Assembly (NCBI GenBank): GCA_965209035.1
Contig: OZ242372.1
Location: 96,001 to 160,000, forward strand
Direction of reading: 5' to 3'
Origin: Gammaproteobacteria bacterium
GTDB lineage: Bacteria; Pseudomonadota; Gammaproteobacteria; CBDBNL01; JAAOII01
DNA length: 64,000 bases
In this document: positions 1 to 64,000 of the stretch, one piece after another
How the letters are laid out: every line of letters begins with the position of its first letter
How positions within the stretch are numbered: the first letter of the stretch is position 1
The notes under the pieces: generated by a model
Databases searched by the model: none
Seen by the model: only the letters and a program-made list of their open reading frames with translations
Told to the model about the DNA's origin: nothing
Translations under genes and position numbers: made by a program

Positions 1-1058
1 AAACTATCCGCGCTATCTTTTATCAAAGTTCTTTCAATGAGTTTCAATTTTGCCGTATCGGGGGTTTCCGGCGAACCCAACGCGGATATTTCCGAGAAGT
101 CATCGCAAAAGTAGAGTTCAAATGCATCCGCCAACGGACGAAAATGCTCTTGGTTATAAGGCTTCCAAAGATTAGACGCTATATATAACTGACTGCCTTT
201 CGGGAATATTTCTAATAAGCGTTGCTTCAGATCTTCGGCGGATAAAAAATGCCGTATCATTTTCAATGTATTCTTATGATTCGGATGCGAGAGATAGCCA
301 TTAACATATTTCTTTAGAAGGTCTGTGTCAAACGGGCCGTATCGATCCCAAGGAAATCTGCACATTAAAAAGAAAAAACAATAATTTCCGCCAAGTTTGG
401 CAGACACCTTCCGGGCGGTCTTCTCCACTTGATCGGATAATTTAAAATTGACCTTCGTTGTCCGGTAGAAATGTTTAAACGGATGATCTTCCGGCATTCC
501 TCCCACATTAAGACCGGCATTATACCTACGATCCAAATATCGAATGATGATCGTGTTTTGATGGCTTTTTGGGGGAATACGGGGCTTTCTTGGATTGAAT
601 ACACAAACACGATAACGCCCCCGCAATTGTGACAGGTCATTGAGAAGAATATAATTTAACCTTTGCCTTTCCCTTCCTCCTTTTGCCGTTGTCAGATAAG
701 ACTTTGACAGATTGTAGTATTCATCGACAGATCGGTTGATCTCTTTACCAAAATTGTGAACGGGTGATGTCCTGATTGGGAAAATGATCGGAGTTGCTTT
801 TACATAAAGTGCCTCTTTCAACAGGCTCGTAAGATTGTTAGTAATATGATCTATACCCCCCGTAAAAATCATATCCTGCATTAATGCGGATGAGTATTTT
901 CCGGGATATCTCAGTCTCCAAAAATTTAATCTTCTGAGTATTCTTAGACGAACGGATTGGATAAGGCACTTCGGATTTCCTTTAATAACCAGTTCAAAAA
1001 TACTCCTCTTGTAACTTGGAGGGCGAACTACATAGCAAAAATATCGGTTTGATTTCAT
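1..1058 (-). CDS. O-fucosyltransferase-like (GT-B) protein, 3' end runs off the window
   Basis: Not in the ORF track. Hand translation gives an open frame from ATG 1058 to the window edge (>=352 codons): MKSNRYFCYVVRP...GGIDHITNNLTSLLKEALYVKATPIIFP...LLEIFPKGSQLYIASN...FRPLADAFELYFCDDF...KLIERTL. The motif pattern resembles GDP-fucose protein O-fucosyltransferase family proteins, by eye only. Confidence 0.5.
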   Translation of the reverse strand, partial: MKSNRYFCYVVRPPSYKRSIFELVIKGNPKCLIQSVRLRILRRLNFWRLRYPGKYSSALMQDMIFTGGIDHITNNLTSLLKEALYVKATPIIFPIRTSPVHNFGKEINRSVDEYYNLSKSYLTTAKGGRERQRLNYILLNDLSQLRGRYRVCVFNPRKPRIPPKSHQNTIIIRYLDRRYNAGLNVGGMPEDHPFKHFYRTTKVNFKLSDQVEKTARKVSAKLGGNYCFFFLMCRFPWDRYGPFDTDLLKKYVNGYLSHPNHKNTLKMIRHFLSAEDLKQRLLEIFPKGSQLYIASNLWKPYNQEHFRPLADAFELYFCDDFSEISALGSPETPDTAKLKLIERTLIKDSADS

Positions 1059-1124
1059 ATTGATATGATACCGGGACTTAGGCATCTTACCTTATTACAT
1101 AAAATCTTGTCCATCCTTGTATAA
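956..1124 (+). repeat. 169-bp target-site duplication, left copy (IS1634 copy 1)
   Basis: attggataag...cttgtataa matches 3111-3279 and abuts the IS left IR. Confidence 0.95.
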
Positions 1125-3110
1125 CTTGACTTCGGAAAGAAATTATTATATTTTTAAAAAACCTTGTATTTTCAAGGTTTTTTTAGGATCTTTAATAGTG
1201 TATAATTAAAAGCATAATATGTATATTCGCGAATTCACTCGAAAAAACGGGCAGGTTCTGTCCGTGGTTTTTTCTTTTTATCGGTCCAAGCACAAGCAGC
1301 CGAACAATATGACTCTGTATACCAGCCAACCGGTGGAAGCCGACAGTGCGGAATATGCGGTGGTGCGGGCCGAGATGGAGCAACGCTGCCGCCGCTTGGA
1401 GAAGGAATTAAGACAAAGCACCTCACTGAATGCGTTTTTAACAAAACATCAAAAGGTGGTGGGCTGTGGTCGTGGCCATGCTATCCGGCGCAACGACCGG
1501 GTGGATGACGATGGACCGGGGGCACTTTCGGCCTTAAGAACTTTAGGTGCGCGCAGTTACGGTCTGCCCTATGTCATGGAGAAATTATTTGCGTCCATGG
1601 GCTTGGATACGTTGGTGGCACCGCGGCGCCAACGGCTGAATGCCTGTTTGCGGGTGCTCAGTTGGGGGCGGCTGACGGCCGAGCGGATTAGTAAACGGCA
1701 ATTGTCGCAGCTGTTGGAAGAAGAATATGGGATCCACTGGTCTGAGGACAGCATGTACAAAGCGATGGATCATTTGGATGATGCCGAGATTGAGCGCATT
1801 CAGATGCGGGTGGCACGTTCCAATTTGGCATTACTTAACCAAAAGACGGTGCAGCTGTTGCTGTATGACACGACGACCTTTTATTTTGAATCGGTGCAGG
1901 CGGATGACTTCCGCTGCAGAGGTTGGTCCAAAGACGGCAAAGCCCATCGGACGCAGGTGGTCTTTGGGATGTGGATGACGCCTTGTGGCTTGCCGTTGGG
2001 CTACAAACTATTTACCGGTAAGACCGCGGATGTGTCGACCTTGTTGCCGGCTTTGGACGAGATGCAGCGGCGGCTGGGGGCCCAAAAGACGGTGGTGATT
2101 GCTGACAACGGCCTCCTCAGTGAAGACAACTTGGCGGCGATTACGGCGGCCGGGCATGCGTTTGTCATGGCCTGTTCGCCACGCAAGTTACCCAAAGAGA
2201 TCCGCACGGCGGTCTACAACTATGATTTTGAAGGCGGGGCCCGCATCTTTGAGATCGGCTTGCTACCACCCGCGCGCACCCAACTTGCCGACAACGACCG
2301 CCCTCTGGTGGCACGCAATTATTATGCCAACTTCTCCTCCAAGCGCGCCCGCCGCGATCTCCATCAGCTGCATCTGGCCTTGAAGCGGGCCAAAAACAGT
2401 ACCGGCCGCAACCACCAAGCTCTGCGGGGGATTGCCTGTCCCGATATCCGTAAGTTCTTATCCAACAACGGCATCACCACACTGAACCCCACAGCCATCA
2501 ACCGGGCGATGCAAGAAATCGGTCTCTATGGCGTGCAGGCCTCGCCCAATATTGACTACCAAACCGCCTACACTTACTACAAACAACTGTATGCCATTGA
2601 ACACGGCTTCCGGGATCTTAAAAGTGATCTGCAAATCCGCCCGACCTTCCATTGGAAACCCGAGCGCATCCGCGCCCATTTCGCCCTCTGCTATCTGGCG
2701 TTTGCCGCCATCCGCCGCTTGCGGTATGTCCTCCGCCAACAAAAGCCCGCACCCACCACCGTGTGGACCACCGAAATGCTGCCGTTCACCGATCTAGATG
2801 CCCGACCGCAGCCGCCGCAAAAAAACAAGACCGAGGAAATCGTCACCACCAAGAAGATCCTCAAAGAACTGCGCAACTTCAAAGCAACTATCCAACGCAA
2901 TCCCGTTGGCAACTATTACAGCAGCCCACACCAACTCACCCCGGGACAGCAACGCATTTTACAAGCCGTTCAACTAAAACCCAAACAACCTGCTCTGTTG
3001 GATCACAAACACTAAGCGCAAGAAGCAAAGTCGCAAGGGCTCATAGTGTATAAAAACGGCCCGCAAACCCTTATAAAAACAGGGTTTTTTAAGAAGTTTC
3101 CGAAGTCAAG
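1125..3110 (+). mobile_element. IS1634-family insertion sequence, copy 1 (1986 bp)
   Basis: 14-bp terminal IRs CTTGACTTCGGAAA (1125-1138) / TTTCCGAAGTCAAG (3097-3110); single DDE transposase; long flanking direct repeat; second copy at 43400-45385. Confidence 0.93.
1219..3015 (+). CDS. IS1634-family DDE transposase
   Basis: 598 aa; LLYDTTTFYF, GWSKDGK, VIADNG and AIEHGFRDLK..RPTFHWKPERIRAHF motifs. Confidence 0.92.
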   Translation: MYIREFTRKNGQVLSVVFSFYRSKHKQPNNMTLYTSQPVEADSAEYAVVRAEMEQRCRRLEKELRQSTSLNAFLTKHQKVVGCGRGHAIRRNDRVDDDGPGALSALRTLGARSYGLPYVMEKLFASMGLDTLVAPRRQRLNACLRVLSWGRLTAERISKRQLSQLLEEEYGIHWSEDSMYKAMDHLDDAEIERIQMRVARSNLALLNQKTVQLLLYDTTTFYFESVQADDFRCRGWSKDGKAHRTQVVFGMWMTPCGLPLGYKLFTGKTADVSTLLPALDEMQRRLGAQKTVVIADNGLLSEDNLAAITAAGHAFVMACSPRKLPKEIRTAVYNYDFEGGARIFEIGLLPPARTQLADNDRPLVARNYYANFSSKRARRDLHQLHLALKRAKNSTGRNHQALRGIACPDIRKFLSNNGITTLNPTAINRAMQEIGLYGVQASPNIDYQTAYTYYKQLYAIEHGFRDLKSDLQIRPTFHWKPERIRAHFALCYLAFAAIRRLRYVLRQQKPAPTTVWTTEMLPFTDLDARPQPPQKNKTEEIVTTKKILKELRNFKATIQRNPVGNYYSSPHQLTPGQQRILQAVQLKPKQPALLDHKH

Positions 3111-3279
3111 ATTGGATAAGGCACTTCGGATTTCCTTTAATAACCAGTTCAAAAATACTCCTCTTGTAACTTGGAGGGCGAACTACATAGCAAAAATATC
3201 GGTTTGATTTCATATTGATATGATACCGGGACTTAGGCATCTTACCTTATTACATAAAATCTTGTCCATCCTTGTATAA
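3111..3279 (+). repeat. 169-bp target-site duplication, right copy; carries a duplicated 5' fragment of the fucosyltransferase-like gene
   Basis: Matches 956-1124. The duplicated ATG at 3213 (- strand) reads 35 codons and stops at a TGA inside the IS right IR. Confidence 0.95.
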
Positions 3280-3386
3280 TCCTACCCTTCCTGTCCTTCC
3301 CGATCTTACCGCTCTTATTGCCTCTTTCTTGTTGTCAGCCGAAGCACGGGGATAACACCGGAAAAATGCAATTCCACGGTTGCCAC

Positions 3387-4823
3387 TCAATCTTGCCAAA
3401 TGAACCGGTTGACCAGGTTTTCCAGGGCTTCCTGATGACCGGATTTTGGGGCAGGCTGCTCGTCTTTTGTAAGAACTCTTTGACTGATTTCTTCCAAAGT
3501 GGAATCCTGTTTCAGCATCCGCAAATTCTCCGGCAGATCCCAACCGGCATATCGTTCTCCCGTTTGTTTTGCCGGCATCTTTGCTTCTCGCATCGCAGCG
3601 GCTGCTTTGAATGCCTTGGCACAGGCATCCATACCGCCGATATGGGCAAGCAGCAGATCCGCCGGGTCTGTGGATTGGCGGCGCAACTTCGCATCAAAGT
3701 TGAGGCCGCCCTGCCCCAAACCGCCTTTAACGCTTTCACCGCCAACGCTTTCACCGCCAACGCTTTCACCGCCAACGCTTTCACCGCCTTTAAGTAATTC
3801 GTAAAATGCCAGAGTCAATTCGGGAACATTGTTCGGAAACTGATCCGTATCCCAGCCGGATTGGTAGTCGCCGCGGTTAATGTCCAGCGAGCCGAAAATG
3901 CCCAACGCAATCGCCAGGGCAATCTCGTGTTCAAAGGAATGCCCCGCCATGATGGCATGGTTCTGTTCTATGTTGACACGGACCTCTTTTTCCAACCCAT
4001 AACTTTGTAAAAAGCCATAAACGCCCGCCACATCAAAATCATATTGATGTTTTGTCGGCTCTTGGGGTTTGGGTTCTATAAGGATCTGCCCGCGAAAATT
4101 GATCCGGTGTTTGTGTTCCACCACCATGCATAAAAACCGTCCCAGTTGATGCAGTTCGCGTTTAAGATCGGTATTTAGAAGCGTCTCATAGCCCTCTCGG
4201 CCGCCCCATAACACATAATTCTCTCCGCCCAGGCTGTGGGTGATATCCAAACAGTGTTTAACCTGTGCCGCCGCATAGGCAAAAACCTCCGGGTCGGGGT
4301 TAGTGGCGGCTCCGGCCATATAGCGCGGGTGCGAAAAGAGGTTTGCCGTCCCCCATAGCAACCTAACTCCCGTCTGTTCCATCTTGCGGGAAAAAACCTC
4401 CGCCATCTCGCTAACATTTCTGTTGGATGCGGCAAGGCAGTCACCCTCGGGGGCAATGTCCCGGTCGTGAAAAGTAAAGAACGGCACACGCAACAAACGA
4501 AACAACTCAAACGCAAAATCCGCTTTGCGTTTTGCCTGTTGCATTTGTTGTATTGGTTCTTCGTTTGCCGCCATCCAAGGTCTTTGAAAGGCGGGCATGC
4601 CAAAGGTATCTCGGCCGTCCCAACAAAAAGTGTGCCAATAACAAACGGCGAAACGGAGATGTTCGGCAAGCGGTTTGCCAAGTACAATTTCATCCGGATT
4701 GTAAGCGGTAAATTCGGGCGATTTCCAATCGCCGGCCGGCCCGTCGATGGCAGAGCCGGGACAAAAAGGAACCGGCTCATTGATACCGTAAAAATCTTGC
4801 AAAGAAGTGTCTTTCTTATGCAA
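3387..4823 (-). CDS. xylA: Xylose isomerase (class II)
   Basis: [37 protein letters not shown] and NFDAK motifs. Confidence 0.96.
3729..3788. repeat. 15-bp tandem repeat x4 (AACGCTTTCACCGCC) in frame within xylA
   Basis: Four perfect units encoding (GGESV)4. Confidence 0.95.
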
Positions 4824-4843
4824 TATTACTTATCTGTTACTGA

Positions 4844-6298
4844 TCACTGATCACTTAACTTGCCTGCCCTCGCCTGCCCGGCCTCGCTTTGCCGTTGAAT
4901 TACCCGACGGTAAACGAAGGCACTGTCTTTCCATACCCGCCGTTGTTCCTTCTCATAATCGCAATAAATGATACCAAACCTCTTGGAGTAGCCTTTCGCC
5001 CACTCAAAATTGTCGAGCAGAGACCAACAATAATAACCTTCCAGCGGGACGCCGGCGTCTATTGCCTGCCGACATGCTCGCAAATGAGATAGCAGGTAAT
5101 CCGTGCGTTCGGGGTCCGCCACCTTGTCGCCCGAAAGTTTGTCGTCCCAAGCACTGCCGTTTTCTGTGACGAACATTCGCTTCACATCGTAATCTTTGGC
5201 AGTCCGGATCAGCAGGTCTGTCAACCCGTCCGGGTAAACCGGCCAATGCATCGCCGTGTGCGGCAAGTGCTCTCGCTCACACACCCGAGCACGCGTAATC
5301 ACGGCAAGCGGATTTGTGTCGGCGGGAAAGGTCCCCGAACCGGCAAAGGTCTCTTTAATACCGGGCAGTTTGGTATCTTCTGCAAGCCACACCGGAAAAT
5401 AGTAGTTCAATCCGAGAAAATCAATGGGCTGTCGGATGATCTTCAGATCCTGCGCTTCCATCTTCGGCAAGAATTCTCCCAAAAGTTCGGATATTTTTTG
5501 AGGATATTCTCCTTTAAAGAGAGCATCCGTGTAGATTCCGTTATTCAACTCGCCGGATAATTCCGCAACCCGTCGGTCTTCTTTTTTATCGGGGTCATTG
5601 GGATAGAATTGTTGTAAATTTAAAGTGATTCCACTCAATGCTTTTGGCGCCCGACTGCGAATCACTTCCTGTGCCATACCGTGTCCGAGCAGCAAGTGAT
5701 GCACGGCACTCAAAAACATTCGCAGGTTGCGTTTGCCCGGGGCATGCTCCCCCGAAAGATAACCGAGTGTCGCCGAACACCATGGCTCGTTAAGAGTGGC
5801 GACCGAGTGCATTCTATCGCCGATTCTTGCCAAAAGAGTATCCGCGTAATTCACAAAATGCTCCGCTGTGGTTCTGACGGTCCAACCGCCCTCATCTTCC
5901 AATAATTGCGGCAGATCCCAATGATACAGGGTGAGACAAGGTTGAATTCCGGCTTCCAGTAAGGCGTCTGTTAACTTGTCGTAAAAACCCAAACCCGCCG
6001 GGTTCACCTTGCCATAGCCATTCGGATAAATGCGCGGCCAGGCGGCTGAAAAACGATAAGCACCCACCCCCAATTCTTTCATAATGGCAATGTCTTCCGG
6101 GTATCTGTGATAATGATCACAGGCGATATCACCGTTATGCCCTTGAAACACCTTGCCGGGTGTGCGGCTAAATGTGTCCCAAATACTGCAACCGCGCCCG
6201 TCCTCCCGGGCGGCGCCTTCTATTTGGTAAGATGCCGTGGCTGTTCCAAATAAGAAGTTAGGCGGAAAAAGAGGAAGCGGATGTTCTTGCTCTGTCAT
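4844..6298 (-). CDS. GH1 beta-glucosidase
   Basis: FLFGTATASYQIEGA, TLNEP (acid/base), VTENG (nucleophile), DNFEW. ATG 6298 is preferred over the track start at 6349, which overlaps a terminator-like hairpin. Confidence 0.93.
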   Translation of the reverse strand: MTEQEHPLPLFPPNFLFGTATASYQIEGAAREDGRGCSIWDTFSRTPGKVFQGHNGDIACDHYHRYPEDIAIMKELGVGAYRFSAAWPRIYPNGYGKVNPAGLGFYDKLTDALLEAGIQPCLTLYHWDLPQLLEDEGGWTVRTTAEHFVNYADTLLARIGDRMHSVATLNEPWCSATLGYLSGEHAPGKRNLRMFLSAVHHLLLGHGMAQEVIRSRAPKALSGITLNLQQFYPNDPDKKEDRRVAELSGELNNGIYTDALFKGEYPQKISELLGEFLPKMEAQDLKIIRQPIDFLGLNYYFPVWLAEDTKLPGIKETFAGSGTFPADTNPLAVITRARVCEREHLPHTAMHWPVYPDGLTDLLIRTAKDYDVKRMFVTENGSAWDDKLSGDKVADPERTDYLLSHLRACRQAIDAGVPLEGYYCWSLLDNFEWAKGYSKRFGIIYCDYEKEQRRVWKDSAFVYRRVIQRQSEAGQARAGKLSDQ

Positions 6299-6332
6299 AT
6301 ACGGATATATGGCTACCTCAGTGAATACAAAT

Positions 6333-6368
6333 AAAAATGCCGGCAGCAATATGCACTACCGGCATTTT
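6333..6368 (-). terminator. Probable intrinsic terminator or mRNA-stabilising hairpin after the ABC-binding protein gene
   Basis: AAAATGCCGG...CCGGCATTTT stem followed by a T run on the - strand. Confidence 0.65.
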
Positions 6369-6385
6369 CAATGAGTGCGGACGAG

Positions 6386-7669
6386 TTACTTGATCGAGAG
6401 ATTGGGGTATGCATTGGCAACATTTTCCTTAAATGCCTTCAATGCCGCCGCCTTGCTTTTGGCGCCCGTGGCATAGTCGTTGACCGCTTCGGAGATCATC
6501 GCGTTCAATCTTTCGTCATACTTGGTGACCAGATGGGCGATGTCGCGCCGGCCGGCTTCGTTGCTAAAGAACTCATAGTGTCTTTGACCTGCCAAAAAGG
6601 GATCATCCAAACTTGCAAGAGACTTCTGAACCTTCAGGTTAGACAAGAAGTCGCCGGTGCGTTTGGCATACTCTGTCATATACTCGTCATCCAAGGTCAG
6701 CATCTCAATAAACTTAAACGCCAAATCCTTCTTTTTGGATTTTGCATATATGCCAATCCAGGTCCCGCCCCAATAATAGTTCACCGGCGGGCGTGCCAAA
6801 GCATAGTCGCTTTTAATGCCCTCGGCATTGGGTTTTAGCACATAGTGCAGCCCCCATGTCGGCAAGAAATATCCGAACACACTGCCGTCTTTCATTCCGT
6901 TGAACCATGCGGGTTGCCATTGCCGGGCTCTGGCGGTGAGACCCTGATCAAACATTTTCTTGGCAACATCAAAATAGGTGTCTATGGCAGGATCAATATT
7001 CAGTTTTTCACCGACAACCCAACCTTGTTGACGCTGTGCCAAAAACGGATTGGTCAGGTCAAAGTTAGAACCGATCATCTTGACCTTTCCGCCGGAACCT
7101 TGCTTGATCTTGGCGGCCGCGGCATAAAACTTGTCCCAATCGGCAAGCATTGCGCTCACTTTCTCGGGATCATCCGTGCCGAGATACTGCTTGGCAAGAC
7201 TGCGCCGATAATAAAAACCGCCCGGTGTTGCCTGCCAAGAAAGTGCCTTGACCTTGCCTTTGCTGTCCTTGCCAAGATTCCAAACCGCCGGCACAAAGTT
7301 ATTGGCGAGACGATCCACCTTGTATTTGCGGGAAAGATCCAGCCAAAAGGGACCGTCCACAAACTGTTTGACAATGGCGATTTCACCGGTAAAGATATCC
7401 GGCGCGTTACGGCCGGTTGTCAAAACAGGGCGCAGTTTGTTTAAATAGTTTTCCAGGGCAAAGGTTGTGTATTTAACCGTAACGCCCGGGTTGCGTTTTT
7501 CAAAGTCTGCGGCAACGGGTTTTAGTTCGTCGGTAAAAGACCATATCTCGAGGGTCTCGGCTTGCGCTGTCGACCAAGAGAAAAATGCAAAGATTGCGAC
7601 CATGATGCCTGTTTTTTTCAAACCGGGAAGAGTCGCTAAACTTATTTTTGAAGTGTATTTTTTCATCAT
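6386..7669 (-). CDS. Sugar ABC transporter substrate-binding protein (family 1)
   Basis: Signal peptide (AQA|ET), LEIWSF, APDIF, WGGTWIGI; adjacent to GH1 and xylA. No permease genes nearby. Confidence 0.88.
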   Translation of the reverse strand: MMKKYTSKISLATLPGLKKTGIMVAIFAFFSWSTAQAETLEIWSFTDELKPVAADFEKRNPGVTVKYTTFALENYLNKLRPVLTTGRNAPDIFTGEIAIVKQFVDGPFWLDLSRKYKVDRLANNFVPAVWNLGKDSKGKVKALSWQATPGGFYYRRSLAKQYLGTDDPEKVSAMLADWDKFYAAAAKIKQGSGGKVKMIGSNFDLTNPFLAQRQQGWVVGEKLNIDPAIDTYFDVAKKMFDQGLTARARQWQPAWFNGMKDGSVFGYFLPTWGLHYVLKPNAEGIKSDYALARPPVNYYWGGTWIGIYAKSKKKDLAFKFIEMLTLDDEYMTEYAKRTGDFLSNLKVQKSLASLDDPFLAGQRHYEFFSNEAGRRDIAHLVTKYDERLNAMISEAVNDYATGAKSKAAALKAFKENVANAYPNLSIK

Positions 7670-7831
7670 AATGTTATAGTTTTGTAGTTTTGTAGCTTTG
7701 TAGTTTTTTAATTTTATAGTTTTTAGATTAACGGGTTTTCTTTAAGGTCGCCGATGTTAAAAACACCGAAGCGACCGGAACACCCTAATATCTTTAATAT
7801 CTTTTACAAGAATCCCGGCTATTTTTTGTTT

Positions 7832-10357
7832 TTATTGCCTTTGCCTTTCCGCACCGCCCGAGGTGCAAGTCAGGGCCGGATACTGGGTGCTGTTGCCAAG
7901 ATTCCATGCCCGATTTGCGTCTATCGCCAAGTCGCTATCGTCGGCATCGGTTGTGAATTCACCCGTATCGGGATCACACCAGAAATCGCCCCAGTTGGCA
8001 TAGATGCCTTCAAAGGTCGTTTGGCTTTGTAGGGCCTCTGTTGTCTTGCCCGTGCCGAAACGACCGCTTCTGCTTGCCGGAATATCTGTTGTATTAAGAT
8101 CCCAATAGTTGTCTTCAAAAGTGGTAGACGAAGGGATTCCCGCTGTAACTCCCACTATACCGCCGATTGCGTCGAAGACGGTATTGCTTGTCTCAAAACT
8201 TGCCAAAGAGGCACTTATTTGTAAGGTGGCTCCGACCCCTACGATGCCAGCGATTATTCCTGTCGTTCCTCTATGTTTTATATTACCGCCTGTGGCATAA
8301 CTGGCCGTAATTTCTAAGGTCAGTTCGCTAAACCCTATAAGTCCTCCGATATGTCTTGTTTGTCCTGCACCTTCAACATCTACTCTGTTTGCATAAGAAG
8401 CATTGATATAACTGCCTCGATGAGCAAATCTAGTCGAGGATGACGAAAATCCACCCAAACCCCCTACATCACTGGCGGCAAAGACACTCGTATCGGCAGC
8501 ATAAGACGAGACAATATTTGAACCCTCTAGCAGACCAAGCAAACCACCCGCACGCGTCCCGCCGAGAACACTGATTCTGCTGTCTGATACACTCGTCCTT
8601 ATTAACATGCTCTCTGTAGCTCTGCCCACCAATCCTCCATTACTACTTCTTGCAACATTTCCGGGCTGATTGGTTTCTGTTAGTGTAAGCGTTCCTCTCA
8701 TAACATGCACATTTTCTAACTGTGAACGAAAAGCCCAACCAACAAGCAATCCCACATAAGTCGGAAATTTACTTGAACTGTAACTTGCATCTAACAGTTG
8801 CAGATTGCGCATTGTGCCGCTGTCCAGTCCGGCAAACAGGCCAAGCCCATAAACCACAACCTCAACATTCGGATGGCGAATTTTTAAATGACTAATATTG
8901 TGATGATTGCCATCAAAGATGCCTCTATAAAATCGACAGGTGCTGAGAGCTCCTCCACTACAAGATCCTATCGGCGTCCAGCCCTCGCCGGTCCACTCGG
9001 CCATATTTTCACTATTGTCGGCATAAGAACTCGCATTCGTAAAATCAAGCGAGCGCATCAACTCGTAGCCATTGCAACCCAACTCGGGGCAGCCGGCATT
9101 GCCCGGGGCCGTAATGTTGTCATCATTGCCGTCATCTATCCCATCGGCATTGAGATCATCGCGCAGCCACGCCAAGTCATCCAAAGTGTAGATCTCTATC
9201 AGACCATTATTATCGTCATCCACATCTTCGGCATCCGCATATGCATCACCATCCAGATTCGGTACCGTAACCGCAAACACCCGGTTTGTATAAGAGTTGT
9301 CCTCGTCCGCTATCAGAGTAACGGCGACCGTGTAATTGGTGTCGGTAGTCAAGCGGGAAATGGTATAGGCAGTTCTTGTCTCCGAAGCAATGGTGCCGTT
9401 ATTTACACTTGATACGCTTGTCTCATCATCCAATCTGCCCGAAGAGTCCGAATCGGATCGGTCATCACTCGGAAACCAAGTGATCTCAAAGGCATCAATG
9501 AAGCCAACCGAGGGGTTGATCCAACTGAGTATCAAACTTGTTTCGGTCGATGCTACCGACAGACCGATGACTCCCATTGTCGCCGGAATATCCGCCGGAT
9601 CTTCCTCGCAGGCATCGCCCTCACCATCCTGATTGACATCCGCCTGATCTGTGTTCTGCGGGCAATTATCCTCTTCGTTGTTTATGCCATCACCGTCTAT
9701 ATCGTCATCCAGGATATCCGGCAATGTGTCATTGTCCAGGTTGCTGCCGGGCACAGCCTCCGGCACAGTTTGAACCGATGCTCTTCTGTTAGCACTGTTA
9801 GTGGAATTCAACAACAGCAACAAAGTTACCCGATAGGTGTTACCGTTCTCTATTCCTGTCGTTGCCTCATAAGAGGCGGGCATACCGGAGCCGAGGTCAT
9901 CCGTCTTTTGGGCACGAAACACCTCGCCTGTTGGCGCACCGTCAACAACCTGTTGCCAACTGATATTAAATCCCGCAATCAGGTTATCCTCTCCCGCCGT
10001 CACCGGGTTAGTCCAACGCAACGATAAACTGTTGTTGTTGGGAATGACCGTCAGACCTGTCACTGCCAGGAGTGTTGGGTCGCTACCGCCATCGCTGCCC
10101 CCCCCCCCGCCACCGCCGCAAGCGGACAGTAACAATAAACAGCCGATAAGAAGCGAAGCAAAAAAGTGAGCCAGTCCCCGAAAGCATATCGAAAAAGGCA
10201 TGGAAGAAGATTTCGAAGAGGACTTCGCAGGCATAGAATGCATCGGAACAAGCCCGAACAGGCTGCCTGCCAGGCTGCCTGTATTGTCTCTTAAACAAGA
10301 ATGTAAAGTTTGTATCATTTGTATCATTGGATTTTTCTTAGTTGGTGGTGAATTCAC
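7832..10357 (-). CDS. Large surface lipoprotein (FN3 x2, TSP3-like Ca-binding repeats, GLUG-type beta-helical domain), paralog 1
   Basis: Lipobox LLLSAC followed by poly-Gly; FN3-like LSLRWTNP and LILSWINP; DIDGDG..EDNC..DGEGDAC; YELMRSLDF/GWTPIG/FDGN/GLFAG...NYWD...YPAL. The true start may be ATG 10201. Confidence 0.75.
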   Translation of the reverse strand: MNSPPTKKNPMIQMIQTLHSCLRDNTGSLAGSLFGLVPMHSMPAKSSSKSSSMPFSICFRGLAHFFASLLIGCLLLLSACGGGGGGGSDGGSDPTLLAVTGLTVIPNNNSLSLRWTNPVTAGEDNLIAGFNISWQQVVDGAPTGEVFRAQKTDDLGSGMPASYEATTGIENGNTYRVTLLLLLNSTNSANRRASVQTVPEAVPGSNLDNDTLPDILDDDIDGDGINNEEDNCPQNTDQADVNQDGEGDACEEDPADIPATMGVIGLSVASTETSLILSWINPSVGFIDAFEITWFPSDDRSDSDSSGRLDDETSVSSVNNGTIASETRTAYTISRLTTDTNYTVAVTLIADEDNSYTNRVFAVTVPNLDGDAYADAEDVDDDNNGLIEIYTLDDLAWLRDDLNADGIDDGNDDNITAPGNAGCPELGCNGYELMRSLDFTNASSYADNSENMAEWTGEGWTPIGSCSGGALSTCRFYRGIFDGNHHNISHLKIRHPNVEVVVYGLGLFAGLDSGTMRNLQLLDASYSSSKFPTYVGLLVGWAFRSQLENVHVMRGTLTLTETNQPGNVARSSNGGLVGRATESMLIRTSVSDSRISVLGGTRAGGLLGLLEGSNIVSSYAADTSVFAASDVGGLGGFSSSSTRFAHRGSYINASYANRVDVEGAGQTRHIGGLIGFSELTLEITASYATGGNIKHRGTTGIIAGIVGVGATLQISASLASFETSNTVFDAIGGIVGVTAGIPSSTTFEDNYWDLNTTDIPASRSGRFGTGKTTEALQSQTTFEGIYANWGDFWCDPDTGEFTTDADDSDLAIDANRAWNLGNSTQYPALTCTSGGAERQRQ
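10098..10108 (-). repeat. G11 homopolymer just after the lipobox of paralog 1
   Basis: 11 consecutive C on the + strand. Confidence 0.9.
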
Positions 10358-10508
10358 CGTTTCATTTCATAATTTAATAAGGTATTAACTCTTGTTAATA
10401 GTATACTCTAACTTTCTTTTAATCCAAGTAGGCTAACTTGTCAAATAGGTTTCTTAATATCTTTATGCCTTTGATAACTTTTACAAGAATCTCCGCTGTT
10501 TTTTATCT

Positions 10509-13034
10509 TTATTGCCTTTGCCTGTCCGCACCGCCCGGGGTGCAAGTCAGGGCCGGATACTGGGTGCTGTTGCCAAGGTCCCATGCCCGATTTGCGACTA
10601 TCGCCAAGGGACTGCCGGCATCGGTTGTGAATTCACCCGTATCGGGATCACACCAGAAATCGCCCCAGTTGGCATAGATGCCTTCAAAGTTCGTTTGGCT
10701 TTGTAGGGCCTGTGCTGTCTTGCCCCGACTGTCTCCGCTTGCCGCCGAAATACCTGTTGTATTAAGATCCCAATAGGTGTCTTCAATAACAAAAGTATCG
10801 GCATTAGATGATAGCCCGTGGGCGGATATGGGATTTTGGGGATTTGGTACCTCAACACCAACACTCGCGTAAGAGGCATTTATTTGTCCGCTACTTGCCA
10901 TACTATCTCCTCCTCCTGTTCCTACAATGCCACCGGCTTGCCCTATGGGTCCTTGCCTAATCACACCGCCTCTGACATAACTGGCTATAACTTCTATTTT
11001 CGCTTCGCCTGTCCCTACAAGCCCTCCGAGCTGAGACGATTCGGTACTGTTAACATCTATTTCGGTTACATAAGAAGCAATGATAGCACTGGGACCGGCG
11101 AGTACAGTTCCGATCATACCTCCTACCCCGGTTAAGAAGATGGGGATGGGGATAAAGACATCGGCAACATAAGACGCAACAATCTCTGTGACCGCTACTG
11201 CACCGACCATCCCGCCTATTCTCCTTCCACTGTTGAAGGGAAACTGCAGCGTGATATTCGAAACACTCGTCCTTATTAACCTACTATCCTCAACCCTGCC
11301 TGCCAATCCCCCGATATTGTCTTTTCCAGCAAGTGACCCTTGCGATAGCTTAATTTTTCCTCTCATAATATGCACATTTTCCAACCGTGAACGAGTAACC
11401 CAACCAACAAGCAATCCCGAATAACTTGGTTCTCTGTTTGTTTCGAAACTTGCATCTAATAGTTGCAGATTGCGCATTGTGCCGCCGTTCAGCCCGGCAA
11501 ACATGCCAAGCCCATAAACCACACTCCGATTCGGGGGGCGAATTTTCAAATCACTAATACTGTGATCATTGCCATCAAAGATGCCACTATAAAGTCGACA
11601 GGTGCTGAGAGCTTTTCCACCACAAGATCCTATCGGCGTCCAGCCCTCGCCGGTCCACTCGGCCATGTTGGCACTGCCGGATGTGGTATTGGCATAAGAA
11701 CTCGCATTCGTAAAATCAAGCGAGCGCATCAACTCATAGCCCTTGCAACCCGAATCGGGACAGCCGGCATCGCCCGGGGCCGTAATGCTGTCATCATTGT
11801 CGTCATCTATCCCATTAGCATTGAGATCATCGCGCAGCCACGCCAAGTCATCCAAAGTGTAGATCTCTATCAGACCATTATTATCGTCATCCACATCTTC
11901 GGCATCCCCATATGCATCACCATCCGCATTCGCACCCGTCACCGCAAACACCCGGTTTGTATAAGAGTTGTCCTCGTCCGCTATTAAAGTAACGGCGATC
12001 GAGTAATTGGTGTCGGTAGCCAAGTCGGAAATGATATAGGCAGTTCTTGTCTCCGAAGCAATGGTGCCGCCATTTACGCTTGATACGCTTGTCTCATCAT
12101 CCAATCTGTCCGAGGAGTCCGAATCGGATGGAGCATCACTCGGAAACCAAGTGATCTCAAAGGCATCAATGAAGCCTGCCGGGTTAGCCCAACTGAGCAT
12201 CAAACTTGTTTCAGTTGGTAGTGCTGATAGATTGCTCACCCCCTTGGTCGTCGGCAGCTCCGCCGGATCTTCCTCGCAGGCATCGCCCTCACCATCCTGA
12301 TTGACATCCGCCTGATCTGTGTTCCGCATCAGCCGGCAATTATCCTCTTCGTTGTCTATGCCATCACCGTCCATATCGGGGTCCAGGCTATCCGGCAATG
12401 TGTCATTGTCCAGGTTGCTGCCAGGCACAGGATCATTCGGCACAGTTTGCACCTCTGTTCTACTATTGGCGCCGTTGGTGGGATTCAACAGCAGCAACAA
12501 AGTTACCCGATACGAGTTACCATTCTCTATTCCTGTCGTTACCTCATAAGAGGCGGACATACCGGATCTGAGGTCATTCGTCTTTTGGGCACGAAACACC
12601 TCGCCTGTTGGCGCACCGTCAACAACCTGTTGCCAACTGATATTAAATCCCACAATCAGGTTATCCTCTCCCGCCGTCACCGGGTTAGTCCAACGCAACG
12701 ATAAACTGTTGTTGTTGGGAATGACCGTCAGATCCGTCACTTGCAGGAGTGTTGGGTCGCTACCGCCATCGCTGCCCCCCCCCCCGCCACCGCCGCAAGC
12801 GGACAGTAACAATAAACAGCCGATAAGAAGCGAAGTAAAAAAGTGAGTCAGTCCCCGAAAGTATATCGAAAAAGGCATGGAAGAAGATTTCGAAGAAGAC
12901 TTCGCAGGCATAGAATGCATCGGAGCAAGCCCGAACAGGCTGCCTGCCAGGCTGCCTGTATTGTCTCTTAAACAAGAATGTAAAGTTTGTATCATTTGTA
13001 TCATTGGATTTTTCTTAGTTGGTGGTGAATTCAC
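10509..13034 (-). CDS. Large surface lipoprotein, paralog 2 (tandem duplicate, 2677-bp period)
   Basis: Same architecture and length (841 aa); near-identical N-terminus and upstream DNA; divergent GLUG-like core. Confidence 0.75.
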   Translation of the reverse strand: MNSPPTKKNPMIQMIQTLHSCLRDNTGSLAGSLFGLAPMHSMPAKSSSKSSSMPFSIYFRGLTHFFTSLLIGCLLLLSACGGGGGGGSDGGSDPTLLQVTDLTVIPNNNSLSLRWTNPVTAGEDNLIVGFNISWQQVVDGAPTGEVFRAQKTNDLRSGMSASYEVTTGIENGNSYRVTLLLLLNPTNGANSRTEVQTVPNDPVPGSNLDNDTLPDSLDPDMDGDGIDNEEDNCRLMRNTDQADVNQDGEGDACEEDPAELPTTKGVSNLSALPTETSLMLSWANPAGFIDAFEITWFPSDAPSDSDSSDRLDDETSVSSVNGGTIASETRTAYIISDLATDTNYSIAVTLIADEDNSYTNRVFAVTGANADGDAYGDAEDVDDDNNGLIEIYTLDDLAWLRDDLNANGIDDDNDDSITAPGDAGCPDSGCKGYELMRSLDFTNASSYANTTSGSANMAEWTGEGWTPIGSCGGKALSTCRLYSGIFDGNDHSISDLKIRPPNRSVVYGLGMFAGLNGGTMRNLQLLDASFETNREPSYSGLLVGWVTRSRLENVHIMRGKIKLSQGSLAGKDNIGGLAGRVEDSRLIRTSVSNITLQFPFNSGRRIGGMVGAVAVTEIVASYVADVFIPIPIFLTGVGGMIGTVLAGPSAIIASYVTEIDVNSTESSQLGGLVGTGEAKIEVIASYVRGGVIRQGPIGQAGGIVGTGGGDSMASSGQINASYASVGVEVPNPQNPISAHGLSSNADTFVIEDTYWDLNTTGISAASGDSRGKTAQALQSQTNFEGIYANWGDFWCDPDTGEFTTDAGSPLAIVANRAWDLGNSTQYPALTCTPGGADRQRQ
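12775..12785 (-). repeat. G11 homopolymer just after the lipobox of paralog 2
   Basis: 11 consecutive C on the + strand. Confidence 0.9.
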
Positions 13035-13208
13035 CGTTTCATTTCATAATTTAATAAGGTATTAACTCTTGTTAATAGTATACTCTATTTTTGTTTTAAT
13101 CTTTAATAAGATAAATGAGTTAAGTATTTAAACCACCGCTTTTTGCACCGGAACGAAAGTGCGCTCGAACCTTCTTTTAATCTTTAATAAGGAAGTAAGA
13201 TCTGTAAC

Positions 13209-14519
13209 CTAAGCCGCCGCTTTTTGCACCACACCGAAAGCGCGATCTATCTTATCCAAGGCTTCGGCGATAGCGTCTTCGCCGATATTCAGCGGCGGTG
13301 CGATTCGGATGACATTTCCGTATAAGCCGCCCTTGCCAATGAGAAGTCCCAGTTTCTTGGTCTCTTCAAAAATATGGTTAACCTCTTCGGGGGCGGGCTC
13401 TTTTGTTGTTCTGTTTTTGACCAGTTCAAGCCCCATCATCAATCCCTTGCCGCGCACATCGCCAATCAGACTGTATTTTTCTTGCAGTTTTAGCAATCCT
13501 TCCAGCAAGATTTCGCCCATAGCCCGGCAATGTTCCGGCCCGGCTTCTTCTTCCAAAACCTCAATTGTTGCCGTGGCTGCCATTGTCGTTACGGGGTTGC
13601 CGCCAAAAGTGTTAATAATCAGCCCGGCACCTTCCATTCCTTTGGAAACCTTATCGGTGGCAATGACATTTCCCAGCGGGAAGCCGTTGGCAATTCCTTT
13701 TGCCATGGTCATCATATCCGGTTCAACATCCCAGTGACTGACACTAAACCAGTGTTTGCCGGTTCTCCCAAAACCGCCCTGAACCTCATCCGCAATCACC
13801 AACCCGTCGTATTGGCGGGCGATTTCGCTGATAATTTTCAAAAAATCCGGCGGTGGCGTGATAAACCCGCCCACTCCTTGAATGGGCTCAAACAACACAG
13901 CCGCAATCTTACCGGAAGTTGTGGTGCGTATCACATTTTCCAGATCCTGGGCACAGGCTGTTCCGCAAGTTTCCGGTTTGAGATTAAAAGGACATCTGTA
14001 ACAATAACCGTTATGCGTGTACTTAATGCCGGCTGTCATGATGGGGTCAAATCTCCAGGAATCCTGCGCGGTCAGCGATTTGGTGACGGCTGTTCCGCCG
14101 CTGTAACCGTGCCGCAAAGCGATAATATCCATATTCCCCGTATGCTGGCGTGCGGCGAGAACCGCCAGTTCGTTCGCCTCGCTGCCGCTGTTGGTAAAGT
14201 AAGAGGTTTCCAGTTGGCCGGGTGTCAGTTCGGCAAGTTTTTCCGCCAAAGCGACCTGGTTTGCGTGCGGGTAAAGAGTTGAAGTATGAATCACCTTGGC
14301 AATCTGCTCACTCACGCGCTTCACAATTTTGGGGTGGTTATTGCCAACGCTGGTCGTCAGAATGCCACCGAAAAAGTCCAGATATTTGTTATCGTCAACA
14401 TCGTAAATGTAAGCACCCTCGCCGCGATCAAAGGCAACAGGTTCCTTGTAATAAAGAATGTGGCTTGACCAGAGATGCTTTTTATGGCGTTGGGTGATTT
14501 TTTGGGAGTTATTTGTCAT
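13209..14519 (-). CDS. Class III PLP aminotransferase (AGXT2/PydD-like; probable beta-alanine aminotransferase)
   Basis: FTNSGSEANE, EPIQGVGG, DEVQGGFGRTG, MAKGIANG; last gene of the pyrimidine catabolic operon. Confidence 0.85.
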   Translation of the reverse strand: MTNNSQKITQRHKKHLWSSHILYYKEPVAFDRGEGAYIYDVDDNKYLDFFGGILTTSVGNNHPKIVKRVSEQIAKVIHTSTLYPHANQVALAEKLAELTPGQLETSYFTNSGSEANELAVLAARQHTGNMDIIALRHGYSGGTAVTKSLTAQDSWRFDPIMTAGIKYTHNGYCYRCPFNLKPETCGTACAQDLENVIRTTTSGKIAAVLFEPIQGVGGFITPPPDFLKIISEIARQYDGLVIADEVQGGFGRTGKHWFSVSHWDVEPDMMTMAKGIANGFPLGNVIATDKVSKGMEGAGLIINTFGGNPVTTMAATATIEVLEEEAGPEHCRAMGEILLEGLLKLQEKYSLIGDVRGKGLMMGLELVKNRTTKEPAPEEVNHIFEETKKLGLLIGKGGLYGNVIRIAPPLNIGEDAIAEALDKIDRAFGVVQKAAA

Positions 14520-14545
14520 GTTTTTGTCCTTTCTGTCAAAATAAA

Positions 14546-15982
14546 TTAGCGATTAACGGCAGTCGGGTGAGAAGTTTGCACATGCTTGCGCAGATCGTCA
14601 AAGCACGGAGCAAACGGCGGCCGGGAAACAAAATTGCCGGCACCCTCTTCCACCATAGGTTCTCCTTCCCGGAAAACAACGCGCCCGTTGGCAATAGTCA
14701 CTCGGTTAATCCCCTCTACTGTGCGGCCTTCAAATACATTAAAATCCACATTTTGCAAATGCTCCTTGGCGGAAATAGTCCGCTTCGCTTTCGGATCCCA
14801 AACAACAACATCCGCATCCGCCCCGACATTTAATGAGCCTTTGCGCGGGTAAATGTTAAATATTTTTGCGGCATTGGCGGAAGTGAGTGCCACAAAATCG
14901 TTCATTGTGATGCGTCCTTTGTTCACCCCGTAATGCCACAGGAGGTGCATTCTGTCCTGCAAGCCGTTGGTGCCGTTGGGGATCTTGGTAAAATCGCCCT
15001 TGCCCATGGCCTTTTGTGCGTGCTTGAATACGCAATGATCCGTGCCAATCACCATAATGTCGCCGTTGTTCAGGGCATTCCAAAGTGCTTCTTGATGCTC
15101 TTTGGGACGAAACGGCGGGCTCATCACATGGGCGGCCGCCTTCGTCCAATCCTTGTCGTAATAGACTGCCTCGTTCACGAGAAGGTGACCAATTAAGGCC
15201 TCACCAATCACGGTTTTACCGCTGCGTCTCCCCCGACTGATTGCATCCAAAGCCTGCTTACAGGATGTGTGCACAATGTAAACTGGTACACCCAGTTCGT
15301 TGGCAATCACAATTGCCCGATTTGCCGCCTCGCCTTCCACTTCCGGCGGGCGCGAGAGCGGATGCCCTTCCGGCCCCGTAATTCCGGCTTTAAGCAACTC
15401 TTTCTGTTTGCGAAAGACCAGTTCGCCGTTTTCGGCGTGAATGGTGCATATAGCCCCCAGTTCGCGCGCTGTCCGGAAACTGCTGACCATAATTTCGTCA
15501 TCCACCATAATGGCGCCTTTGTATGCCATGAAATGCTTAAAACTGTTAATGCCGGACTTAACAATTTCCGCCATTTCCGCGGGCATATCCTCATCCCACC
15601 AGGTCACTGCCATATGGAAACTGTAATCCATGCATGCCTTTTGGGCCCGCTCTTGCCACTGTTTCAAGGCATCCTTCATCCGTTGTTGCGGATTTGGAAT
15701 GACAAAGTCTATCAACATGGTCGTTCCGCCCGCCAGGGCGGCCCGGGTGCCGGTGAAGAAATCATCCGCGGAGACTGTCCCCATAAAGGGCAATTCCATA
15801 TGTGTGTGCGGGTCAATACCACCGGGCATCACATAGCAGCCTGTGGCATCAATCACTTCTTTAACTCCGGAACTGCCAATGTTATCTTCCGCGCAAGAAA
15901 TGTGCCCATCCTCTATTAAGAGGTCCGCCGGCCGACTGCTTTCCGCAGTGACCAGCGTTCCGTTTTTAATTAAGATACTCAT
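14546..15982 (-). CDS. hydA: Dihydropyrimidinase
   Basis: PGGIDPHTH, SFKHFMAY, IHAENG, YIVH, GTDHC, IPNG. Confidence 0.94.
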   Translation of the reverse strand: MSILIKNGTLVTAESSRPADLLIEDGHISCAEDNIGSSGVKEVIDATGCYVMPGGIDPHTHMELPFMGTVSADDFFTGTRAALAGGTTMLIDFVIPNPQQRMKDALKQWQERAQKACMDYSFHMAVTWWDEDMPAEMAEIVKSGINSFKHFMAYKGAIMVDDEIMVSSFRTARELGAICTIHAENGELVFRKQKELLKAGITGPEGHPLSRPPEVEGEAANRAIVIANELGVPVYIVHTSCKQALDAISRGRRSGKTVIGEALIGHLLVNEAVYYDKDWTKAAAHVMSPPFRPKEHQEALWNALNNGDIMVIGTDHCVFKHAQKAMGKGDFTKIPNGTNGLQDRMHLLWHYGVNKGRITMNDFVALTSANAAKIFNIYPRKGSLNVGADADVVVWDPKAKRTISAKEHLQNVDFNVFEGRTVEGINRVTIANGRVVFREGEPMVEEGAGNFVSRPPFAPCFDDLRKHVQTSHPTAVNR

Positions 15983-15999
15983 TATTCTTATCCTTATCC

Positions 16000-17271
16000 T
16001 TATTCTTTGCCTTCTTTTATTTTATTCATATTCATCACCATAGAAAGAGCCGAATAGAGCACAAAGCCCGCAATAACGCCCATCAAAGGTGGCACAAACG
16101 GACTATAAAATGCGATCAAACAACCGCCGACATAGGACAAGAGCCCGACGAAATTCAACGATTGAATGGTGTTCCCCGCTTCCGCGAGCAACGGATACTT
16201 CCCTCTGTGGACAACAAAGAAATCGGCAATCAGAATGCCGCCGATGGGCGGAATAAAGGTGCTAAGAAACAAGGTGAACGGGACAATTGCATTGTGAAAT
16301 CCGAGCAAGGCGACAATTGTTCCAATCAGCGCGCCGGCCAGGGTAATGGTTTTTCTGCGGTCTGTCCGAAAGAAATTGCTTCCCGCAACGGAAAAGTTGT
16401 AGATGGTGTTATCTTGTGTTGTCCAGATATTCAAGAACAACATCATAATACCCAATACGAGCAACCCTTGTGTGACAAGAATGTCGGCGATGTCCGCTTG
16501 TTGATAAATCAAGGAACCGTATGCCCCCATAAACACCATTAAGCCGTTGACAAACAAGAAGGCAAACAATGCCGTCCAAACTGCCGAAGATGGCTTGGAA
16601 GCAAAGCGTGTCCAGTTGGTGGACTGGGTGCCACCGCTAACAAATGTACCGACAATCACCGCAATTGCCGTGGCAACCGTCAGGTCTCCCGTTCCTTGGA
16701 GCGATTGCAAACCGTCAAAGCCACCGGCATCCCGGGAAGCGATGACAATACTGACAATGATGAGAATGAACATCAAAGGCACCGCCACGATGGAAAGGCG
16801 TTCCAGCCCGCGATAGCCGATAAAAGCCGTCCAACAAAATGCCAAGCCAAAAAAGACCATCAAAGCATAAATAAACGTTTGACTGTCTATCCCCGTGTAT
16901 CTTGCCAAGATTTCGGCAATGGTTCCCGTTCCCCAGGCATACCAGAGAACCTGGGTGAGACCGAGTACCAGATCCACCAGTTTGCTGCCCTGATCGCCAA
17001 AACTAAATCGGGCAAGAAGGACGGTATTGAGTCCTGTCTTGGCGGCAATATAGCCGAGAACGGCAACATAGGAACCCAGTAACAGGTTACCTAACAAAAT
17101 AACCAGAATCAGGTCCGGGAAAAAGTTAAAAGAACCTCCTATTCTGGCACCTGCGAACATGGTGGCGGAAAAAAAGGTGAACCCTGTCAGAACCCAGAGC
17201 AAGGACCAAACGCTTTTGCGTTGGCCTTGGGGAACTTCTTGTAAGGGAAAGTCTTGCGAGTTTTTGTTCAT
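16000..17271 (-). CDS. codB: Cytosine permease (CodB/NCS1 family)
   Basis: Multi-TM; GFTFFSATM and NIWTTQDNTIY. ATG 17271 chosen because the track start overlaps the deaminase gene. Confidence 0.88.
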   Translation of the reverse strand: MNKNSQDFPLQEVPQGQRKSVWSLLWVLTGFTFFSATMFAGARIGGSFNFFPDLILVILLGNLLLGSYVAVLGYIAAKTGLNTVLLARFSFGDQGSKLVDLVLGLTQVLWYAWGTGTIAEILARYTGIDSQTFIYALMVFFGLAFCWTAFIGYRGLERLSIVAVPLMFILIIVSIVIASRDAGGFDGLQSLQGTGDLTVATAIAVIVGTFVSGGTQSTNWTRFASKPSSAVWTALFAFLFVNGLMVFMGAYGSLIYQQADIADILVTQGLLVLGIMMLFLNIWTTQDNTIYNFSVAGSNFFRTDRRKTITLAGALIGTIVALLGFHNAIVPFTLFLSTFIPPIGGILIADFFVVHRGKYPLLAEAGNTIQSLNFVGLLSYVGGCLIAFYSPFVPPLMGVIAGFVLYSALSMVMNMNKIKEGKE

Positions 17272-17315
17272 AATATTTCTTCTTGTTGAGATTGAGATTA
17301 AAAAATTAAATCGTC

Positions 17316-17750
17316 TTAGTCGCCGATATCCTCGTTCCAGAGATCGGGTTTGTTTGCGATGAATGTTTTCATCATATCTATGCATTCTTTCAGTTCCAAG
17401 TCAAGCACCGCGACGCCTTTGGAACGCAGCAGGTCCGCGGAACCGGGGAAATTGACCGACTCACCGACCACCACCTTGGGGATCTTAAACTGAACAATGG
17501 TCCCGCCACACATATAACAAGGAAACAGAGTGGAATAAAGCACGGTGTCGCGATAGTTGCCGATACGCCCGGCATTATTTAAGCAATCCATCTCGGCGTG
17601 GAGAATTGGATTTTTTTCTTGCACTCTTTTGTTATGCCCTTTGGCAATCACTTCATTATTGCGGACAAGGACAGAACCAATCGGAATTCCGCCTTCTTGT
17701 AAACTCTTTTGGGCCTGTTCTATTGCCAAACGCATGAACGGGTCTGTCAT
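17316..17750 (-). CDS. Cytosine deaminase (small Zn-dependent, Fcy1-like)
   Basis: EGGIPIGS, HAE, PCxxC, C-terminal WNEDIG; next to codB. Confidence 0.88.
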   Translation of the reverse strand: MTDPFMRLAIEQAQKSLQEGGIPIGSVLVRNNEVIAKGHNKRVQEKNPILHAEMDCLNNAGRIGNYRDTVLYSTLFPCYMCGGTIVQFKIPKVVVGESVNFPGSADLLRSKGVAVLDLELKECIDMMKTFIANKPDLWNEDIGD

Positions 17751-19030
17751 TTAACCGCCAACACGGTATCCGTCGGGTTAAATCTCTTTTCTTTAATCAT
17801 CCGATTCCAGGAGTCAAACGCGCTGTCGGGGTTCTTGTCTTCCATGGTGATGCAGTCGTCCACAGGACAAACAAGGGCACAAAGATTACACCCCACACAT
17901 TCGTCATACAGGATTTCCGGCACACGGTTATTTTGAGCCGAATTCTCAACGGAAATTGCCTGATGCGAACCGTCTTCGCACGCAATATAACAAAGTTGGC
18001 AACCGATGCACTTATCCGCATCAATGCGCGCAATTGCCCTGTAATTGATATCCAGATCGCCCCACTCGCGATACTGCGGAATCGCCTTACCGCGCAGTTC
18101 GTCGACGGAATGCATTCCCTTGCTATCAAGATAATTACTCAACCCGGCGATCATATCTTGCACAATGCGGTAGCCGTAATGCATGGGTGCCGTGCAGGCC
18201 TGGACGGAAAAACAGCCCAAAGCAATGAACTCGGCCGCATCTCGCCAGTTGGAAACACCGCCTATGCCGGACATCCCAATTTTGAAATCGGGATGGCGCG
18301 CCAAACTGGCAACCATATGCATTGCAATCGGCTTAACTGCCGGACCGCAATAACCGCCGTTGGTGGACGCACCGCGCCCTTTCGGGAAAGGAACAAACTC
18401 ATCCAGATCCACGCCGACAATACTCTTGATGGTATTGATCAAAGAAACACCGTCCGCATTGCCGCGTTGTGCGGCAAGTCCGGGATCCGTAATATCCGTA
18501 ATATTGGGAGTCAACTTGGCAAGAACCGGAATTTGGGCAATATCCGTGACCCAACTGAGGAGTTCTTCCAAAACACGCGGCTCTTGCCCCACCGCGGAAC
18601 CCATACCCCGCTCACACATACCATGCGGGCAACCAAAATTAAGTTCCAGGGCATCCGCACCGGCGTCCTCGCATCGGCGAACGATGGTTTTCCATTCTTC
18701 GCGAGTTTCCACCATCAAAGAGGCGATGATCGCGTTTTGCGGAAACAGCCGTTTGACTTCGGCAATTTCTTTTAGATTCTCGCTAACACCTCTGTCGGAA
18801 ATCAGTTCCAAATTGTTCAGCCCCATCATCTTGCGGCCGCCGTAGTTCACCGAACCGTAAAGGCTGGAAACATTCTTAATCGGGTTGCCTATGGTTTTCC
18901 AGACCACCCCGCCCCAGCCCGCCTCAAAAGCGTTGATGGCTTGGTGTTTGGTATTGGCGGCAGGTCCCGATGCAATCCAAAAAGGATTGGGCGATCTAAT
19001 GCCTTTGAAGTTGATTCTTAAATCTGCCAT
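17747..19030 (-). CDS. preA: Dihydropyrimidine dehydrogenase subunit PreA
   Basis: NPFWIASGP, ELNFGCPHGM, AKLTPN; two C-terminal 4Fe-4S motifs. Confidence 0.94.
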   Translation of the reverse strand: MADLRINFKGIRSPNPFWIASGPAANTKHQAINAFEAGWGGVVWKTIGNPIKNVSSLYGSVNYGGRKMMGLNNLELISDRGVSENLKEIAEVKRLFPQNAIIASLMVETREEWKTIVRRCEDAGADALELNFGCPHGMCERGMGSAVGQEPRVLEELLSWVTDIAQIPVLAKLTPNITDITDPGLAAQRGNADGVSLINTIKSIVGVDLDEFVPFPKGRGASTNGGYCGPAVKPIAMHMVASLARHPDFKIGMSGIGGVSNWRDAAEFIALGCFSVQACTAPMHYGYRIVQDMIAGLSNYLDSKGMHSVDELRGKAIPQYREWGDLDINYRAIARIDADKCIGCQLCYIACEDGSHQAISVENSAQNNRVPEILYDECVGCNLCALVCPVDDCITMEDKNPDSAFDSWNRMIKEKRFNPTDTVLAVK

Positions 19031-20351
19031 AATAAATTTTTAGTTTTTTTTCTATAAGAACATTGTAAGCCGCTTCCCTGCCCTCGGCAACCGCATTAAC
19101 CACTTCCTTGCCGCCGTTAGCACAGTCGCCGCCGGCATATAGTTTATCCAGGTTGGTTTTCTGAAACTTATCCGCCCGGACACAACCGTTGTCTTCAAGA
19201 ACCAGCTTTGGAAACCACTCCCCAAAAGGATGCCGCTTCTGCCCGGTAGCAAAGACGACCAAATCAGCGGGTACTGTAACTTCCGATGTCGTCGTATCCG
19301 CTCCCGCTTCCGCTTGGGCATACCCAGTCCGAAACACCGCACCGGTCACACGCCCGTTTTTGGTTTCAATCCTTAAAGGAGAATGATGTTGCAAAAATTG
19401 AACACCGAACGAAAGCGCATATCGGAGTTCGTGCCCGTAACCGCTCATCTCTTTTTCCCCTTTGCGGTATGCCAAAGAAACATTCGGGACACCGCAAAGT
19501 GCCAGTTCTTGAACCACATCCAAAGCCGTATTTCCGCCGCCGATCACCAAGGCATTTTTAATGTCTCGGACAGCATCCGGACCGCTATTTTTTAACTTCG
19601 CTATCAATGGCAAGGCACCCGTAATCCCCGCCGTATTTGACGGCACCTCAATTGCCGTTTTATCCGCGGCCAGACCGACACCGATAAAAACAGCATCGTG
19701 TTCTTTCAGGAGGCCGGCCGGATCCGCATCCTCGCCGACTTTTTGGTTATAAAGAATTCGGACACCGAGTTTTTCAATCATTTCCACCTCATTCAAACTG
19801 TTTTTCCGGGATAGTTTGTAAGGCGCAACACCATAGGTGTTCAGACCGCCCGCTTTCTCGGCCGCCTCATAGACGGTGGCATTGCCTCCATTAAGAACAA
19901 TATATGCGGCGAAGGCTAACGAGGCGGGGCCGCCGCCTATGGTACAGACATTCACCTCTTGCCGGGGGGTGTCTTTCTTTAAGGAAGCAATATTTTCATC
20001 CAAGTTCTCCGTATAAAAATGCTCCGTGGCGTACTTCTGTAAGTCGCCGATTCGGATCGGCGGTTCTTCCAGTTTGTTATATACGCAAGAGCCTTCGCAA
20101 AGAACCTCCACAGGACACACTGTCGCGCAAGAATGCCCGAGGATGTTGGAAGCGAGAATGGACTGTGCCGAACCCAACAGATCGTCGGATCCGATACGCG
20201 AGATGAATTGCGGAATGTTAATGCCGGTCGGACATGCGTCAATACAAGGAGCATCAAAACAATTGATGCACCTGTTCGCCTCAACCATTGCATGTTCCGG
20301 TCCGAGAACCGGATGACGGGGAGAATCAAGTTGTTCTTTTTTACGCATCAC
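18996..20351 (-). CDS. preT: Dihydropyrimidine dehydrogenase subunit PreT (GltD-like)
   Basis: CINCFDAPCIDACP, IGGGPA, IGGGNTA, YAGGDC; adjacent to preA. Confidence 0.9.
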   Translation of the reverse strand: MMRKKEQLDSPRHPVLGPEHAMVEANRCINCFDAPCIDACPTGINIPQFISRIGSDDLLGSAQSILASNILGHSCATVCPVEVLCEGSCVYNKLEEPPIRIGDLQKYATEHFYTENLDENIASLKKDTPRQEVNVCTIGGGPASLAFAAYIVLNGGNATVYEAAEKAGGLNTYGVAPYKLSRKNSLNEVEMIEKLGVRILYNQKVGEDADPAGLLKEHDAVFIGVGLAADKTAIEVPSNTAGITGALPLIAKLKNSGPDAVRDIKNALVIGGGNTALDVVQELALCGVPNVSLAYRKGEKEMSGYGHELRYALSFGVQFLQHHSPLRIETKNGRVTGAVFRTGYAQAEAGADTTTSEVTVPADLVVFATGQKRHPFGEWFPKLVLEDNGCVRADKFQKTNLDKLYAGGDCANGGKEVVNAVAEGREAAYNVLIEKKLKIYYGRFKNQLQRH

Positions 20352-20448
20352 TTATCTTATATGTTTATGTTTATGTTATATGTTTTCTATGCATGTTTTG
20401 CATGTTTCCCGTTCTCTGTTCCCCGGTTGCCGCTATATGTAATGTATG

Positions 20449-21315
20449 CTATATTTCAAGCATCTTATCGTAGGTTTCCGGTCGTCTGTCGCGGAAAAAA
20501 TGCCACACATTTCGCACTTCATTGATCATATCCAGGTCCAGTTCCGATATCACAAGAGCGTCATTGTCACGCGGTCCGATATCCAAAATCTTCCCGCGCG
20601 GATCCACATGATAACTGCTGCCGTAAAACTCGCCGATATTCCACGGGGATTCCTTGCCAACCCGATTAATGCATCCCATAAAGTAACCGTTTGCCACGGC
20701 ATGCGCCGGCTGTTCCAGTTTCCACAGATACTCGGACAGCCCCGCCACTGTGGCGGAAGGATTATAAACAATCTCGGCACCGTTTAGCCCGAGAATGCGC
20801 GCACCCTCCGGGAAATGGCGATCGTAACAAATGTAAACCCCCACACGGCCATAACGCGTTTGAAATACCGGATAGGTCGGGTCGCCGGGCTTGAAGAAAT
20901 ACTTCTCCCAAAAACCGCTGGTATGCGGGATATGCTTTTTACGATACTTCCCCAAATACTTTCCGTCCGCATCCACAACGGCCGCCGTATTGTAGTAGAT
21001 GCCGTCCCGCACTTTTTCATATACGGGAATCACCATGACCATTTCGTATTTCTTGGCGTAAGGAACCAGGGCTTCCACAGTCGGCCCCGGTACAGGTTCC
21101 GCCGCCGCATACCAGCGCGGATCCTGTGAAGGGCAAAAATAGGGGCCGTTAAAAATTTCTTGCAGACACAGAATCTGCACGCCCTTTTTACCGGCATCCT
21201 CTATGAAAGGAATATGATGGTCGAAAGCCGCCTGTTGAATTTCGGCAACAGGCTTGCTTTCATCGTTAAGCGGATTGCGGCATTGAATTAAGCCGCTGAT
21301 AACTTTCCGAGACAT
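20449..21315 (-). CDS. Beta-ureidopropionase (nitrilase superfamily)
   Basis: LQEIF, YRKKHIP, ICYDRHFPE catalytic triad; operon context. Confidence 0.9.
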   Translation of the reverse strand: MSRKVISGLIQCRNPLNDESKPVAEIQQAAFDHHIPFIEDAGKKGVQILCLQEIFNGPYFCPSQDPRWYAAAEPVPGPTVEALVPYAKKYEMVMVIPVYEKVRDGIYYNTAAVVDADGKYLGKYRKKHIPHTSGFWEKYFFKPGDPTYPVFQTRYGRVGVYICYDRHFPEGARILGLNGAEIVYNPSATVAGLSEYLWKLEQPAHAVANGYFMGCINRVGKESPWNIGEFYGSSYHVDPRGKILDIGPRDNDALVISELDLDMINEVRNVWHFFRDRRPETYDKMLEI

Positions 21316-21336
21316 GCTATTCTCTTTGTCGACCAG

Positions 21337-22806
21337 TTAAGCGGTCGCTTCCTTGGGTCCGACCATCGGAGAAAGCATCACATACAGAACCAATCCGATA
21401 AAAGCACCCGAAAACCAGCCGTACTGATACAACCAGAATATGGGACTCTCGCTGCCGGCATTGAAAGCAATCAGCGCCAAAGCCGCCGGCAACAGGAAAG
21501 AAATGATTCCCGCCCAGTTGTACTTGCCATAAGAACTGTCATCCTTGTAGAGTTCCGGGACATTTAATTTTTGTCTGCGGATAAGATAAAAGTCGGCAAT
21601 CATCACGCCCGCAATCGGTCCGAGCAAACTGGAATAGGACAACAACCAATTGGAATAAAGCGACTCAAGACTCACCTCGGAAGTAACAAAACCGCTGCGC
21701 CGCAGAACTTCCCAGATCACCAACAAGGTGGCGACCAAGGCGGTCAGCAGCACGCCGCGCGACATGTTGATCACGCGTGGCATGATGTTTTGAAAGTCAT
21801 TCGTAGGGGCAACCATATTTGCGGCGGCATTCGTGGAAATTGTCGCCAGAATAATGATCACCATGGCAATAACAACCCAAAAACCGCTGTCTATTTTGCC
21901 GATCAGGGTAACGGGATCCGATATGGTTTCGCCAAACAGGCTCAACGAAGCGGCTGTCATCACAACCCCAAGTGCGGAAAACAAAAACATCGTCACCGGC
22001 AAGCCGATAATTTGTCCGGTGATTTGATCTTTCTGTGAAACGACATAACGCGAGAAATCCGGAATGTTTAACGCAAGAGTAGCCCAAAAGCCCACCATAG
22101 CGGTTAAGCCGCCCAGAAAATAAGGAATGAAACTTGCATTCGGATCGCGATTTGCCGGCTGTGAAAACACCGCCGCCATATCCGCATTGATCCAACCCCA
22201 GATCAACAACACGACTCCCACTACCAAAAGAAGAGGCGCCGCAATGGTTTCCAACATCTTAATGGACTCAAAGCCGCGAATTACCACATACACATTGAGA
22301 GCCATAAAGAGAAAGAACCCGATGAAAAAGCCAACTCCGCCAAGAGCCGACCAGCCGGGGATCAAGTTGTCAAAAAGGATGTCCACGGCAAGTCCGCCAA
22401 ACAGACATTGGATACCGAACCAACCACACGCAATCAGACCGCGCAAAACTGCCGGAATATTGGAGCCGATCACGCCAAAAGATGAGCGCAACAGGACGGG
22501 AAACGGTATGCCGTATTTTGTCCCGGGAACCGCGTTCAAAAGAAGCGGCACCAGAATAATAATGTTTGCCAGCAGAATCGTAACCAACGCTTCAGTTACC
22601 GACAAGCCAAAATAAGCGACCAAAACGCCGCCGAGAGTATAAGTGGGGACACAAATGGACATGCCAACCCAAAGGGCGGAAACATGCCATTTGTTCCAGG
22701 TTCTTTCGGCGCGCTTGGAGGGCGCGAGATTATTGTTGAACGCCTTTTGATCGGAGATCTTTTGCAGATCGCCAACCGACAGTTCGTAGATTTCAGAATT
22801 AGACAT
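21337..22806 (-). CDS. NCS1 nucleobase:cation symporter (uracil/hydantoin type)
   Basis: Multi-TM; GTKYGIPFPV, ACGWFG, NIPDFSRY. Confidence 0.9.
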   Translation of the reverse strand: MSNSEIYELSVGDLQKISDQKAFNNNLAPSKRAERTWNKWHVSALWVGMSICVPTYTLGGVLVAYFGLSVTEALVTILLANIIILVPLLLNAVPGTKYGIPFPVLLRSSFGVIGSNIPAVLRGLIACGWFGIQCLFGGLAVDILFDNLIPGWSALGGVGFFIGFFLFMALNVYVVIRGFESIKMLETIAAPLLLVVGVVLLIWGWINADMAAVFSQPANRDPNASFIPYFLGGLTAMVGFWATLALNIPDFSRYVVSQKDQITGQIIGLPVTMFLFSALGVVMTAASLSLFGETISDPVTLIGKIDSGFWVVIAMVIIILATISTNAAANMVAPTNDFQNIMPRVINMSRGVLLTALVATLLVIWEVLRRSGFVTSEVSLESLYSNWLLSYSSLLGPIAGVMIADFYLIRRQKLNVPELYKDDSSYGKYNWAGIISFLLPAALALIAFNAGSESPIFWLYQYGWFSGAFIGLVLYVMLSPMVGPKEATA

Positions 22807-23047
22807 AATTAATATTTAGTTTGTTTTAATTAAGTTATAAATTTTATATTTCTCATTATAAAGAGAAAATATCTTTAATGACATTTTGCAACTCTTTAAG
22901 AGAATAATTTAAAAAACACAGATCCGCGGAATTTTTCCAATAAATGTATGTATATCTATGTCCGCCAAAGTGCTTGAACTGTTTGGCGTGTGATTGCCTG
23001 TCTGTCGTTTTCTTTTATCGCGCGACAGAACGCGCAAATCGGGAAAA

Positions 23048-24007
23048 TTAGGAAAAACGGGAAAAACGAACCGAAAAATCCGTCGCAATCACATCCTTGG
23101 TCAGCCGCCCCAAAGAGATCCTGTCGGGTTGCAGTTGCATTACATCCGTTAGTTCGCTCTCGTTCTTGATACCGGAAACCTCCAAACACACATTGCGGTT
23201 AGTCAGATTTCTTAATGCTATGGCATCTTGCAGATCCTTGGCGGAAAAGTTATCCAAAAGGATCACATCCCGGCCGTCTCCTCCCTCCGCAGGATAGGTC
23301 CCCAAGTAGCGGAGACCGGCCCGCACTTCCGCCAAGTTCTCCGTTTCCAAAATCAGTTCCCGCCCCGGGGACGCAAGACGGGCGCGGCGAATTAAGGATT
23401 CCACATCGCTTTGCACTGATTGCGCTGCCAGAATATGATTTTCTTTAATGAGAATCGCATCATACAGCCCCATCCGGTGATTGTCGCAGCCGCCGATGCG
23501 CACCGCGTACTTTTGCGCGTCTCTCAGTCCCGGCACGGTCTTGCGCGTATCTAAAATCTTGCCCCGATAACCACAAGATTTTGCCAGGTTGGCGTAATAG
23601 GCGGCGCGCGTCGCCGTGCCGGAAAGAGTCTGCAATAAATTCAAAGCGGTCCGTTCTCCCGCCAAAAGAAGTTTTGCCCGACCGGATAGCCGGCAGACAT
23701 CGCCCGGGGTGAGATGCTCGCCTTCTTTTTTCAACCAGTGCATCATGATCCGGTTGCCCTGCTTCTTTAAAGGACCCGGATACTCGGCAAGTTGCCGAAA
23801 ACATTCCGCAAACCAAGAACAACCGCACAAAACCGCCTTTTCATTGAGACGCACCCTCGCTTCAACGATGCTGTCTTCCCCGAGCAACGATGCGGTGATG
23901 TCGGCTTTCAAACTCTTCCGGTTAAGGTCTTCCGCCAAAGCGGTTGCAACGAGCGAACGCATTGCGGTCGCTGACGGGGGTCGGTTATTTTTGTTATGCA
24001 AGTTCAT
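23048..24007 (-). CDS. nadC: Quinolinate phosphoribosyltransferase
   Basis: ERTALN, LDTRKTVPG, HRMGLYDAILIKENH, LLDN. Confidence 0.93.
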   Translation of the reverse strand: MNLHNKNNRPPSATAMRSLVATALAEDLNRKSLKADITASLLGEDSIVEARVRLNEKAVLCGCSWFAECFRQLAEYPGPLKKQGNRIMMHWLKKEGEHLTPGDVCRLSGRAKLLLAGERTALNLLQTLSGTATRAAYYANLAKSCGYRGKILDTRKTVPGLRDAQKYAVRIGGCDNHRMGLYDAILIKENHILAAQSVQSDVESLIRRARLASPGRELILETENLAEVRAGLRYLGTYPAEGGDGRDVILLDNFSAKDLQDAIALRNLTNRNVCLEVSGIKNESELTDVMQLQPDRISLGRLTKDVIATDFSVRFSRFS

Positions 24008-24138
24008 ACCAAGATTTTAAGCAAAGCCGTTTCTCTTACCGCATTTTCCGGTATGATTGTCGCCGAACCGACAATGCTTTGGTGATTTTTGGTGATTAAT
24101 GTGCCAACACAAAAAGCAAAACATACTAAAATAATTCT

Positions 24139-25539
24139 ATGACGATTATGAACAAAAGCATTCCCCGGGAGATCTTTCGCGCATACGACATCCGAGGCAT
24201 TCTCGGCAGCCAGTTAACCCCGGCGTTGTTTGAAAAGATTGGTATGGGCTTCGGCACGATGATGCGCGATGAAAAACAAGACGCCCTGGCAGTCGGTTAT
24301 GACGGCAGATTATCAAGCCCCGACCTGGCGGCGGGCCTCATCAAAGGCCTAAGACACACAGGGCGGAAGGTCATCCGTGTTGGTATGGTGCCTACCCCTT
24401 GTTTGTATCATGCGGTGCATAAACTGAAATTGGGCGGCGGCATTATGATCACAGGCAGCCATAACCCGCCCGAATACAACGGTTGCAAAATGATGATGAG
24501 CGGCCGAACCCTTGCCATGGACGACATCCAAAGACTATACGGATACTGTGCGGATGCCGGTCTTCCAAATAGTAACAGCAGCGGCACCCAGGAAGAACCG
24601 GACTTCCCGCCGCAATACGCGCGGGATCTAATAGACCACCGGCCATTAAGTCGCTCTTGCAGGCTGGTGGTGGACAGTGGCAACGGGGTCACCGGGGCAT
24701 TTGCGCCGGCAATTTATCGCGCCCTCGGCGCGGAAGTGGACGAACTGTATTGCGAAGTGGACGGCAATTTTCCAAACCATCATCCGGATCCGGGCAAACC
24801 GGAAAATCTGCGTGATCTCCAAAAGGAGGTCGCGCGCAAAAAAGCCGACCTTGGTTTTGCGTTTGACGGCGACGGAGATCGACTCGGTCTGGTAACCGGC
24901 GCCGGCACCATTATTTACCCGGATCGGATGATGATGCTCTTTGCCCGGGATCTGCTGCAACGCAAGCCGGGCGCCAAAATCGTGTTTGATGTGAAATGCA
25001 CCTCGCGGCTGCCCGAGTTCATCAAAGCGCACGGCGGCGAGCCGATTATGTGGAAAACAGGCCATTCGCTAATTAAACGCAAAATGAAAGAAACCGGCGC
25101 CCTCTTGGGCGGTGAAATGAGCGGGCATCTGTTTTTTGCCGAAGATTGGACGGGAGCGGACGATGCCCTGCTGGCGGGTGTTCGTCTGCTGCGCATAATA
25201 GAAAAATCCGGTAAGAATATTGAAGACCTCTGCGCCGAACTGCCGGACAGCATCAGCACCCCGGAAATTAACTTGACCGTGGGCGAAAAAGAAAAGTCCG
25301 ATATTATGGACAAACTCATAACGCAAGGAACCTTTGAAACCGACAAGATCATTACGATAGACGGACTGCGCGCCGAATACGCCGACGGTTGGGGGCTTGT
25401 GCGGGCTTCCAACACCAGTCCCATCTTGGTGCTGCGCTTTGAAGCCGAAACCCGCAATGCGCTGCAACGGATTGCGGCAATCTTTCGGCGGGAGCTCAAA
25501 AAATGTTCCGTGCGGACAGAGACGGATTTTGGGGCATAG
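24139..25539 (+). CDS. algC: Phosphomannomutase/phosphoglucomutase
   Basis: FRAYDIRG, TGSHNP, FDGDGDR, GEMSGH. Confidence 0.9.
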   Translation: MTIMNKSIPREIFRAYDIRGILGSQLTPALFEKIGMGFGTMMRDEKQDALAVGYDGRLSSPDLAAGLIKGLRHTGRKVIRVGMVPTPCLYHAVHKLKLGGGIMITGSHNPPEYNGCKMMMSGRTLAMDDIQRLYGYCADAGLPNSNSSGTQEEPDFPPQYARDLIDHRPLSRSCRLVVDSGNGVTGAFAPAIYRALGAEVDELYCEVDGNFPNHHPDPGKPENLRDLQKEVARKKADLGFAFDGDGDRLGLVTGAGTIIYPDRMMMLFARDLLQRKPGAKIVFDVKCTSRLPEFIKAHGGEPIMWKTGHSLIKRKMKETGALLGGEMSGHLFFAEDWTGADDALLAGVRLLRIIEKSGKNIEDLCAELPDSISTPEINLTVGEKEKSDIMDKLITQGTFETDKIITIDGLRAEYADGWGLVRASNTSPILVLRFEAETRNALQRIAAIFRRELKKCSVRTETDFGA

Positions 25540-25545
25540 GATAGA

Positions 25546-26520
25546 TTGCGGATTGCGGGCTCCCCGATAGTTTTTTTACGGACTGCGTCCTCTAATCTGT
25601 TGCCGGAACACAAAAATCCCGTCCCGCCTTCACTGTCACAGGATCTGAAGAAGTTTTTTCCTTATGTGACATCGGACGGAGCCACAAAATTGGGAGGCAA
25701 GCATCCGGTGATTAAGTTCGGCGGCAGTTTGCTGGCGGAGAGCAACATTCGCCAAAACATCATTCACCAACTGGTCGTTCTGCAACAACTGGGCGTGCGG
25801 GTCACTCTGGTGCATGGCGGCGGCGCGGCTATCGGCGATGCCCTAAAACAACGGGGTATTGAGACGCATTTTGTGCGCGGACTGCGCGTAACACCCAAAG
25901 ATGCCCTGAGCGTGATGACGGAAACGCTGGACAAACTCAACGCCGAGTTGGTTGCTCTCACCAATGCAGCCGGCGGGCATGCGGTGGGATGCCGGGCAAT
26001 ACTTTCGCCGCTCAGAGCCGTCCCATTGGATCCGGCAATCTGGGGGCATGTTGGCAAGGTGACCCGTGTCCGCACGGACAAACTGAAAGAATTTCCCGCA
26101 AACCGCATTCTGTTTCTGTCGTGCCTTGCAAAAGAGATCCGAGATGACGGGGATGACATTCAAGATGACATTAAAGGTGACATTAAACAAGAAGAATCTC
26201 TCTGTAATGTCAATGCGGATGCGGCGGCAGCGGCGGTCGCCGTCGCGGTTGCTTCGGGCTCTTTGATTTACCTGACGGATCAAACCGGCATATTGGATCG
26301 CTCGGGGAATCTTTTGAGCGAGTTATCCGCAGGCCGGATCCGAGAGTTGCGAGAAAGCGGCGTCATCACAACCGGAATGCTGCCCAAAAGCGATGCAATG
26401 CTGGCTGCCCTGAACGGCGGTGTGCATCATGTGCGTGTTGTCGGCGGCAGGTTACAAAATTGTATCCTTAATAGTCTCTGCACAGACGCCACCATCGGGA
26501 CACGGCTAATTGCCGATTGA
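25546..26520 (+). CDS. argB: Acetylglutamate kinase (start uncertain)
   Basis: VIKFGG, VHGGG, GLRVT, NVNAD, GMLPK; follows algC. Confidence 0.88.
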   Translation: MRIAGSPIVFLRTASSNLLPEHKNPVPPSLSQDLKKFFPYVTSDGATKLGGKHPVIKFGGSLLAESNIRQNIIHQLVVLQQLGVRVTLVHGGGAAIGDALKQRGIETHFVRGLRVTPKDALSVMTETLDKLNAELVALTNAAGGHAVGCRAILSPLRAVPLDPAIWGHVGKVTRVRTDKLKEFPANRILFLSCLAKEIRDDGDDIQDDIKGDIKQEESLCNVNADAAAAAVAVAVASGSLIYLTDQTGILDRSGNLLSELSAGRIRELRESGVITTGMLPKSDAMLAALNGGVHHVRVVGGRLQNCILNSLCTDATIGTRLIAD

Positions 26521-26700
26521 TCTGTGCGCCGGATCTATGGAACTATGCGATGGATCTATTGATCCATTAACGCCGGGTGTTATGTTGTGGTGTGGTGTTT
26601 GTAAGGTTCTAGGTCTTAGCCCGGTTTAATCCAACTTCTTGGACGAAACGGAGCCTATTCGTCCGTTCGTCTGCCTGCCCGCCTGTGCCCCGCCCGCCGG

Positions 26701-27408
26701 CTATTTTGGCAAGGCCTCTCCCGCCGGGGAAAAACGGCTCAGATAATCTTGCACCAACGCCGGCGGTTCCTCCCCGACCGGCACAAAGAGCAAAGATGCC
26801 GAGTTAATACAATATCTCAAACCGGTCGGCGGCGGTCCGTCTTCAAAGACATGGCCAAGGTGCGAGCCGCTGGAACTGTCCGTTATCTCTATGCGGGTGA
26901 GCAGCAGTTTTTTATCCAAAAAATAATCCACGGCTTCTTCGTCAATCGGTTGCCAAAAACTGGGCCAGCCGGTCCGCGAATCATACTTATGTTCGGAACT
27001 AAAAAGAGGTTGGCCGGTGGCACGGGAATAGTAAACGCCCTTCCGCTTCTCTTTGTTGAGGGCACCCGTGAAGGCGTACTCGGTTCCTTCCTCGCGCAAA
27101 ATCTTATATTCAAAAGCCGAAAGACGCGCGCGCCATTCCCGAGTGCTCAGACGAATCGGGTACACCTTGTTGGGATCCGCCGCTCGGATGCGAACACTGC
27201 CGGCGTCATCCGCGGGCGCGGGTTCGGTGTCATCGCTTTGGCGGGCGGAAGCATCGGACAACTCCGTTGCAGGCTCGGCCGCATACGGCGTCCCTTGTCC
27301 CGAGTCGGCCGACAGGGTCCGCAACATAACGATTGACCCGACAAAAAAGAACAATAGCACAACCGATAAGATGCCGATTCTTCCGGGACTTGCAAGTTTT
27401 GTTTTCAT
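26701..27408 (-). CDS. msrB: Peptide methionine-R-sulfoxide reductase with N-terminal signal/anchor
   Basis: GTEYAF, GWPSFW, HLGHVFEDGP, RYCINS; hydrophobic N-terminus; no Zn CxxC motifs. Confidence 0.92.
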   Translation of the reverse strand: MKTKLASPGRIGILSVVLLFFFVGSIVMLRTLSADSGQGTPYAAEPATELSDASARQSDDTEPAPADDAGSVRIRAADPNKVYPIRLSTREWRARLSAFEYKILREEGTEYAFTGALNKEKRKGVYYSRATGQPLFSSEHKYDSRTGWPSFWQPIDEEAVDYFLDKKLLLTRIEITDSSSGSHLGHVFEDGPPPTGLRYCINSASLLFVPVGEEPPALVQDYLSRFSPAGEALPK

Positions 27409-27710
27409 ATTAAAAATGAGTGAGTGAATAAATGAATAAACGCATAAATGATGATATTAAGGGAATTATATACTTTGTTGACCCATAAAAAAGTAAGTGT
27501 CATTATTATTACATTAAATGAGAGTTGAGAAGTAAAATATGAGCATAAATACTGGTAAATACAAGGAAAAAGAGGGTTATTTTCTGTTCGCGACCTTCAG
27601 AATGGAAGTTTTGGCAGATCCCCAGGCTGTTTGCAATGGATCTTGAGGCAAATGGCAAATTTTTTGAAGTGCATAGGTTGTCAAGTGTATCATTCCCGAT
27701 ATTAATTAAA

Positions 27711-27772
27711 TGTATAGTCCCACCCATTTTCGGACTTTTGGTGTTTTTGCAAGAACCGGAAAGACGAGAGTT
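27711..27772 (-). mobile_element. IS481-family right-end remnant (short, diverged)
   Basis: TGTATAGTCCCACCCATTTTCGGACTTTT...GAGAGTT is homologous to the reverse complement of the element end at 46947. Confidence 0.75.
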
Positions 27773-27867
27773 ATTGTGGGAAAAACAAACTAAAACCTGC
27801 GACCCAATCCATTCGGAAGAAAAGAGGGCACTGAAAATAGCCGGAATACCTATTCTGTTGAGATGTT

Positions 27868-28770
27868 TCACTCCCGGGCGGGTTTGTTTTTTGACGGATC
27901 GTATTTGTCTATTTCTTTAATAATCCAATTGTTTTCTTTAAAAAATTTGTTGCGGGAATACAGACGCGCCAAAAAACGCAGTGTTGATAACGAACCCACT
28001 TCTTCTATCATTGATGAATGGTCGTCTGTCGCGACAATATTTTCTTCAACAAAAGAAAAAATTTCTTGTTGAATCTTATAAAGATCCCCCGTATGTTTTT
28101 TGAATAAGTTCAGTGCATGTAATTTCTTACCCCATTCTTTCCAATGGTCGTCAACATATTTTTTAATGCCACTTTCTTCCAGCATTTCCCAGCCAAGTTC
28201 GGTCATATCAAGAGGAGAAAACTCTGTGGCAGCCAGTACTTTTATGGCATCACCCTTCTTGCCCAAAAGCATCAACTGCAAAGTTTTGCAAACAGACCTG
28301 AAACCTTTTTTTGTTACTTCCTCAAACTCTTTTTGTTCTGTTCTGACTCTCGCAATATCCTCTTTGAGTTCCGTTCTGACTCTCGCAATATCCTCTTTTT
28401 GTCCTATTCTGACTTCAGTAATTTCTTCTTTGACTTCCTCTATATTAACTTCTATTTTGTGATTTGTTTTTCCCACTGCCTGGTATAACGAAACTATGGC
28501 ATATTCGCCGATCAGACCAAGAATGAACACAAAAAAAGCCAACAGAAAAAGAATAAACCAACTGCCCTCCGGTATCAATTTGTATGTAAGGGCGGAATCG
28601 TAAAGGGTAAGAGAAGAGAATACTGTAAATACAATCAATCCGATTGCACACAAGATGTATGTCATAACGCTTATTTTTGCTTCCGACTGACCAATGTTAT
28701 ATTGCTTGGCCGGTTTTTCCTCGACTGTGTTGTAGTCTATATCCTCTTTTGTCATTTTTCTTAAATTCAT
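27868..28770 (-). CDS. Two-TM plus coiled-coil hypothetical protein (paralog of 61915 and 62911)
   Basis: Shared motifs IGEYA, SPL(D/N)MT, ESG..YVD.H, GDLY, LY.RN.FFKEN.W, IDKY; 11-aa repeat EDIARVRTE x2. ATG 28770 chosen by 5' homology to the other copies. Confidence 0.75.
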   Translation of the reverse strand: MNLRKMTKEDIDYNTVEEKPAKQYNIGQSEAKISVMTYILCAIGLIVFTVFSSLTLYDSALTYKLIPEGSWFILFLLAFFVFILGLIGEYAIVSLYQAVGKTNHKIEVNIEEVKEEITEVRIGQKEDIARVRTELKEDIARVRTEQKEFEEVTKKGFRSVCKTLQLMLLGKKGDAIKVLAATEFSPLDMTELGWEMLEESGIKKYVDDHWKEWGKKLHALNLFKKHTGDLYKIQQEIFSFVEENIVATDDHSSMIEEVGSLSTLRFLARLYSRNKFFKENNWIIKEIDKYDPSKNKPARE

Positions 28771-28968
28771 AAAATAACCTATAAAATTATAACATCTTTT
28801 GCTGTATTTTTTACGCATCAGCAAGAAAGTTATTTGATGTCATTGAAATTAGGTTTCAAATTCCAATGTGATTATCTGCGGTGAGAAAGCATTCTTAACT
28901 ATTTTCTTAAAACAATTCCATATTTTTGGTCCGCTATGTTGGTGTTGGTTGCGATACCGGCTTGTCGG

Positions 28969-29577
28969 TCAAAATTCAAACGAAACTTGAAACAAGGTTC
29001 CCAGGTATCGCATACGAAAACTATGAATATAACCGGCCTTGGCGCCCAGCATCCACACAACAGACCCGGTTTCCCACAGATAACCGGCGCCAAGTGCCGC
29101 TCTGTAATCTGTTGTTGACCTTGCCGGTAAGGAGCCGACAAACTCGTTGGCGGAGCTCACCTGCCGGCGAGCATTCAACTCCAGCCGCACAATACCCACT
29201 TCGGTGATGACGAGCGGCTTGAAATATCGCGCCCAACGGAGACGCCGGGCAAATCGGTACACACTGCCGATTTCTTCGGCACTCCCCACTTCGTCTTTAA
29301 TGTGATAATCGTATTCGGCAAAGGTAAGATCCAGCCAATGGAAATTATCGCGCCCTTGACGGAACAAGGAGGAGTAACCGTAACCCAAAGAAGAAAACCC
29401 TTTTGCTTCTTTCTGTTCCAGAATAACGGAAACTCCGTATGCCAGAACCCGGTTGGGCAAAAATAAGAATAAGAACAAGCAAAAAAGACAACCGGCAAAC
29501 AGGCGATGTCGCGACAGAGCAAGGCGGATAGCAGCCTGCGGATTGTCTTTTTCGGTTCCCGTCTGCGGCAGGCTCAT
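28969..29577 (-). CDS. Putative outer-membrane beta-barrel protein, last gene of the T4SS-like operon
   Basis: Hydrophobic signal segment, amphipathic beta strands, C-terminal VSFEF beta-signal; start overlaps the virB10-like stop. Confidence 0.6.
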   Translation of the reverse strand: MSLPQTGTEKDNPQAAIRLALSRHRLFAGCLFCLFLFLFLPNRVLAYGVSVILEQKEAKGFSSLGYGYSSLFRQGRDNFHWLDLTFAEYDYHIKDEVGSAEEIGSVYRFARRLRWARYFKPLVITEVGIVRLELNARRQVSSANEFVGSLPARSTTDYRAALGAGYLWETGSVVWMLGAKAGYIHSFRMRYLGTLFQVSFEF

Positions 29578-30701
29578 CAGAAAGAGCGACCAAAACGCAC
29601 CAAGGCATCACCGGGCGAAACTTCCACGGAAAAGTTTGGCGCACGCGGCAAGGTTCTTTGGTTTGCCTGCAAAACATCCTGTGCCACACCGCCGGCAAGG
29701 GCTGCACCGGGGTTCCCCGGTGTCTGTCTGCTTAATTCCTCTTTTGTTGTCTCCAATACCCCGGATTTAACGGAAAGATCGGCAATTCTGTCGGAGTGGG
29801 TGATGATTGCCCCGGCAAGCCCGGCCGCCTTATTGGTTCCATGGACGGTGCCGATAATCGCATACTCTTCTCCGCCGGGCAACACCATGAGAGACAAATC
29901 CATATCCAGGCGTTGGGTGACCGGGTTAATCCGGTGGCGCGCAAAGAAGATTGTCCCTGTCGGAAGTTTCCTGTGTGTTCCAAAAAGATCCGCGGCGAGT
30001 TCCAATTCAATATCGGCCGTTTCGCTTGAAGAAACCTTCCGGGGTAAGAATACGCGCACCCAGGTCCCCGCCCGAATTCCAAACTTTTTGCGAGAACCGA
30101 AAGGGTTAAGTTCTACAGAATGCTTGAGTTCCGAGTTACCGGCATCGGTATTATTCTTTGGGCGCGAGCGCGGTGCCGGCCGTTCTTGCGCTTGTTTTTG
30201 TCCTTTTCCCGGCCGCTGTTGCGGACCTTTGGAAAGCCGGTTCTTTGCCGGTGCTGTTCCGGTCTTAACCTCAGCGGCGCGCCCCGTCGTCGCAGATGCC
30301 GGTGCCGGCCGGGCATCCTCTTTGACAACAAAATGATGTCCGAATTGTTTGGTATTCTTGCCTGTCTCCGTCAGACAGACTACCAGCTGTTCTTGTGCGT
30401 TGTAAGTTCCCTTAATCACGGTGTTACCCAGCAAGCAGCCGGGTTGCCGTTGCCCCGAAGCAAGCATCGCCGGGAAAATTTGATTGCGAATGAGGATGCC
30501 CGGATACACATTTTTACCGTCGGAATATAATTGGCCGCGTTGATCCAACAGCGTATCACTCTGCAAGCGCGTTTTGCGTTCTCTTTGGTTCCGGATCACT
30601 TCCTCGGTCCGACTGCGCAGTTCCTCTTTGGTCATAGCCGCAGACTGGGTTGCGACAGTGGTGCCCAACAACAAACTAATAAAACAAACGCTGAATCTCA
30701 T
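29577..30701 (-). CDS. VirB10/TrbI-like protein
   Basis: Pro/Lys-rich linker, then GIRAGTWV...KLPTGTIF...LPGG...AAGLAG TrbI-like C-terminal domain; operon position. Confidence 0.68.
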   Translation of the reverse strand: MRFSVCFISLLLGTTVATQSAAMTKEELRSRTEEVIRNQRERKTRLQSDTLLDQRGQLYSDGKNVYPGILIRNQIFPAMLASGQRQPGCLLGNTVIKGTYNAQEQLVVCLTETGKNTKQFGHHFVVKEDARPAPASATTGRAAEVKTGTAPAKNRLSKGPQQRPGKGQKQAQERPAPRSRPKNNTDAGNSELKHSVELNPFGSRKKFGIRAGTWVRVFLPRKVSSSETADIELELAADLFGTHRKLPTGTIFFARHRINPVTQRLDMDLSLMVLPGGEEYAIIGTVHGTNKAAGLAGAIITHSDRIADLSVKSGVLETTKEELSRQTPGNPGAALAGGVAQDVLQANQRTLPRAPNFSVEVSPGDALVRFGRSF

Positions 30702-31557
30702 TGTTGTCGGCTGTCATGGTAATTTGCAGTCGGAATTTTTCTTTTATCAAAATATCGTTCTTGGTTAGGTAAATACATTCGTCTAACTTTTTCCCCGCAT
30801 CAAAGCAAAACAGACGACCTTCGACGGCGATTTCGGAACCGCTTTGATTCTGTGCCCGGACATTCAACGCGGCAAGAGAAAACTTTTTGCCGTAGTGTTC
30901 CACCCAAAAATGCAATCCATAGGCACTGTGCGGATAGTAAAGAAAGTGATCCAAGTACACATCCGCCGTCTTAAATCCGCTGTCGCCGCCGCGGAACATC
31001 TGCTTGATGTTTCTTTTACGCACACCGCGCAGCATCAATAACGCCAGATCTTCCCGATTGGTTAATGTATTCGCGGTCAGTAACCGCCTTTCGTAGTCTT
31101 CCCGCAACTGTGCCCGGATGGTTTCCACCCGATGGTTGATCAGAAAGTTTCGTTTTTCTTCGCTCAGCTCCAAGTAAACATCGCTAATGTGATCCGGGAT
31201 CCGATTGCTGACAATCAAGTTGATTGCCAAGTTGTAGCCGGCAATGCTCATATACAACTTGCCGACACGCTCGTTTTTGCCGGTTGAAGTGATTAAGAAA
31301 ACATTTTGTCCGATGAGATTGCCAACATCCCGGGTTACCGCAAAGTTCCCGGTATTGACCAGTTTGTAATTCAAAGGAGGTTTGAGTTCGGGGTCGTCCA
31401 ACAAGAACGGAAACAATAGCCTGGTGCCGAGGTTTGGAACCACCTTAAGCGTGAACTGAGTGCGCTCTTGCAATGGGATCTTGAGTACTTCGCCGCTAAA
31501 CGCATGCGCCGCATCGGACAAGAAGAGGACGCCGATTAAAGAAATTGCACGGAACAT
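30676..31557 (-). CDS. VirB9-like secreted core-complex protein
   Basis: Signal peptide (AHA|F), beta-rich two-domain layout with a helical linker; lies between the virB8-like and virB10-like genes. Confidence 0.55.
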   Translation of the reverse strand: MFRAISLIGVLFLSDAAHAFSGEVLKIPLQERTQFTLKVVPNLGTRLLFPFLLDDPELKPPLNYKLVNTGNFAVTRDVGNLIGQNVFLITSTGKNERVGKLYMSIAGYNLAINLIVSNRIPDHISDVYLELSEEKRNFLINHRVETIRAQLREDYERRLLTANTLTNREDLALLMLRGVRKRNIKQMFRGGDSGFKTADVYLDHFLYYPHSAYGLHFWVEHYGKKFSLAALNVRAQNQSGSEIAVEGRLFCFDAGKKLDECIYLTKNDILIKEKFRLQITMTADNNEIQRLFY

Positions 31558-32216
31558 ACTTCAATGCCCAAATAATTGCGCTCGGAAATGGGAACCTGAC
31601 GCATCGCCAATTCCAAGCGAAATATGCCGGAATTGTTTTGAATGTCCGCGGTAACATCGGTTTGATCGCTAATCAAAACCTTCCCCAGAAGTGAAACTTG
31701 AATATCATCCGTATTCAAATATTTCAAAATATTAAATTCGGTGAAAATAACGCGAGAAATCTGGACTCTTTGAATGATCTCGGCAAGTCTGCCGCCTTCA
31801 ATCCACTCTTTCTGGGTCTTGAGACGCAATGCGGGACACATGGCCGCCAAAGCAATTTCGGCATCCGAATACACGGTCGCCGAATTTTGGCTCAGATAAT
31901 GCGCGACAAAACGCTTGCTGACAGATTCCAATTGTGCTTCGGTAATGGGGGGCTGGCGTTGGTACTCAATGTGTCCTATAAATCTGCCGTCCTTGTCCGC
32001 CAATAGCACCGGCACAGGTCTCAAGATGAGCGCGGCAAAGATAACGCTGCCGCCGGATAAAATCACGAATAACAGAACAAACAAGCACAAGTTTTGCAAC
32101 CGAATGGCGCGCCATATGTCGCCGCCGGCGGTTCGCCCGGGCCTATCCGCAGCATGATTTAACCGCCGCAAGCCAAAACCGCGCATTAACAGATGTGTTT
32201 TTATTAAACCTTTCAA
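31536..32216 (-). CDS. VirB8-like bitopic protein
   Basis: Single TM, then NTF2-like pattern RFVAHYL...ALAAM...VP.SERNYLGIEV. Confidence 0.68.
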   Translation of the reverse strand: MKGLIKTHLLMRGFGLRRLNHAADRPGRTAGGDIWRAIRLQNLCLFVLLFVILSGGSVIFAALILRPVPVLLADKDGRFIGHIEYQRQPPITEAQLESVSKRFVAHYLSQNSATVYSDAEIALAAMCPALRLKTQKEWIEGGRLAEIIQRVQISRVIFTEFNILKYLNTDDIQVSLLGKVLISDQTDVTADIQNNSGIFRLELAMRQVPISERNYLGIEVCSVQFL

Positions 32217-32222
32217 TGTTAT

Positions 32223-33665
32223 TTACTTCGGTATTTTTTCCTCTCGGGCAACACGGGCAGCGGTACGGACATTGCCCGGCAGTTCACTGCGATCTAACTT
32301 CCCTTCGTGTGTAATAACTGTTGTTAACATCGGCGGTTTACGGGGCCGCCCACCGGTGGCGGAGCCACCCTTTTCCGATTTCTCTTGCCCGGTTTTTGGC
32401 TTTTTATTCGCCGGCTTGCTACCCGCCGATTTGCTACCCGCCGATTTGCCGCCCGCCGACTTGCCGCCTCGCGACTTGCTGCCCGCCGACTTGGAAGAGG
32501 ACCGCGGCAATTCTCTTTTTTTTGATGCCCCCGCTTCGCCGGGTAGCCGGCCGGACGGCAGCGGCACGGAAGGAGATGCGACACGCACACCCCCGGTCGC
32601 GGCAGTTGTCATCATCCGGGTCATCGCAGCCGCCGGCAATGCCAAAGCGGTTGCCATGCCTGCAATATTTCCCGGCGACATCAGGTATGTCTTTACGATC
32701 CATATGCTCGCCAACAAAGATAACCCGATCAGAATATTAACTGTGGTGATCATCACATAAAAAACGGAAACGGCAAAGGCGGGTAACCTTTCATCGGTTC
32801 CTATTGCGAATCTGAGGGCACTGATACCCAAATCGCCGATTGCCGCAACCATCACTCCTTCGGTCATTGCCCACAGAAAAATAAAAGTGGTGATCATAAA
32901 CCAATTCTTTGGAAGACTGCTATTCTTAAGAATTAAGAGTGGCAACAGAAACATTCCCAAAACATAATTAAGGACATACAAGAGGTTACGCGCATAGTTC
33001 AACAGACCATGCAAAACCATCACACCCCATTTGGAAGTCCAGGCAAGAACATATTGCGTGTATAAAGACACGGTCCTGTCCGCCAAACGCCAAATGATGT
33101 TGGTGCCGGATTTTTTGCTTTCAAATTCTTCGGTGACACTTTCCACCTGCCGCATCACACCCTCAAAAGTATAGCCGTTTGGCAAGACAGCATAAATGAC
33201 ACCGTTGGAAAACAAAGTAACCTGATGTAACAGAAACCGGTATAACGCCAGCAGCAGAACCACCAAGCCGGTCACATAAAAAATGTTCAAAACAGCCCGG
33301 GCATCCGAGGACGGTGACTGTATTTCTTGAAACAGCCTGGAACCGGCACAAATAATGATCATCGGTCCCAGTAAGGGACCCAAGAGAATGTCCGCCTTTT
33401 GCATCAGATGCTCAAAGACTGTCGTATTGTCTCTTAACCCAAGATAAAAGCGCAGCAACATCTGTCCGAGCGATAATTTGTCAAACGACTCGACGAATGT
33501 TTCCAATTTTTCATCCGGCAGGTTGTTTGCTATGTCTGCCGGCACGCCGATATCCGTGATACCCTCGGCATGTGCGGCATGCGCAGCGAGGGCCAAAAAA
33601 GAAAGAAGCAGACCGGGAATGCATAACCTCCCGTAACGAAAAAGAACAGATACCTCCGCAAGCAT
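32223..33665 (-). CDS. VirB6-like polytopic membrane protein with basic low-complexity tail
   Basis: Several TM segments; LGMFLLPL..L...W pattern; SKSAG repeats; operon position. Confidence 0.62.
   Translation of the reverse strand: MLAEVSVLFRYGRLCIPGLLLSFLALAAHAAHAEGITDIGVPADIANNLPDEKLETFVESFDKLSLGQMLLRFYLGLRDNTTVFEHLMQKADILLGPLLGPMIIICAGSRLFQEIQSPSSDARAVLNIFYVTGLVVLLLALYRFLLHQVTLFSNGVIYAVLPNGYTFEGVMRQVESVTEEFESKKSGTNIIWRLADRTVSLYTQYVLAWTSKWGVMVLHGLLNYARNLLYVLNYVLGMFLLPLLILKNSSLPKNWFMITTFIFLWAMTEGVMVAAIGDLGISALRFAIGTDERLPAFAVSVFYVMITTVNILIGLSLLASIWIVKTYLMSPGNIAGMATALALPAAAMTRMMTTAATGGVRVASPSVPLPSGRLPGEAGASKKRELPRSSSKSAGSKSRGGKSAGGKSAGSKSAGSKPANKKPKTGQEKSEKGGSATGGRPRKPPMLTTVITHEGKLDRSELPGNVRTAARVAREEKIPK
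32416..32490. repeat. 15-bp imperfect tandem repeat x5 in the virB6-like tail
   Basis: Units of TTGCTACCCGCCGAT type, encoding SKSAG/GKSAG. Confidence 0.88.
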
Positions 33666-33698
33666 TTTTTGCTGTGTGATTGCTTCTTTAATAACGCA

Positions 33699-34340
33699 TC
33701 ATTGCTCGTCGTTAAAAACCGAATACATGCCCAGCACTTGTTGGCGATGGCTCAACGCGCGCAATCGGTAACGGGTTTCATCCCGCACAGTATGCGCGTT
33801 CATGTCCGCCATGGTTCTGTATATTCCGGCAAGAAGTTGCCCTTCCGCGCTGGCGTCTTGTTTGTATGCCATTTCTTTTTCGGTTGCGCCCGCCGTCCCA
33901 ACCAGCCACTCGGTTTCGGCAATCATATCGAGCGTGTCGGCAATACCCAGAAGAACTTCCCGCGTGTTGCCTTGCGTCGCCTTGTTGGCAAGATCGCGTA
34001 TCGCTTTGGCGTCGCGATAGATCGCGCCCAGTTTCAGCGGATCCGACCCGACCGACCGTGCGGTTTCCTCCAGTTTGTCGGCGGAACTCACTAGTTTCCG
34101 AATCTCACCGGCATATACATTGCTTTTGCGAAAAAATGCCCGTTCTTGAGTCTCCGCCAACCTTTGTTGCAAGTTAATGTAGTCTTCCGTTCGCTCAATC
34201 AATGTTGTCATCTGCGTGATAATCTCGGTTAGTTTGGCGATTTCTATGGAATCCGCCGCACCGAAGGCGTCGGCACGCACCTGGGCGGATAACAGCCCGG
34301 TTATCAAGAACAATAAAATATAACGGCGTGCTTGGTTCAT
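33699..34340 (-). CDS. VirB5/TrbJ-like secreted helical protein
   Basis: Signal peptide (VRA|DAFGAAD), long amphipathic helices; between the virB4-like and virB6-like genes. Confidence 0.58.
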   Translation of the reverse strand: MNQARRYILLFLITGLLSAQVRADAFGAADSIEIAKLTEIITQMTTLIERTEDYINLQQRLAETQERAFFRKSNVYAGEIRKLVSSADKLEETARSVGSDPLKLGAIYRDAKAIRDLANKATQGNTREVLLGIADTLDMIAETEWLVGTAGATEKEMAYKQDASAEGQLLAGIYRTMADMNAHTVRDETRYRLRALSHRQQVLGMYSVFNDEQ

Positions 34341-34353
34341 CTTTTAAAGATAA

Positions 34354-36702
34354 TCAAAGATAATGCCGTAAAAGTTCCCGATAGGCATCTTGCATATCCG
34401 GATATTTTTTCATCAGGGTTTCTTTTAATTCCAAGGATTCGGCACGCGTATCCCCGATGGCTAAAAATTCCGGCGGGTAAGTCAAAAAGACATCGTGCCA
34501 TTTGCCACCAAACCCCACCATGGCCGGGCGGTGATCCGGATAGGTTTGACGATAACCGCGCCAGGTCTTATAGGCCTGTTCGTTGAGATCCGAAAAATGC
34601 TCCTTAATGCGGGAATGTCGCCCTTCCGTGTAAAGAAGATTGGTGATGTACATTTGATTGACAAGGGCCGGATCCAAGCGCGCGATGTCGTCAATCTCTT
34701 GGGTGATCAAACTGATGTAGCCACTTTCCTTGCGTCCCATCCGCGCTATCTGAACGCACAGGGTGCGGATGGTTTCTTTGTCGGCGCGAATAAACTCGTG
34801 TAACTCGTCTATGACGATAAAAGTGGGGGTGCGCCGAAAAAGTGCTTTTTGACCGTAACGCAAACTTAAAAAAGTCAGGTAGGTGATGAGGAGTTGCGGC
34901 TCGTCCTTCAGTTTTTTAAAGTCCGCGCCAAACAACGGCACATTGAGGCTCATATTATCTTCTTCCTTAAAGCGTTCGCCTATGATCGTATCCAAAAAAC
35001 TGCCGACATTCAAAATCAAATTGTCGCGCGCGTATTTTTGTTTTTCGTTTAGGCTTTTTTCCTCCAATTCCCCGAGTCCCATATGAAAATGCGCCAAAGT
35101 CGGCGCCTTATGCACCGAGTGTTTCTTTACAAACTGTTCGTTATAGATATTCCGAATCGCCATTTCGCATACCGCCACCTCATGCACGCTCATTTCCGGT
35201 TTGCCGTCTGTGAGAATGCGGACCAGAGAGCGCACCGTCGGCGACACCAATGCCGAAGACATCTTTGCGCCGACATCGGCACACAACGGAAACGGGTTAA
35301 TGACGCTCGTATCCGGATCTATGGCAACATAGTCGCCGCCCAACATCTTAAAAAGAAACTCATAGGTATTGCCGATTTCAATCGTATAAAAGTCATAGCC
35401 GAGACCGAACAATTGCAGTATTCTGGCACAATTCATCACTCCCTTGCCGCTGCCGGTTTTGGCGATGGTCAGCGAATGATAAAATTCGCCGCCGCTTTTA
35501 TTGGTGTAATCAAAACCGACAAATGTGAAGTTGGTGCTGACAAATGCTTCCTGATGTCCGGTTCCCTGTCCGAAACACACCGCGGGCAGGAGGCTCATGA
35601 TCATTTCGGTATGATCTTGACGCATGAACTTGCCGGCATACATATTGGTCGGTAACGAATAAATGATGGCATGCTCCGTCAAATACTCGGACTCCAAGAC
35701 AGCCCCAAGCACCGCAAGTTGCTCGGACAAAGATGCCGCTTGTTCTTCTATTTCTTCCTCTGATCCGTAAAGTTTGCAGTAAAACGCATTGGTAAAGATT
35801 TGCAAGCCGTTTTCCACCACATAACGCCGCCAGGCGGAGATGTCTTCCAAACGCTTCTCGGCTTCCACATCCGCCTGCGCGATCTGTCGTTCTTGACGAA
35901 TTTCCTCGCCGCCGCTTTTACGCAGAAAATGCGCATGATCACAACGCCTCAGATAAAACGCAATATCCAACTCCACAGGCAAACACGCCACCAGATCGGT
36001 TAAGAGACGCACATTGGGTTCGGGATAAAAATACATCAAAAAAGGTTTAATCATCACCGAGTTCATACGGTAAAGCCCCCCTCTTTTTTCCCCGGTCGGT
36101 GTCAGAATGTCTCGTAACATATAACCCGATTCCGGTAATTTTTTACAGGGGTGGTAATGCGAAGATTCGTATAAGAAGCGTATTCCTTCTTCGGTACTCA
36201 GAAATCGCAGATCGCGAAAACCGCGCAATCCTTTTTGGCAATATTCTTCAAGTTTTGTGCAATTTTGTATTGCCTCTTCCAAAATCCGTTCGGGACCATC
36301 GGCAACGAACAAATTTAACAGATTGCGGGCAAGTGTCCCAGGTCTGTGCCACTGAATCACAACAAATATCCGATTAAGGTAAAAATAGTCGGCAAGATGT
36401 TTCATATAGGTCTTCCTTAAAGAACTCAAAACAACGGATTCTCTTTTCAGTGGCTGATTGCCAAACATTGCCGCATTCCGTTTGTCCCGTCTGCGTCTGA
36501 TATGAAACTCCAACGAAACTTCAAAGGGGGCGGTATCAATGAGAGCGCGCAAGCCATTCAAGTAAGTGCCGGCCGTCTCTTCGGATGCCATGTAGATATC
36601 GTAGCCTTCTATTTCGGCGATTACGCTTAGGGTCCCGTCCGTGTGAAGAAAGTAACGCTCGCCCAGGGGGCGCCAACCTTTCAGTGCATGTTCAAGTCGC
36701 AA
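34354..36702 (-). CDS. virB4: VirB4-family T4SS ATPase
   Basis: 782 aa; Walker A AKTGSGKG, INPF, Walker B FIVIDELH, ARMGRK..ITQ. Confidence 0.85.
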   Translation of the reverse strand: MRLEHALKGWRPLGERYFLHTDGTLSVIAEIEGYDIYMASEETAGTYLNGLRALIDTAPFEVSLEFHIRRRRDKRNAAMFGNQPLKRESVVLSSLRKTYMKHLADYFYLNRIFVVIQWHRPGTLARNLLNLFVADGPERILEEAIQNCTKLEEYCQKGLRGFRDLRFLSTEEGIRFLYESSHYHPCKKLPESGYMLRDILTPTGEKRGGLYRMNSVMIKPFLMYFYPEPNVRLLTDLVACLPVELDIAFYLRRCDHAHFLRKSGGEEIRQERQIAQADVEAEKRLEDISAWRRYVVENGLQIFTNAFYCKLYGSEEEIEEQAASLSEQLAVLGAVLESEYLTEHAIIYSLPTNMYAGKFMRQDHTEMIMSLLPAVCFGQGTGHQEAFVSTNFTFVGFDYTNKSGGEFYHSLTIAKTGSGKGVMNCARILQLFGLGYDFYTIEIGNTYEFLFKMLGGDYVAIDPDTSVINPFPLCADVGAKMSSALVSPTVRSLVRILTDGKPEMSVHEVAVCEMAIRNIYNEQFVKKHSVHKAPTLAHFHMGLGELEEKSLNEKQKYARDNLILNVGSFLDTIIGERFKEEDNMSLNVPLFGADFKKLKDEPQLLITYLTFLSLRYGQKALFRRTPTFIVIDELHEFIRADKETIRTLCVQIARMGRKESGYISLITQEIDDIARLDPALVNQMYITNLLYTEGRHSRIKEHFSDLNEQAYKTWRGYRQTYPDHRPAMVGFGGKWHDVFLTYPPEFLAIGDTRAESLELKETLMKKYPDMQDAYRELLRHYL

Positions 36703-36712
36703 TAGGGCCTCT

Positions 36713-36982
36713 TCATTCGTATATCCGTCCGGCTCGTCGCAGGATCCTAGCCCTATTGATTGCCGGCAAGATCACCGCTCGTTGTCCGATCTTCATTATT
36801 TGATATATTTTTGTCACAATCAAGATCAAACTAAAAACGATGAACGGACGCAAAATATTCACATCCTTCACCGGCAATAATAAGACGACAACCAAAAGAA
36901 ACGCGGTCGCTGCGAGGGTCACTGCCGGCAATGGGATACCAAAAAGATATCTTGGTAATAGCCTCCCGTTATATGCCGCCAT
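36713..36982 (-). CDS. VirB3-like small membrane protein
   Basis: 89 aa from ATG 36982; PRYLFGIP followed by two TMs; directly upstream of virB4. Confidence 0.65.
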   Translation of the reverse strand: MAAYNGRLLPRYLFGIPLPAVTLAATAFLLVVVLLLPVKDVNILRPFIVFSLILIVTKIYQIMKIGQRAVILPAINRARILRRAGRIYE

Positions 36983-36993
36983 TTGTCGCCCTT

Positions 36994-37314
36994 TTAGCCG
37001 ACAAAGCCGGCAAACAATGCCGGTAATGTCGTTATCATCAGTAGTACCAATGCCGCTGCGCCCAACTTGAACGCTCGGCCTTTTATGTCCTCGGCATCCT
37101 TCCCGACCATCAAATCCTTGGCAAATAAAACGGCAAAAAGTGCCCATATCCCCCAGAGAAAAGAAGTCAAGAAGTTAAGTGCTCCGCTCATAAAACGCCC
37201 AAGCGTTTGAGTCGCGTCGCCTCCGCTTTGTAAGTATTCCGGTAAGGTACCTACCGCGAGAACGATTGTCTCGTAGGGCATCACACCGATAATACCAATA
37301 AGAATAATAAACAT
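36994..37314 (-). CDS. VirB2/TrbC-like pilin
   Basis: 106 aa; signal-like N-terminus plus two hydrophobic helices separated by a charged loop; first gene of the operon. Confidence 0.62.
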   Translation of the reverse strand: MFIILIGIIGVMPYETIVLAVGTLPEYLQSGGDATQTLGRFMSGALNFLTSFLWGIWALFAVLFAKDLMVGKDAEDIKGRAFKLGAAALVLLMITTLPALFAGFVG

Positions 37315-37507
37315 AGCCTTTATTTCCGCTTACTCCTAAAGTTATCACAAAAGTAATCTTCCGTAGAAAACTACTTTGGTGTTATTATAGAAATAAAAAC
37401 CAAAAATAACACAAAAAAATCGGTTTTTTTTCGTTTTTTAAAAATTCCCGGAAATGAGGCACCGGCGGAAGGACAAGATAAAGACTGCATAAGCGGCACC
37501 CACCCAC

Positions 37508-38206
37508 TTATAACAGGCCCTCTTCACTGAACGACAAGGTTTTGCTGCCGCCAATGATGAAGTGATCCAACAACCGTATATCCACCAATTCACAAGCATC
37601 TTTTACCCGCCTTGTGATGCGTTTGTCCGCCTCGCTTGGTTCCGTGAAGCCGGAAGGATGATTATGGGCGATGACAATGGCAGCCGCATTAACCTTAAGG
37701 GCATAACGAATAATCTCGCGCGGATAGACACGCGCGGAATCAATAGTCCCTTGGAACATCTCACGGAACTCCAATATGCGATGCTTGTTATCCATGAAAA
37801 TGCAAGCAAAAACCTCATTGCCTCTGCTGCCAAGGACATGCGACAAGTATTCGCGCATGCGTTTAACGGAGGTAATGGGGTCGGTTTCGCGGCGTAAAAT
37901 GTCTTCCAAGTAGCGGCGCGCCAATTCTATGATGGCGCGAAACTGCACATACTTGGCTTCGCCCAGCCCTTTTTCTTGACAAAACTCTTTCTTGCTGCTT
38001 TCCAACAACCATTTGAGTCCGCGCTTGTCTATGAGTTCTTCCGCCAATGCCATCACGCCCTTGCCGGTATAGCCGACACGCAGAAAGATTGCGAGAAGTT
38101 CTTTGTCGCTCAGATGACGGGCACCATACCGCAAGAGTTTTTCTCGCGGTCTGTCTTCGCCGGGGCGCCAATGGTTATTCTGAGGTGCTCTGCCGTCGGT
38201 GGACAT
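37508..38206 (-). CDS. radC: RadC (JAB domain, full length)
   Basis: RPREKL..G...LSD.ELLAIFL, GLGEAK, GTID..VYPREI, HNHPSG, LLDH. Confidence 0.95.
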   Translation of the reverse strand: MSTDGRAPQNNHWRPGEDRPREKLLRYGARHLSDKELLAIFLRVGYTGKGVMALAEELIDKRGLKWLLESSKKEFCQEKGLGEAKYVQFRAIIELARRYLEDILRRETDPITSVKRMREYLSHVLGSRGNEVFACIFMDNKHRILEFREMFQGTIDSARVYPREIIRYALKVNAAAIVIAHNHPSGFTEPSEADKRITRRVKDACELVDIRLLDHFIIGGSKTLSFSEEGLL

Positions 38207-39774
38207 CCGGACGTGCCTGCTCTATGAGTTTTCCGGCATAGTCTGGGACGTCGTTTTTTAGCCTCTCGCCGCCTATCATTCTGCCTCTTTTAATTTTTCT
38301 TTCCATAGTGGATGGTATTTTGTTGAAAGCATTTTATTTTTTTAATGAAACTCCTTGTCAATTGTTTTAGTTTTTGTAACCGCCGTAACCGTATAGCACG
38401 CATCCGCATGCACCGCAATCCGCGGGTGATGCGTAATACAAATAACTTGCGTGTTGCCGCCCAAGAGCGCAAGAGTTTTTCTCGCGGTTGCCTTCGCCGG
38501 GGCGCCAATGGTTATTCTGAGGTGCTCTGCCGTCAGTGGACATCCGGACGTGCCTGCTCTATGAGTTTGCCGGCATAGTCCGGGACGTCGTTTTTTAGCC
38601 TCTCGCCGCCTATCATTCTGCCTCTTTTAATTTTTCTTTCCATAGTTGATGGTATTTTGTTGAAAGTATTTTAATGGAACTCCTTGTCAATTGTTTTAGT
38701 TTTTGTAACCGCCGTAACCGTATAGCACGCATCCGCATGCACCGCAATCCGCGGGTGATGCGTAATACAAATAACTTGCGTGTTGCCGCCCAAGAGCGCA
38801 AGAGTTTTTCTCGCGGTTGCCTTCGCCGGGGCGCCAAGGGTTATTTTGAGATACTCCTCTGCCGTCAGTGGACATCCGGACGTGCCTGCTCTGTGAGTTT
38901 GCCGGCATAGTCCGGCACGTCGTTTTTTAGCCTCTCGCCGCCTATCATTCTGCCTCTTTTAATTTTTCTTTCCATAGTTGATGGTATTTTGTTGAAAGCA
39001 TTTTAATGGAACTCCTTGTCAATTGTTTTAGTTTTTGTAACCGCCGTAACCGTATAGCGCGCATCCGCAGGTGCCATAATCCGCGGGTGATGCGTAATAC
39101 AAATGACTTGCGTGTTGCCGCCCAAGAGCGCAAGAGTTTTTCTCGCGGTTGCCTTCGCCGGGGCGCCAAGGGTTATTTTGAGATACTCCTCTGCCGTCAG
39201 TGGACATCCGGACGTGCCTGCTCTATGAGTTTGCCGGCATAGTCCGGCACGTCGTTTTTTAGCCTCTCGCCGCCTATCATTCTGCCTCTTTTAATTTTTC
39301 TTTCCATAGTTGATGGTATTTTGTTGAAAGCATTTTAATGGAACTCCTTGTCAATTGTTTTAGTTTTTGTAACCGCCGTAACCGTATAGCGCGCATCCGC
39401 AGGTGCCATAATCCGCGGGTGATGCGTAATACAAATAACTTGCGTGTTGCCGCCCAAGAGCGCAAGAGTTTTTCTCGCGGTTGCCTTCGCCGGGGCGCCA
39501 AGGGTTATTTTGAGATACTCCTCTGCCGTCAGTGGACATCCGGACGTGCCTGCTCTATGAGTTTGCCGGCATAGTCAAGCACGTCGTTTTTTAGCCTCTC
39601 GCCGCCTATCATTCTGCCAATTTCAGTTTTTCTTTCCATAGTTGAAAGTATTTTAATGGAACTCGTTGTTAAATTTTCTTTTTTGGTTTTTGTAACCGCA
39701 TAGTGCGCATCCGCATGCACCGCAATCTGCGGATGATGCGTAATACAAATGACTTGCGTGTTGCCGCCCAAGAG
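38131..39774. repeat. Tandem array of 5 copies of a ~313-338-bp unit (recN 3' end plus radC 5' end)
   Basis: Marker GCAAGAGTTTTTCTCGCGG at 38131, 38469, 38798, 39130 and 39462; the units align to recN's final ~80 codons and radC's first ~25 codons. Confidence 0.93.
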
Positions 39775-41193
39775 TGCCAGCATCTTGCCAACAACCGATG
39801 CCACACCGCTGCTGATTCCGCTGTCCACCTCGTCAAACACCAGGCACGGAATGGCGGAGTTGCGCGCCGCCACCAGGTTCACCGCCAATGCAATGCGGGA
39901 CAATTCGCCGCCGGAAGCAATGCGTCGCATCGGCAACAGCAGGGATTCCGGCCCTGTGGCAAGCATAAATTCTATCACGCCGTCCCCGTTTTCGGTCAGT
40001 CTTTCCAGCCGTGAGAATTGAGTGGCAAACTTACATTCCATGTCCAGTTCGCGCAGTTTGGCTGCCACTTCTTGGTCAAAGCGGGCCGCCGCCAATCTGC
40101 GTTTCTCGGTCAGGCTGTGCGCCAGTTCGCGGCATTTCTCCTCCGTTTCTTTTTCCATACGCGTCAAGTTGCCTATCTTTTCTTCATTGCTGTCCAGTTC
40201 TTCCAATTCTTTCTGTTTGCTTAATTTAAGAGATTCCAAGTTACCCGGCTCCGTCCGATGTTTGCGCGCCAACCGGTGAATTGCACTCATCTTGGCGTCC
40301 AGGCCCGCAAAATCAAGTGTCTCGCTGTTGGCTTTGTCCGCGTAAGATTGTAATTCCGCACGCAAGTTTTCCAACAGTTTGCGGCCACTTTCCGGTTGGC
40401 TCGCCAGTTCACTTAAAAATTTGTCGTTTGCCTGTTGCAATTTACTTTGTAATTCGTTAAGTTGTTGGGTTAAACCGGAACTGTCTTGGTTGTCCAGTAT
40501 TTGCATACAGTCTTCCAGGGACTGGTTGAGAATCTCGCTATTATTGCTCAAGCGATGCTGTTCTTCCAGTTCCGTATAGTCCTTTTGCGACAAAGCGATT
40601 TCTTCCAACTCCGCCAGTTCGTGTCTGAGGAGGCTGAGCATGCGCTCGTCCGTTTGGCCTGTTTGCCGTCTTGTCGTGAGTTCGCGCCGCAATTCCAGCA
40701 GTTTTTCATACACGGCGCGGTATGCCGCAGATTCTTTGCCGGTTCCGCCGAAATCGTCAATGAACCGGATGTGCGTGTGCCGTTGCATCAGAAGTTGGTG
40801 GGCATGCTGTCCTTGCAAACTAATCAGTAAGCTTGCCACTTCTTTCATATCTTGCAAGGTAGCGGGCACTCCGTTAATAAAAGACTTTGAACCGCTGCCG
40901 CTTAAACTTCTGCGCAAAATGCATTCGTTATCCTGAAACAGGTCGCGTTTTTCCAGCCAAGCGCGAACTTGAGGTAACTTTTCCGTTTCAAAAATGGCGC
41001 TAATTTCGGCGCGAACTTTTTGGTTGCGGATCAGAGAGGGGCTGCCGCGTTCGCCGAGTGTCAAACCAAGTGCGTTCAAAATGATAGACTTGCCGGCACC
41101 CGTTTCGCCCGTAATCACATTCATTGCGGGATGAAACTCCAGTTCCAGTTTGTCAACCAGAACAAAATTACCGACCGAGAGTTGGGTTAGCAT
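39529..41193 (-). CDS. recN: DNA repair protein RecN
   Basis: ITGETGAGKS, ASGGELSR, VFDEVDSG, CITH. Confidence 0.95.
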   Translation of the reverse strand: MLTQLSVGNFVLVDKLELEFHPAMNVITGETGAGKSIILNALGLTLGERGSPSLIRNQKVRAEISAIFETEKLPQVRAWLEKRDLFQDNECILRRSLSGSGSKSFINGVPATLQDMKEVASLLISLQGQHAHQLLMQRHTHIRFIDDFGGTGKESAAYRAVYEKLLELRRELTTRRQTGQTDERMLSLLRHELAELEEIALSQKDYTELEEQHRLSNNSEILNQSLEDCMQILDNQDSSGLTQQLNELQSKLQQANDKFLSELASQPESGRKLLENLRAELQSYADKANSETLDFAGLDAKMSAIHRLARKHRTEPGNLESLKLSKQKELEELDSNEEKIGNLTRMEKETEEKCRELAHSLTEKRRLAAARFDQEVAAKLRELDMECKFATQFSRLERLTENGDGVIEFMLATGPESLLLPMRRIASGGELSRIALAVNLVAARNSAIPCLVFDEVDSGISSGVASVVGKMLALLGGNTQVICITHHPQIAVHADAHYAVTKTKKENLTTSSIKILSTMERKTEIGRMIGGERLKNDVLDYAGKLIEQARPDVH

Positions 41194-42292
41194 TTTTGTG
41201 TTTCAGATACTCGTCTTTACTAAGGTTTCTGTGCTCCGCTTTGTTGATCTGCCCGAGTCGTTTGAACCAATCGGAGCAATTTTCTTCCGCCAAACTTGCC
41301 ATCATCGCAATATGATTGGGAGTGTCGTTTAAGCAAGGAATGTAATCATAGTGTTGGCCGCCGGCTTTTATAAAGACTTCCCGATTTTCCCGGTCTATTT
41401 CTTCAATCGTTTCCAAACAATCCGAGGAGAAGCCCGGACAAATCACCCGCAGATCTTTGATCCCTTTGGCCGGCAAGGCGGCAAGAGTTTCATCCGTGTA
41501 AGGTTGCAACCAGGGTTGTTTGCCAAAACGGGACTGAAAAGTAACCCTATAATCGCTTTCTCGCAGTTTGAGTTCTGCGGCAACCAGACGGGCGGTTTTG
41601 TGGCAGTGGCAATGATAAGGATCTCCCTGCCCGAGCGAAGCCAGAGGGATACCGTGAAACGAAAACAACAGAAGAGAGTTCTTATCTTTTGGACGGCGAG
41701 ATGCCCGCACGGAATCCGCCAGAACCTTAATGAATTCCGGGTGGTCGTGATAAGAATGGATGAATCTTGTATCGGGTATCCATCGCCATCGCCGCAGTTC
41801 CTCTGTCACAGACTCAAACACAGAACCCACCGTGGCGGAAGCATATTGCGGGTAAAGAGGAAAGATCAGCAAGCGGGTAACGCCTTCTTCTTTCAATTTA
41901 AGTAACGCCTGCGAAATAGCCGGCTTGCCGTAACTCATCCCAAGACCGACGGTGACAAACGGATAATCTTTGATGAGGGTTTGATGCAGTTTATTTTGCT
42001 GGGAGTAACTGAATAACAACAAAGGAGCGCCCTCCTTGCGCCATATTTTGCGATAGTTTGCCGCCGCAACATGCGAACGGCGCGGCAAGATAATTAAGTT
42101 TAAGAGTAGCCATTTCGGCAGTTTGGACATCTCTATGACCCGTCTGTCGCCGAGAAACTGTCGCAAGTAGCGTTTGAGTGCCCCGGGTGCCGGGCTGTCC
42201 GGGCTACCCAAAGCAACCAACAAGATACCCAGTTTTTCGGGCTGTCCGTGACGATAGTGATCCGTACGAACAAGACCTCCGGTCTCACTCAC
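41168..42292 (-). CDS. hemH: Ferrochelatase
   Basis: LGSPDSP, PLYPQY, FSFHGIP, FQSRFG, WLQPYT, DCLETIEEI. GTG 42292 preferred as start. Confidence 0.94.
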   Translation of the reverse strand: MSETGGLVRTDHYRHGQPEKLGILLVALGSPDSPAPGALKRYLRQFLGDRRVIEMSKLPKWLLLNLIILPRRSHVAAANYRKIWRKEGAPLLLFSYSQQNKLHQTLIKDYPFVTVGLGMSYGKPAISQALLKLKEEGVTRLLIFPLYPQYASATVGSVFESVTEELRRWRWIPDTRFIHSYHDHPEFIKVLADSVRASRRPKDKNSLLLFSFHGIPLASLGQGDPYHCHCHKTARLVAAELKLRESDYRVTFQSRFGKQPWLQPYTDETLAALPAKGIKDLRVICPGFSSDCLETIEEIDRENREVFIKAGGQHYDYIPCLNDTPNHIAMMASLAEENCSDWFKRLGQINKAEHRNLSKDEYLKHKNANPTLGR

Positions 42293-42293
42293 C

Positions 42294-42785
42294 TTATTCC
42301 TCTTTTTCCTCCGTTTCGGAAAAGATGAAAAGATTCCGCAGTTCGGGCAGCAACTCAACAATCATGTATTTCAAGAAGGGGCGCATATAAACATCCTTAT
42401 CCACCACAGCACCGTTCCATATCAATATATCCATATCTATGCAACGCGGCGCGTCCGAGGAGTTCGGCTCTCTGCCCAGTTGTCGTTCAATGTCTTTGAG
42501 TTGCGTGCGTAATTCCGGCCAAGAACAGGATGTTTCCAGCAGGCAAGCACAATTTACAAAGTCCGGCTGCGAATCGGGAACATCCATCGCCGGCGTTGTG
42601 TGGGATTTTGACCATTTGACAATCGAGTAGTTTGCTTCAAGCAGTTCCTTAACCTTGCCAATATGATGCTCCGGTCGGATGTTGGAGCCAATACCGACCA
42701 GGACCCGATTGGGCCTCTTTTCTTTTGTTGTTTTAGTTTCTTTATTTGTTTGTTCCATTTTTTCAGTTTTTATTTTTCCAGACAT
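42294..42785 (-). CDS. folK: 6-hydroxymethyl-dihydropterin pyrophosphokinase
   Basis: GIGSN, QPDFVN, IERQLGR, PRCIDMDIL. Confidence 0.92.
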   Translation of the reverse strand: MSGKIKTEKMEQTNKETKTTKEKRPNRVLVGIGSNIRPEHHIGKVKELLEANYSIVKWSKSHTTPAMDVPDSQPDFVNCACLLETSCSWPELRTQLKDIERQLGREPNSSDAPRCIDMDILIWNGAVVDKDVYMRPFLKYMIVELLPELRNLFIFSETEEKEE

Positions 42786-43156
42786 AATTCTATCGCCACC
42801 GTATCACTAAAACGCAAGGCACCGGGTTTCTCGGCACGCACCCTAACCCGCATCGCCTTGTCTTCACCGAGAACAATATCCGCAATTCCCATTGCCATTT
42901 TTTCCAACAACCCAAAACGCCCTTGTTCCACATGCGCGATGATCCTCTTGTTAAGAATTTTGTAATTCAATGTATCTTCAATCCGATCGGTTTCGCAAGC
43001 ACGCAAAGTTTCCGCGGCGCAGTCGATCCGGACAGTGATGTTCACATCCTGTTTGTTTTTCTGTTCCCAGTCATAAATGCCCACATAGGTGCGGAGACGC
43101 AGATTCTTGATCTCAATTTGCATTGTTGGCGTTGTTGGCACCGTTTGCTTTTTCAT
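42770..43156 (-). CDS. folB: Dihydroneopterin aldolase (FolB/FolX family)
   Basis: IKNLRLRTYVGIYDWE, LNY, LLE, KPGA. Confidence 0.85.
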   Translation of the reverse strand: MKKQTVPTTPTMQIEIKNLRLRTYVGIYDWEQKNKQDVNITVRIDCAAETLRACETDRIEDTLNYKILNKRIIAHVEQGRFGLLEKMAMGIADIVLGEDKAMRVRVRAEKPGALRFSDTVAIELCLEK

Positions 43157-43209
43157 ATCCTCTTATTAATGTAATGTAAATGTACTGTTTTACAATCCGT
43201 TTATTCTCA

Positions 43210-43399
43210 TTATAAGAACTTTATTCTATCCCTTTGCAAAATTGTATGATCCCACCCAGTTCCGGACTTTTGTTGTTTTTGCAAGAACCGGATTGGGCCG
43301 GATTGGGATAGTTGTTTGAGAGCATAATGAGGACGTTCGCGATGATACCAAGCCAACCATTCGATGAGTTTGGCGTTGTGTCAATGCCGACGTGCAAAT
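43210..43399 (+). repeat. 190-bp target-site duplication, left copy (IS1634 copy 2)
   Basis: ttataagaac...gtgcaaat matches 45386-45575. Confidence 0.95.
43243..43378 (-). mobile_element. IS481-family right-end remnant (duplicated at 45419-45554 by the TSD)
   Basis: TGTATGATCCCACCC...GAGTTTGGCGTTG is a diverged inverted copy of the last ~130 bp of the IS481 element. Confidence 0.85.
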
Positions 43400-45385
43400 C
43401 TTGACTTCGGAAAGAAATTATTATATTTTTAAAAAACCTTGTATTTTCAAGGTTTTTTTAGGATCTTTAATAGTGTATAATTAAAAGCATAATATGTATA
43501 TTCGCGAATTCACTCGAAAAAACGGGCAGGTTCTGTCCGTGGTTTTTTCTTTTTATCGGTCCAAGCACAAGCAGCCGAACAATATGACTCTGTATACCAG
43601 CCAACCGGTGGAAGCCGACAGTGCGGAATATGCGGTGGTGCGGGCCGAGATGGAGCAACGCTGCCGCCGCTTGGAGAAGGAATTAAGACAAAGCACCTCA
43701 CTGAATGCGTTTTTAACAAAACATCAAAAGGTGGTGGGCTGTGGTCGTGGCCATGCTATCCGGCGCAACGACCGGGTGGATGACGATGGACCGGGGGCAC
43801 TTTCGGCCTTAAGAACTTTAGGTGCGCGCAGTTACGGTCTGCCCTATGTCATGGAGAAATTATTTGCGTCCATGGGCTTGGATACGTTGGTGGCACCGCG
43901 GCGCCAACGGCTGAATGCCTGTTTGCGGGTGCTCAGTTGGGGGCGGCTGACGGCCGAGCGGATTAGTAAACGGCAATTGTCGCAGCTGTTGGAAGAAGAA
44001 TATGGGATCCACTGGTCTGAGGACAGCATGTACAAAGCGATGGATCATTTGGATGATGCCGAGATTGAGCGCATTCAGATGCGGGTGGCACGTTCCAATT
44101 TGGCATTACTTAACCAAAAGACGGTGCAGCTGTTGCTGTATGACACGACGACCTTTTATTTTGAATCGGTGCAGGCGGATGACTTCCGCTGCAGAGGTTG
44201 GTCCAAAGACGGCAAAGCCCATCGGACGCAGGTGGTCTTTGGGATGTGGATGACGCCTTGTGGCTTGCCGTTGGGCTACAAACTATTTACCGGTAAGACC
44301 GCGGATGTGTCGACCTTGTTGCCGGCTTTGGACGAGATGCAGCGGCGGCTGGGGGCCCAAAAGACGGTGGTGATTGCTGACAACGGCCTCCTCAGTGAAG
44401 ACAACTTGGCGGCGATTACGGCGGCCGGGCATGCGTTTGTCATGGCCTGTTCGCCACGCAAGTTACCCAAAGAGATCCGCACGGCGGTCTACAACTATGA
44501 TTTTGAAGGCGGGGCCCGCATCTTTGAGATCGGCTTGCTACCACCCGCGCGCACCCAACTTGCCGACAACGACCGCCCTCTGGTGGCACGCAATTATTAT
44601 GCCAACTTCTCCTCCAAGCGCGCCCGCCGCGATCTCCATCAGCTGCATCTGGCCTTGAAGCGGGCCAAAAACAGTACCGGCCGCAACCACCAAGCTCTGC
44701 GGGGGATTGCCTGTCCCGATATCCGTAAGTTCTTATCCAACAACGGCATCACCACACTGAACCCCACAGCCATCAACCGGGCGATGCAAGAAATCGGTCT
44801 CTATGGCGTGCAGGCCTCGCCCAATATTGACTACCAAACCGCCTACACTTACTACAAACAACTGTATGCCATTGAACACGGCTTCCGGGATCTTAAAAGT
44901 GATCTGCAAATCCGCCCGACCTTCCATTGGAAACCCGAGCGCATCCGCGCCCATTTCGCCCTCTGCTATCTGGCGTTTGCCGCCATCCGCCGCTTGCGGT
45001 ATGTCCTCCGCCAACAAAAGCCCGCACCCACCACCGTGTGGACCACCGAAATGCTGCCGTTCACCGATCTAGATGCCCGACCGCAGCCGCCGCAAAAAAA
45101 CAAGACCGAGGAAATCGTCACCACCAAGAAGATCCTCAAAGAACTGCGCAACTTCAAAGCAACTATCCAACGCAATCCCGTTGGCAACTATTACAGCAGC
45201 CCACACCAACTCACCCCGGGACAGCAACGCATTTTACAAGCCGTTCAACTAAAACCCAAACAACCTGCTCTGTTGGATCACAAACACTAAGCGCAAGAAG
45301 CAAAGTCGCAAGGGCTCATAGTGTATAAAAACGGCCCGCAAACCCTTATAAAAACAGGGTTTTTTAAGAAGTTTCCGAAGTCAAG
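43400..45385 (+). mobile_element. IS1634-family insertion sequence, copy 2
   Basis: Same IRs, length and ORF translation as copy 1 (offset 42275). Confidence 0.93.
43494..45290 (+). CDS. IS1634-family DDE transposase
   Basis: Translation identical to 1219..3015. Confidence 0.92.
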   Translation: MYIREFTRKNGQVLSVVFSFYRSKHKQPNNMTLYTSQPVEADSAEYAVVRAEMEQRCRRLEKELRQSTSLNAFLTKHQKVVGCGRGHAIRRNDRVDDDGPGALSALRTLGARSYGLPYVMEKLFASMGLDTLVAPRRQRLNACLRVLSWGRLTAERISKRQLSQLLEEEYGIHWSEDSMYKAMDHLDDAEIERIQMRVARSNLALLNQKTVQLLLYDTTTFYFESVQADDFRCRGWSKDGKAHRTQVVFGMWMTPCGLPLGYKLFTGKTADVSTLLPALDEMQRRLGAQKTVVIADNGLLSEDNLAAITAAGHAFVMACSPRKLPKEIRTAVYNYDFEGGARIFEIGLLPPARTQLADNDRPLVARNYYANFSSKRARRDLHQLHLALKRAKNSTGRNHQALRGIACPDIRKFLSNNGITTLNPTAINRAMQEIGLYGVQASPNIDYQTAYTYYKQLYAIEHGFRDLKSDLQIRPTFHWKPERIRAHFALCYLAFAAIRRLRYVLRQQKPAPTTVWTTEMLPFTDLDARPQPPQKNKTEEIVTTKKILKELRNFKATIQRNPVGNYYSSPHQLTPGQQRILQAVQLKPKQPALLDHKH

Positions 45386-45575
45386 TTATAAGAACTTTAT
45401 TCTATCCCTTTGCAAAATTGTATGATCCCACCCAGTTCCGGACTTTTGTTGTTTTTGCAAGAACCGGATTGGGCCGGATTGGGATAGTTGTTTGAGAGCA
45501 TAATGAGGACGTTCGCGATGATACCAAGCCAACCATTCGATGAGTTTGGCGTTGTGTCAATGCCGACGTGCAAAT
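45386..45575 (+). repeat. 190-bp target-site duplication, right copy
   Basis: Matches 43210-43399. Confidence 0.95.
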
Positions 45576-45643
45576 AAATGCGCCTATTCAGATGCTTACC
45601 CGATCAATAAGATCTATTTTAGGATTTATATTGACAGGATGAT

Positions 45644-46947
45644 TGCATGATCTCATAAAGGTTCTGGACTCTGAGTTTGGTATTGTGCGTCCTCAGATCA
45701 AGCAGCCGGATGTTCTGTCGGACGGGTCGAAAATAGATCCGGCAACGGGTCTCCGGTATGTGGAGCTAGATGAATGAAACGGGCAAGAAAGATGGATAGC
45801 TGTTTTGCTCTCACCGCCGCAGACAGCGGAGGCTTGTTGTTGATAAAACTGTCTAGGTGTATCCGCTGGCAAGACGGTACGGTGTGCGAGAGCGGCTGCA
45901 CCGCGGAGGTGATTTGAAATGAGAGGAACACGTTTACACTACATTGGTTATCGCGTGCGCGGTTTCAATAAAATGGTGGTTTTAGCAAACAAATATTCAA
46001 ACATGTCTAAAACCACCAAAATCAAACTGGACACCTTAGCGTTCGCGCGCAAACATGGTGTCGCGGCCGCGTTGGATCATGCCAGGATCAGTCGTGCTAC
46101 ATTCTACGAGTGGCAGCGGCGTTTCCGTGAAGGCGGGGTCGATGAACTGGCGAACAACTATGGGTATCAGCCCAAGCGGTCCAACACCTGGCCACCGGCA
46201 CTGATTACCAAGATCCGATCTTGGCGACAAGAGCGTCCGAACATCGGTGCCGGTAAACTGGTCTGCTTGTTACCCGAATGGTGTCAGCAGCGCGGGCTGC
46301 CGCTGCCCAGCCAATCAACGCTCTCTCGCATCATTGCCGATGACCCGGATAAGATGCGGTGCAAACCATCGCGGTCCGTGCCGAAACGCCTGCGGCAAGG
46401 TGCTCCGCGCGAGCGCAAGGACATCCGCTTTGTTGCGGGCCGGAGAGGTGAATGTGTTGCCTTTGATACGCTCGTCCGCATCGTCGATGGCCGGCGCTTT
46501 TATTGGCATGTCGGCATTGATCTATTTTCCCGCTTCTCACTGGTCAGTGTCGACACCTCGGCTGCTTCGGCCAGTTCCGCCCAGCTCTTTACCGCCATGC
46601 AAAACATACTCGGCACTCGGATCGAAAAAGTCCTCACCGATAATGGCAGTGAGTTCGCCAAAGACTTTCACCGGGTCGTGACCGCAAACGGCAGCACCCA
46701 CTGGTATACCTATCCAAGGAAACCGCAAATGAATGCACACTGCGAACGGTTTAATCGCACTCTCTGGGAAGAGTTCGGTTGTCATATGCGGCATCTCTTG
46801 GTTAAGGATATGCCAGCATTCAACGCCAAACTCATCGAGTGGTTGGCTTGGTATAATCTGGAACGTCCCCATTATGCTCTCAAACAACTCTCGCCAATCC
46901 AGTTTTTGCAAAAACAAAAAAAGTCCAGAAATGGGTGGGATCATACA
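45644..46947 (+). mobile_element. IS481-family insertion sequence (~1304 bp)
   Basis: Imperfect IRs TGCATGATCTCA...TCTGGACT / AGTCCAGA...TGGGATCATACA; 5-bp direct repeat ATGAT at 45639-45643 and 46948-46952. Confidence 0.78.
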
Positions 46948-46983
46948 ATGATTAACAAAAGATTCTCAATTCCCGTAAGATAG
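45919..46983 (+). CDS. IS481-family transposase (HTH plus rve integrase core)
   Basis: ISRATFYEW HTH; VAFDT, LTDNGSEF, CERFNRT, YNLERPH; GGAGG RBS. Confidence 0.9.
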   Translation: MRGTRLHYIGYRVRGFNKMVVLANKYSNMSKTTKIKLDTLAFARKHGVAAALDHARISRATFYEWQRRFREGGVDELANNYGYQPKRSNTWPPALITKIRSWRQERPNIGAGKLVCLLPEWCQQRGLPLPSQSTLSRIIADDPDKMRCKPSRSVPKRLRQGAPRERKDIRFVAGRRGECVAFDTLVRIVDGRRFYWHVGIDLFSRFSLVSVDTSAASASSAQLFTAMQNILGTRIEKVLTDNGSEFAKDFHRVVTANGSTHWYTYPRKPQMNAHCERFNRTLWEEFGCHMRHLLVKDMPAFNAKLIEWLAWYNLERPHYALKQLSPIQFLQKQKKSRNGWDHTMINKRFSIPVR

Positions 46984-47006
46984 AATTCCTTGATAACTTT
47001 TTTGAT

Positions 47007-47810
47007 ATGATTATGACTCTGTTACTCTTTATTCCGGTGGGGATCTGTATGGGATTAACCGCCGGCTTGTTTGGAATAGGCGGCGGGATGTTCGCCGTTC
47101 CTTTTATGGTCATTATCTTTGAGAATTCCGGCTACTCGGGAACGCCTATTCCTCAGATGGCGGTTGTTACCGCCATGGCAATTACCTCTTGCACCACTTT
47201 AATTTCCGCGCAAACCCATCGCAAATTACATTGGGAAGTCATGCTGCGCAACATCAAGAAAATTGTCGCCGGCTTGATGTTGGGCAGTTTCCTCGGCACC
47301 TTAACTCTGGTTAACATATCGGGCGAACTTGTCAAGATCTTTGTCAGCCTTCTCCTGCTCTGGGTAGGGACTTCGTTTCTGTCGTCTCACGCAAACGACA
47401 GAACTGTGTTCCTGCGGCATATCCCGTTGCCGTTTGGCGGCGTCATCATCGGCACTCTCTCCGCTCTCTTCGGTATAGCCGGCGGATTACTCACCATCCC
47501 GCTGCTCAAAGGGCACGGCCTAAACATTAAACAGGCGGTTGCCGTGGCTTCCGGCACCGGTTTTATTGTATCCTTTACCGCGGTCCTGGCGTCGGCGGCG
47601 ATTTCCGCATGGGACAACCAACCGCCTCTTCAGTATGTGCACCCGCTTGCGTTTTTTACTTTGGCGATTGCCGGCGGCATATTCTCTCACATTTCTTCGC
47701 GTTACCAAAACAAAATAGATCACGACCGGTTAAAGAGATACTTTGCAATTTTTGTCCTGTGCCTATCCGCCTATTTAATGACCGACACCGCGATTGACCT
47801 GTTTGTATGA
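47007..47810 (+). CDS. Sulfite exporter TauE/SafE family membrane protein
   Basis: Duplicated GLFGIGGG / ALFGIAGG motifs; multi-TM. Confidence 0.85.
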   Translation: MIMTLLLFIPVGICMGLTAGLFGIGGGMFAVPFMVIIFENSGYSGTPIPQMAVVTAMAITSCTTLISAQTHRKLHWEVMLRNIKKIVAGLMLGSFLGTLTLVNISGELVKIFVSLLLLWVGTSFLSSHANDRTVFLRHIPLPFGGVIIGTLSALFGIAGGLLTIPLLKGHGLNIKQAVAVASGTGFIVSFTAVLASAAISAWDNQPPLQYVHPLAFFTLAIAGGIFSHISSRYQNKIDHDRLKRYFAIFVLCLSAYLMTDTAIDLFV

Positions 47811-48727
47811 TCGCACTTGAGGCGGGAGATGCGCTGGCACAGATCTCGCCAAAATTGGGTGGCTCCATATTAAGTTACCAAACAAAAAAGGGGGATGCGG
47901 TTTGCGATTGGTTGCGCTCTAATCCCGATGCCCGCCATCCGACGGAGGCGGCCTGTTTTGTGATGGCACCCTATTGCAGCAGAATCTGTGACGGGAAATT
48001 TTCCTATGCGGGAAAGAGCTATCGGGTGCGTCTTTCAAGCCGCCTGCCAAAAACAGATACCGACTTGGATGCAATACACCGGGTGCATGCGTTGCACGGA
48101 TCCGCATGGATTAATGCATGGGATCTGACCGCACGTGAAAAGAATTCTTGTTCTTTGGTTTATGAAGAAAAGCCGAACCCCGAGATACCGTTTGTTTTTA
48201 GGATATCTCAAAATATTCTGTTAACCGAAGAATACCTGTCCGTGGAACTTACTTTGACCAATTTGGGGGATGACAACATGCCGTTTGGTCTCGGGCTGCA
48301 TCCCTACTTCCCCATTGTCGGTGATACAAAAATTCGGGCACGCGTTCATAAGATGTGGCGGACAAAAAACTATATGCCCGCCGCATTGGTTAAAAATGCC
48401 TATTGTCATCAATTGGAATTGGAAAGCGGCCTGTCTCCCGCTCGTACGCGATTGGATCATACTTTTACCGGCTGGGACGGAACTGCAATGATTTCAAACC
48501 AAAACGGAATTCTCATCATGGAAACGGAGACAGACCTGCCGGAACAACTCTGCATTTTCTCCCCCAATCGCGAGTTCTTTTGTGCGGAACCGGTATCCAA
48601 TCCGGCAAACGGCCTTAACCTGTTACACAGAAAAGACACCGAAAACGGGATTCGTATTCTGGAACCGCGGGCAACAAGGCGAATGAAGGTTCGTTTCAAA
48701 CCGCAATCGTCCGCTCAAAAAGATTGA
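47807..48727 (+). CDS. Aldose 1-epimerase family protein
   Basis: PYCSRI, LHGSAW, GLHPYF, FCAEPVS. Confidence 0.85.
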   Translation: MIALEAGDALAQISPKLGGSILSYQTKKGDAVCDWLRSNPDARHPTEAACFVMAPYCSRICDGKFSYAGKSYRVRLSSRLPKTDTDLDAIHRVHALHGSAWINAWDLTAREKNSCSLVYEEKPNPEIPFVFRISQNILLTEEYLSVELTLTNLGDDNMPFGLGLHPYFPIVGDTKIRARVHKMWRTKNYMPAALVKNAYCHQLELESGLSPARTRLDHTFTGWDGTAMISNQNGILIMETETDLPEQLCIFSPNREFFCAEPVSNPANGLNLLHRKDTENGIRILEPRATRRMKVRFKPQSSAQKD

Positions 48728-48783
48728 CCCGCACCGAAATTCCCATATAATGTTATTTAACTTATGGTTTTGAAACATATCAC

Positions 48784-49833
48784 ATGAGCGGCGGGAATGC
48801 CGCCATAGCGGCGGCGACAGATGTGTTGGAATTTTCTTTGGCACCTGCGGATTGTAACAGGCTGTTATCTCTGTGCGGCGAATGCAACAATAATCTTGTG
48901 TACATGGAAAAGCATCTGGGTGTCAGAATACAGCACCGGGGGCATACTTTCCGAATATTGGGAGACAAGACCCCCGCAAAAAAGACCGCGCAACTTCTGC
49001 AAAATCTTTACGGGCTTACGAAAAGTAAATCTTACTTGGAACCGGAAGACATTCATCTCAATTTGCAAAAAAGTTCACTCCAAGATTTTGAGAACGACGG
49101 AGCATCCCGGCATTCCAAGCGTATGGAAGATCCGGATAATGCGCGGCGATTCGGTATTAGAACACCCGGCGTAACCATAGAACCCCGAAGCGACAATCAA
49201 ATCGGGTACATTTCCAATCTGCGTAAAAATGCCGTTCAGTTTGCAACGGGACCGGCCGGCACCGGAAAGACTTTTCTGGCGGTGGCATGCGCCTTGGAAA
49301 GTTTACAGAAAGGCGACATAACACATATTTGTCTGGTGCGCCCCGCGGTGGGAGCCGGCGAAACACTCGGTTACTTACCGGGAACGTTGGTTGAAAAGAT
49401 TGATCCCTATTTGCGTCCTTTATACGATGCACTGCAAGAAATGCTCGGCACCGAAAAATTAAACAGCTATATGGAAAAAAATGTGATAGAGGTTGGAGCA
49501 TTGGCATATATGCGTGGTCGCACCCTGAATCATTGCTTTGCCATCCTGGACGAAGGGCAAAATTGTTCGCCCGAACAAATAAAGATGTTTTTGACCCGAC
49601 TGGGGTTTAACTCCAAAGCGGTCATCACCGGCGATTTGACGCAGATCGATCTGCAGCCGCCCGGTTCTTCCGGTTTGGCACCCGCAATCCGTCTTTTGGA
49701 AGGACTGCAAGACATTGGTGTCGCTCGGCTGGATTGCAAGGACATCTTCCGGCACCCGGTTGTGAGTAGAATTATTGAGGCCTATGATGCGGCGGGCAAA
49801 AGAAAATCCGAAAATGAATCCGATCAAAATTAA
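48784..49833 (+). CDS. phoH: PhoH-family ATPase (YbeZ type)
   Basis: GPAGTGKT, LGYLPG, YMRGRT, ILDEGQN, TGDLTQID. Confidence 0.93.
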   Translation: MSGGNAAIAAATDVLEFSLAPADCNRLLSLCGECNNNLVYMEKHLGVRIQHRGHTFRILGDKTPAKKTAQLLQNLYGLTKSKSYLEPEDIHLNLQKSSLQDFENDGASRHSKRMEDPDNARRFGIRTPGVTIEPRSDNQIGYISNLRKNAVQFATGPAGTGKTFLAVACALESLQKGDITHICLVRPAVGAGETLGYLPGTLVEKIDPYLRPLYDALQEMLGTEKLNSYMEKNVIEVGALAYMRGRTLNHCFAILDEGQNCSPEQIKMFLTRLGFNSKAVITGDLTQIDLQPPGSSGLAPAIRLLEGLQDIGVARLDCKDIFRHPVVSRIIEAYDAAGKRKSENESDQN

Positions 49834-50293
49834 AGTTTCTCTGGAGAAATTCGGAGAAAAATTTAATCGCCCTCACAAAAGCGAATTTATGAAGTGGACC
49901 CAAGCCTGCCTGGAATATGTTCGCGACCGGGATCTGCCGCAAAGTCAAAACATTAAGGGTCGCGAAATACTGAACTTGAATGTGAGACTGGTTACGGAAG
50001 AGGAAATGCGTCAATTAAGTGCCAAGTATCGTCATAAGAGCGACCTTGCCACTGTCCTCAGTTTTCCTTGCGAAGACAGCATTGCGCTCAGGTTACCCGA
50101 TTTGGGTGATATTGTGATGTGCGGTAAAGCAATCGCCCTGGAAGCCGGGGCCTATCGGACGGATGTGAATCTCCATTGGGCTCATCTTTTTATCCATTCC
50201 GTTCTGCATATTCTCGGATTTGAACACAGCGATGCAATGCGGGCGGCGGAAAACGATATCATGTGCTCATGCGATCTGCCTCCCGTTCACTAA
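49814..50293 (+). CDS. ybeY: rRNA maturation RNase YbeY
   Basis: VLSFP, LGDIV, HSVLHILGFEH (Hx3Hx5H). Confidence 0.9.
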   Translation: MNPIKIKVSLEKFGEKFNRPHKSEFMKWTQACLEYVRDRDLPQSQNIKGREILNLNVRLVTEEEMRQLSAKYRHKSDLATVLSFPCEDSIALRLPDLGDIVMCGKAIALEAGAYRTDVNLHWAHLFIHSVLHILGFEHSDAMRAAENDIMCSCDLPPVH

Positions 50294-50314
50294 CATCATT
50301 CTTTTACCCCGTCC

Positions 50315-51172
50315 TTGAATTTAATGAAATTCTTAAATTTTCGCTCTCTTTTTGTTCTGCTTGTTTTCAAACTGGCAAGTTTGATAAAAGACAGCGACAA
50401 AATAGCGATTCTTATCCGACACATCATTCGTCTCGGCCTCCTTGAGAAAACTCAAGCGGGGATTATTGAAGGAACCCTCAAAATATCGGAAATGCAGGTT
50501 CGGGAAATTATGATTCCGCGGGCAAAAATGACGGTGGTGCCGCAGAAAGCATCGCTCAAAAAAATATTGCCGGAATTGATTAAATCCGCACATTCTCGTT
50601 TTCCGGTGGTCAACAAAGAAGATAAAGTAGTCGGGATGCTTTTGGCAAAAGACCTTTTGCCCCTATTGCAAGAAAAAGAAATCTCCTTTACGCCGAATAA
50701 AATAATGCGGCCGGCGATTTTTATTCCCGAGAGCAAGCGTCTTAATGTCCTCTTGGAAGAGTTTCGTTCCCAACGCAGCCACATGGCCATTGTCTTGGAC
50801 GAACATGAACTAACCGCGGGCCTTGTCACCATTGAAGATGTTTTGGAAGAAATTGTGGGGCAGATAGAAGACGAACACGATCGATATAATTTTTCCGGAA
50901 CACCTATCACGCAAATTCCTTTTAACCAAAACAGTTACAAAGTAAAGGCCGACACTCCCCTTTCGGATTTTAATGCCTATTTTGCCACCTCACTGAAACA
51001 TCATTCTCTGGAAACAATCGGCGGGTTGGTTCTGGATGAATTAAAGAAAGCGCCAAAACGCGAAGACAGCGTATCTGTCGGCAACATGACATGCACCATA
51101 GCCAAGATGAATGAGCGCCGGATTGAAGAACTGATCGTAAAAAAAAATAAGACGCCGCAAAAGAAAAAATGA
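50315..51172 (+). CDS. corC: CBS-domain CorC/YbeX protein
   Basis: VREIMIPR, HSRFPV, TIEDVLEEIVG.IEDEHD; synteny. Confidence 0.9.
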   Translation: MNLMKFLNFRSLFVLLVFKLASLIKDSDKIAILIRHIIRLGLLEKTQAGIIEGTLKISEMQVREIMIPRAKMTVVPQKASLKKILPELIKSAHSRFPVVNKEDKVVGMLLAKDLLPLLQEKEISFTPNKIMRPAIFIPESKRLNVLLEEFRSQRSHMAIVLDEHELTAGLVTIEDVLEEIVGQIEDEHDRYNFSGTPITQIPFNQNSYKVKADTPLSDFNAYFATSLKHHSLETIGGLVLDELKKAPKREDSVSVGNMTCTIAKMNERRIEELIVKKNKTPQKKK

Positions 51173-52716
51173 TCTTCCTGCGTCTGATCTGCGCGCTGAT
51201 AGCGGGCATTCTTTTTGTGCCGGGTTATGCCCCGTTTAACCTCTGGTTTCTGTCGTTTTTAAGCGTTCTTCTTTTTTTGTTTCTTCTTAATAAACAAAAC
51301 ACTCTTAACGGCTTTCTCATCGGCTGGATCTTCGGGCTTGGCATGATGGGGACCGGTGTTTCCTGGATATACCACAGTATGCGCATTTACGGAGAGTTTA
51401 GTTTGGAGTTGGCGGGAGCCATCACCTGGCTCTTCTGCATTGTGATGGCGTTTTTTTACGCTCTGGTTGGGGGTGTCTTTTGTTTCTTGACACACCAACA
51501 ACGCAGTATATTTAGAAAGTTTAGGATCCCCAACCTTACAAAAATTCTGTTATTTTCGTCCTTGTGGACTCTGTCGGAATTATTGCGCTCACATATTTCG
51601 GTCGGTTTTCCGTGGCTGTTGTTCGGTGATGCTTTCATAAACACCTATCTTGCCCACTTGGCACCTGTGGGAGGCGTTTTCTTTGTCAGTTTCCTCGGGG
51701 TATTCACAGTCGCCACGCTGTTTTATTTGTTGTGTTTGATTCCCGTGCTCTATGTCCGGCGGAACCGACGGCGTTGCTTGTTTATTCTGTTTCTTTTGGT
51801 GATTCCTTGGGCTACGGGCATCGGATTACAAAATTACGAATGGACCAAAACAAGCGGGAGAAATATTCCGGTTGTCCTAGTACAAGCAAACATCCCCCAG
51901 GATGCAAAATGGCAAAAAAATAAAAGAACAAAAATCGCCGAACAATACCAACGAATGAGCCTTGGGCATACGGATAAAAGTCTTCTTGTATGGCCCGAGG
52001 CGGCCGTTCCCTACATTTATCCCGAAGGTGCGGACTATTACGACAAATTGGATCCTATTTTGCGAAACACAAATACCGCGTTAGTTTTTGGTTCCCTGCA
52101 CCGCGCGCAAAACGGAGACATCTACAACGGTTTGTTCACGGCGGGTGCGGGCAGTTCCGGCATCACCCCTGTGTACTACAAGCATCTTTTGGTTCCCATG
52201 GGAGAGTATATCCCGCTGGAGTCTTTTCTAAAACGATGGATCCCGTTCCTTGACATGGGAACATACCGGGTCACATCGGGCAGTGCCGACCAGGGAGCAT
52301 TTATGCTGGGAGATTGGAAAATTGCCCCGTCCATTTGCTATGAGATCACAAATCCGCAAATCATCGCCCGTAATGCCGCAGACAGTAACTTCTTGCTGAC
52401 AGTGTCCAATGACAGTTGGTTTGCCGACTCGCTTGGTCCGCATCAACATATGCATATTGCGCGCATGCGCGCGCTGGAAAATCAACGATACTTGATTCGC
52501 TCCACAAATAACGGTATCACCGCGATTACGGATCATCGCGGCAAGTTCGTCGCCAAGATCCCGCAATTTCAAGAGAATATCCTGACGGCAGACATCGTTC
52601 CCCGTTCGGGAACCACTCCGTATCAAACCGTCGGCAATCTTCCTGTGGTGTCTCTGTCTCTGATTTTATTTTTGTTCGGTATTTATACTCACCGAAGAGC
52701 GCTGAAAAAGATTTGA
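51169..52716 (+). CDS. lnt: Apolipoprotein N-acyltransferase
   Basis: GFPW, WPEAA, K..LVPMGE, ICYE, SNDSWF. Confidence 0.94.
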   Translation: MIFLRLICALIAGILFVPGYAPFNLWFLSFLSVLLFLFLLNKQNTLNGFLIGWIFGLGMMGTGVSWIYHSMRIYGEFSLELAGAITWLFCIVMAFFYALVGGVFCFLTHQQRSIFRKFRIPNLTKILLFSSLWTLSELLRSHISVGFPWLLFGDAFINTYLAHLAPVGGVFFVSFLGVFTVATLFYLLCLIPVLYVRRNRRRCLFILFLLVIPWATGIGLQNYEWTKTSGRNIPVVLVQANIPQDAKWQKNKRTKIAEQYQRMSLGHTDKSLLVWPEAAVPYIYPEGADYYDKLDPILRNTNTALVFGSLHRAQNGDIYNGLFTAGAGSSGITPVYYKHLLVPMGEYIPLESFLKRWIPFLDMGTYRVTSGSADQGAFMLGDWKIAPSICYEITNPQIIARNAADSNFLLTVSNDSWFADSLGPHQHMHIARMRALENQRYLIRSTNNGITAITDHRGKFVAKIPQFQENILTADIVPRSGTTPYQTVGNLPVVSLSLILFLFGIYTHRRALKKI

Positions 52717-54276
52717 GTGAAGTTCTCTCCGCTTAGGTCCGGCTTCACCGTCTCTTCTTGGACCATGGTATCGCGCATTTTGGGTATGCTGCGCGATATC
52801 GTATTTGGCACGGTATTCGGCGGCAGCGGCACCTTGGATGCTTTTTTGGTGGCATTTAAAATCCCCAATTTTTTTCGCCGGGTAACAGCCGAAGGTGCCA
52901 TGACACAGGTTCTGTTACCGCTCATGATAGAAACCCGGGAAAAAGAAACCGAACGCCAACACAAAAGATTTCTGCAAAATGTTCTTTTTCTGCTGGTCAT
53001 CACGACGGGAACCGCAACAATCTTGACCATGATTTTTCCAAAAACAGTCAGTCTAATTTTTGCCGCCGGCCTGATTAGATATCCCGATCTGTTCGCTCTG
53101 ACGGCCTCCATGCTCCGCATCACTTTTCCCTACCTGTTTTTTATTACGCTGACCGCATACTATATGGCGTTGCAACACAGCCAAAACAAGTTTCGGTTGG
53201 GAGCACAAACCCCGATCATACTCAATGTCATCCTGATCAGTGCGGCTCTTTGGGCAACATCCTTGGTGCAACCGCCGATTATGGCACTCGCCTGGGGTGT
53301 GTTTATCGCCGGCTTTATGCAATTTTTGCTTCTCGTATTTGGGACCGTGCGTTTAAATTTACCGGTTCTGCCAAAACTTTCTTTGTCCGAGTTCCAATCG
53401 GGAACCTACACGAGCCGGTTTTACAGGGCACTCCTCCCGGCCGCACTGAGCGGCTCTTTGGTCCAAGTTAATCTTCTTGCGGATACTTTTATTGCCTCCT
53501 TTTTGATCAGCGGCAGTATTTCTTGGTTGTACTTTGCCGAGCGTTTAATTCAACTTCCAATAGGGGTCCTCGGCATCAGCCTCGCCACTGTCCTGATGCC
53601 GGGACTTTCCCGATTTTATCAACGCAAAGAAACATACCGTGCCCGGTCGGTCCTAATTTGGGGGGTGCGTTTAAGTTTGTTGTTGACCTTGCCGGCGGCG
53701 GCCGGTCTCATCCTTTTTGCAAAACCCATTCTTGCCACTTTGTTTTATCACGGCTCTTTTACTTTGGAACATTTGGAGCAGACCGCCGATGCATTGCGCG
53801 CCTATGCGATAGGTGTTCCCGCTTTTGTCTTAACCAAAGCGCTAACCGCCTCTTTTTTTGCGCGCCAAGATTACCGCACCCCGCTTAAGATCGCGGCCGC
53901 CGCCGCGGTAACCGGTGTTCTGTTGAGTGTTTGTTTGGTGTTCTTTCTAAAACATGTCGGACTGGCATTGGCAACATCCGCCAGCGGTCTGCTCAGCGTA
54001 TCGTGGTTGTTGCTGATTCTCATACGCGACCGTCACCTGATTCCGAACCGGAAGTTTCTTGTTTTTTGCGGGCAGGTCATCTTCGCGTTGAGTGTCTTGA
54101 TCGCAAGCATAGTATGCTTGCTAACATGGTTTGTCCCGGAGGTCTGGACCGGGTCGGATCCCTGGACCCGTGTTTGGCAACTTCTTTTCTGTATTACGGT
54201 TTCCGTGCTAATGTACTTTGGTGTTCTTTTTGTCACGGGATTAAATTGGCGCAGTTTAAATCCTCGTTTTGAATGA
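52717..54276 (+). CDS. murJ: Lipid II flippase MurJ
   Basis: SRILGMLRD, FKIPNFFRR..AEGA, RLIQLPIG. Confidence 0.94.
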   Translation: MKFSPLRSGFTVSSWTMVSRILGMLRDIVFGTVFGGSGTLDAFLVAFKIPNFFRRVTAEGAMTQVLLPLMIETREKETERQHKRFLQNVLFLLVITTGTATILTMIFPKTVSLIFAAGLIRYPDLFALTASMLRITFPYLFFITLTAYYMALQHSQNKFRLGAQTPIILNVILISAALWATSLVQPPIMALAWGVFIAGFMQFLLLVFGTVRLNLPVLPKLSLSEFQSGTYTSRFYRALLPAALSGSLVQVNLLADTFIASFLISGSISWLYFAERLIQLPIGVLGISLATVLMPGLSRFYQRKETYRARSVLIWGVRLSLLLTLPAAAGLILFAKPILATLFYHGSFTLEHLEQTADALRAYAIGVPAFVLTKALTASFFARQDYRTPLKIAAAAAVTGVLLSVCLVFFLKHVGLALATSASGLLSVSWLLLILIRDRHLIPNRKFLVFCGQVIFALSVLIASIVCLLTWFVPEVWTGSDPWTRVWQLLFCITVSVLMYFGVLFVTGLNWRSLNPRFE

Positions 54277-55211
54277 ACCTTTTGCGCTATAAACCCGGAC
54301 GGCAGCCAGATCGGCAACTCGGCAAACCGAGTGTTGTCGCCATAGGAAACTTTGACGGAGTGCATCCCGGGCACAGAGAACTCATCCGTCAGAGCTTGGA
54401 AATTGCCCGGACAAGCGGCTTGGAACATCTTATTTGTACTTTTGAACCTTCGCCAAATCAATGGTTTGAACGCGCCGATACTCGCCTAAACAACCTGCGC
54501 ACCAAGGTATTTTTGCTGAAGTCTCTTGGTGTTCGCAAACTGATTCTTGTTCATTTTCGTCGTCCGTTTTGTGATTTAAGTGCCGAAGATTTTATTCGGG
54601 AATTTCTGCTAAGAGATATGCACATGCGCCATTTGATCACCGGCGAAGATTTTAAGTTTGGCAAGGATCGCAGCGGTGACCGGTACAAACTGCTGGAAGC
54701 GGCCAAAGAATACGACTTTGGTTATCGGACGGTAAAAGACTTTCCCAATGAACGGGAGCGCATCAGCAGCACTCAAATTCGCAATCTGCTCGCGGCGGGA
54801 CAGATCACCGAGGCAAATCAACTGCTTGGCTTCCCCTATTCCTTTTGTGCGCGCGTAATAACCGGCAGCGGCATTGGAAAAAAAATGTTGGGGACGGCAA
54901 CAGCCAATCTAAATCTTAAACAGTTTATCCCGCCTTTGCGCGGCGTTTTTGCATGTATGGCAACTCTTGCCAACGGTGAAAGGAAAAAAGCCGTGGTAAA
55001 TTGCGGTGTCAAACCCACACTCAACCGGAAGCACCGACTGAGTTTGGAAGCACACTTGCCGGATTATGAAGGCAACCTTTACGGTCAAGTCATCCGCTTG
55101 GAGTTTTTGGCTCGCTTGCGCTCGGAGCAAAAGTTTGCCGATCTTGCAGCTCTCAAACGGCAGATTCACAAAGACAAAATACTTGCCTTGGAAACGCTTA
55201 ATCGGCTTTAA
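54273..55211 (+). CDS. ribF: Riboflavin kinase/FAD synthetase
   Basis: IGNFDGVHPGH, ISST.IR, TAN, G.KPT, EAH. Confidence 0.94.
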   Translation: MNLLRYKPGRQPDRQLGKPSVVAIGNFDGVHPGHRELIRQSLEIARTSGLEHLICTFEPSPNQWFERADTRLNNLRTKVFLLKSLGVRKLILVHFRRPFCDLSAEDFIREFLLRDMHMRHLITGEDFKFGKDRSGDRYKLLEAAKEYDFGYRTVKDFPNERERISSTQIRNLLAAGQITEANQLLGFPYSFCARVITGSGIGKKMLGTATANLNLKQFIPPLRGVFACMATLANGERKKAVVNCGVKPTLNRKHRLSLEAHLPDYEGNLYGQVIRLEFLARLRSEQKFADLAALKRQIHKDKILALETLNRL

Positions 55212-55217
55212 TACTCT

Positions 55218-56243
55218 TTAATGAGCCGGGGGAGACCCGGACAAAAGCGGCTTGGAATTTTCAAAACTGTTTGAAAGCACGGATGTTAATCCGAGCAAAG
55301 AAGAACGGACTTCGCTGTCCGCAAACTGCCGCAAATGCCTTTCGGCATTTTTCAAATAGCCTTGCATTTGTTCGCGCATATATGCAATCACCGGGCGGCT
55401 GCATATCAAATTGATCAGTAAGTTGCGCTGACTTAGGCTCATCTCGCTCCCCTCCTTCAAAATATTCCGGATGTCCTTCTTTTGGTTGTCATTGGCAATC
55501 TCATAAGCCCTGATCAACGGCAAGGTAACCTTTCCCTGTGCCAGATCTTGTAAGGCCTCACCGCCGTCATTGCTGTCTGCTATGTAATCGTGCATGTCGT
55601 CTCGCAGTTGAAATGCCATGCCGAATTGGTCGCCGAAAGATTTTGCATGCTCGCGCTCATTTGCCTTGCCTGCAAGAATCACCGCGATTTCACAACAGGT
55701 GCCAAAAATAACCGCCGTCTTGTCATAAATTGTTTGATAGTAACCTTCTTTATCCAAAAGGCCCCTGTCACCCGCCGAGACGATGAGGTCTCGCAATTCG
55801 CCCGCACTCAAACGCGCCACCGCCGCGGCCAAAACAGAAGTTGCCTCCTCGGTCTCCAAAGAGCCGATGAGTTCAAAAGCGCGGGCATACAAAAAATCTC
55901 CCGCCAAAAGAGCCTCCTTAACACCCCACTTTTTGTGAGCGCTCATACTGCCGCGCCTTAAAGATGCTTCGTCAATAATGTCATCGTGAATTAAAGACGC
56001 GGCATGCACATACTCCATCGCCAGGGCCGCATTAATGCTATTTTGTTTTTTATACCCGACCAACCGGCAAAAACTTAAAAGCAACATAGGGCGAATGTAC
56101 TTGCCGCCGCCGCGCAAAATATAGGTGATATGCTCTTCCAGTCCGGGCGGGCAATCCGCCCGCATTAGTCGTCGCTTAAATTCTTGCATATCCTGCCGGA
56201 CTTCCCGGGTTTGGAAAACCCGCATATCGTGGCTTCCGGTCAC
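55218..56243 (-). CDS. ispB: Polyprenyl diphosphate synthase
   Basis: GGKYIRP, HDDIID, RRG, KTA, FQLRDD. Confidence 0.85.
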   Translation of the reverse strand: MTGSHDMRVFQTREVRQDMQEFKRRLMRADCPPGLEEHITYILRGGGKYIRPMLLLSFCRLVGYKKQNSINAALAMEYVHAASLIHDDIIDEASLRRGSMSAHKKWGVKEALLAGDFLYARAFELIGSLETEEATSVLAAAVARLSAGELRDLIVSAGDRGLLDKEGYYQTIYDKTAVIFGTCCEIAVILAGKANEREHAKSFGDQFGMAFQLRDDMHDYIADSNDGGEALQDLAQGKVTLPLIRAYEIANDNQKKDIRNILKEGSEMSLSQRNLLINLICSRPVIAYMREQMQGYLKNAERHLRQFADSEVRSSLLGLTSVLSNSFENSKPLLSGSPPAH

Positions 56244-57028
56244 AACATATCACTCATAGAATAAAGTCCCGGCTTGTCGTTCTTGCTCAACCATACCGCC
56301 GCTCTGAGCGCACCGCGTGCGAACAGAACACGCGAACTTGCCTTATGACAAATCTCCAATGTTTCACCTTCGCCTATAAAACGAACAGTGTGTTCACCGG
56401 CGAGATCACCGCCGCGGACTACCTGAAATCCAATCGTCCCTTTTTCTCTTTCGCCGGCTTTTCTCCTGTCATAAACGGCGATGTTTTTCAAGTCTTCTCC
56501 CCGAGCCGATGCCAGAATCTTTCCAAGTGCCAAGGCGGTCCCGGATGGCGCGTCTTTTTTATGCTTATGATGTGCTTCGCTGACCTCAATATCGTAGTCT
56601 TCGCCAAGTTGCTCCGCAGCCAGTTTGACCAAACCGGAAGTAATATGGATACCGAGACTCATATTGGCCGCCAAAAAAACAGGTATTGATTGGGCGGATT
56701 TTTCTATCCGGCGCACTTGCTGCGACGAATGTCCGGTCGTCCCGATCACCAAACCCTTTCCACAAGAAATACAACTTTTCAAGCACGCCGGTGTTGCCTC
56801 GGGTTGCGAAAAATCTATCAAGATATCACATCCTGTGGCATCAATCCGGTCAGAACATATCAAAGGACCGTCTAAGCCGACCAATGGTCCTATGTCTTTG
56901 TCTGTCATAGAACTCCCCGGCTCAACCATTGCCCTGTACGGTTGCATACCGGGTGTGGCGTTTAACAGTTGCAACAGAGTTTTCCCCATTCTTCCGTCCG
57001 CTCCGCAAATCCCTATTTTTAGCATCAA
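56240..57028 (-). CDS. dapB: 4-hydroxy-tetrahydrodipicolinate reductase
   Basis: GADGRMG, IDFS, GTTG, EAHHKHKKDAPSGTA. Confidence 0.95.
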   Translation of the reverse strand: MMLKIGICGADGRMGKTLLQLLNATPGMQPYRAMVEPGSSMTDKDIGPLVGLDGPLICSDRIDATGCDILIDFSQPEATPACLKSCISCGKGLVIGTTGHSSQQVRRIEKSAQSIPVFLAANMSLGIHITSGLVKLAAEQLGEDYDIEVSEAHHKHKKDAPSGTALALGKILASARGEDLKNIAVYDRRKAGEREKGTIGFQVVRGGDLAGEHTVRFIGEGETLEICHKASSRVLFARGALRAAVWLSKNDKPGLYSMSDML

Positions 57029-57144
57029 TAATAATGTATAATAAAACCTTAATACTAATTATTATAAAACCTGTGGGACAATAGAAGGCAAAAGAATGCC
57101 AACAAGAACCGGAATATTTAAAATGCAAAGATGAATGATAAAAA

Positions 57145-58335
57145 GTGAAAATAAGTGAGGCATTCGGAAGTGAGCAATCAACGAGAAAACGAAAAAAAAT
57201 TTGTTTGTTTTCTATAATGTACTTACAGATGAATTTGTTTAATGCAAAAATAAAAAAATACGGTACTCGCCTGCTGGTCGGATTTCTGTTGGTCGCGGCG
57301 ACGGAGAGCGTTATCGCAAATCCGCGCGTGACCGCTGTTTTTCCTTTGGGGGATCAATCCTCTGTTCGCGAAGGTAGCCCCGTTGGCATATCCGTTGTTT
57401 TTTCCGAACCGGTATACGGATTCACCTCTCAAGACATTGTTACAAATGGCGGAATTCTTGCAATAGAAGGAAGCAATGCTTACTACAAGGTTTTAATCGT
57501 GCCAAACACCTGGCCCATCATACTGGATATTCTCACGGACTCCGTTTTTAATTTTCGCGGTCAGGGAAACGATCCTTTCCCGCAGCCTGTCGTCGTGAGT
57601 CAATCCGGCCAAGTATTGGCTTTCACCGGCAGTGCGGTAACAACCAAGAAACAACCGCCGAGCCAGCCGGAACCTCAACAAACACGCCGCGAAGTTTACA
57701 CCGGCAGCACCGAATTTGTGATGGACCTGGGCGCATACGGCCAAGGCCCCGCTTTCTTTCACTTAAATGATCAAACAGACGATGCCAAATCCCGCTCAAC
57801 GGCGGAAATTACTCTCGGGCTTGAGGTTCGGCGCGGCTACAAAGGATGGCGACCCGGACTGGGCTACAAGCTTATGGCCGGCTACCAACAAACCCTTTAT
57901 ACGGATACTAGCACATACACCGCTGTCCCGTTGCTGGGGAGCCTTAATTTTTACTTTAACAACTATGTCAGTCTGGGGGTTGGTATGACCGCGCATGTTG
58001 CGGGACAATATACTCACAAAGGTATTTTGGAACTCGACCCGCCGCTGCCGCCGGGAGAAGGTCGTGCGTTTACACCGGGACGCACTTTTAATGTGGCACC
58101 GGGTGCCAACGGCCTGGATGCGAATCTGCCCGGCGTATTTGTCGATCTGACTTTGCTTTACAAGCATGTCGGTTTGGTTTTACGTTATCTGAACTTATCT
58201 TTGCACTCGTTTGAAAACCCATTGGCTAGGGAAGATTTTGAGGGGAACCTTCGTAACGCTCCATCACCATCATACGGATATTCAACCAATAACGGAATAG
58301 ACACTTTTGGAGTGTTCATTCAATTCAGGGGGTAA
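57145..58335 (+). CDS. Secreted/outer-membrane protein with Ig-like domain and probable C-terminal beta-barrel (start uncertain)
   Basis: Signal-like segment; VVFSEPVYGFTSQDI Ig-like motif; Pro/Gln linker; alternating beta strands ending GVFIQFRG. Confidence 0.55.
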   Translation: MKISEAFGSEQSTRKRKKICLFSIMYLQMNLFNAKIKKYGTRLLVGFLLVAATESVIANPRVTAVFPLGDQSSVREGSPVGISVVFSEPVYGFTSQDIVTNGGILAIEGSNAYYKVLIVPNTWPIILDILTDSVFNFRGQGNDPFPQPVVVSQSGQVLAFTGSAVTTKKQPPSQPEPQQTRREVYTGSTEFVMDLGAYGQGPAFFHLNDQTDDAKSRSTAEITLGLEVRRGYKGWRPGLGYKLMAGYQQTLYTDTSTYTAVPLLGSLNFYFNNYVSLGVGMTAHVAGQYTHKGILELDPPLPPGEGRAFTPGRTFNVAPGANGLDANLPGVFVDLTLLYKHVGLVLRYLNLSLHSFENPLAREDFEGNLRNAPSPSYGYSTNNGIDTFGVFIQFRG

Positions 58336-59238
58336 ATGCGGCACTTCTTGGATCTGCCGGATCTGCCGGCAACCGTTCATCACCAACTCTTAAAAGAAGG
58401 AATAGAACTCAAGCAACAATTAAAAGAAACCGGTAGCAGCCCGCAGATTTTAAGAGACAAGGTTCTGACTCTTTTGTTTCAAAAGCCGTCAACAAGAACG
58501 CGCGTTTCTTTTGAAACCGGTATTCGACAAATGGGCGGGCATGCTCTGTTTATCAGCGCAGCCGACAGCCAGTTGTCACGCGACGAACAGCCATCTCACA
58601 CAGCGCGCGTTCTCTCTTCAATGACCCAAGGACTCATTCTGCGCACAAAAGAGCATGCTATGCTAACGGACATGGCACGCAATGCCAAGGTTCCGGTGAT
58701 CAATGCCTTGTCTTCCCGGTCTCATCCGTGCCAACTGCTTGCCGATATGATGACCTTTTATGAAAGACGCGGAGCCCTATCCGGTAAGAAAGTAGTCTGG
58801 TGCGGCGACGGCAACAATGTATGCCATTCGTATATTGAAGCGGCCAATATTTTTAATTTTCAATTACATCTGTGCGTTCCGCAACAATACATGCCCGCCG
58901 GTGACTATTCAAAAGATTACGGCCCGAATGTGACTGTCTGTGAAGATCCTCAAATTGCTTTACGGGATGCGGATCTCATCTCTACCGATGTTTGGATCTC
59001 CATGGGAGATGCGAATGCGGAGGATAAAAAGAAAGTTCTCTCGCCTTACAAAATCACTTCCAAATCCTTGGATTTGGCAAAAGACGAGGTTCTGTTTATG
59101 CACTGCTTGCCCGCACGCGAAGGCGAAGAGATTGAACCGGGTCTTTTGGATGATCCGCGCTCGGCGGTATGGGAGCAAGCCGAAAACAGACTGCACAGCC
59201 AAAAAGCCCTTCTCTCTCATCTGTTTGGTGTGAAATAA
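58336..59238 (+). CDS. argF: Ornithine carbamoyltransferase
   Basis: STRTR, HPCQ, GDGNN, DVWISMG, HCLP. Confidence 0.94.
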   Translation: MRHFLDLPDLPATVHHQLLKEGIELKQQLKETGSSPQILRDKVLTLLFQKPSTRTRVSFETGIRQMGGHALFISAADSQLSRDEQPSHTARVLSSMTQGLILRTKEHAMLTDMARNAKVPVINALSSRSHPCQLLADMMTFYERRGALSGKKVVWCGDGNNVCHSYIEAANIFNFQLHLCVPQQYMPAGDYSKDYGPNVTVCEDPQIALRDADLISTDVWISMGDANAEDKKKVLSPYKITSKSLDLAKDEVLFMHCLPAREGEEIEPGLLDDPRSAVWEQAENRLHSQKALLSHLFGVK

Positions 59239-59324
59239 CCGGCGGCTTGTCCGCACTTGTCTTCGGACAATCACAATCCCACCATCTAACTAATACCCCA
59301 ACACCCCGGCGGGTTAAACTCCGT

Positions 59325-60131
59325 TCAGTCTTTTTTGGTGTTTCTTTTCGTCGGATTGGGTGACAGTTCGCCAACTCTCTTTTTAAATTTCTGATTAAAT
59401 TTCTTAGTAAAATTTTTGGAGTTCCCGGAACTCGTAATGCCAGCCACGAGAATACCCGCCTCATACAACGCATACAAAGGAAGTGCCAACATCAGTTGCG
59501 AGAAGATGTCCGGCGGGGTCAATAGCATCCCGAAGACAAAGCACAGGACAACAACATACCTGCGATAACCGCGCAAAGTCTGCAACGATACCAGACCAAC
59601 CCGCACCGCCAAGAAAACGACAATCGGCAACTCAAATGCCAAACCAAACACCAAAATCATACGCAGGACAAAAGTCAGATAACGATTGATGTCCGTCATG
59701 ATCAGAATACCTTCCGGACCCATTCTTTGGAAGAATGCCAATGCCAAAGGCAATACGCCGTAATAAACAAATAGTCCGCCCAAAAAGAATAAGAAGACCG
59801 TCACCACAAAGAGCGGCAACACAAAAAAACGCTCGGCACGGTAAAGGCCGGGCATAACAAACATCCAAACCTGATACAAAAAGACGGGAGCGGAAAGACA
59901 GACCGACACCCAGAGTGCCAGCCGCAAGGGAGCAATAAACGGCGAAGCAACATCCACAGCCACCAGATGCCCGTCGGCAGGCAAACTCTGCAATAGTGGC
60001 ACCGCCAACAAAGCATAGAGTTCTCGTGCATATATAACAGCAACAACAAATATTAAGACCCATACCAGAAGTGCGCGCAAGCATCTGGAGCGCAACTCGG
60101 TAAGATGTTTTATGAGCGGAACGGTTGACAA
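59325..60131 (-). CDS. tatC: Twin-arginine translocase TatC
   Basis: HLTELR, PGLY..E, FELP, LTPPD. Confidence 0.95.
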   Translation of the reverse strand: MSTVPLIKHLTELRSRCLRALLVWVLIFVVAVIYARELYALLAVPLLQSLPADGHLVAVDVASPFIAPLRLALWVSVCLSAPVFLYQVWMFVMPGLYRAERFFVLPLFVVTVFLFFLGGLFVYYGVLPLALAFFQRMGPEGILIMTDINRYLTFVLRMILVFGLAFELPIVVFLAVRVGLVSLQTLRGYRRYVVVLCFVFGMLLTPPDIFSQLMLALPLYALYEAGILVAGITSSGNSKNFTKKFNQKFKKRVGELSPNPTKRNTKKD

Positions 60132-60175
60132 GAGAGAACGGGTTTTTCGTAAGTGTTAGGCAATATTAGGCGGGG

Positions 60176-60442
60176 TTAGGCACCCGGCGTCTTCTTTTTG
60201 TTTGTCGCCACATTCTTTTTGCCGGTTTGCTTTGATTTTGGCTTTGTTTGGCCCGAATTGAGCATCTCATCCAGACGCACCTGGCGATCTATCTCATCGG
60301 TTACCCGCGTGTAAAGAATACGGATTTTGCGTAAAATGAGACCGGTTTGGCGAATCAAAACAAATAATTGGCGCGGCCCCAACACCAACAAAGCAACCGC
60401 CAGGATTACCAGGATCTCAAAAAATCCTGTCGTCCCCAACAC
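60176..60442 (-). CDS. tatB: TatB
   Basis: E..VIL..ALLVLGP; between tatA and tatC. Confidence 0.85.
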   Translation of the reverse strand: MLGTTGFFEILVILAVALLVLGPRQLFVLIRQTGLILRKIRILYTRVTDEIDRQVRLDEMLNSGQTKPKSKQTGKKNVATNKKKTPGA

Positions 60443-60703
60443 CTATTTTTTTGCGGAGGTTTTCTTAACCTTGGATTTAAAGGAGCCCGCGGAATGCGGA
60501 GATTTGTTCCGCTTGTTCTTTTTCCGTTGATGTCCCTCGCGCGGCTCCTCATGTTCATCCTCGCCCTCTCCTTCCATAGAATGACGAAACCCTTTAATGG
60601 CCTTGCCCAGATCTCTGCCGAGTGCCGGTAATCTCCCGGCACCAAACAGAATGCCGATGACCAACAAAATGAGTACGATTTGCCAGATACTGATACCGCC
60701 CAT
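60443..60703 (-). CDS. tatA: TatA
   Basis: MGGISIWQ, LFG..RL, GKAIKGF. Confidence 0.92.
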   Translation of the reverse strand: MGGISIWQIVLILLVIGILFGAGRLPALGRDLGKAIKGFRHSMEGEGEDEHEEPREGHQRKKNKRNKSPHSAGSFKSKVKKTSAKK

Positions 60704-60741
60704 AAATTAATTATAACCGATTTAAGGTATGTATATGTATT

Positions 60742-61329
60742 CTAATGAACATCGCGGCGGGCATGATTTTTATCTCTTTTCGTCCGTTGCCCGGACGAGG
60801 TACGGCTTTCCAACTCACTTTCAATATCCGCATATTCCACACCGTGTGAGCCGCATATTGCCAAAATAAAAAGAAACAATGTGCCGTAGTTATCGGAAAC
60901 TTTTTTATATTGCTTCAAACTTCCGTCATACTTGACGGACTGCGAAATCGCGTCTCCCAGGTTATGACCCAGAGCCCGATAAAAGAAACCCGAATCGTCC
61001 TTGTCCGTTTTTTTCAAGCGTTCAACACTTTGATTAACACTTTTACTGTCAAACATTAAAATGTGCTCAAGAGACAGGTTCATAAACACCGTCAAAACTA
61101 ACAGATGAAACAGCGCATCGGCCGCCTCGCAGATGACCTGCTCCTTGTTGCCCGAAGCAGCTGCAACCATAAACTCCGTGATTTCTTCTCCCAACTTATC
61201 CAGGATTTTGTTGAGACCCGCATCAAATAACCTTGCCGTATAAGAGTTTTTCGGCAGGGTCTGTTTGCGATTCTTAAGCAACCCTTCCAAATCGGTCAGT
61301 AACGCAAAGTTGTATTCTTTATCTTTCAT
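60742..61329 (-). CDS. hisE: Phosphoribosyl-ATP diphosphatase with C-terminal extension
   Basis: SYTARL, KLGEE..E, EAADALFH; 195 aa, longer than a typical stand-alone HisE. Confidence 0.85.
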   Translation of the reverse strand: MKDKEYNFALLTDLEGLLKNRKQTLPKNSYTARLFDAGLNKILDKLGEEITEFMVAAASGNKEQVICEAADALFHLLVLTVFMNLSLEHILMFDSKSVNQSVERLKKTDKDDSGFFYRALGHNLGDAISQSVKYDGSLKQYKKVSDNYGTLFLFILAICGSHGVEYADIESELESRTSSGQRTKRDKNHARRDVH

Positions 61330-61340
61330 ATCCTTTCATA

Positions 61341-61715
61341 TCACACCCCCTGCCCGGCACATTTGCGAAAAAAGCATGTCGGTCTGCCGGTATGGCAAGC
61401 ACCGCTTCCCCGCTGCTCCACCGACAACAACAAGGCATCGCCGTCGCAGTCCAGCCGCAATTCGCACAGTCTTTGAACAGCACCCGATGTCTCGCCCTTA
61501 TACCAAAGAGTGCGGCGCGAACGCGACCAAAAAACCGTCCGCCTCTCTTCCAAACTTTTTTCAAGAGAATTGCGATTCATCCAGGCAAGCATCAGAACCC
61601 GTTGTGTTTTATGGCACTGAACAATTGCCGGCACCAAACCCGCCGAGTCCCACACAACAGCATCAAGGAATTTTGTTTGAGACAAAGTCTCCGTTTCTTC
61701 ATTACGATTTTCCAT
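61341..61715 (-). CDS. hisI: Phosphoribosyl-AMP cyclohydrolase
   Basis: [31 protein letters not shown]. Confidence 0.95.
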
Positions 61716-61758
61716 TTCAAAGTTATTATACAGTTTTTTTGCGGTTGCATAATCTCAT

Positions 61759-61882
61759 TGTATGGTCCCACCCATTTCCAGACTTTTGTTGTTTTTGCAA
61801 AAATTGGATCGGCGAGAGTTGTTTGAGAGCATAATAGAGGCGTTCGCGATGATACCAAGCCAACCACTCGATGAGTTTGGCG
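61759..61882 (-). mobile_element. IS481-family right-end remnant
   Basis: TGTATGGTCCCACCCATTTCCAGACTTTT...GAGTTTGGCG is homologous to the IS481 3' end. Confidence 0.85.
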
Positions 61883-61914
61883 AAGACCGCTCAATGAGTC
61901 TAGCCCCTTAATTG

Positions 61915-62712
61915 TTACTTACGTTTGGGTTTGGGTTCGTATTTGTCTATATCATTAATATCCCAATGATTCTCCTTGAAAAACTGATTACGCAGATACA
62001 GACCGGCCAACAGATGCACCGACTGCACAGTGCCCACCGCTTTGATTATTCCCTTCGTCTCTTCGGTTGCCGATATATTCCTTTCAACAAAAGCGTAGAT
62101 CACTTCCGCAACTTGATAAAGATCGCCTTGCTCTTCTTGTTCCGAGTTAAGTTTTTTTAGATCCTTATTCCATTCTTCCCGATGCTCGTCCACATATTCC
62201 ATCAGCCCGCTACTTTCCAGTATCGCTTCACCGATGTCGGTCATATTGAGAGGAGATGCTTTTTGAGAATATAAAGCGCGTTCTTCTTCAACCGAATCTC
62301 TCTTTGCCATGTTTCCCAAAACAGTAAGAATTTTTACGGTATCACGATGCATATCTTCTCTTAACTCTCTTTTATCTTCTCTTAACTCTCTTTTAACTTC
62401 TTTTATTTCTGTTTTAACTTCCTTTATTTCTGTTTTGACTTCTTTGATTTCTGTTTGGACTTCTTGTTGACTCACTTCCAACCGCTTGATACCCTTATAT
62501 ATTGAAATGAACGCATATTCGCCAATGAAACCAATCACAAGTGATAACAAAAATATCAAAAGTATCACAAACCAATTGTTTGCCGAAACTTGCCCGTATG
62601 TAATCGCCGTGTCGTAAACAGTCATCGTGGATAAAACGGAAAATACAATAAGCCCCAAGGCCGCCGTGAATTTCGCACGACCGCTTAATTTAAGATCTGT
62701 GCGTTTATTCAT
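61915..62712 (-). CDS. Two-TM plus heptad-repeat coiled-coil hypothetical protein, tandem copy 1
   Basis: Two hydrophobic helices, (EIKEVKT)n, conserved C-terminal domain, basic tail; ATG 62712 follows GAGGAGGAG. Confidence 0.8.
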   Translation of the reverse strand: MNKRTDLKLSGRAKFTAALGLIVFSVLSTMTVYDTAITYGQVSANNWFVILLIFLLSLVIGFIGEYAFISIYKGIKRLEVSQQEVQTEIKEVKTEIKEVKTEIKEVKRELREDKRELREDMHRDTVKILTVLGNMAKRDSVEEERALYSQKASPLNMTDIGEAILESSGLMEYVDEHREEWNKDLKKLNSEQEEQGDLYQVAEVIYAFVERNISATEETKGIIKAVGTVQSVHLLAGLYLRNQFFKENHWDINDIDKYEPKPKRK

Positions 62713-62910
62713 CGGCAATCACTCCTCCTCAAATTCATAAAATAGTGTCCTCTATCCTCCCGCATTTGTTATGATGTTCCCCTTTTTAATGAACTGCCTT
62801 GCCATAACAATATTTACCGCAAAATCTTTTAGAAATTTTATCATTATATAATTCCAAACTCAGCGTCCGGAACCTTTCTGAGATTATGCATCTTATTTTC
62901 TTTTCTTTCT

Positions 62911-63759
62911 TTAATGTTGATTGCGTTTGGATTTGCGTTCAGGTTTGGGTTCGTATTTGTCTATATCATTAATATCCCAATGATTCTCCTTGAAAAACTG
63001 ATTACGCAGGTACAGACCGGCCAACAGATGCACCGACGGCACAGTGCCCACCGCTTTGATTATTCCCTTCGTCTCTTCGGTTGCCGATATATTCCTTTCA
63101 ACAAAAGCGTAGATCACTTCCGCAACTTGATAAAGATCGCCTTGCTCTTCTTGTTCCGGGTTGAGTTTTTTTAGATCCTTATTCCATTCTTCCCGATGCT
63201 CGTCCACATATTCCATCAGCCCGCTACTTTCCAGTATCGCTTCACCGATGTCGGTCATATTGAGAGGAGATGCTTTTTGAGAATATAAAGCGCGTTCTTC
63301 TTCAACCGAATCTCTCTTTGCCATGTTTCCCAAAACAGTAAGAATTTTTACGGTATCACGATGCATATCTTCTCTTAAATCTGTTTTAACTTCTTTTATC
63401 TCCCCTCTTAACTCTGTTTTAACTTCTTTTATTTCTGTTCTAACTTGTTTCATTTCTGTTTGGACTTCTTTTATTTTTGTTTGGACTTCTTTTATTTCTG
63501 CTTGGACTTCTTGTTGGCTCACTTCCAACCGCTTGATACCCTTATATATTGAAATGAACGCATATTCGCCAATTAAACCAATCACAAGTGATAACAAAAA
63601 TATCAAAAGTATCACAAACCAATTGTTTGCCGAAACTTGCCCGTATGTAATCGCCGTGTCGTAAACAGTCATCGTGGATAAAACGGAAAATACAATAAGC
63701 CCCAAGGCCGCCGTGAATTTCGCACGACCGCTTAATTTGAGATCTGTGCGTTTATTCAT
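62911..63759 (-). CDS. Two-TM plus heptad-repeat coiled-coil hypothetical protein, tandem copy 2
   Basis: Near-identical to copy 1 except for the repeat tract and tail. Confidence 0.8.
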   Translation of the reverse strand: MNKRTDLKLSGRAKFTAALGLIVFSVLSTMTVYDTAITYGQVSANNWFVILLIFLLSLVIGLIGEYAFISIYKGIKRLEVSQQEVQAEIKEVQTKIKEVQTEMKQVRTEIKEVKTELRGEIKEVKTDLREDMHRDTVKILTVLGNMAKRDSVEEERALYSQKASPLNMTDIGEAILESSGLMEYVDEHREEWNKDLKKLNPEQEEQGDLYQVAEVIYAFVERNISATEETKGIIKAVGTVPSVHLLAGLYLRNQFFKENHWDINDIDKYEPKPERKSKRNQH

Positions 63760-63958
63760 CGGCAATCACTCCTCCTCAAATTCATAAAATAGTGTCCTCT
63801 ATCCTCCCGCATTTGTTATGATGTTCCCCTTTTTAATAAACTGCCTTGCCATAACAATATTTGACCACAAAATCTTTTAGAAATTTTATCATTATATCAT
63901 TCCAAACTCAGCGTCCGGAACCTTTCTGAGATTATGCATCTTATTTTCTTTTCTTTCT

Positions 63959-64000
63959 TTAATGTTGATTGCGTTTGGATTTGCGTTCAGGTTTGGGTTC
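63959..64000 (-). CDS. 3' end of a third tandem copy (truncated by the window edge)
   Basis: Sequence matches 62911-62952 (1048-bp period). Confidence 0.75.
   Translation of the reverse strand, partial: EPKPERKSKRNQH

What the first reader, a model, noticed from the sequence alone, without database searches (positions are those of the whole stretch)
28969..37314. Stand-alone reduced VirB-type T4SS operon with no VirB11, VirD4, relaxase or integrase, downstream of chromosomal radC
Seen: nine tightly packed or overlapping - strand genes. Their order and features match virB2-B3-B4-B5-B6-B8-B9-B10 plus a beta-barrel gene, but only VirB4 has unambiguous motifs. The operon sits among housekeeping genes (folB-folK-hemH-recN-radC upstream, msrB downstream), with no att sites, integrase, relaxase or coupling protein in 64 kb. 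Known: the Helicobacter ComB DNA-uptake T4SS also lacks VirB11 and VirD4, and radC belongs to competence regulons in Haemophilus, Streptococcus and Bacillus. Inference: this is a domesticated non-conjugative T4SS, used for DNA uptake or host interaction, in a lineage where that may be undescribed.
Basis: partly seen in the sequence, partly recalled or inferred. Interest (0 to 1): 0.8.

Follow-up and report, generated by a model that had tools for sequence, protein, structure and literature searches.

The report
Chromosomal secretion machine without coupling protein
An uncultured marine-type gammaproteobacterial family keeps, under selection, a nine-gene conjugation-like envelope machine that has lost the parts needed to transfer DNA to other cells, so it is probably reused for something else such as DNA uptake or attachment.

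Summary
The nine minus-strand genes at 28969-37314 are real and form a very divergent type IV secretion (T4SS) mating-pair-formation module: VirB2-, B3-, B4-, B5?-, B6-, B8-, B9-, B10-like genes plus a small outer-membrane protein. VirB4 (NCBIfam TraC-F 2.6e-24) and VirB9 (AlphaFold pLDDT 91.6; Z 12.2 to TrwF/VirB9) are solid; B10, B8, B3, B2, B6 rest on repeated sub-threshold hits; B5 is unproven. The same gene set sits on plasmid-like contigs of other Gammaproteobacteria directly behind a coupling protein, so the origin is conjugative; VirB11 is missing there too. In this genome and three near-complete relatives (3 genera) no coupling protein or relaxase was found genome-wide, the operon lies among housekeeping genes, has no tRNA/att/tyrosine integrase, and all nine genes evolve under purifying selection (dN/dS 0.04-0.28). 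It is therefore a domesticated, non-self-transmissible T4SS. Its use is not shown. All four genomes keep ComEC and DprA but lack type IV pili and ComEA, the Helicobacter ComB configuration, which slightly favours DNA uptake over Trw-like adhesion. The radC adjacency is not conserved and carries no weight. The kind (MOB-less, T4CP-less T4SS) is known; the lineage and MPF family are unannotated.

The parts
37315..37507 (-). AT-rich intergenic region between radC stop and gene 1, with an exact TATAAT and a weak hairpin after radC; probable own promoter (inferred)
   Evidence: sequence read; terminator-like hairpin 37512-37488; the promoter scan itself found no more sites than shuffles (15 vs 13.0)
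36994..37314 (-). g1, 106 aa, VirB2/TrbC-like pilin: leader plus two hydrophobic helices
   Evidence: hydropathy; homologue on Tenderia plasmid hits Pfam TrbC/VirB2 7.9e-5 (23.2 bits, cut-off 27.9), L025 0.077, L027 T4SS_pilin 0.23; 58-77% identical in relatives
36713..36982 (-). g2, 89 aa, VirB3-like membrane protein (start revised)
   Evidence: 89-91-aa homologues in L011-13, L025-28; Pfam VirB3 0.011 (L026), 0.038 (L011), 0.23 (L028), all under cut-off; one strong hydrophobic segment
34354..36702 (-). g3, 782 aa, VirB4-family ATPase, the only ATPase of the system
   Evidence: NCBIfam TraC-F-type 2.6e-24, VirB4_CagE 1.2e-14; Walker A/B conserved; 54-61% identical in G001-G003
33699..34340 (-). 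g4, 213 aa, secreted all-helical protein at the VirB5 position; identity unproven
   Evidence: signal peptide; Atlas 0.86 to a 'VirB5 family' cluster, a lead only; AlphaFold model all-helical but pLDDT 54.3; no Pfam hit in 8 of 8 homologues
32223..33665 (-). g5, 480 aa, polytopic membrane protein, VirB6/TrbL/TraJ-like, with a basic (SKSAG)n tail
   Evidence: 6 hydrophobic segments; Atlas 0.91, 193-203 of 256 features, CtnDOT_TraJ/TrbL clusters; no Pfam hit in 7 of 7 homologues; 15-nt repeats 32394-32498
31536..32216 (-). g6, 226 aa, bitopic VirB8-like protein
   Evidence: single TM at 37-55; Pfam VirB8 0.016 (L011) and 0.015 (L027, profile 18-208 of 213), under cut-off; 5 of 7 homologues no VirB8 hit
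30676..31557 (-). g7, 293 aa, VirB9/TraK/DotH-like outer-membrane core subunit
   Evidence: AlphaFold2 pLDDT 91.6 on 115-sequence alignment; Foldseek ranks 1-7 all T4SS core complexes; VIA Z 12.2, rmsd 2.7, 101 of 108 residues of TrwF/VirB9 NTD; next unrelated Z 7.2
29577..30701 (-). g8, 374 aa, VirB10/TrbI-like
   Evidence: Pfam TrbI 1.2e-3 here, 5.2e-7 to 1.9e-4 in 5 further homologues of 7 others tested, all under the 35-bit cut-off; L027 homologue passes Transposon_TraM (33.5 vs 25.1 bits)
28969..29577 (-). g9, 202 aa, small outer-membrane beta-barrel-like protein linked to the module
   Evidence: signal peptide, C-terminal Phe; Pfam OMP_b-brl 0.005-0.096 in three plasmid homologues, under cut-off; stays with the cluster in L011-13, L025, L026, L028 and, moved upstream of the pilin gene, in L035

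Best explanation
The operon encodes an intact envelope-spanning T4SS (pilin, VirB3/VirB4 inner-membrane motor, VirB6/VirB8 channel parts, VirB9/VirB10 outer-membrane core, one small outer-membrane protein) that descends from a poorly sampled family of conjugative plasmids but has lost the coupling protein and all DNA-processing genes and has become a vertically inherited chromosomal trait of this gammaproteobacterial family. Without a coupling protein it cannot recruit cytoplasmic substrates in the usual way; what VirB4 alone can still drive is assembly (and perhaps retraction) of a pilus or pseudopilus through the outer-membrane core. My committed reading is that this works like Helicobacter ComB: the pilus/pseudopilus brings double-stranded DNA into the periplasm and ComEC plus DprA take it on. 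Shown: gene content, origin, absence of T4CP/relaxase, selection. Inferred: pilus formation, DNA uptake. I put about 0.85 on 'intact, selected, not self-transmissible T4SS' and 0.35 on the DNA-uptake use; the figure below is for the whole statement.
For: T4SS identity. Conjugative origin: same gene order directly behind a 531-535-aa T4CP (TraG-D_C 4.3e-6, over cut-off, TrwB_AAD_bind 1.2e-3 in L026) on contigs with Rep3/TrfA, ParA/ParB, toxin-antitoxin genes, and on the Ca. Tenderia electrophaga plasmid CP013100.1. Loss: PF02534 0 of 5 genomes, PF10412 and PF12696 only in G004 (an unrelated island), relaxase families PF03432, PF08751, PF07514, PF03389 0 of 5 each, PF13814 0 of 4 with G256 as positive control; plasmid T4CP as query: none in G000-G003, G012 while it finds G039, G256, G296. 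Selection: dN/dS 0.04-0.28 for the nine genes between G002 and G003, neighbours 0.013-0.15. Age: VirB4 54-61%, other eight 35-77% identical across three genera, like GspD/E/F 59-69% and NadC 48%. DNA-uptake context: ComEC 4 of 4 and DprA 4 of 4 in the family; only one secretin and one T2SSE ATPase, which are GspD/GspE beside GspF, so no type IV pilus; ComEA-type HHH_3 0 of 4 in the family but 7 of 7 in other Gammaproteobacteria tested. ComB likewise lacks VirD4 and VirB11 and feeds ComEC without ComEA-type uptake (PMC12857230, section 20 read).
Against: No direct evidence of function or expression. ComEC and DprA are kept by many non-transformable bacteria (both ring in E. coli among the controls), and loss of ComEA could equally mean that transformation is gone. 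ComB has no VirB5, whereas a VirB5-position gene is kept here. Other T4CP-less carriers of this module do have PilT-type pili and ComEA (G012; G186 has PilT), so the pattern is not general. radC adjacency is not conserved. Absence of VirB11 is ancestral to the module, so it says nothing about function. Unknown, unrecognisable coupling proteins or relaxases cannot be excluded by profile searches; G000 is 92.7% complete.
Confidence: 0.35

Rival explanations
1. Adhesive or contact pilus, as proposed for Bartonella Trw: the machine only builds a VirB2 pilus tipped by the VirB5-like protein and serves attachment to a host, partner cell or surface; nothing is translocated.
For: T4CP is dispensable for pilus building in known systems and Trw lacks it (PMC12857230, section 20 read). 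A VirB5-position gene is kept. G003 carries a second, diverged pilin copy plus a truncated VirB3 upstream of the operon (L012 7936-8483), recalling Trw pilin amplification. The highest dN/dS values are in the presumably exposed g9, g8, g4 (0.21-0.28). Genomes are small (1.9-2.3 Mb) and rich in IS and tandem repeats, as in host-restricted bacteria (inference).
Against: Only one extra pilin copy in 1 of 4 genomes; the pilin is among the most conserved genes (58-77% identity, dN/dS 0.058), not variable as in Trw. No evidence on habitat or host was used. VirB5 identity unproven.
Confidence: 0.3
2. Two-step protein export as in Bordetella Ptl or part of Brucella VirB secretion: Sec-exported periplasmic substrates are pushed through the VirB9/VirB10 core.
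For: T4CP-less protein-exporting T4SS exist (PMC12857230 section 20; PMC3548315 passages). All envelope parts are intact.
Against: No conserved candidate substrate gene beside the operon: neighbours differ between the window, G001 and G002/G003. Ptl and Brucella systems keep VirB11; this one has VirB4 only.
Confidence: 0.12
3. Remnant or helper of conjugation: a decaying integrated element, or an MPF used in trans by a mobilisable element that brings its own T4CP and relaxase.
For: The module is clearly of plasmid origin. T4CP-less copies recur (G012, G365, G186), which could be repeated decay. IS elements lie 6-9 kb away.
Against: All nine genes intact in 4 of 4 family genomes across three genera with dN/dS like housekeeping genes; no integrase, tRNA or att; no T4CP or relaxase anywhere in three closed or nearly closed chromosomes; VirB4 only 27-31% identical to the plasmid clade, so the chromosomal line is old.
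Confidence: 0.12

Closest known systems
Helicobacter pylori ComB DNA-uptake T4SS
   Same: VirB2-4 and VirB6-10 homologues only; no VirD4, no VirB11; VirB4 the sole ATPase; host keeps ComEC and DprA and has no type IV pilus uptake route (literature: PMC12857230 section 20; here)
   Different: ComB has no VirB5; here a VirB5-position gene and an extra small outer-membrane protein are kept. No sequence comparison with ComB proteins was possible (none in the collections at hand). Function shown for ComB, not here. Different phylum and a different MPF lineage (best hit F-type TraC).
Bartonella Trw T4SS
   Same: Plasmid-derived, chromosomal, lacks the coupling protein, thought to have kept only the pilus function
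   Different: Trw keeps VirB11 and has many variable copies of pilin and VirB5 genes; here one copy each (one extra pilin in G003 only).
Unannotated MPF module of Ca. Tenderia electrophaga plasmid CP013100.1 (Tel_17025-Tel_17075) and of plasmid-like contigs in G039, G256
   Same: Same genes in the same order: pilin, VirB3, VirB4, VirB5?, VirB6, VirB8, VirB9, VirB10, small OMP; no VirB11
   Different: These carry a T4CP directly upstream, replication/partition genes and a Replic_Relax-like gene; VirB4 only 27-31% identical to the window's. All genes annotated 'hypothetical'; PLSDB/MOB-suite calls the plasmid merely 'mobilizable'.
F-type (MPF_F) conjugation systems, TraC
   Same: TraC-F-type is the best NCBIfam model for 9 of 10 VirB4 homologues of this module (56-90 bits); in the plasmid collection 26 of 30 best and 37 of 40 evenly spread hits are annotated traC; no VirB11
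   Different: Scores are far under the 567-bit cut-off, identity about 20-26% over the ATPase half only; gene order is VirB-like; none of the nine genes hits an F-specific family.
MOB-less chromosomal T4SS as a class (Guglielmini et al. 2011, 2013) and the relaxase-less chromosomal T4SS of Patescibacteria
   Same: Chromosomal, no neighbouring relaxase or integrase, read as exaptations (PMC3548315 passages; PMC12102498 passages)
   Different: Those surveys rest on existing VirB4/MPF profiles; this module escapes Pfam and NCBIfam cut-offs. Patescibacterial systems are monoderm MPF_FATA-like and usually keep a T4CP.

Membership tests
Type IV secretion system (VirB4-based MPF) | VirB4-family ATPase with Walker A and B | tested here: met
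   NCBIfam TraC-F-type 2.6e-24, VirB4_CagE 1.2e-14; motifs conserved in 10 aligned homologues except G256
Type IV secretion system (VirB4-based MPF) | VirB9-type outer-membrane core subunit | tested here: met
   pLDDT 91.6 model; Z 12.2/rmsd 2.7 to TrwF NTD, 11.7 to X. citri VirB9 over 190 residues, 11.2 DotH, 9.1 TraK; unrelated rows 7.2 or less. Sequence profile against PDB found nothing
Type IV secretion system (VirB4-based MPF) | VirB10/TrbI subunit | tested here: inconclusive
   TrbI hit in 6 of 8 homologues, all under the gathering score; one homologue passes Transposon_TraM
Type IV secretion system (VirB4-based MPF) | VirB2 pilin, VirB3, VirB6, VirB8 | tested here: inconclusive
   only sub-threshold Pfam hits in some homologues (TrbC 7.9e-5; VirB3 0.011-0.23; VirB8 0.015, 0.016) and Atlas 0.91 to TraJ/TrbL; topologies fit
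Type IV secretion system (VirB4-based MPF) | VirB5 pilus-tip protein | tested here: inconclusive
   Atlas 0.86 lead; model pLDDT 54.3, not searched
Self-transmissible conjugative element (plasmid or ICE) | Type IV coupling protein | tested here: not met
   PF02534, PF10412, PF12696 and the module's own plasmid T4CP: none in G000-G003 (positive control)
Self-transmissible conjugative element (plasmid or ICE) | Relaxase | tested here: not met
   PF03432, PF08751, PF07514, PF03389 0 of 5 genomes; PF13814 0 of 4. MOBV, MOBT, MOBC families not searched
Self-transmissible conjugative element (plasmid or ICE) | Integrase, tRNA target, att repeats | tested here: not met
   no tRNA in 64 kb, no flanking repeat, no Phage_integrase among scanned ORFs; only IS transposases
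ComB-type DNA-uptake T4SS | No VirD4 and no VirB11, VirB4 sole ATPase | tested here: met
   the only PF00437 ATPase is GspE
ComB-type DNA-uptake T4SS | No VirB5 | tested here: inconclusive
   a gene sits at the VirB5 position but its fold is unresolved
ComB-type DNA-uptake T4SS | Takes up DNA and hands it to ComEC | not testable with these tools
   ComEC and DprA present, pili and ComEA not found; no functional data
ComB-type DNA-uptake T4SS | Common descent with ComB4 in a VirB4 tree | not tested
   no ComB sequence in the collections at hand; no tree built
MPF_F (F-type) | TraC equivalog plus F-specific genes (TraH, TraF, TraW, TraU, TraN; recalled list) | tested here: not met
   TraC-F-type 85.2 bits vs cut-off 567; no F-specific family among the nine genes
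MPF_T (VirB/Trb type) | VirB11 ATPase and VirB4_CagE-class VirB4 | tested here: not met
   no VirB11 in genome or in plasmid relatives; VirB4_CagE 53.5 bits vs cut-off 643
Trw-type adhesion T4SS | Amplified variable pilin and VirB5 genes | tested here: not met
   single copies in the window, G001, G002; one extra pilin in G003

The most novel reading that the evidence does not exclude
A second, independent invention of T4SS-mediated natural transformation: in this gammaproteobacterial family a VirB11-less, F-like-VirB4 conjugation module lost its coupling protein and replaced the type IV pilus/ComEA route as the outer-membrane DNA-uptake machine feeding ComEC and DprA, as ComB does in Helicobacter.
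Probability: 0.3. Interest if true: 0.8.

Novelty: new variant of a known kind. Interest (0 to 1): 0.55.

Why it matters
T4SS without a coupling protein are few in the literature (Ptl, Brucella VirB, ComB, Trw), and only ComB also lacks VirB11. Here is a diderm example from another MPF lineage, fixed in a whole uncultured family, whose relatives on plasmids still conjugate-ready show exactly what was lost. It offers a natural comparison for the open question of what a VirB4-only machine can do (pilus extension and retraction, DNA import). It also shows that a whole plasmid MPF family escapes current Pfam, NCBIfam and MOB-suite detection (one full-length relative in 72,556 plasmid records, annotated 'hypothetical'), so conjugative plasmids of this kind are being scored as merely mobilisable.

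Tried and rejected
Profile searches of g6, g7, g8 alignments against PDB sequences gave nothing below E 0.06. AlphaFold of g4 on 25 sequences gave pLDDT 54.3; I did not fold-search it. Complex prediction of g9 with the C-terminal domains of g7 and g8: no verdict (scores 0.38, 0.00, 0.00). The look-up of sequencing runs: no RNA holder listed, so expression is open. Read laying: an independent DNA run (X4) gives 114 reads at 90-99% likeness over 26 of 30 bins at about 1-3x, so a related strain with the operon probably exists elsewhere, too thin to say more. The search for related loci: single-protein scan of genome contigs and the alignment scan of metagenome contigs found no relative; the alignment scan of genome contigs found 4 loci. 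Pfam on 29 of the 150 listed g7-family representatives: only one weak CagX hit (0.0035) and one DUF2381. The T4CP-like gene of G004 (72% complete, 4% contamination) was considered as a cognate coupling protein and rejected: no BLAST likeness to the module's plasmid T4CP, and it lies with bPH_2, M48 peptidase, Sel1 and an integrase, not with T4SS genes. I considered the radC neighbourhood as a competence clue and dropped it. Searches for prior description: 'CP013100' (2 papers, both on electroautotrophy, listing only), 'Tenderia electrophaga'+plasmid, T4SS/VirD4/VirB11/symbiont, ComB-like/Gammaproteobacteria: none describes this module; supplements were not read.

Full report
OBSERVATION. The window is G000:C1:96001-160000 of a 2.24-Mb, 2-contig genome, 92.7% complete. 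Nine minus-strand ORFs occupy 28969-37314 with gaps of 6-33 nt or overlaps of 1-26 nt. The second gene must be shortened to 89 aa (36713-36982): relatives have an 89-91-aa gene that starts right after the pilin stop. GC content is like the surroundings (0.45-0.51).

WHAT THE GENES ARE. Pfam and NCBIfam recognise almost nothing in the window's own proteins: VirB4 (NCBIfam TraC-F-type 2.6e-24, 85 bits against a 567-bit cut-off; VirB4_CagE 1.2e-14; Pfam P-loop_TraG 2.1e-5) and a weak TrbI hit for g8 (1.2e-3). I therefore collected homologues. The whole set recurs in the same order in three near-complete relatives of the same family (L011-L013 = G001, G003, G002) and partly in a fragment (L014), and, at 22-36% identity, in G039 (two contigs), G012, G365, G186, G256 and on the Ca. 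Tenderia electrophaga plasmid CP013100.1. Scanning 60 of these proteins at E up to 0.5 gave repeated sub-threshold hits that each fit the expected position: TrbC/VirB2 pilin (7.9e-5, 0.077), VirB3 (0.011, 0.038, 0.23), VirB8 (0.015, 0.016), TrbI (six of eight homologues counting), OMP_b-brl for g9 (0.005-0.096). g4, g5 and g7 gave nothing. For g7 a profile search of 1.84 billion representatives found 153 proteins at E 0.001 or better; a 115-sequence alignment gave an AlphaFold2 model of pLDDT 91.6 with two beta-sandwich domains joined by a long helix. Foldseek ranks 1-7 are all T4SS outer-membrane core subunits (TrwF/VirB9, X. citri VirB9, F TraK, DotH) and VIA-align gives Z 12.2 (rmsd 2.7, 101 of 108 residues) to the TrwF N-terminal domain, with unrelated rows at 7.2 or less. 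g5 resembles CtnDOT_TraJ/TrbL (VirB6 family) clusters in the ESM Atlas (0.91) and has six hydrophobic segments; g6 is bitopic; g4 and g7 have signal peptides; g9 ends in Phe. g4 has only a 0.86 Atlas lead to a 'VirB5 family' cluster and a poor model (pLDDT 54.3). So the module is a T4SS; VirB4 and VirB9 are firm, B10, B8, B6, B3, B2 probable, B5 open.

ORIGIN. On G039 C53 the module follows a 535-aa ATPase and lies with Rep3, ParA, ParB and a RES-Xre pair; on G256 C8 with TrfA, ParA, a Replic_Relax protein (25.8 bits, cut-off 25.3) and AbiE. The ATPase is a coupling protein (L026: TraG-D_C 4.3e-6, over cut-off; TrwB_AAD_bind 1.2e-3). None of these loci has a VirB11. The ancestral state is thus a conjugative plasmid MPF with T4CP and without VirB11. 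It is nearly unsampled and unannotated: 1028 of 72,556 plasmid records match the VirB4, but only the Tenderia plasmid over its length, where every gene is 'hypothetical' and MOB-suite says 'mobilizable'. NCBIfam's best model is TraC-F-type for 9 of 10 VirB4s, always far under cut-off.

WHAT WAS LOST, AND IS IT KEPT. In G000-G003 I found no T4CP by three Pfam families, by tblastn and by protein search with the module's own T4CP (the query finds G039, G256, G296). Five relaxase families gave 0 hits. The only PF00437 ATPase is GspE, next to GspD and GspF. G004, a 72%-complete bin, has a TraG-like ATPase in an unrelated island. The window has no tRNA, no att-like repeat and no tyrosine integrase, though three IS transposase genes. 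In G002/G003 the operon lies between nadC-hscB-hscA-YHYH and nfuA-gltX; radC, recN and msrB are not within 10 kb there or in G001. dN/dS between G002 and G003 is 0.04-0.28 for the nine genes and 0.013-0.15 for five housekeeping neighbours. Identities between genera (VirB4 54-61%, others 35-77%) are in the range of GspD/E/F (59-69%) and NadC (48%). The family's VirB4 is only 27-31% identical to the plasmid clade, which is 44-73% within itself. The module is therefore old, vertically kept and selected in this family. A g7 profile finds the module in 9 of 400 sampled Gammaproteobacteria; T4CP-less chromosomal copies also occur in G012 and G365 (flanked by cydAB, yajC, mutS, ggt) and probably G186, so loss of the T4CP happened more than once.

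HOW IT MAY WORK. Established knowledge (PMC12857230, section 20 read): T4CP-less T4SS export periplasmic proteins (Ptl, Brucella), take up DNA (ComB; also no VirB11 and no VirB5; works with ComEC) or make adhesive pili (Trw). The discriminating data I could get are contextual. All four family genomes keep ComEC and DprA, have no type IV pilus ATPase or second secretin and lack a ComEA-type HHH_3 protein, which 7 of 7 other Gammaproteobacteria tested have. This is the Helicobacter arrangement and tips me to DNA uptake (0.35). Against it: ComEC/DprA persist in non-competent bacteria, ComEA loss may mean loss of competence, G012 and G186 have PilT, and a VirB5-position gene is kept. The Trw-like reading (0.30) is helped by that gene and by an extra diverged pilin in G003, and hurt by the strong conservation of the pilin. 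Two-step export and relic/helper readings get about 0.12 each.

NOVELTY. MOB-less chromosomal T4SS are a recognised class read as exaptations (PMC3548315, passages), and earlier notes of this scan report analogous cases in other phyla on other DNA. New here are the lineage, the unannotated MPF family with its small outer-membrane protein, and a second candidate for a VirB4-only, ComB-like machine.

Noticed in passing
window 38132-39806: About four head-to-tail ~332-bp copies between radC and recN, seen as a ladder of 72-78-aa ORFs with 332-nt spacing; already reported by this scan (e1-4465851).
   Followed up: no
window 1219-3015, 43494-45290, 45919-46983: Two 598-aa DDE_Tnp_1 transposase ORFs with identical Pfam scores and an rve-type IS transposase; IS load in an otherwise housekeeping region.
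   Followed up: partly
window 7832-10357 and 10509-13034: Two adjacent 841-aa paralogous ORFs with a fibronectin type III domain and no other Pfam hit.
   Followed up: no
window 27500-27950: Multi-copy short element: contig depth 58-61 against 14.5 around it, several contig breaks and loose ends; the 120-aa ORF here is probably not a gene.
   Followed up: partly
window 27868-28824: 318-aa membrane plus coiled-coil ORF just downstream of the operon, low GC, with three 33-nt tandem repeats (28327-28425); no homologue near the operon in relatives.
   Followed up: partly
L011 5980-10004 (G001): VirB3 precedes the pilin gene, and about 3.4 kb of tandem repeats (repeat-derived ORFs) separate them from VirB4, yet all nine genes are intact.
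   Followed up: partly
L012 7936-8483 (G003): Second pilin gene with a diverged mature part (50% identical to the window's pilin) followed by a truncated 57-aa VirB3 and a 140-aa coiled-coil ORF.
   Followed up: partly
L039 7824-10922 (G004 C65): TrwB/TraG-like ATPase (543 aa) flanked by a bPH_2 protein, an M48 peptidase and a Sel1-repeat protein, near an integrase and a methylase-Mrr fusion; looks like an island of another function, perhaps defence.
   Followed up: partly
L037 9113-11491 (G256 C8): The plasmid-borne VirB4 of G256 has altered Walker A (TRGGKD) and Walker B (LLNE), unlike the other nine homologues.
   Followed up: no
window 32394-32498: Six 15-nt tandem units inside g5 encode a basic (SKSAG)n tail of the VirB6-like protein.
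   Followed up: no
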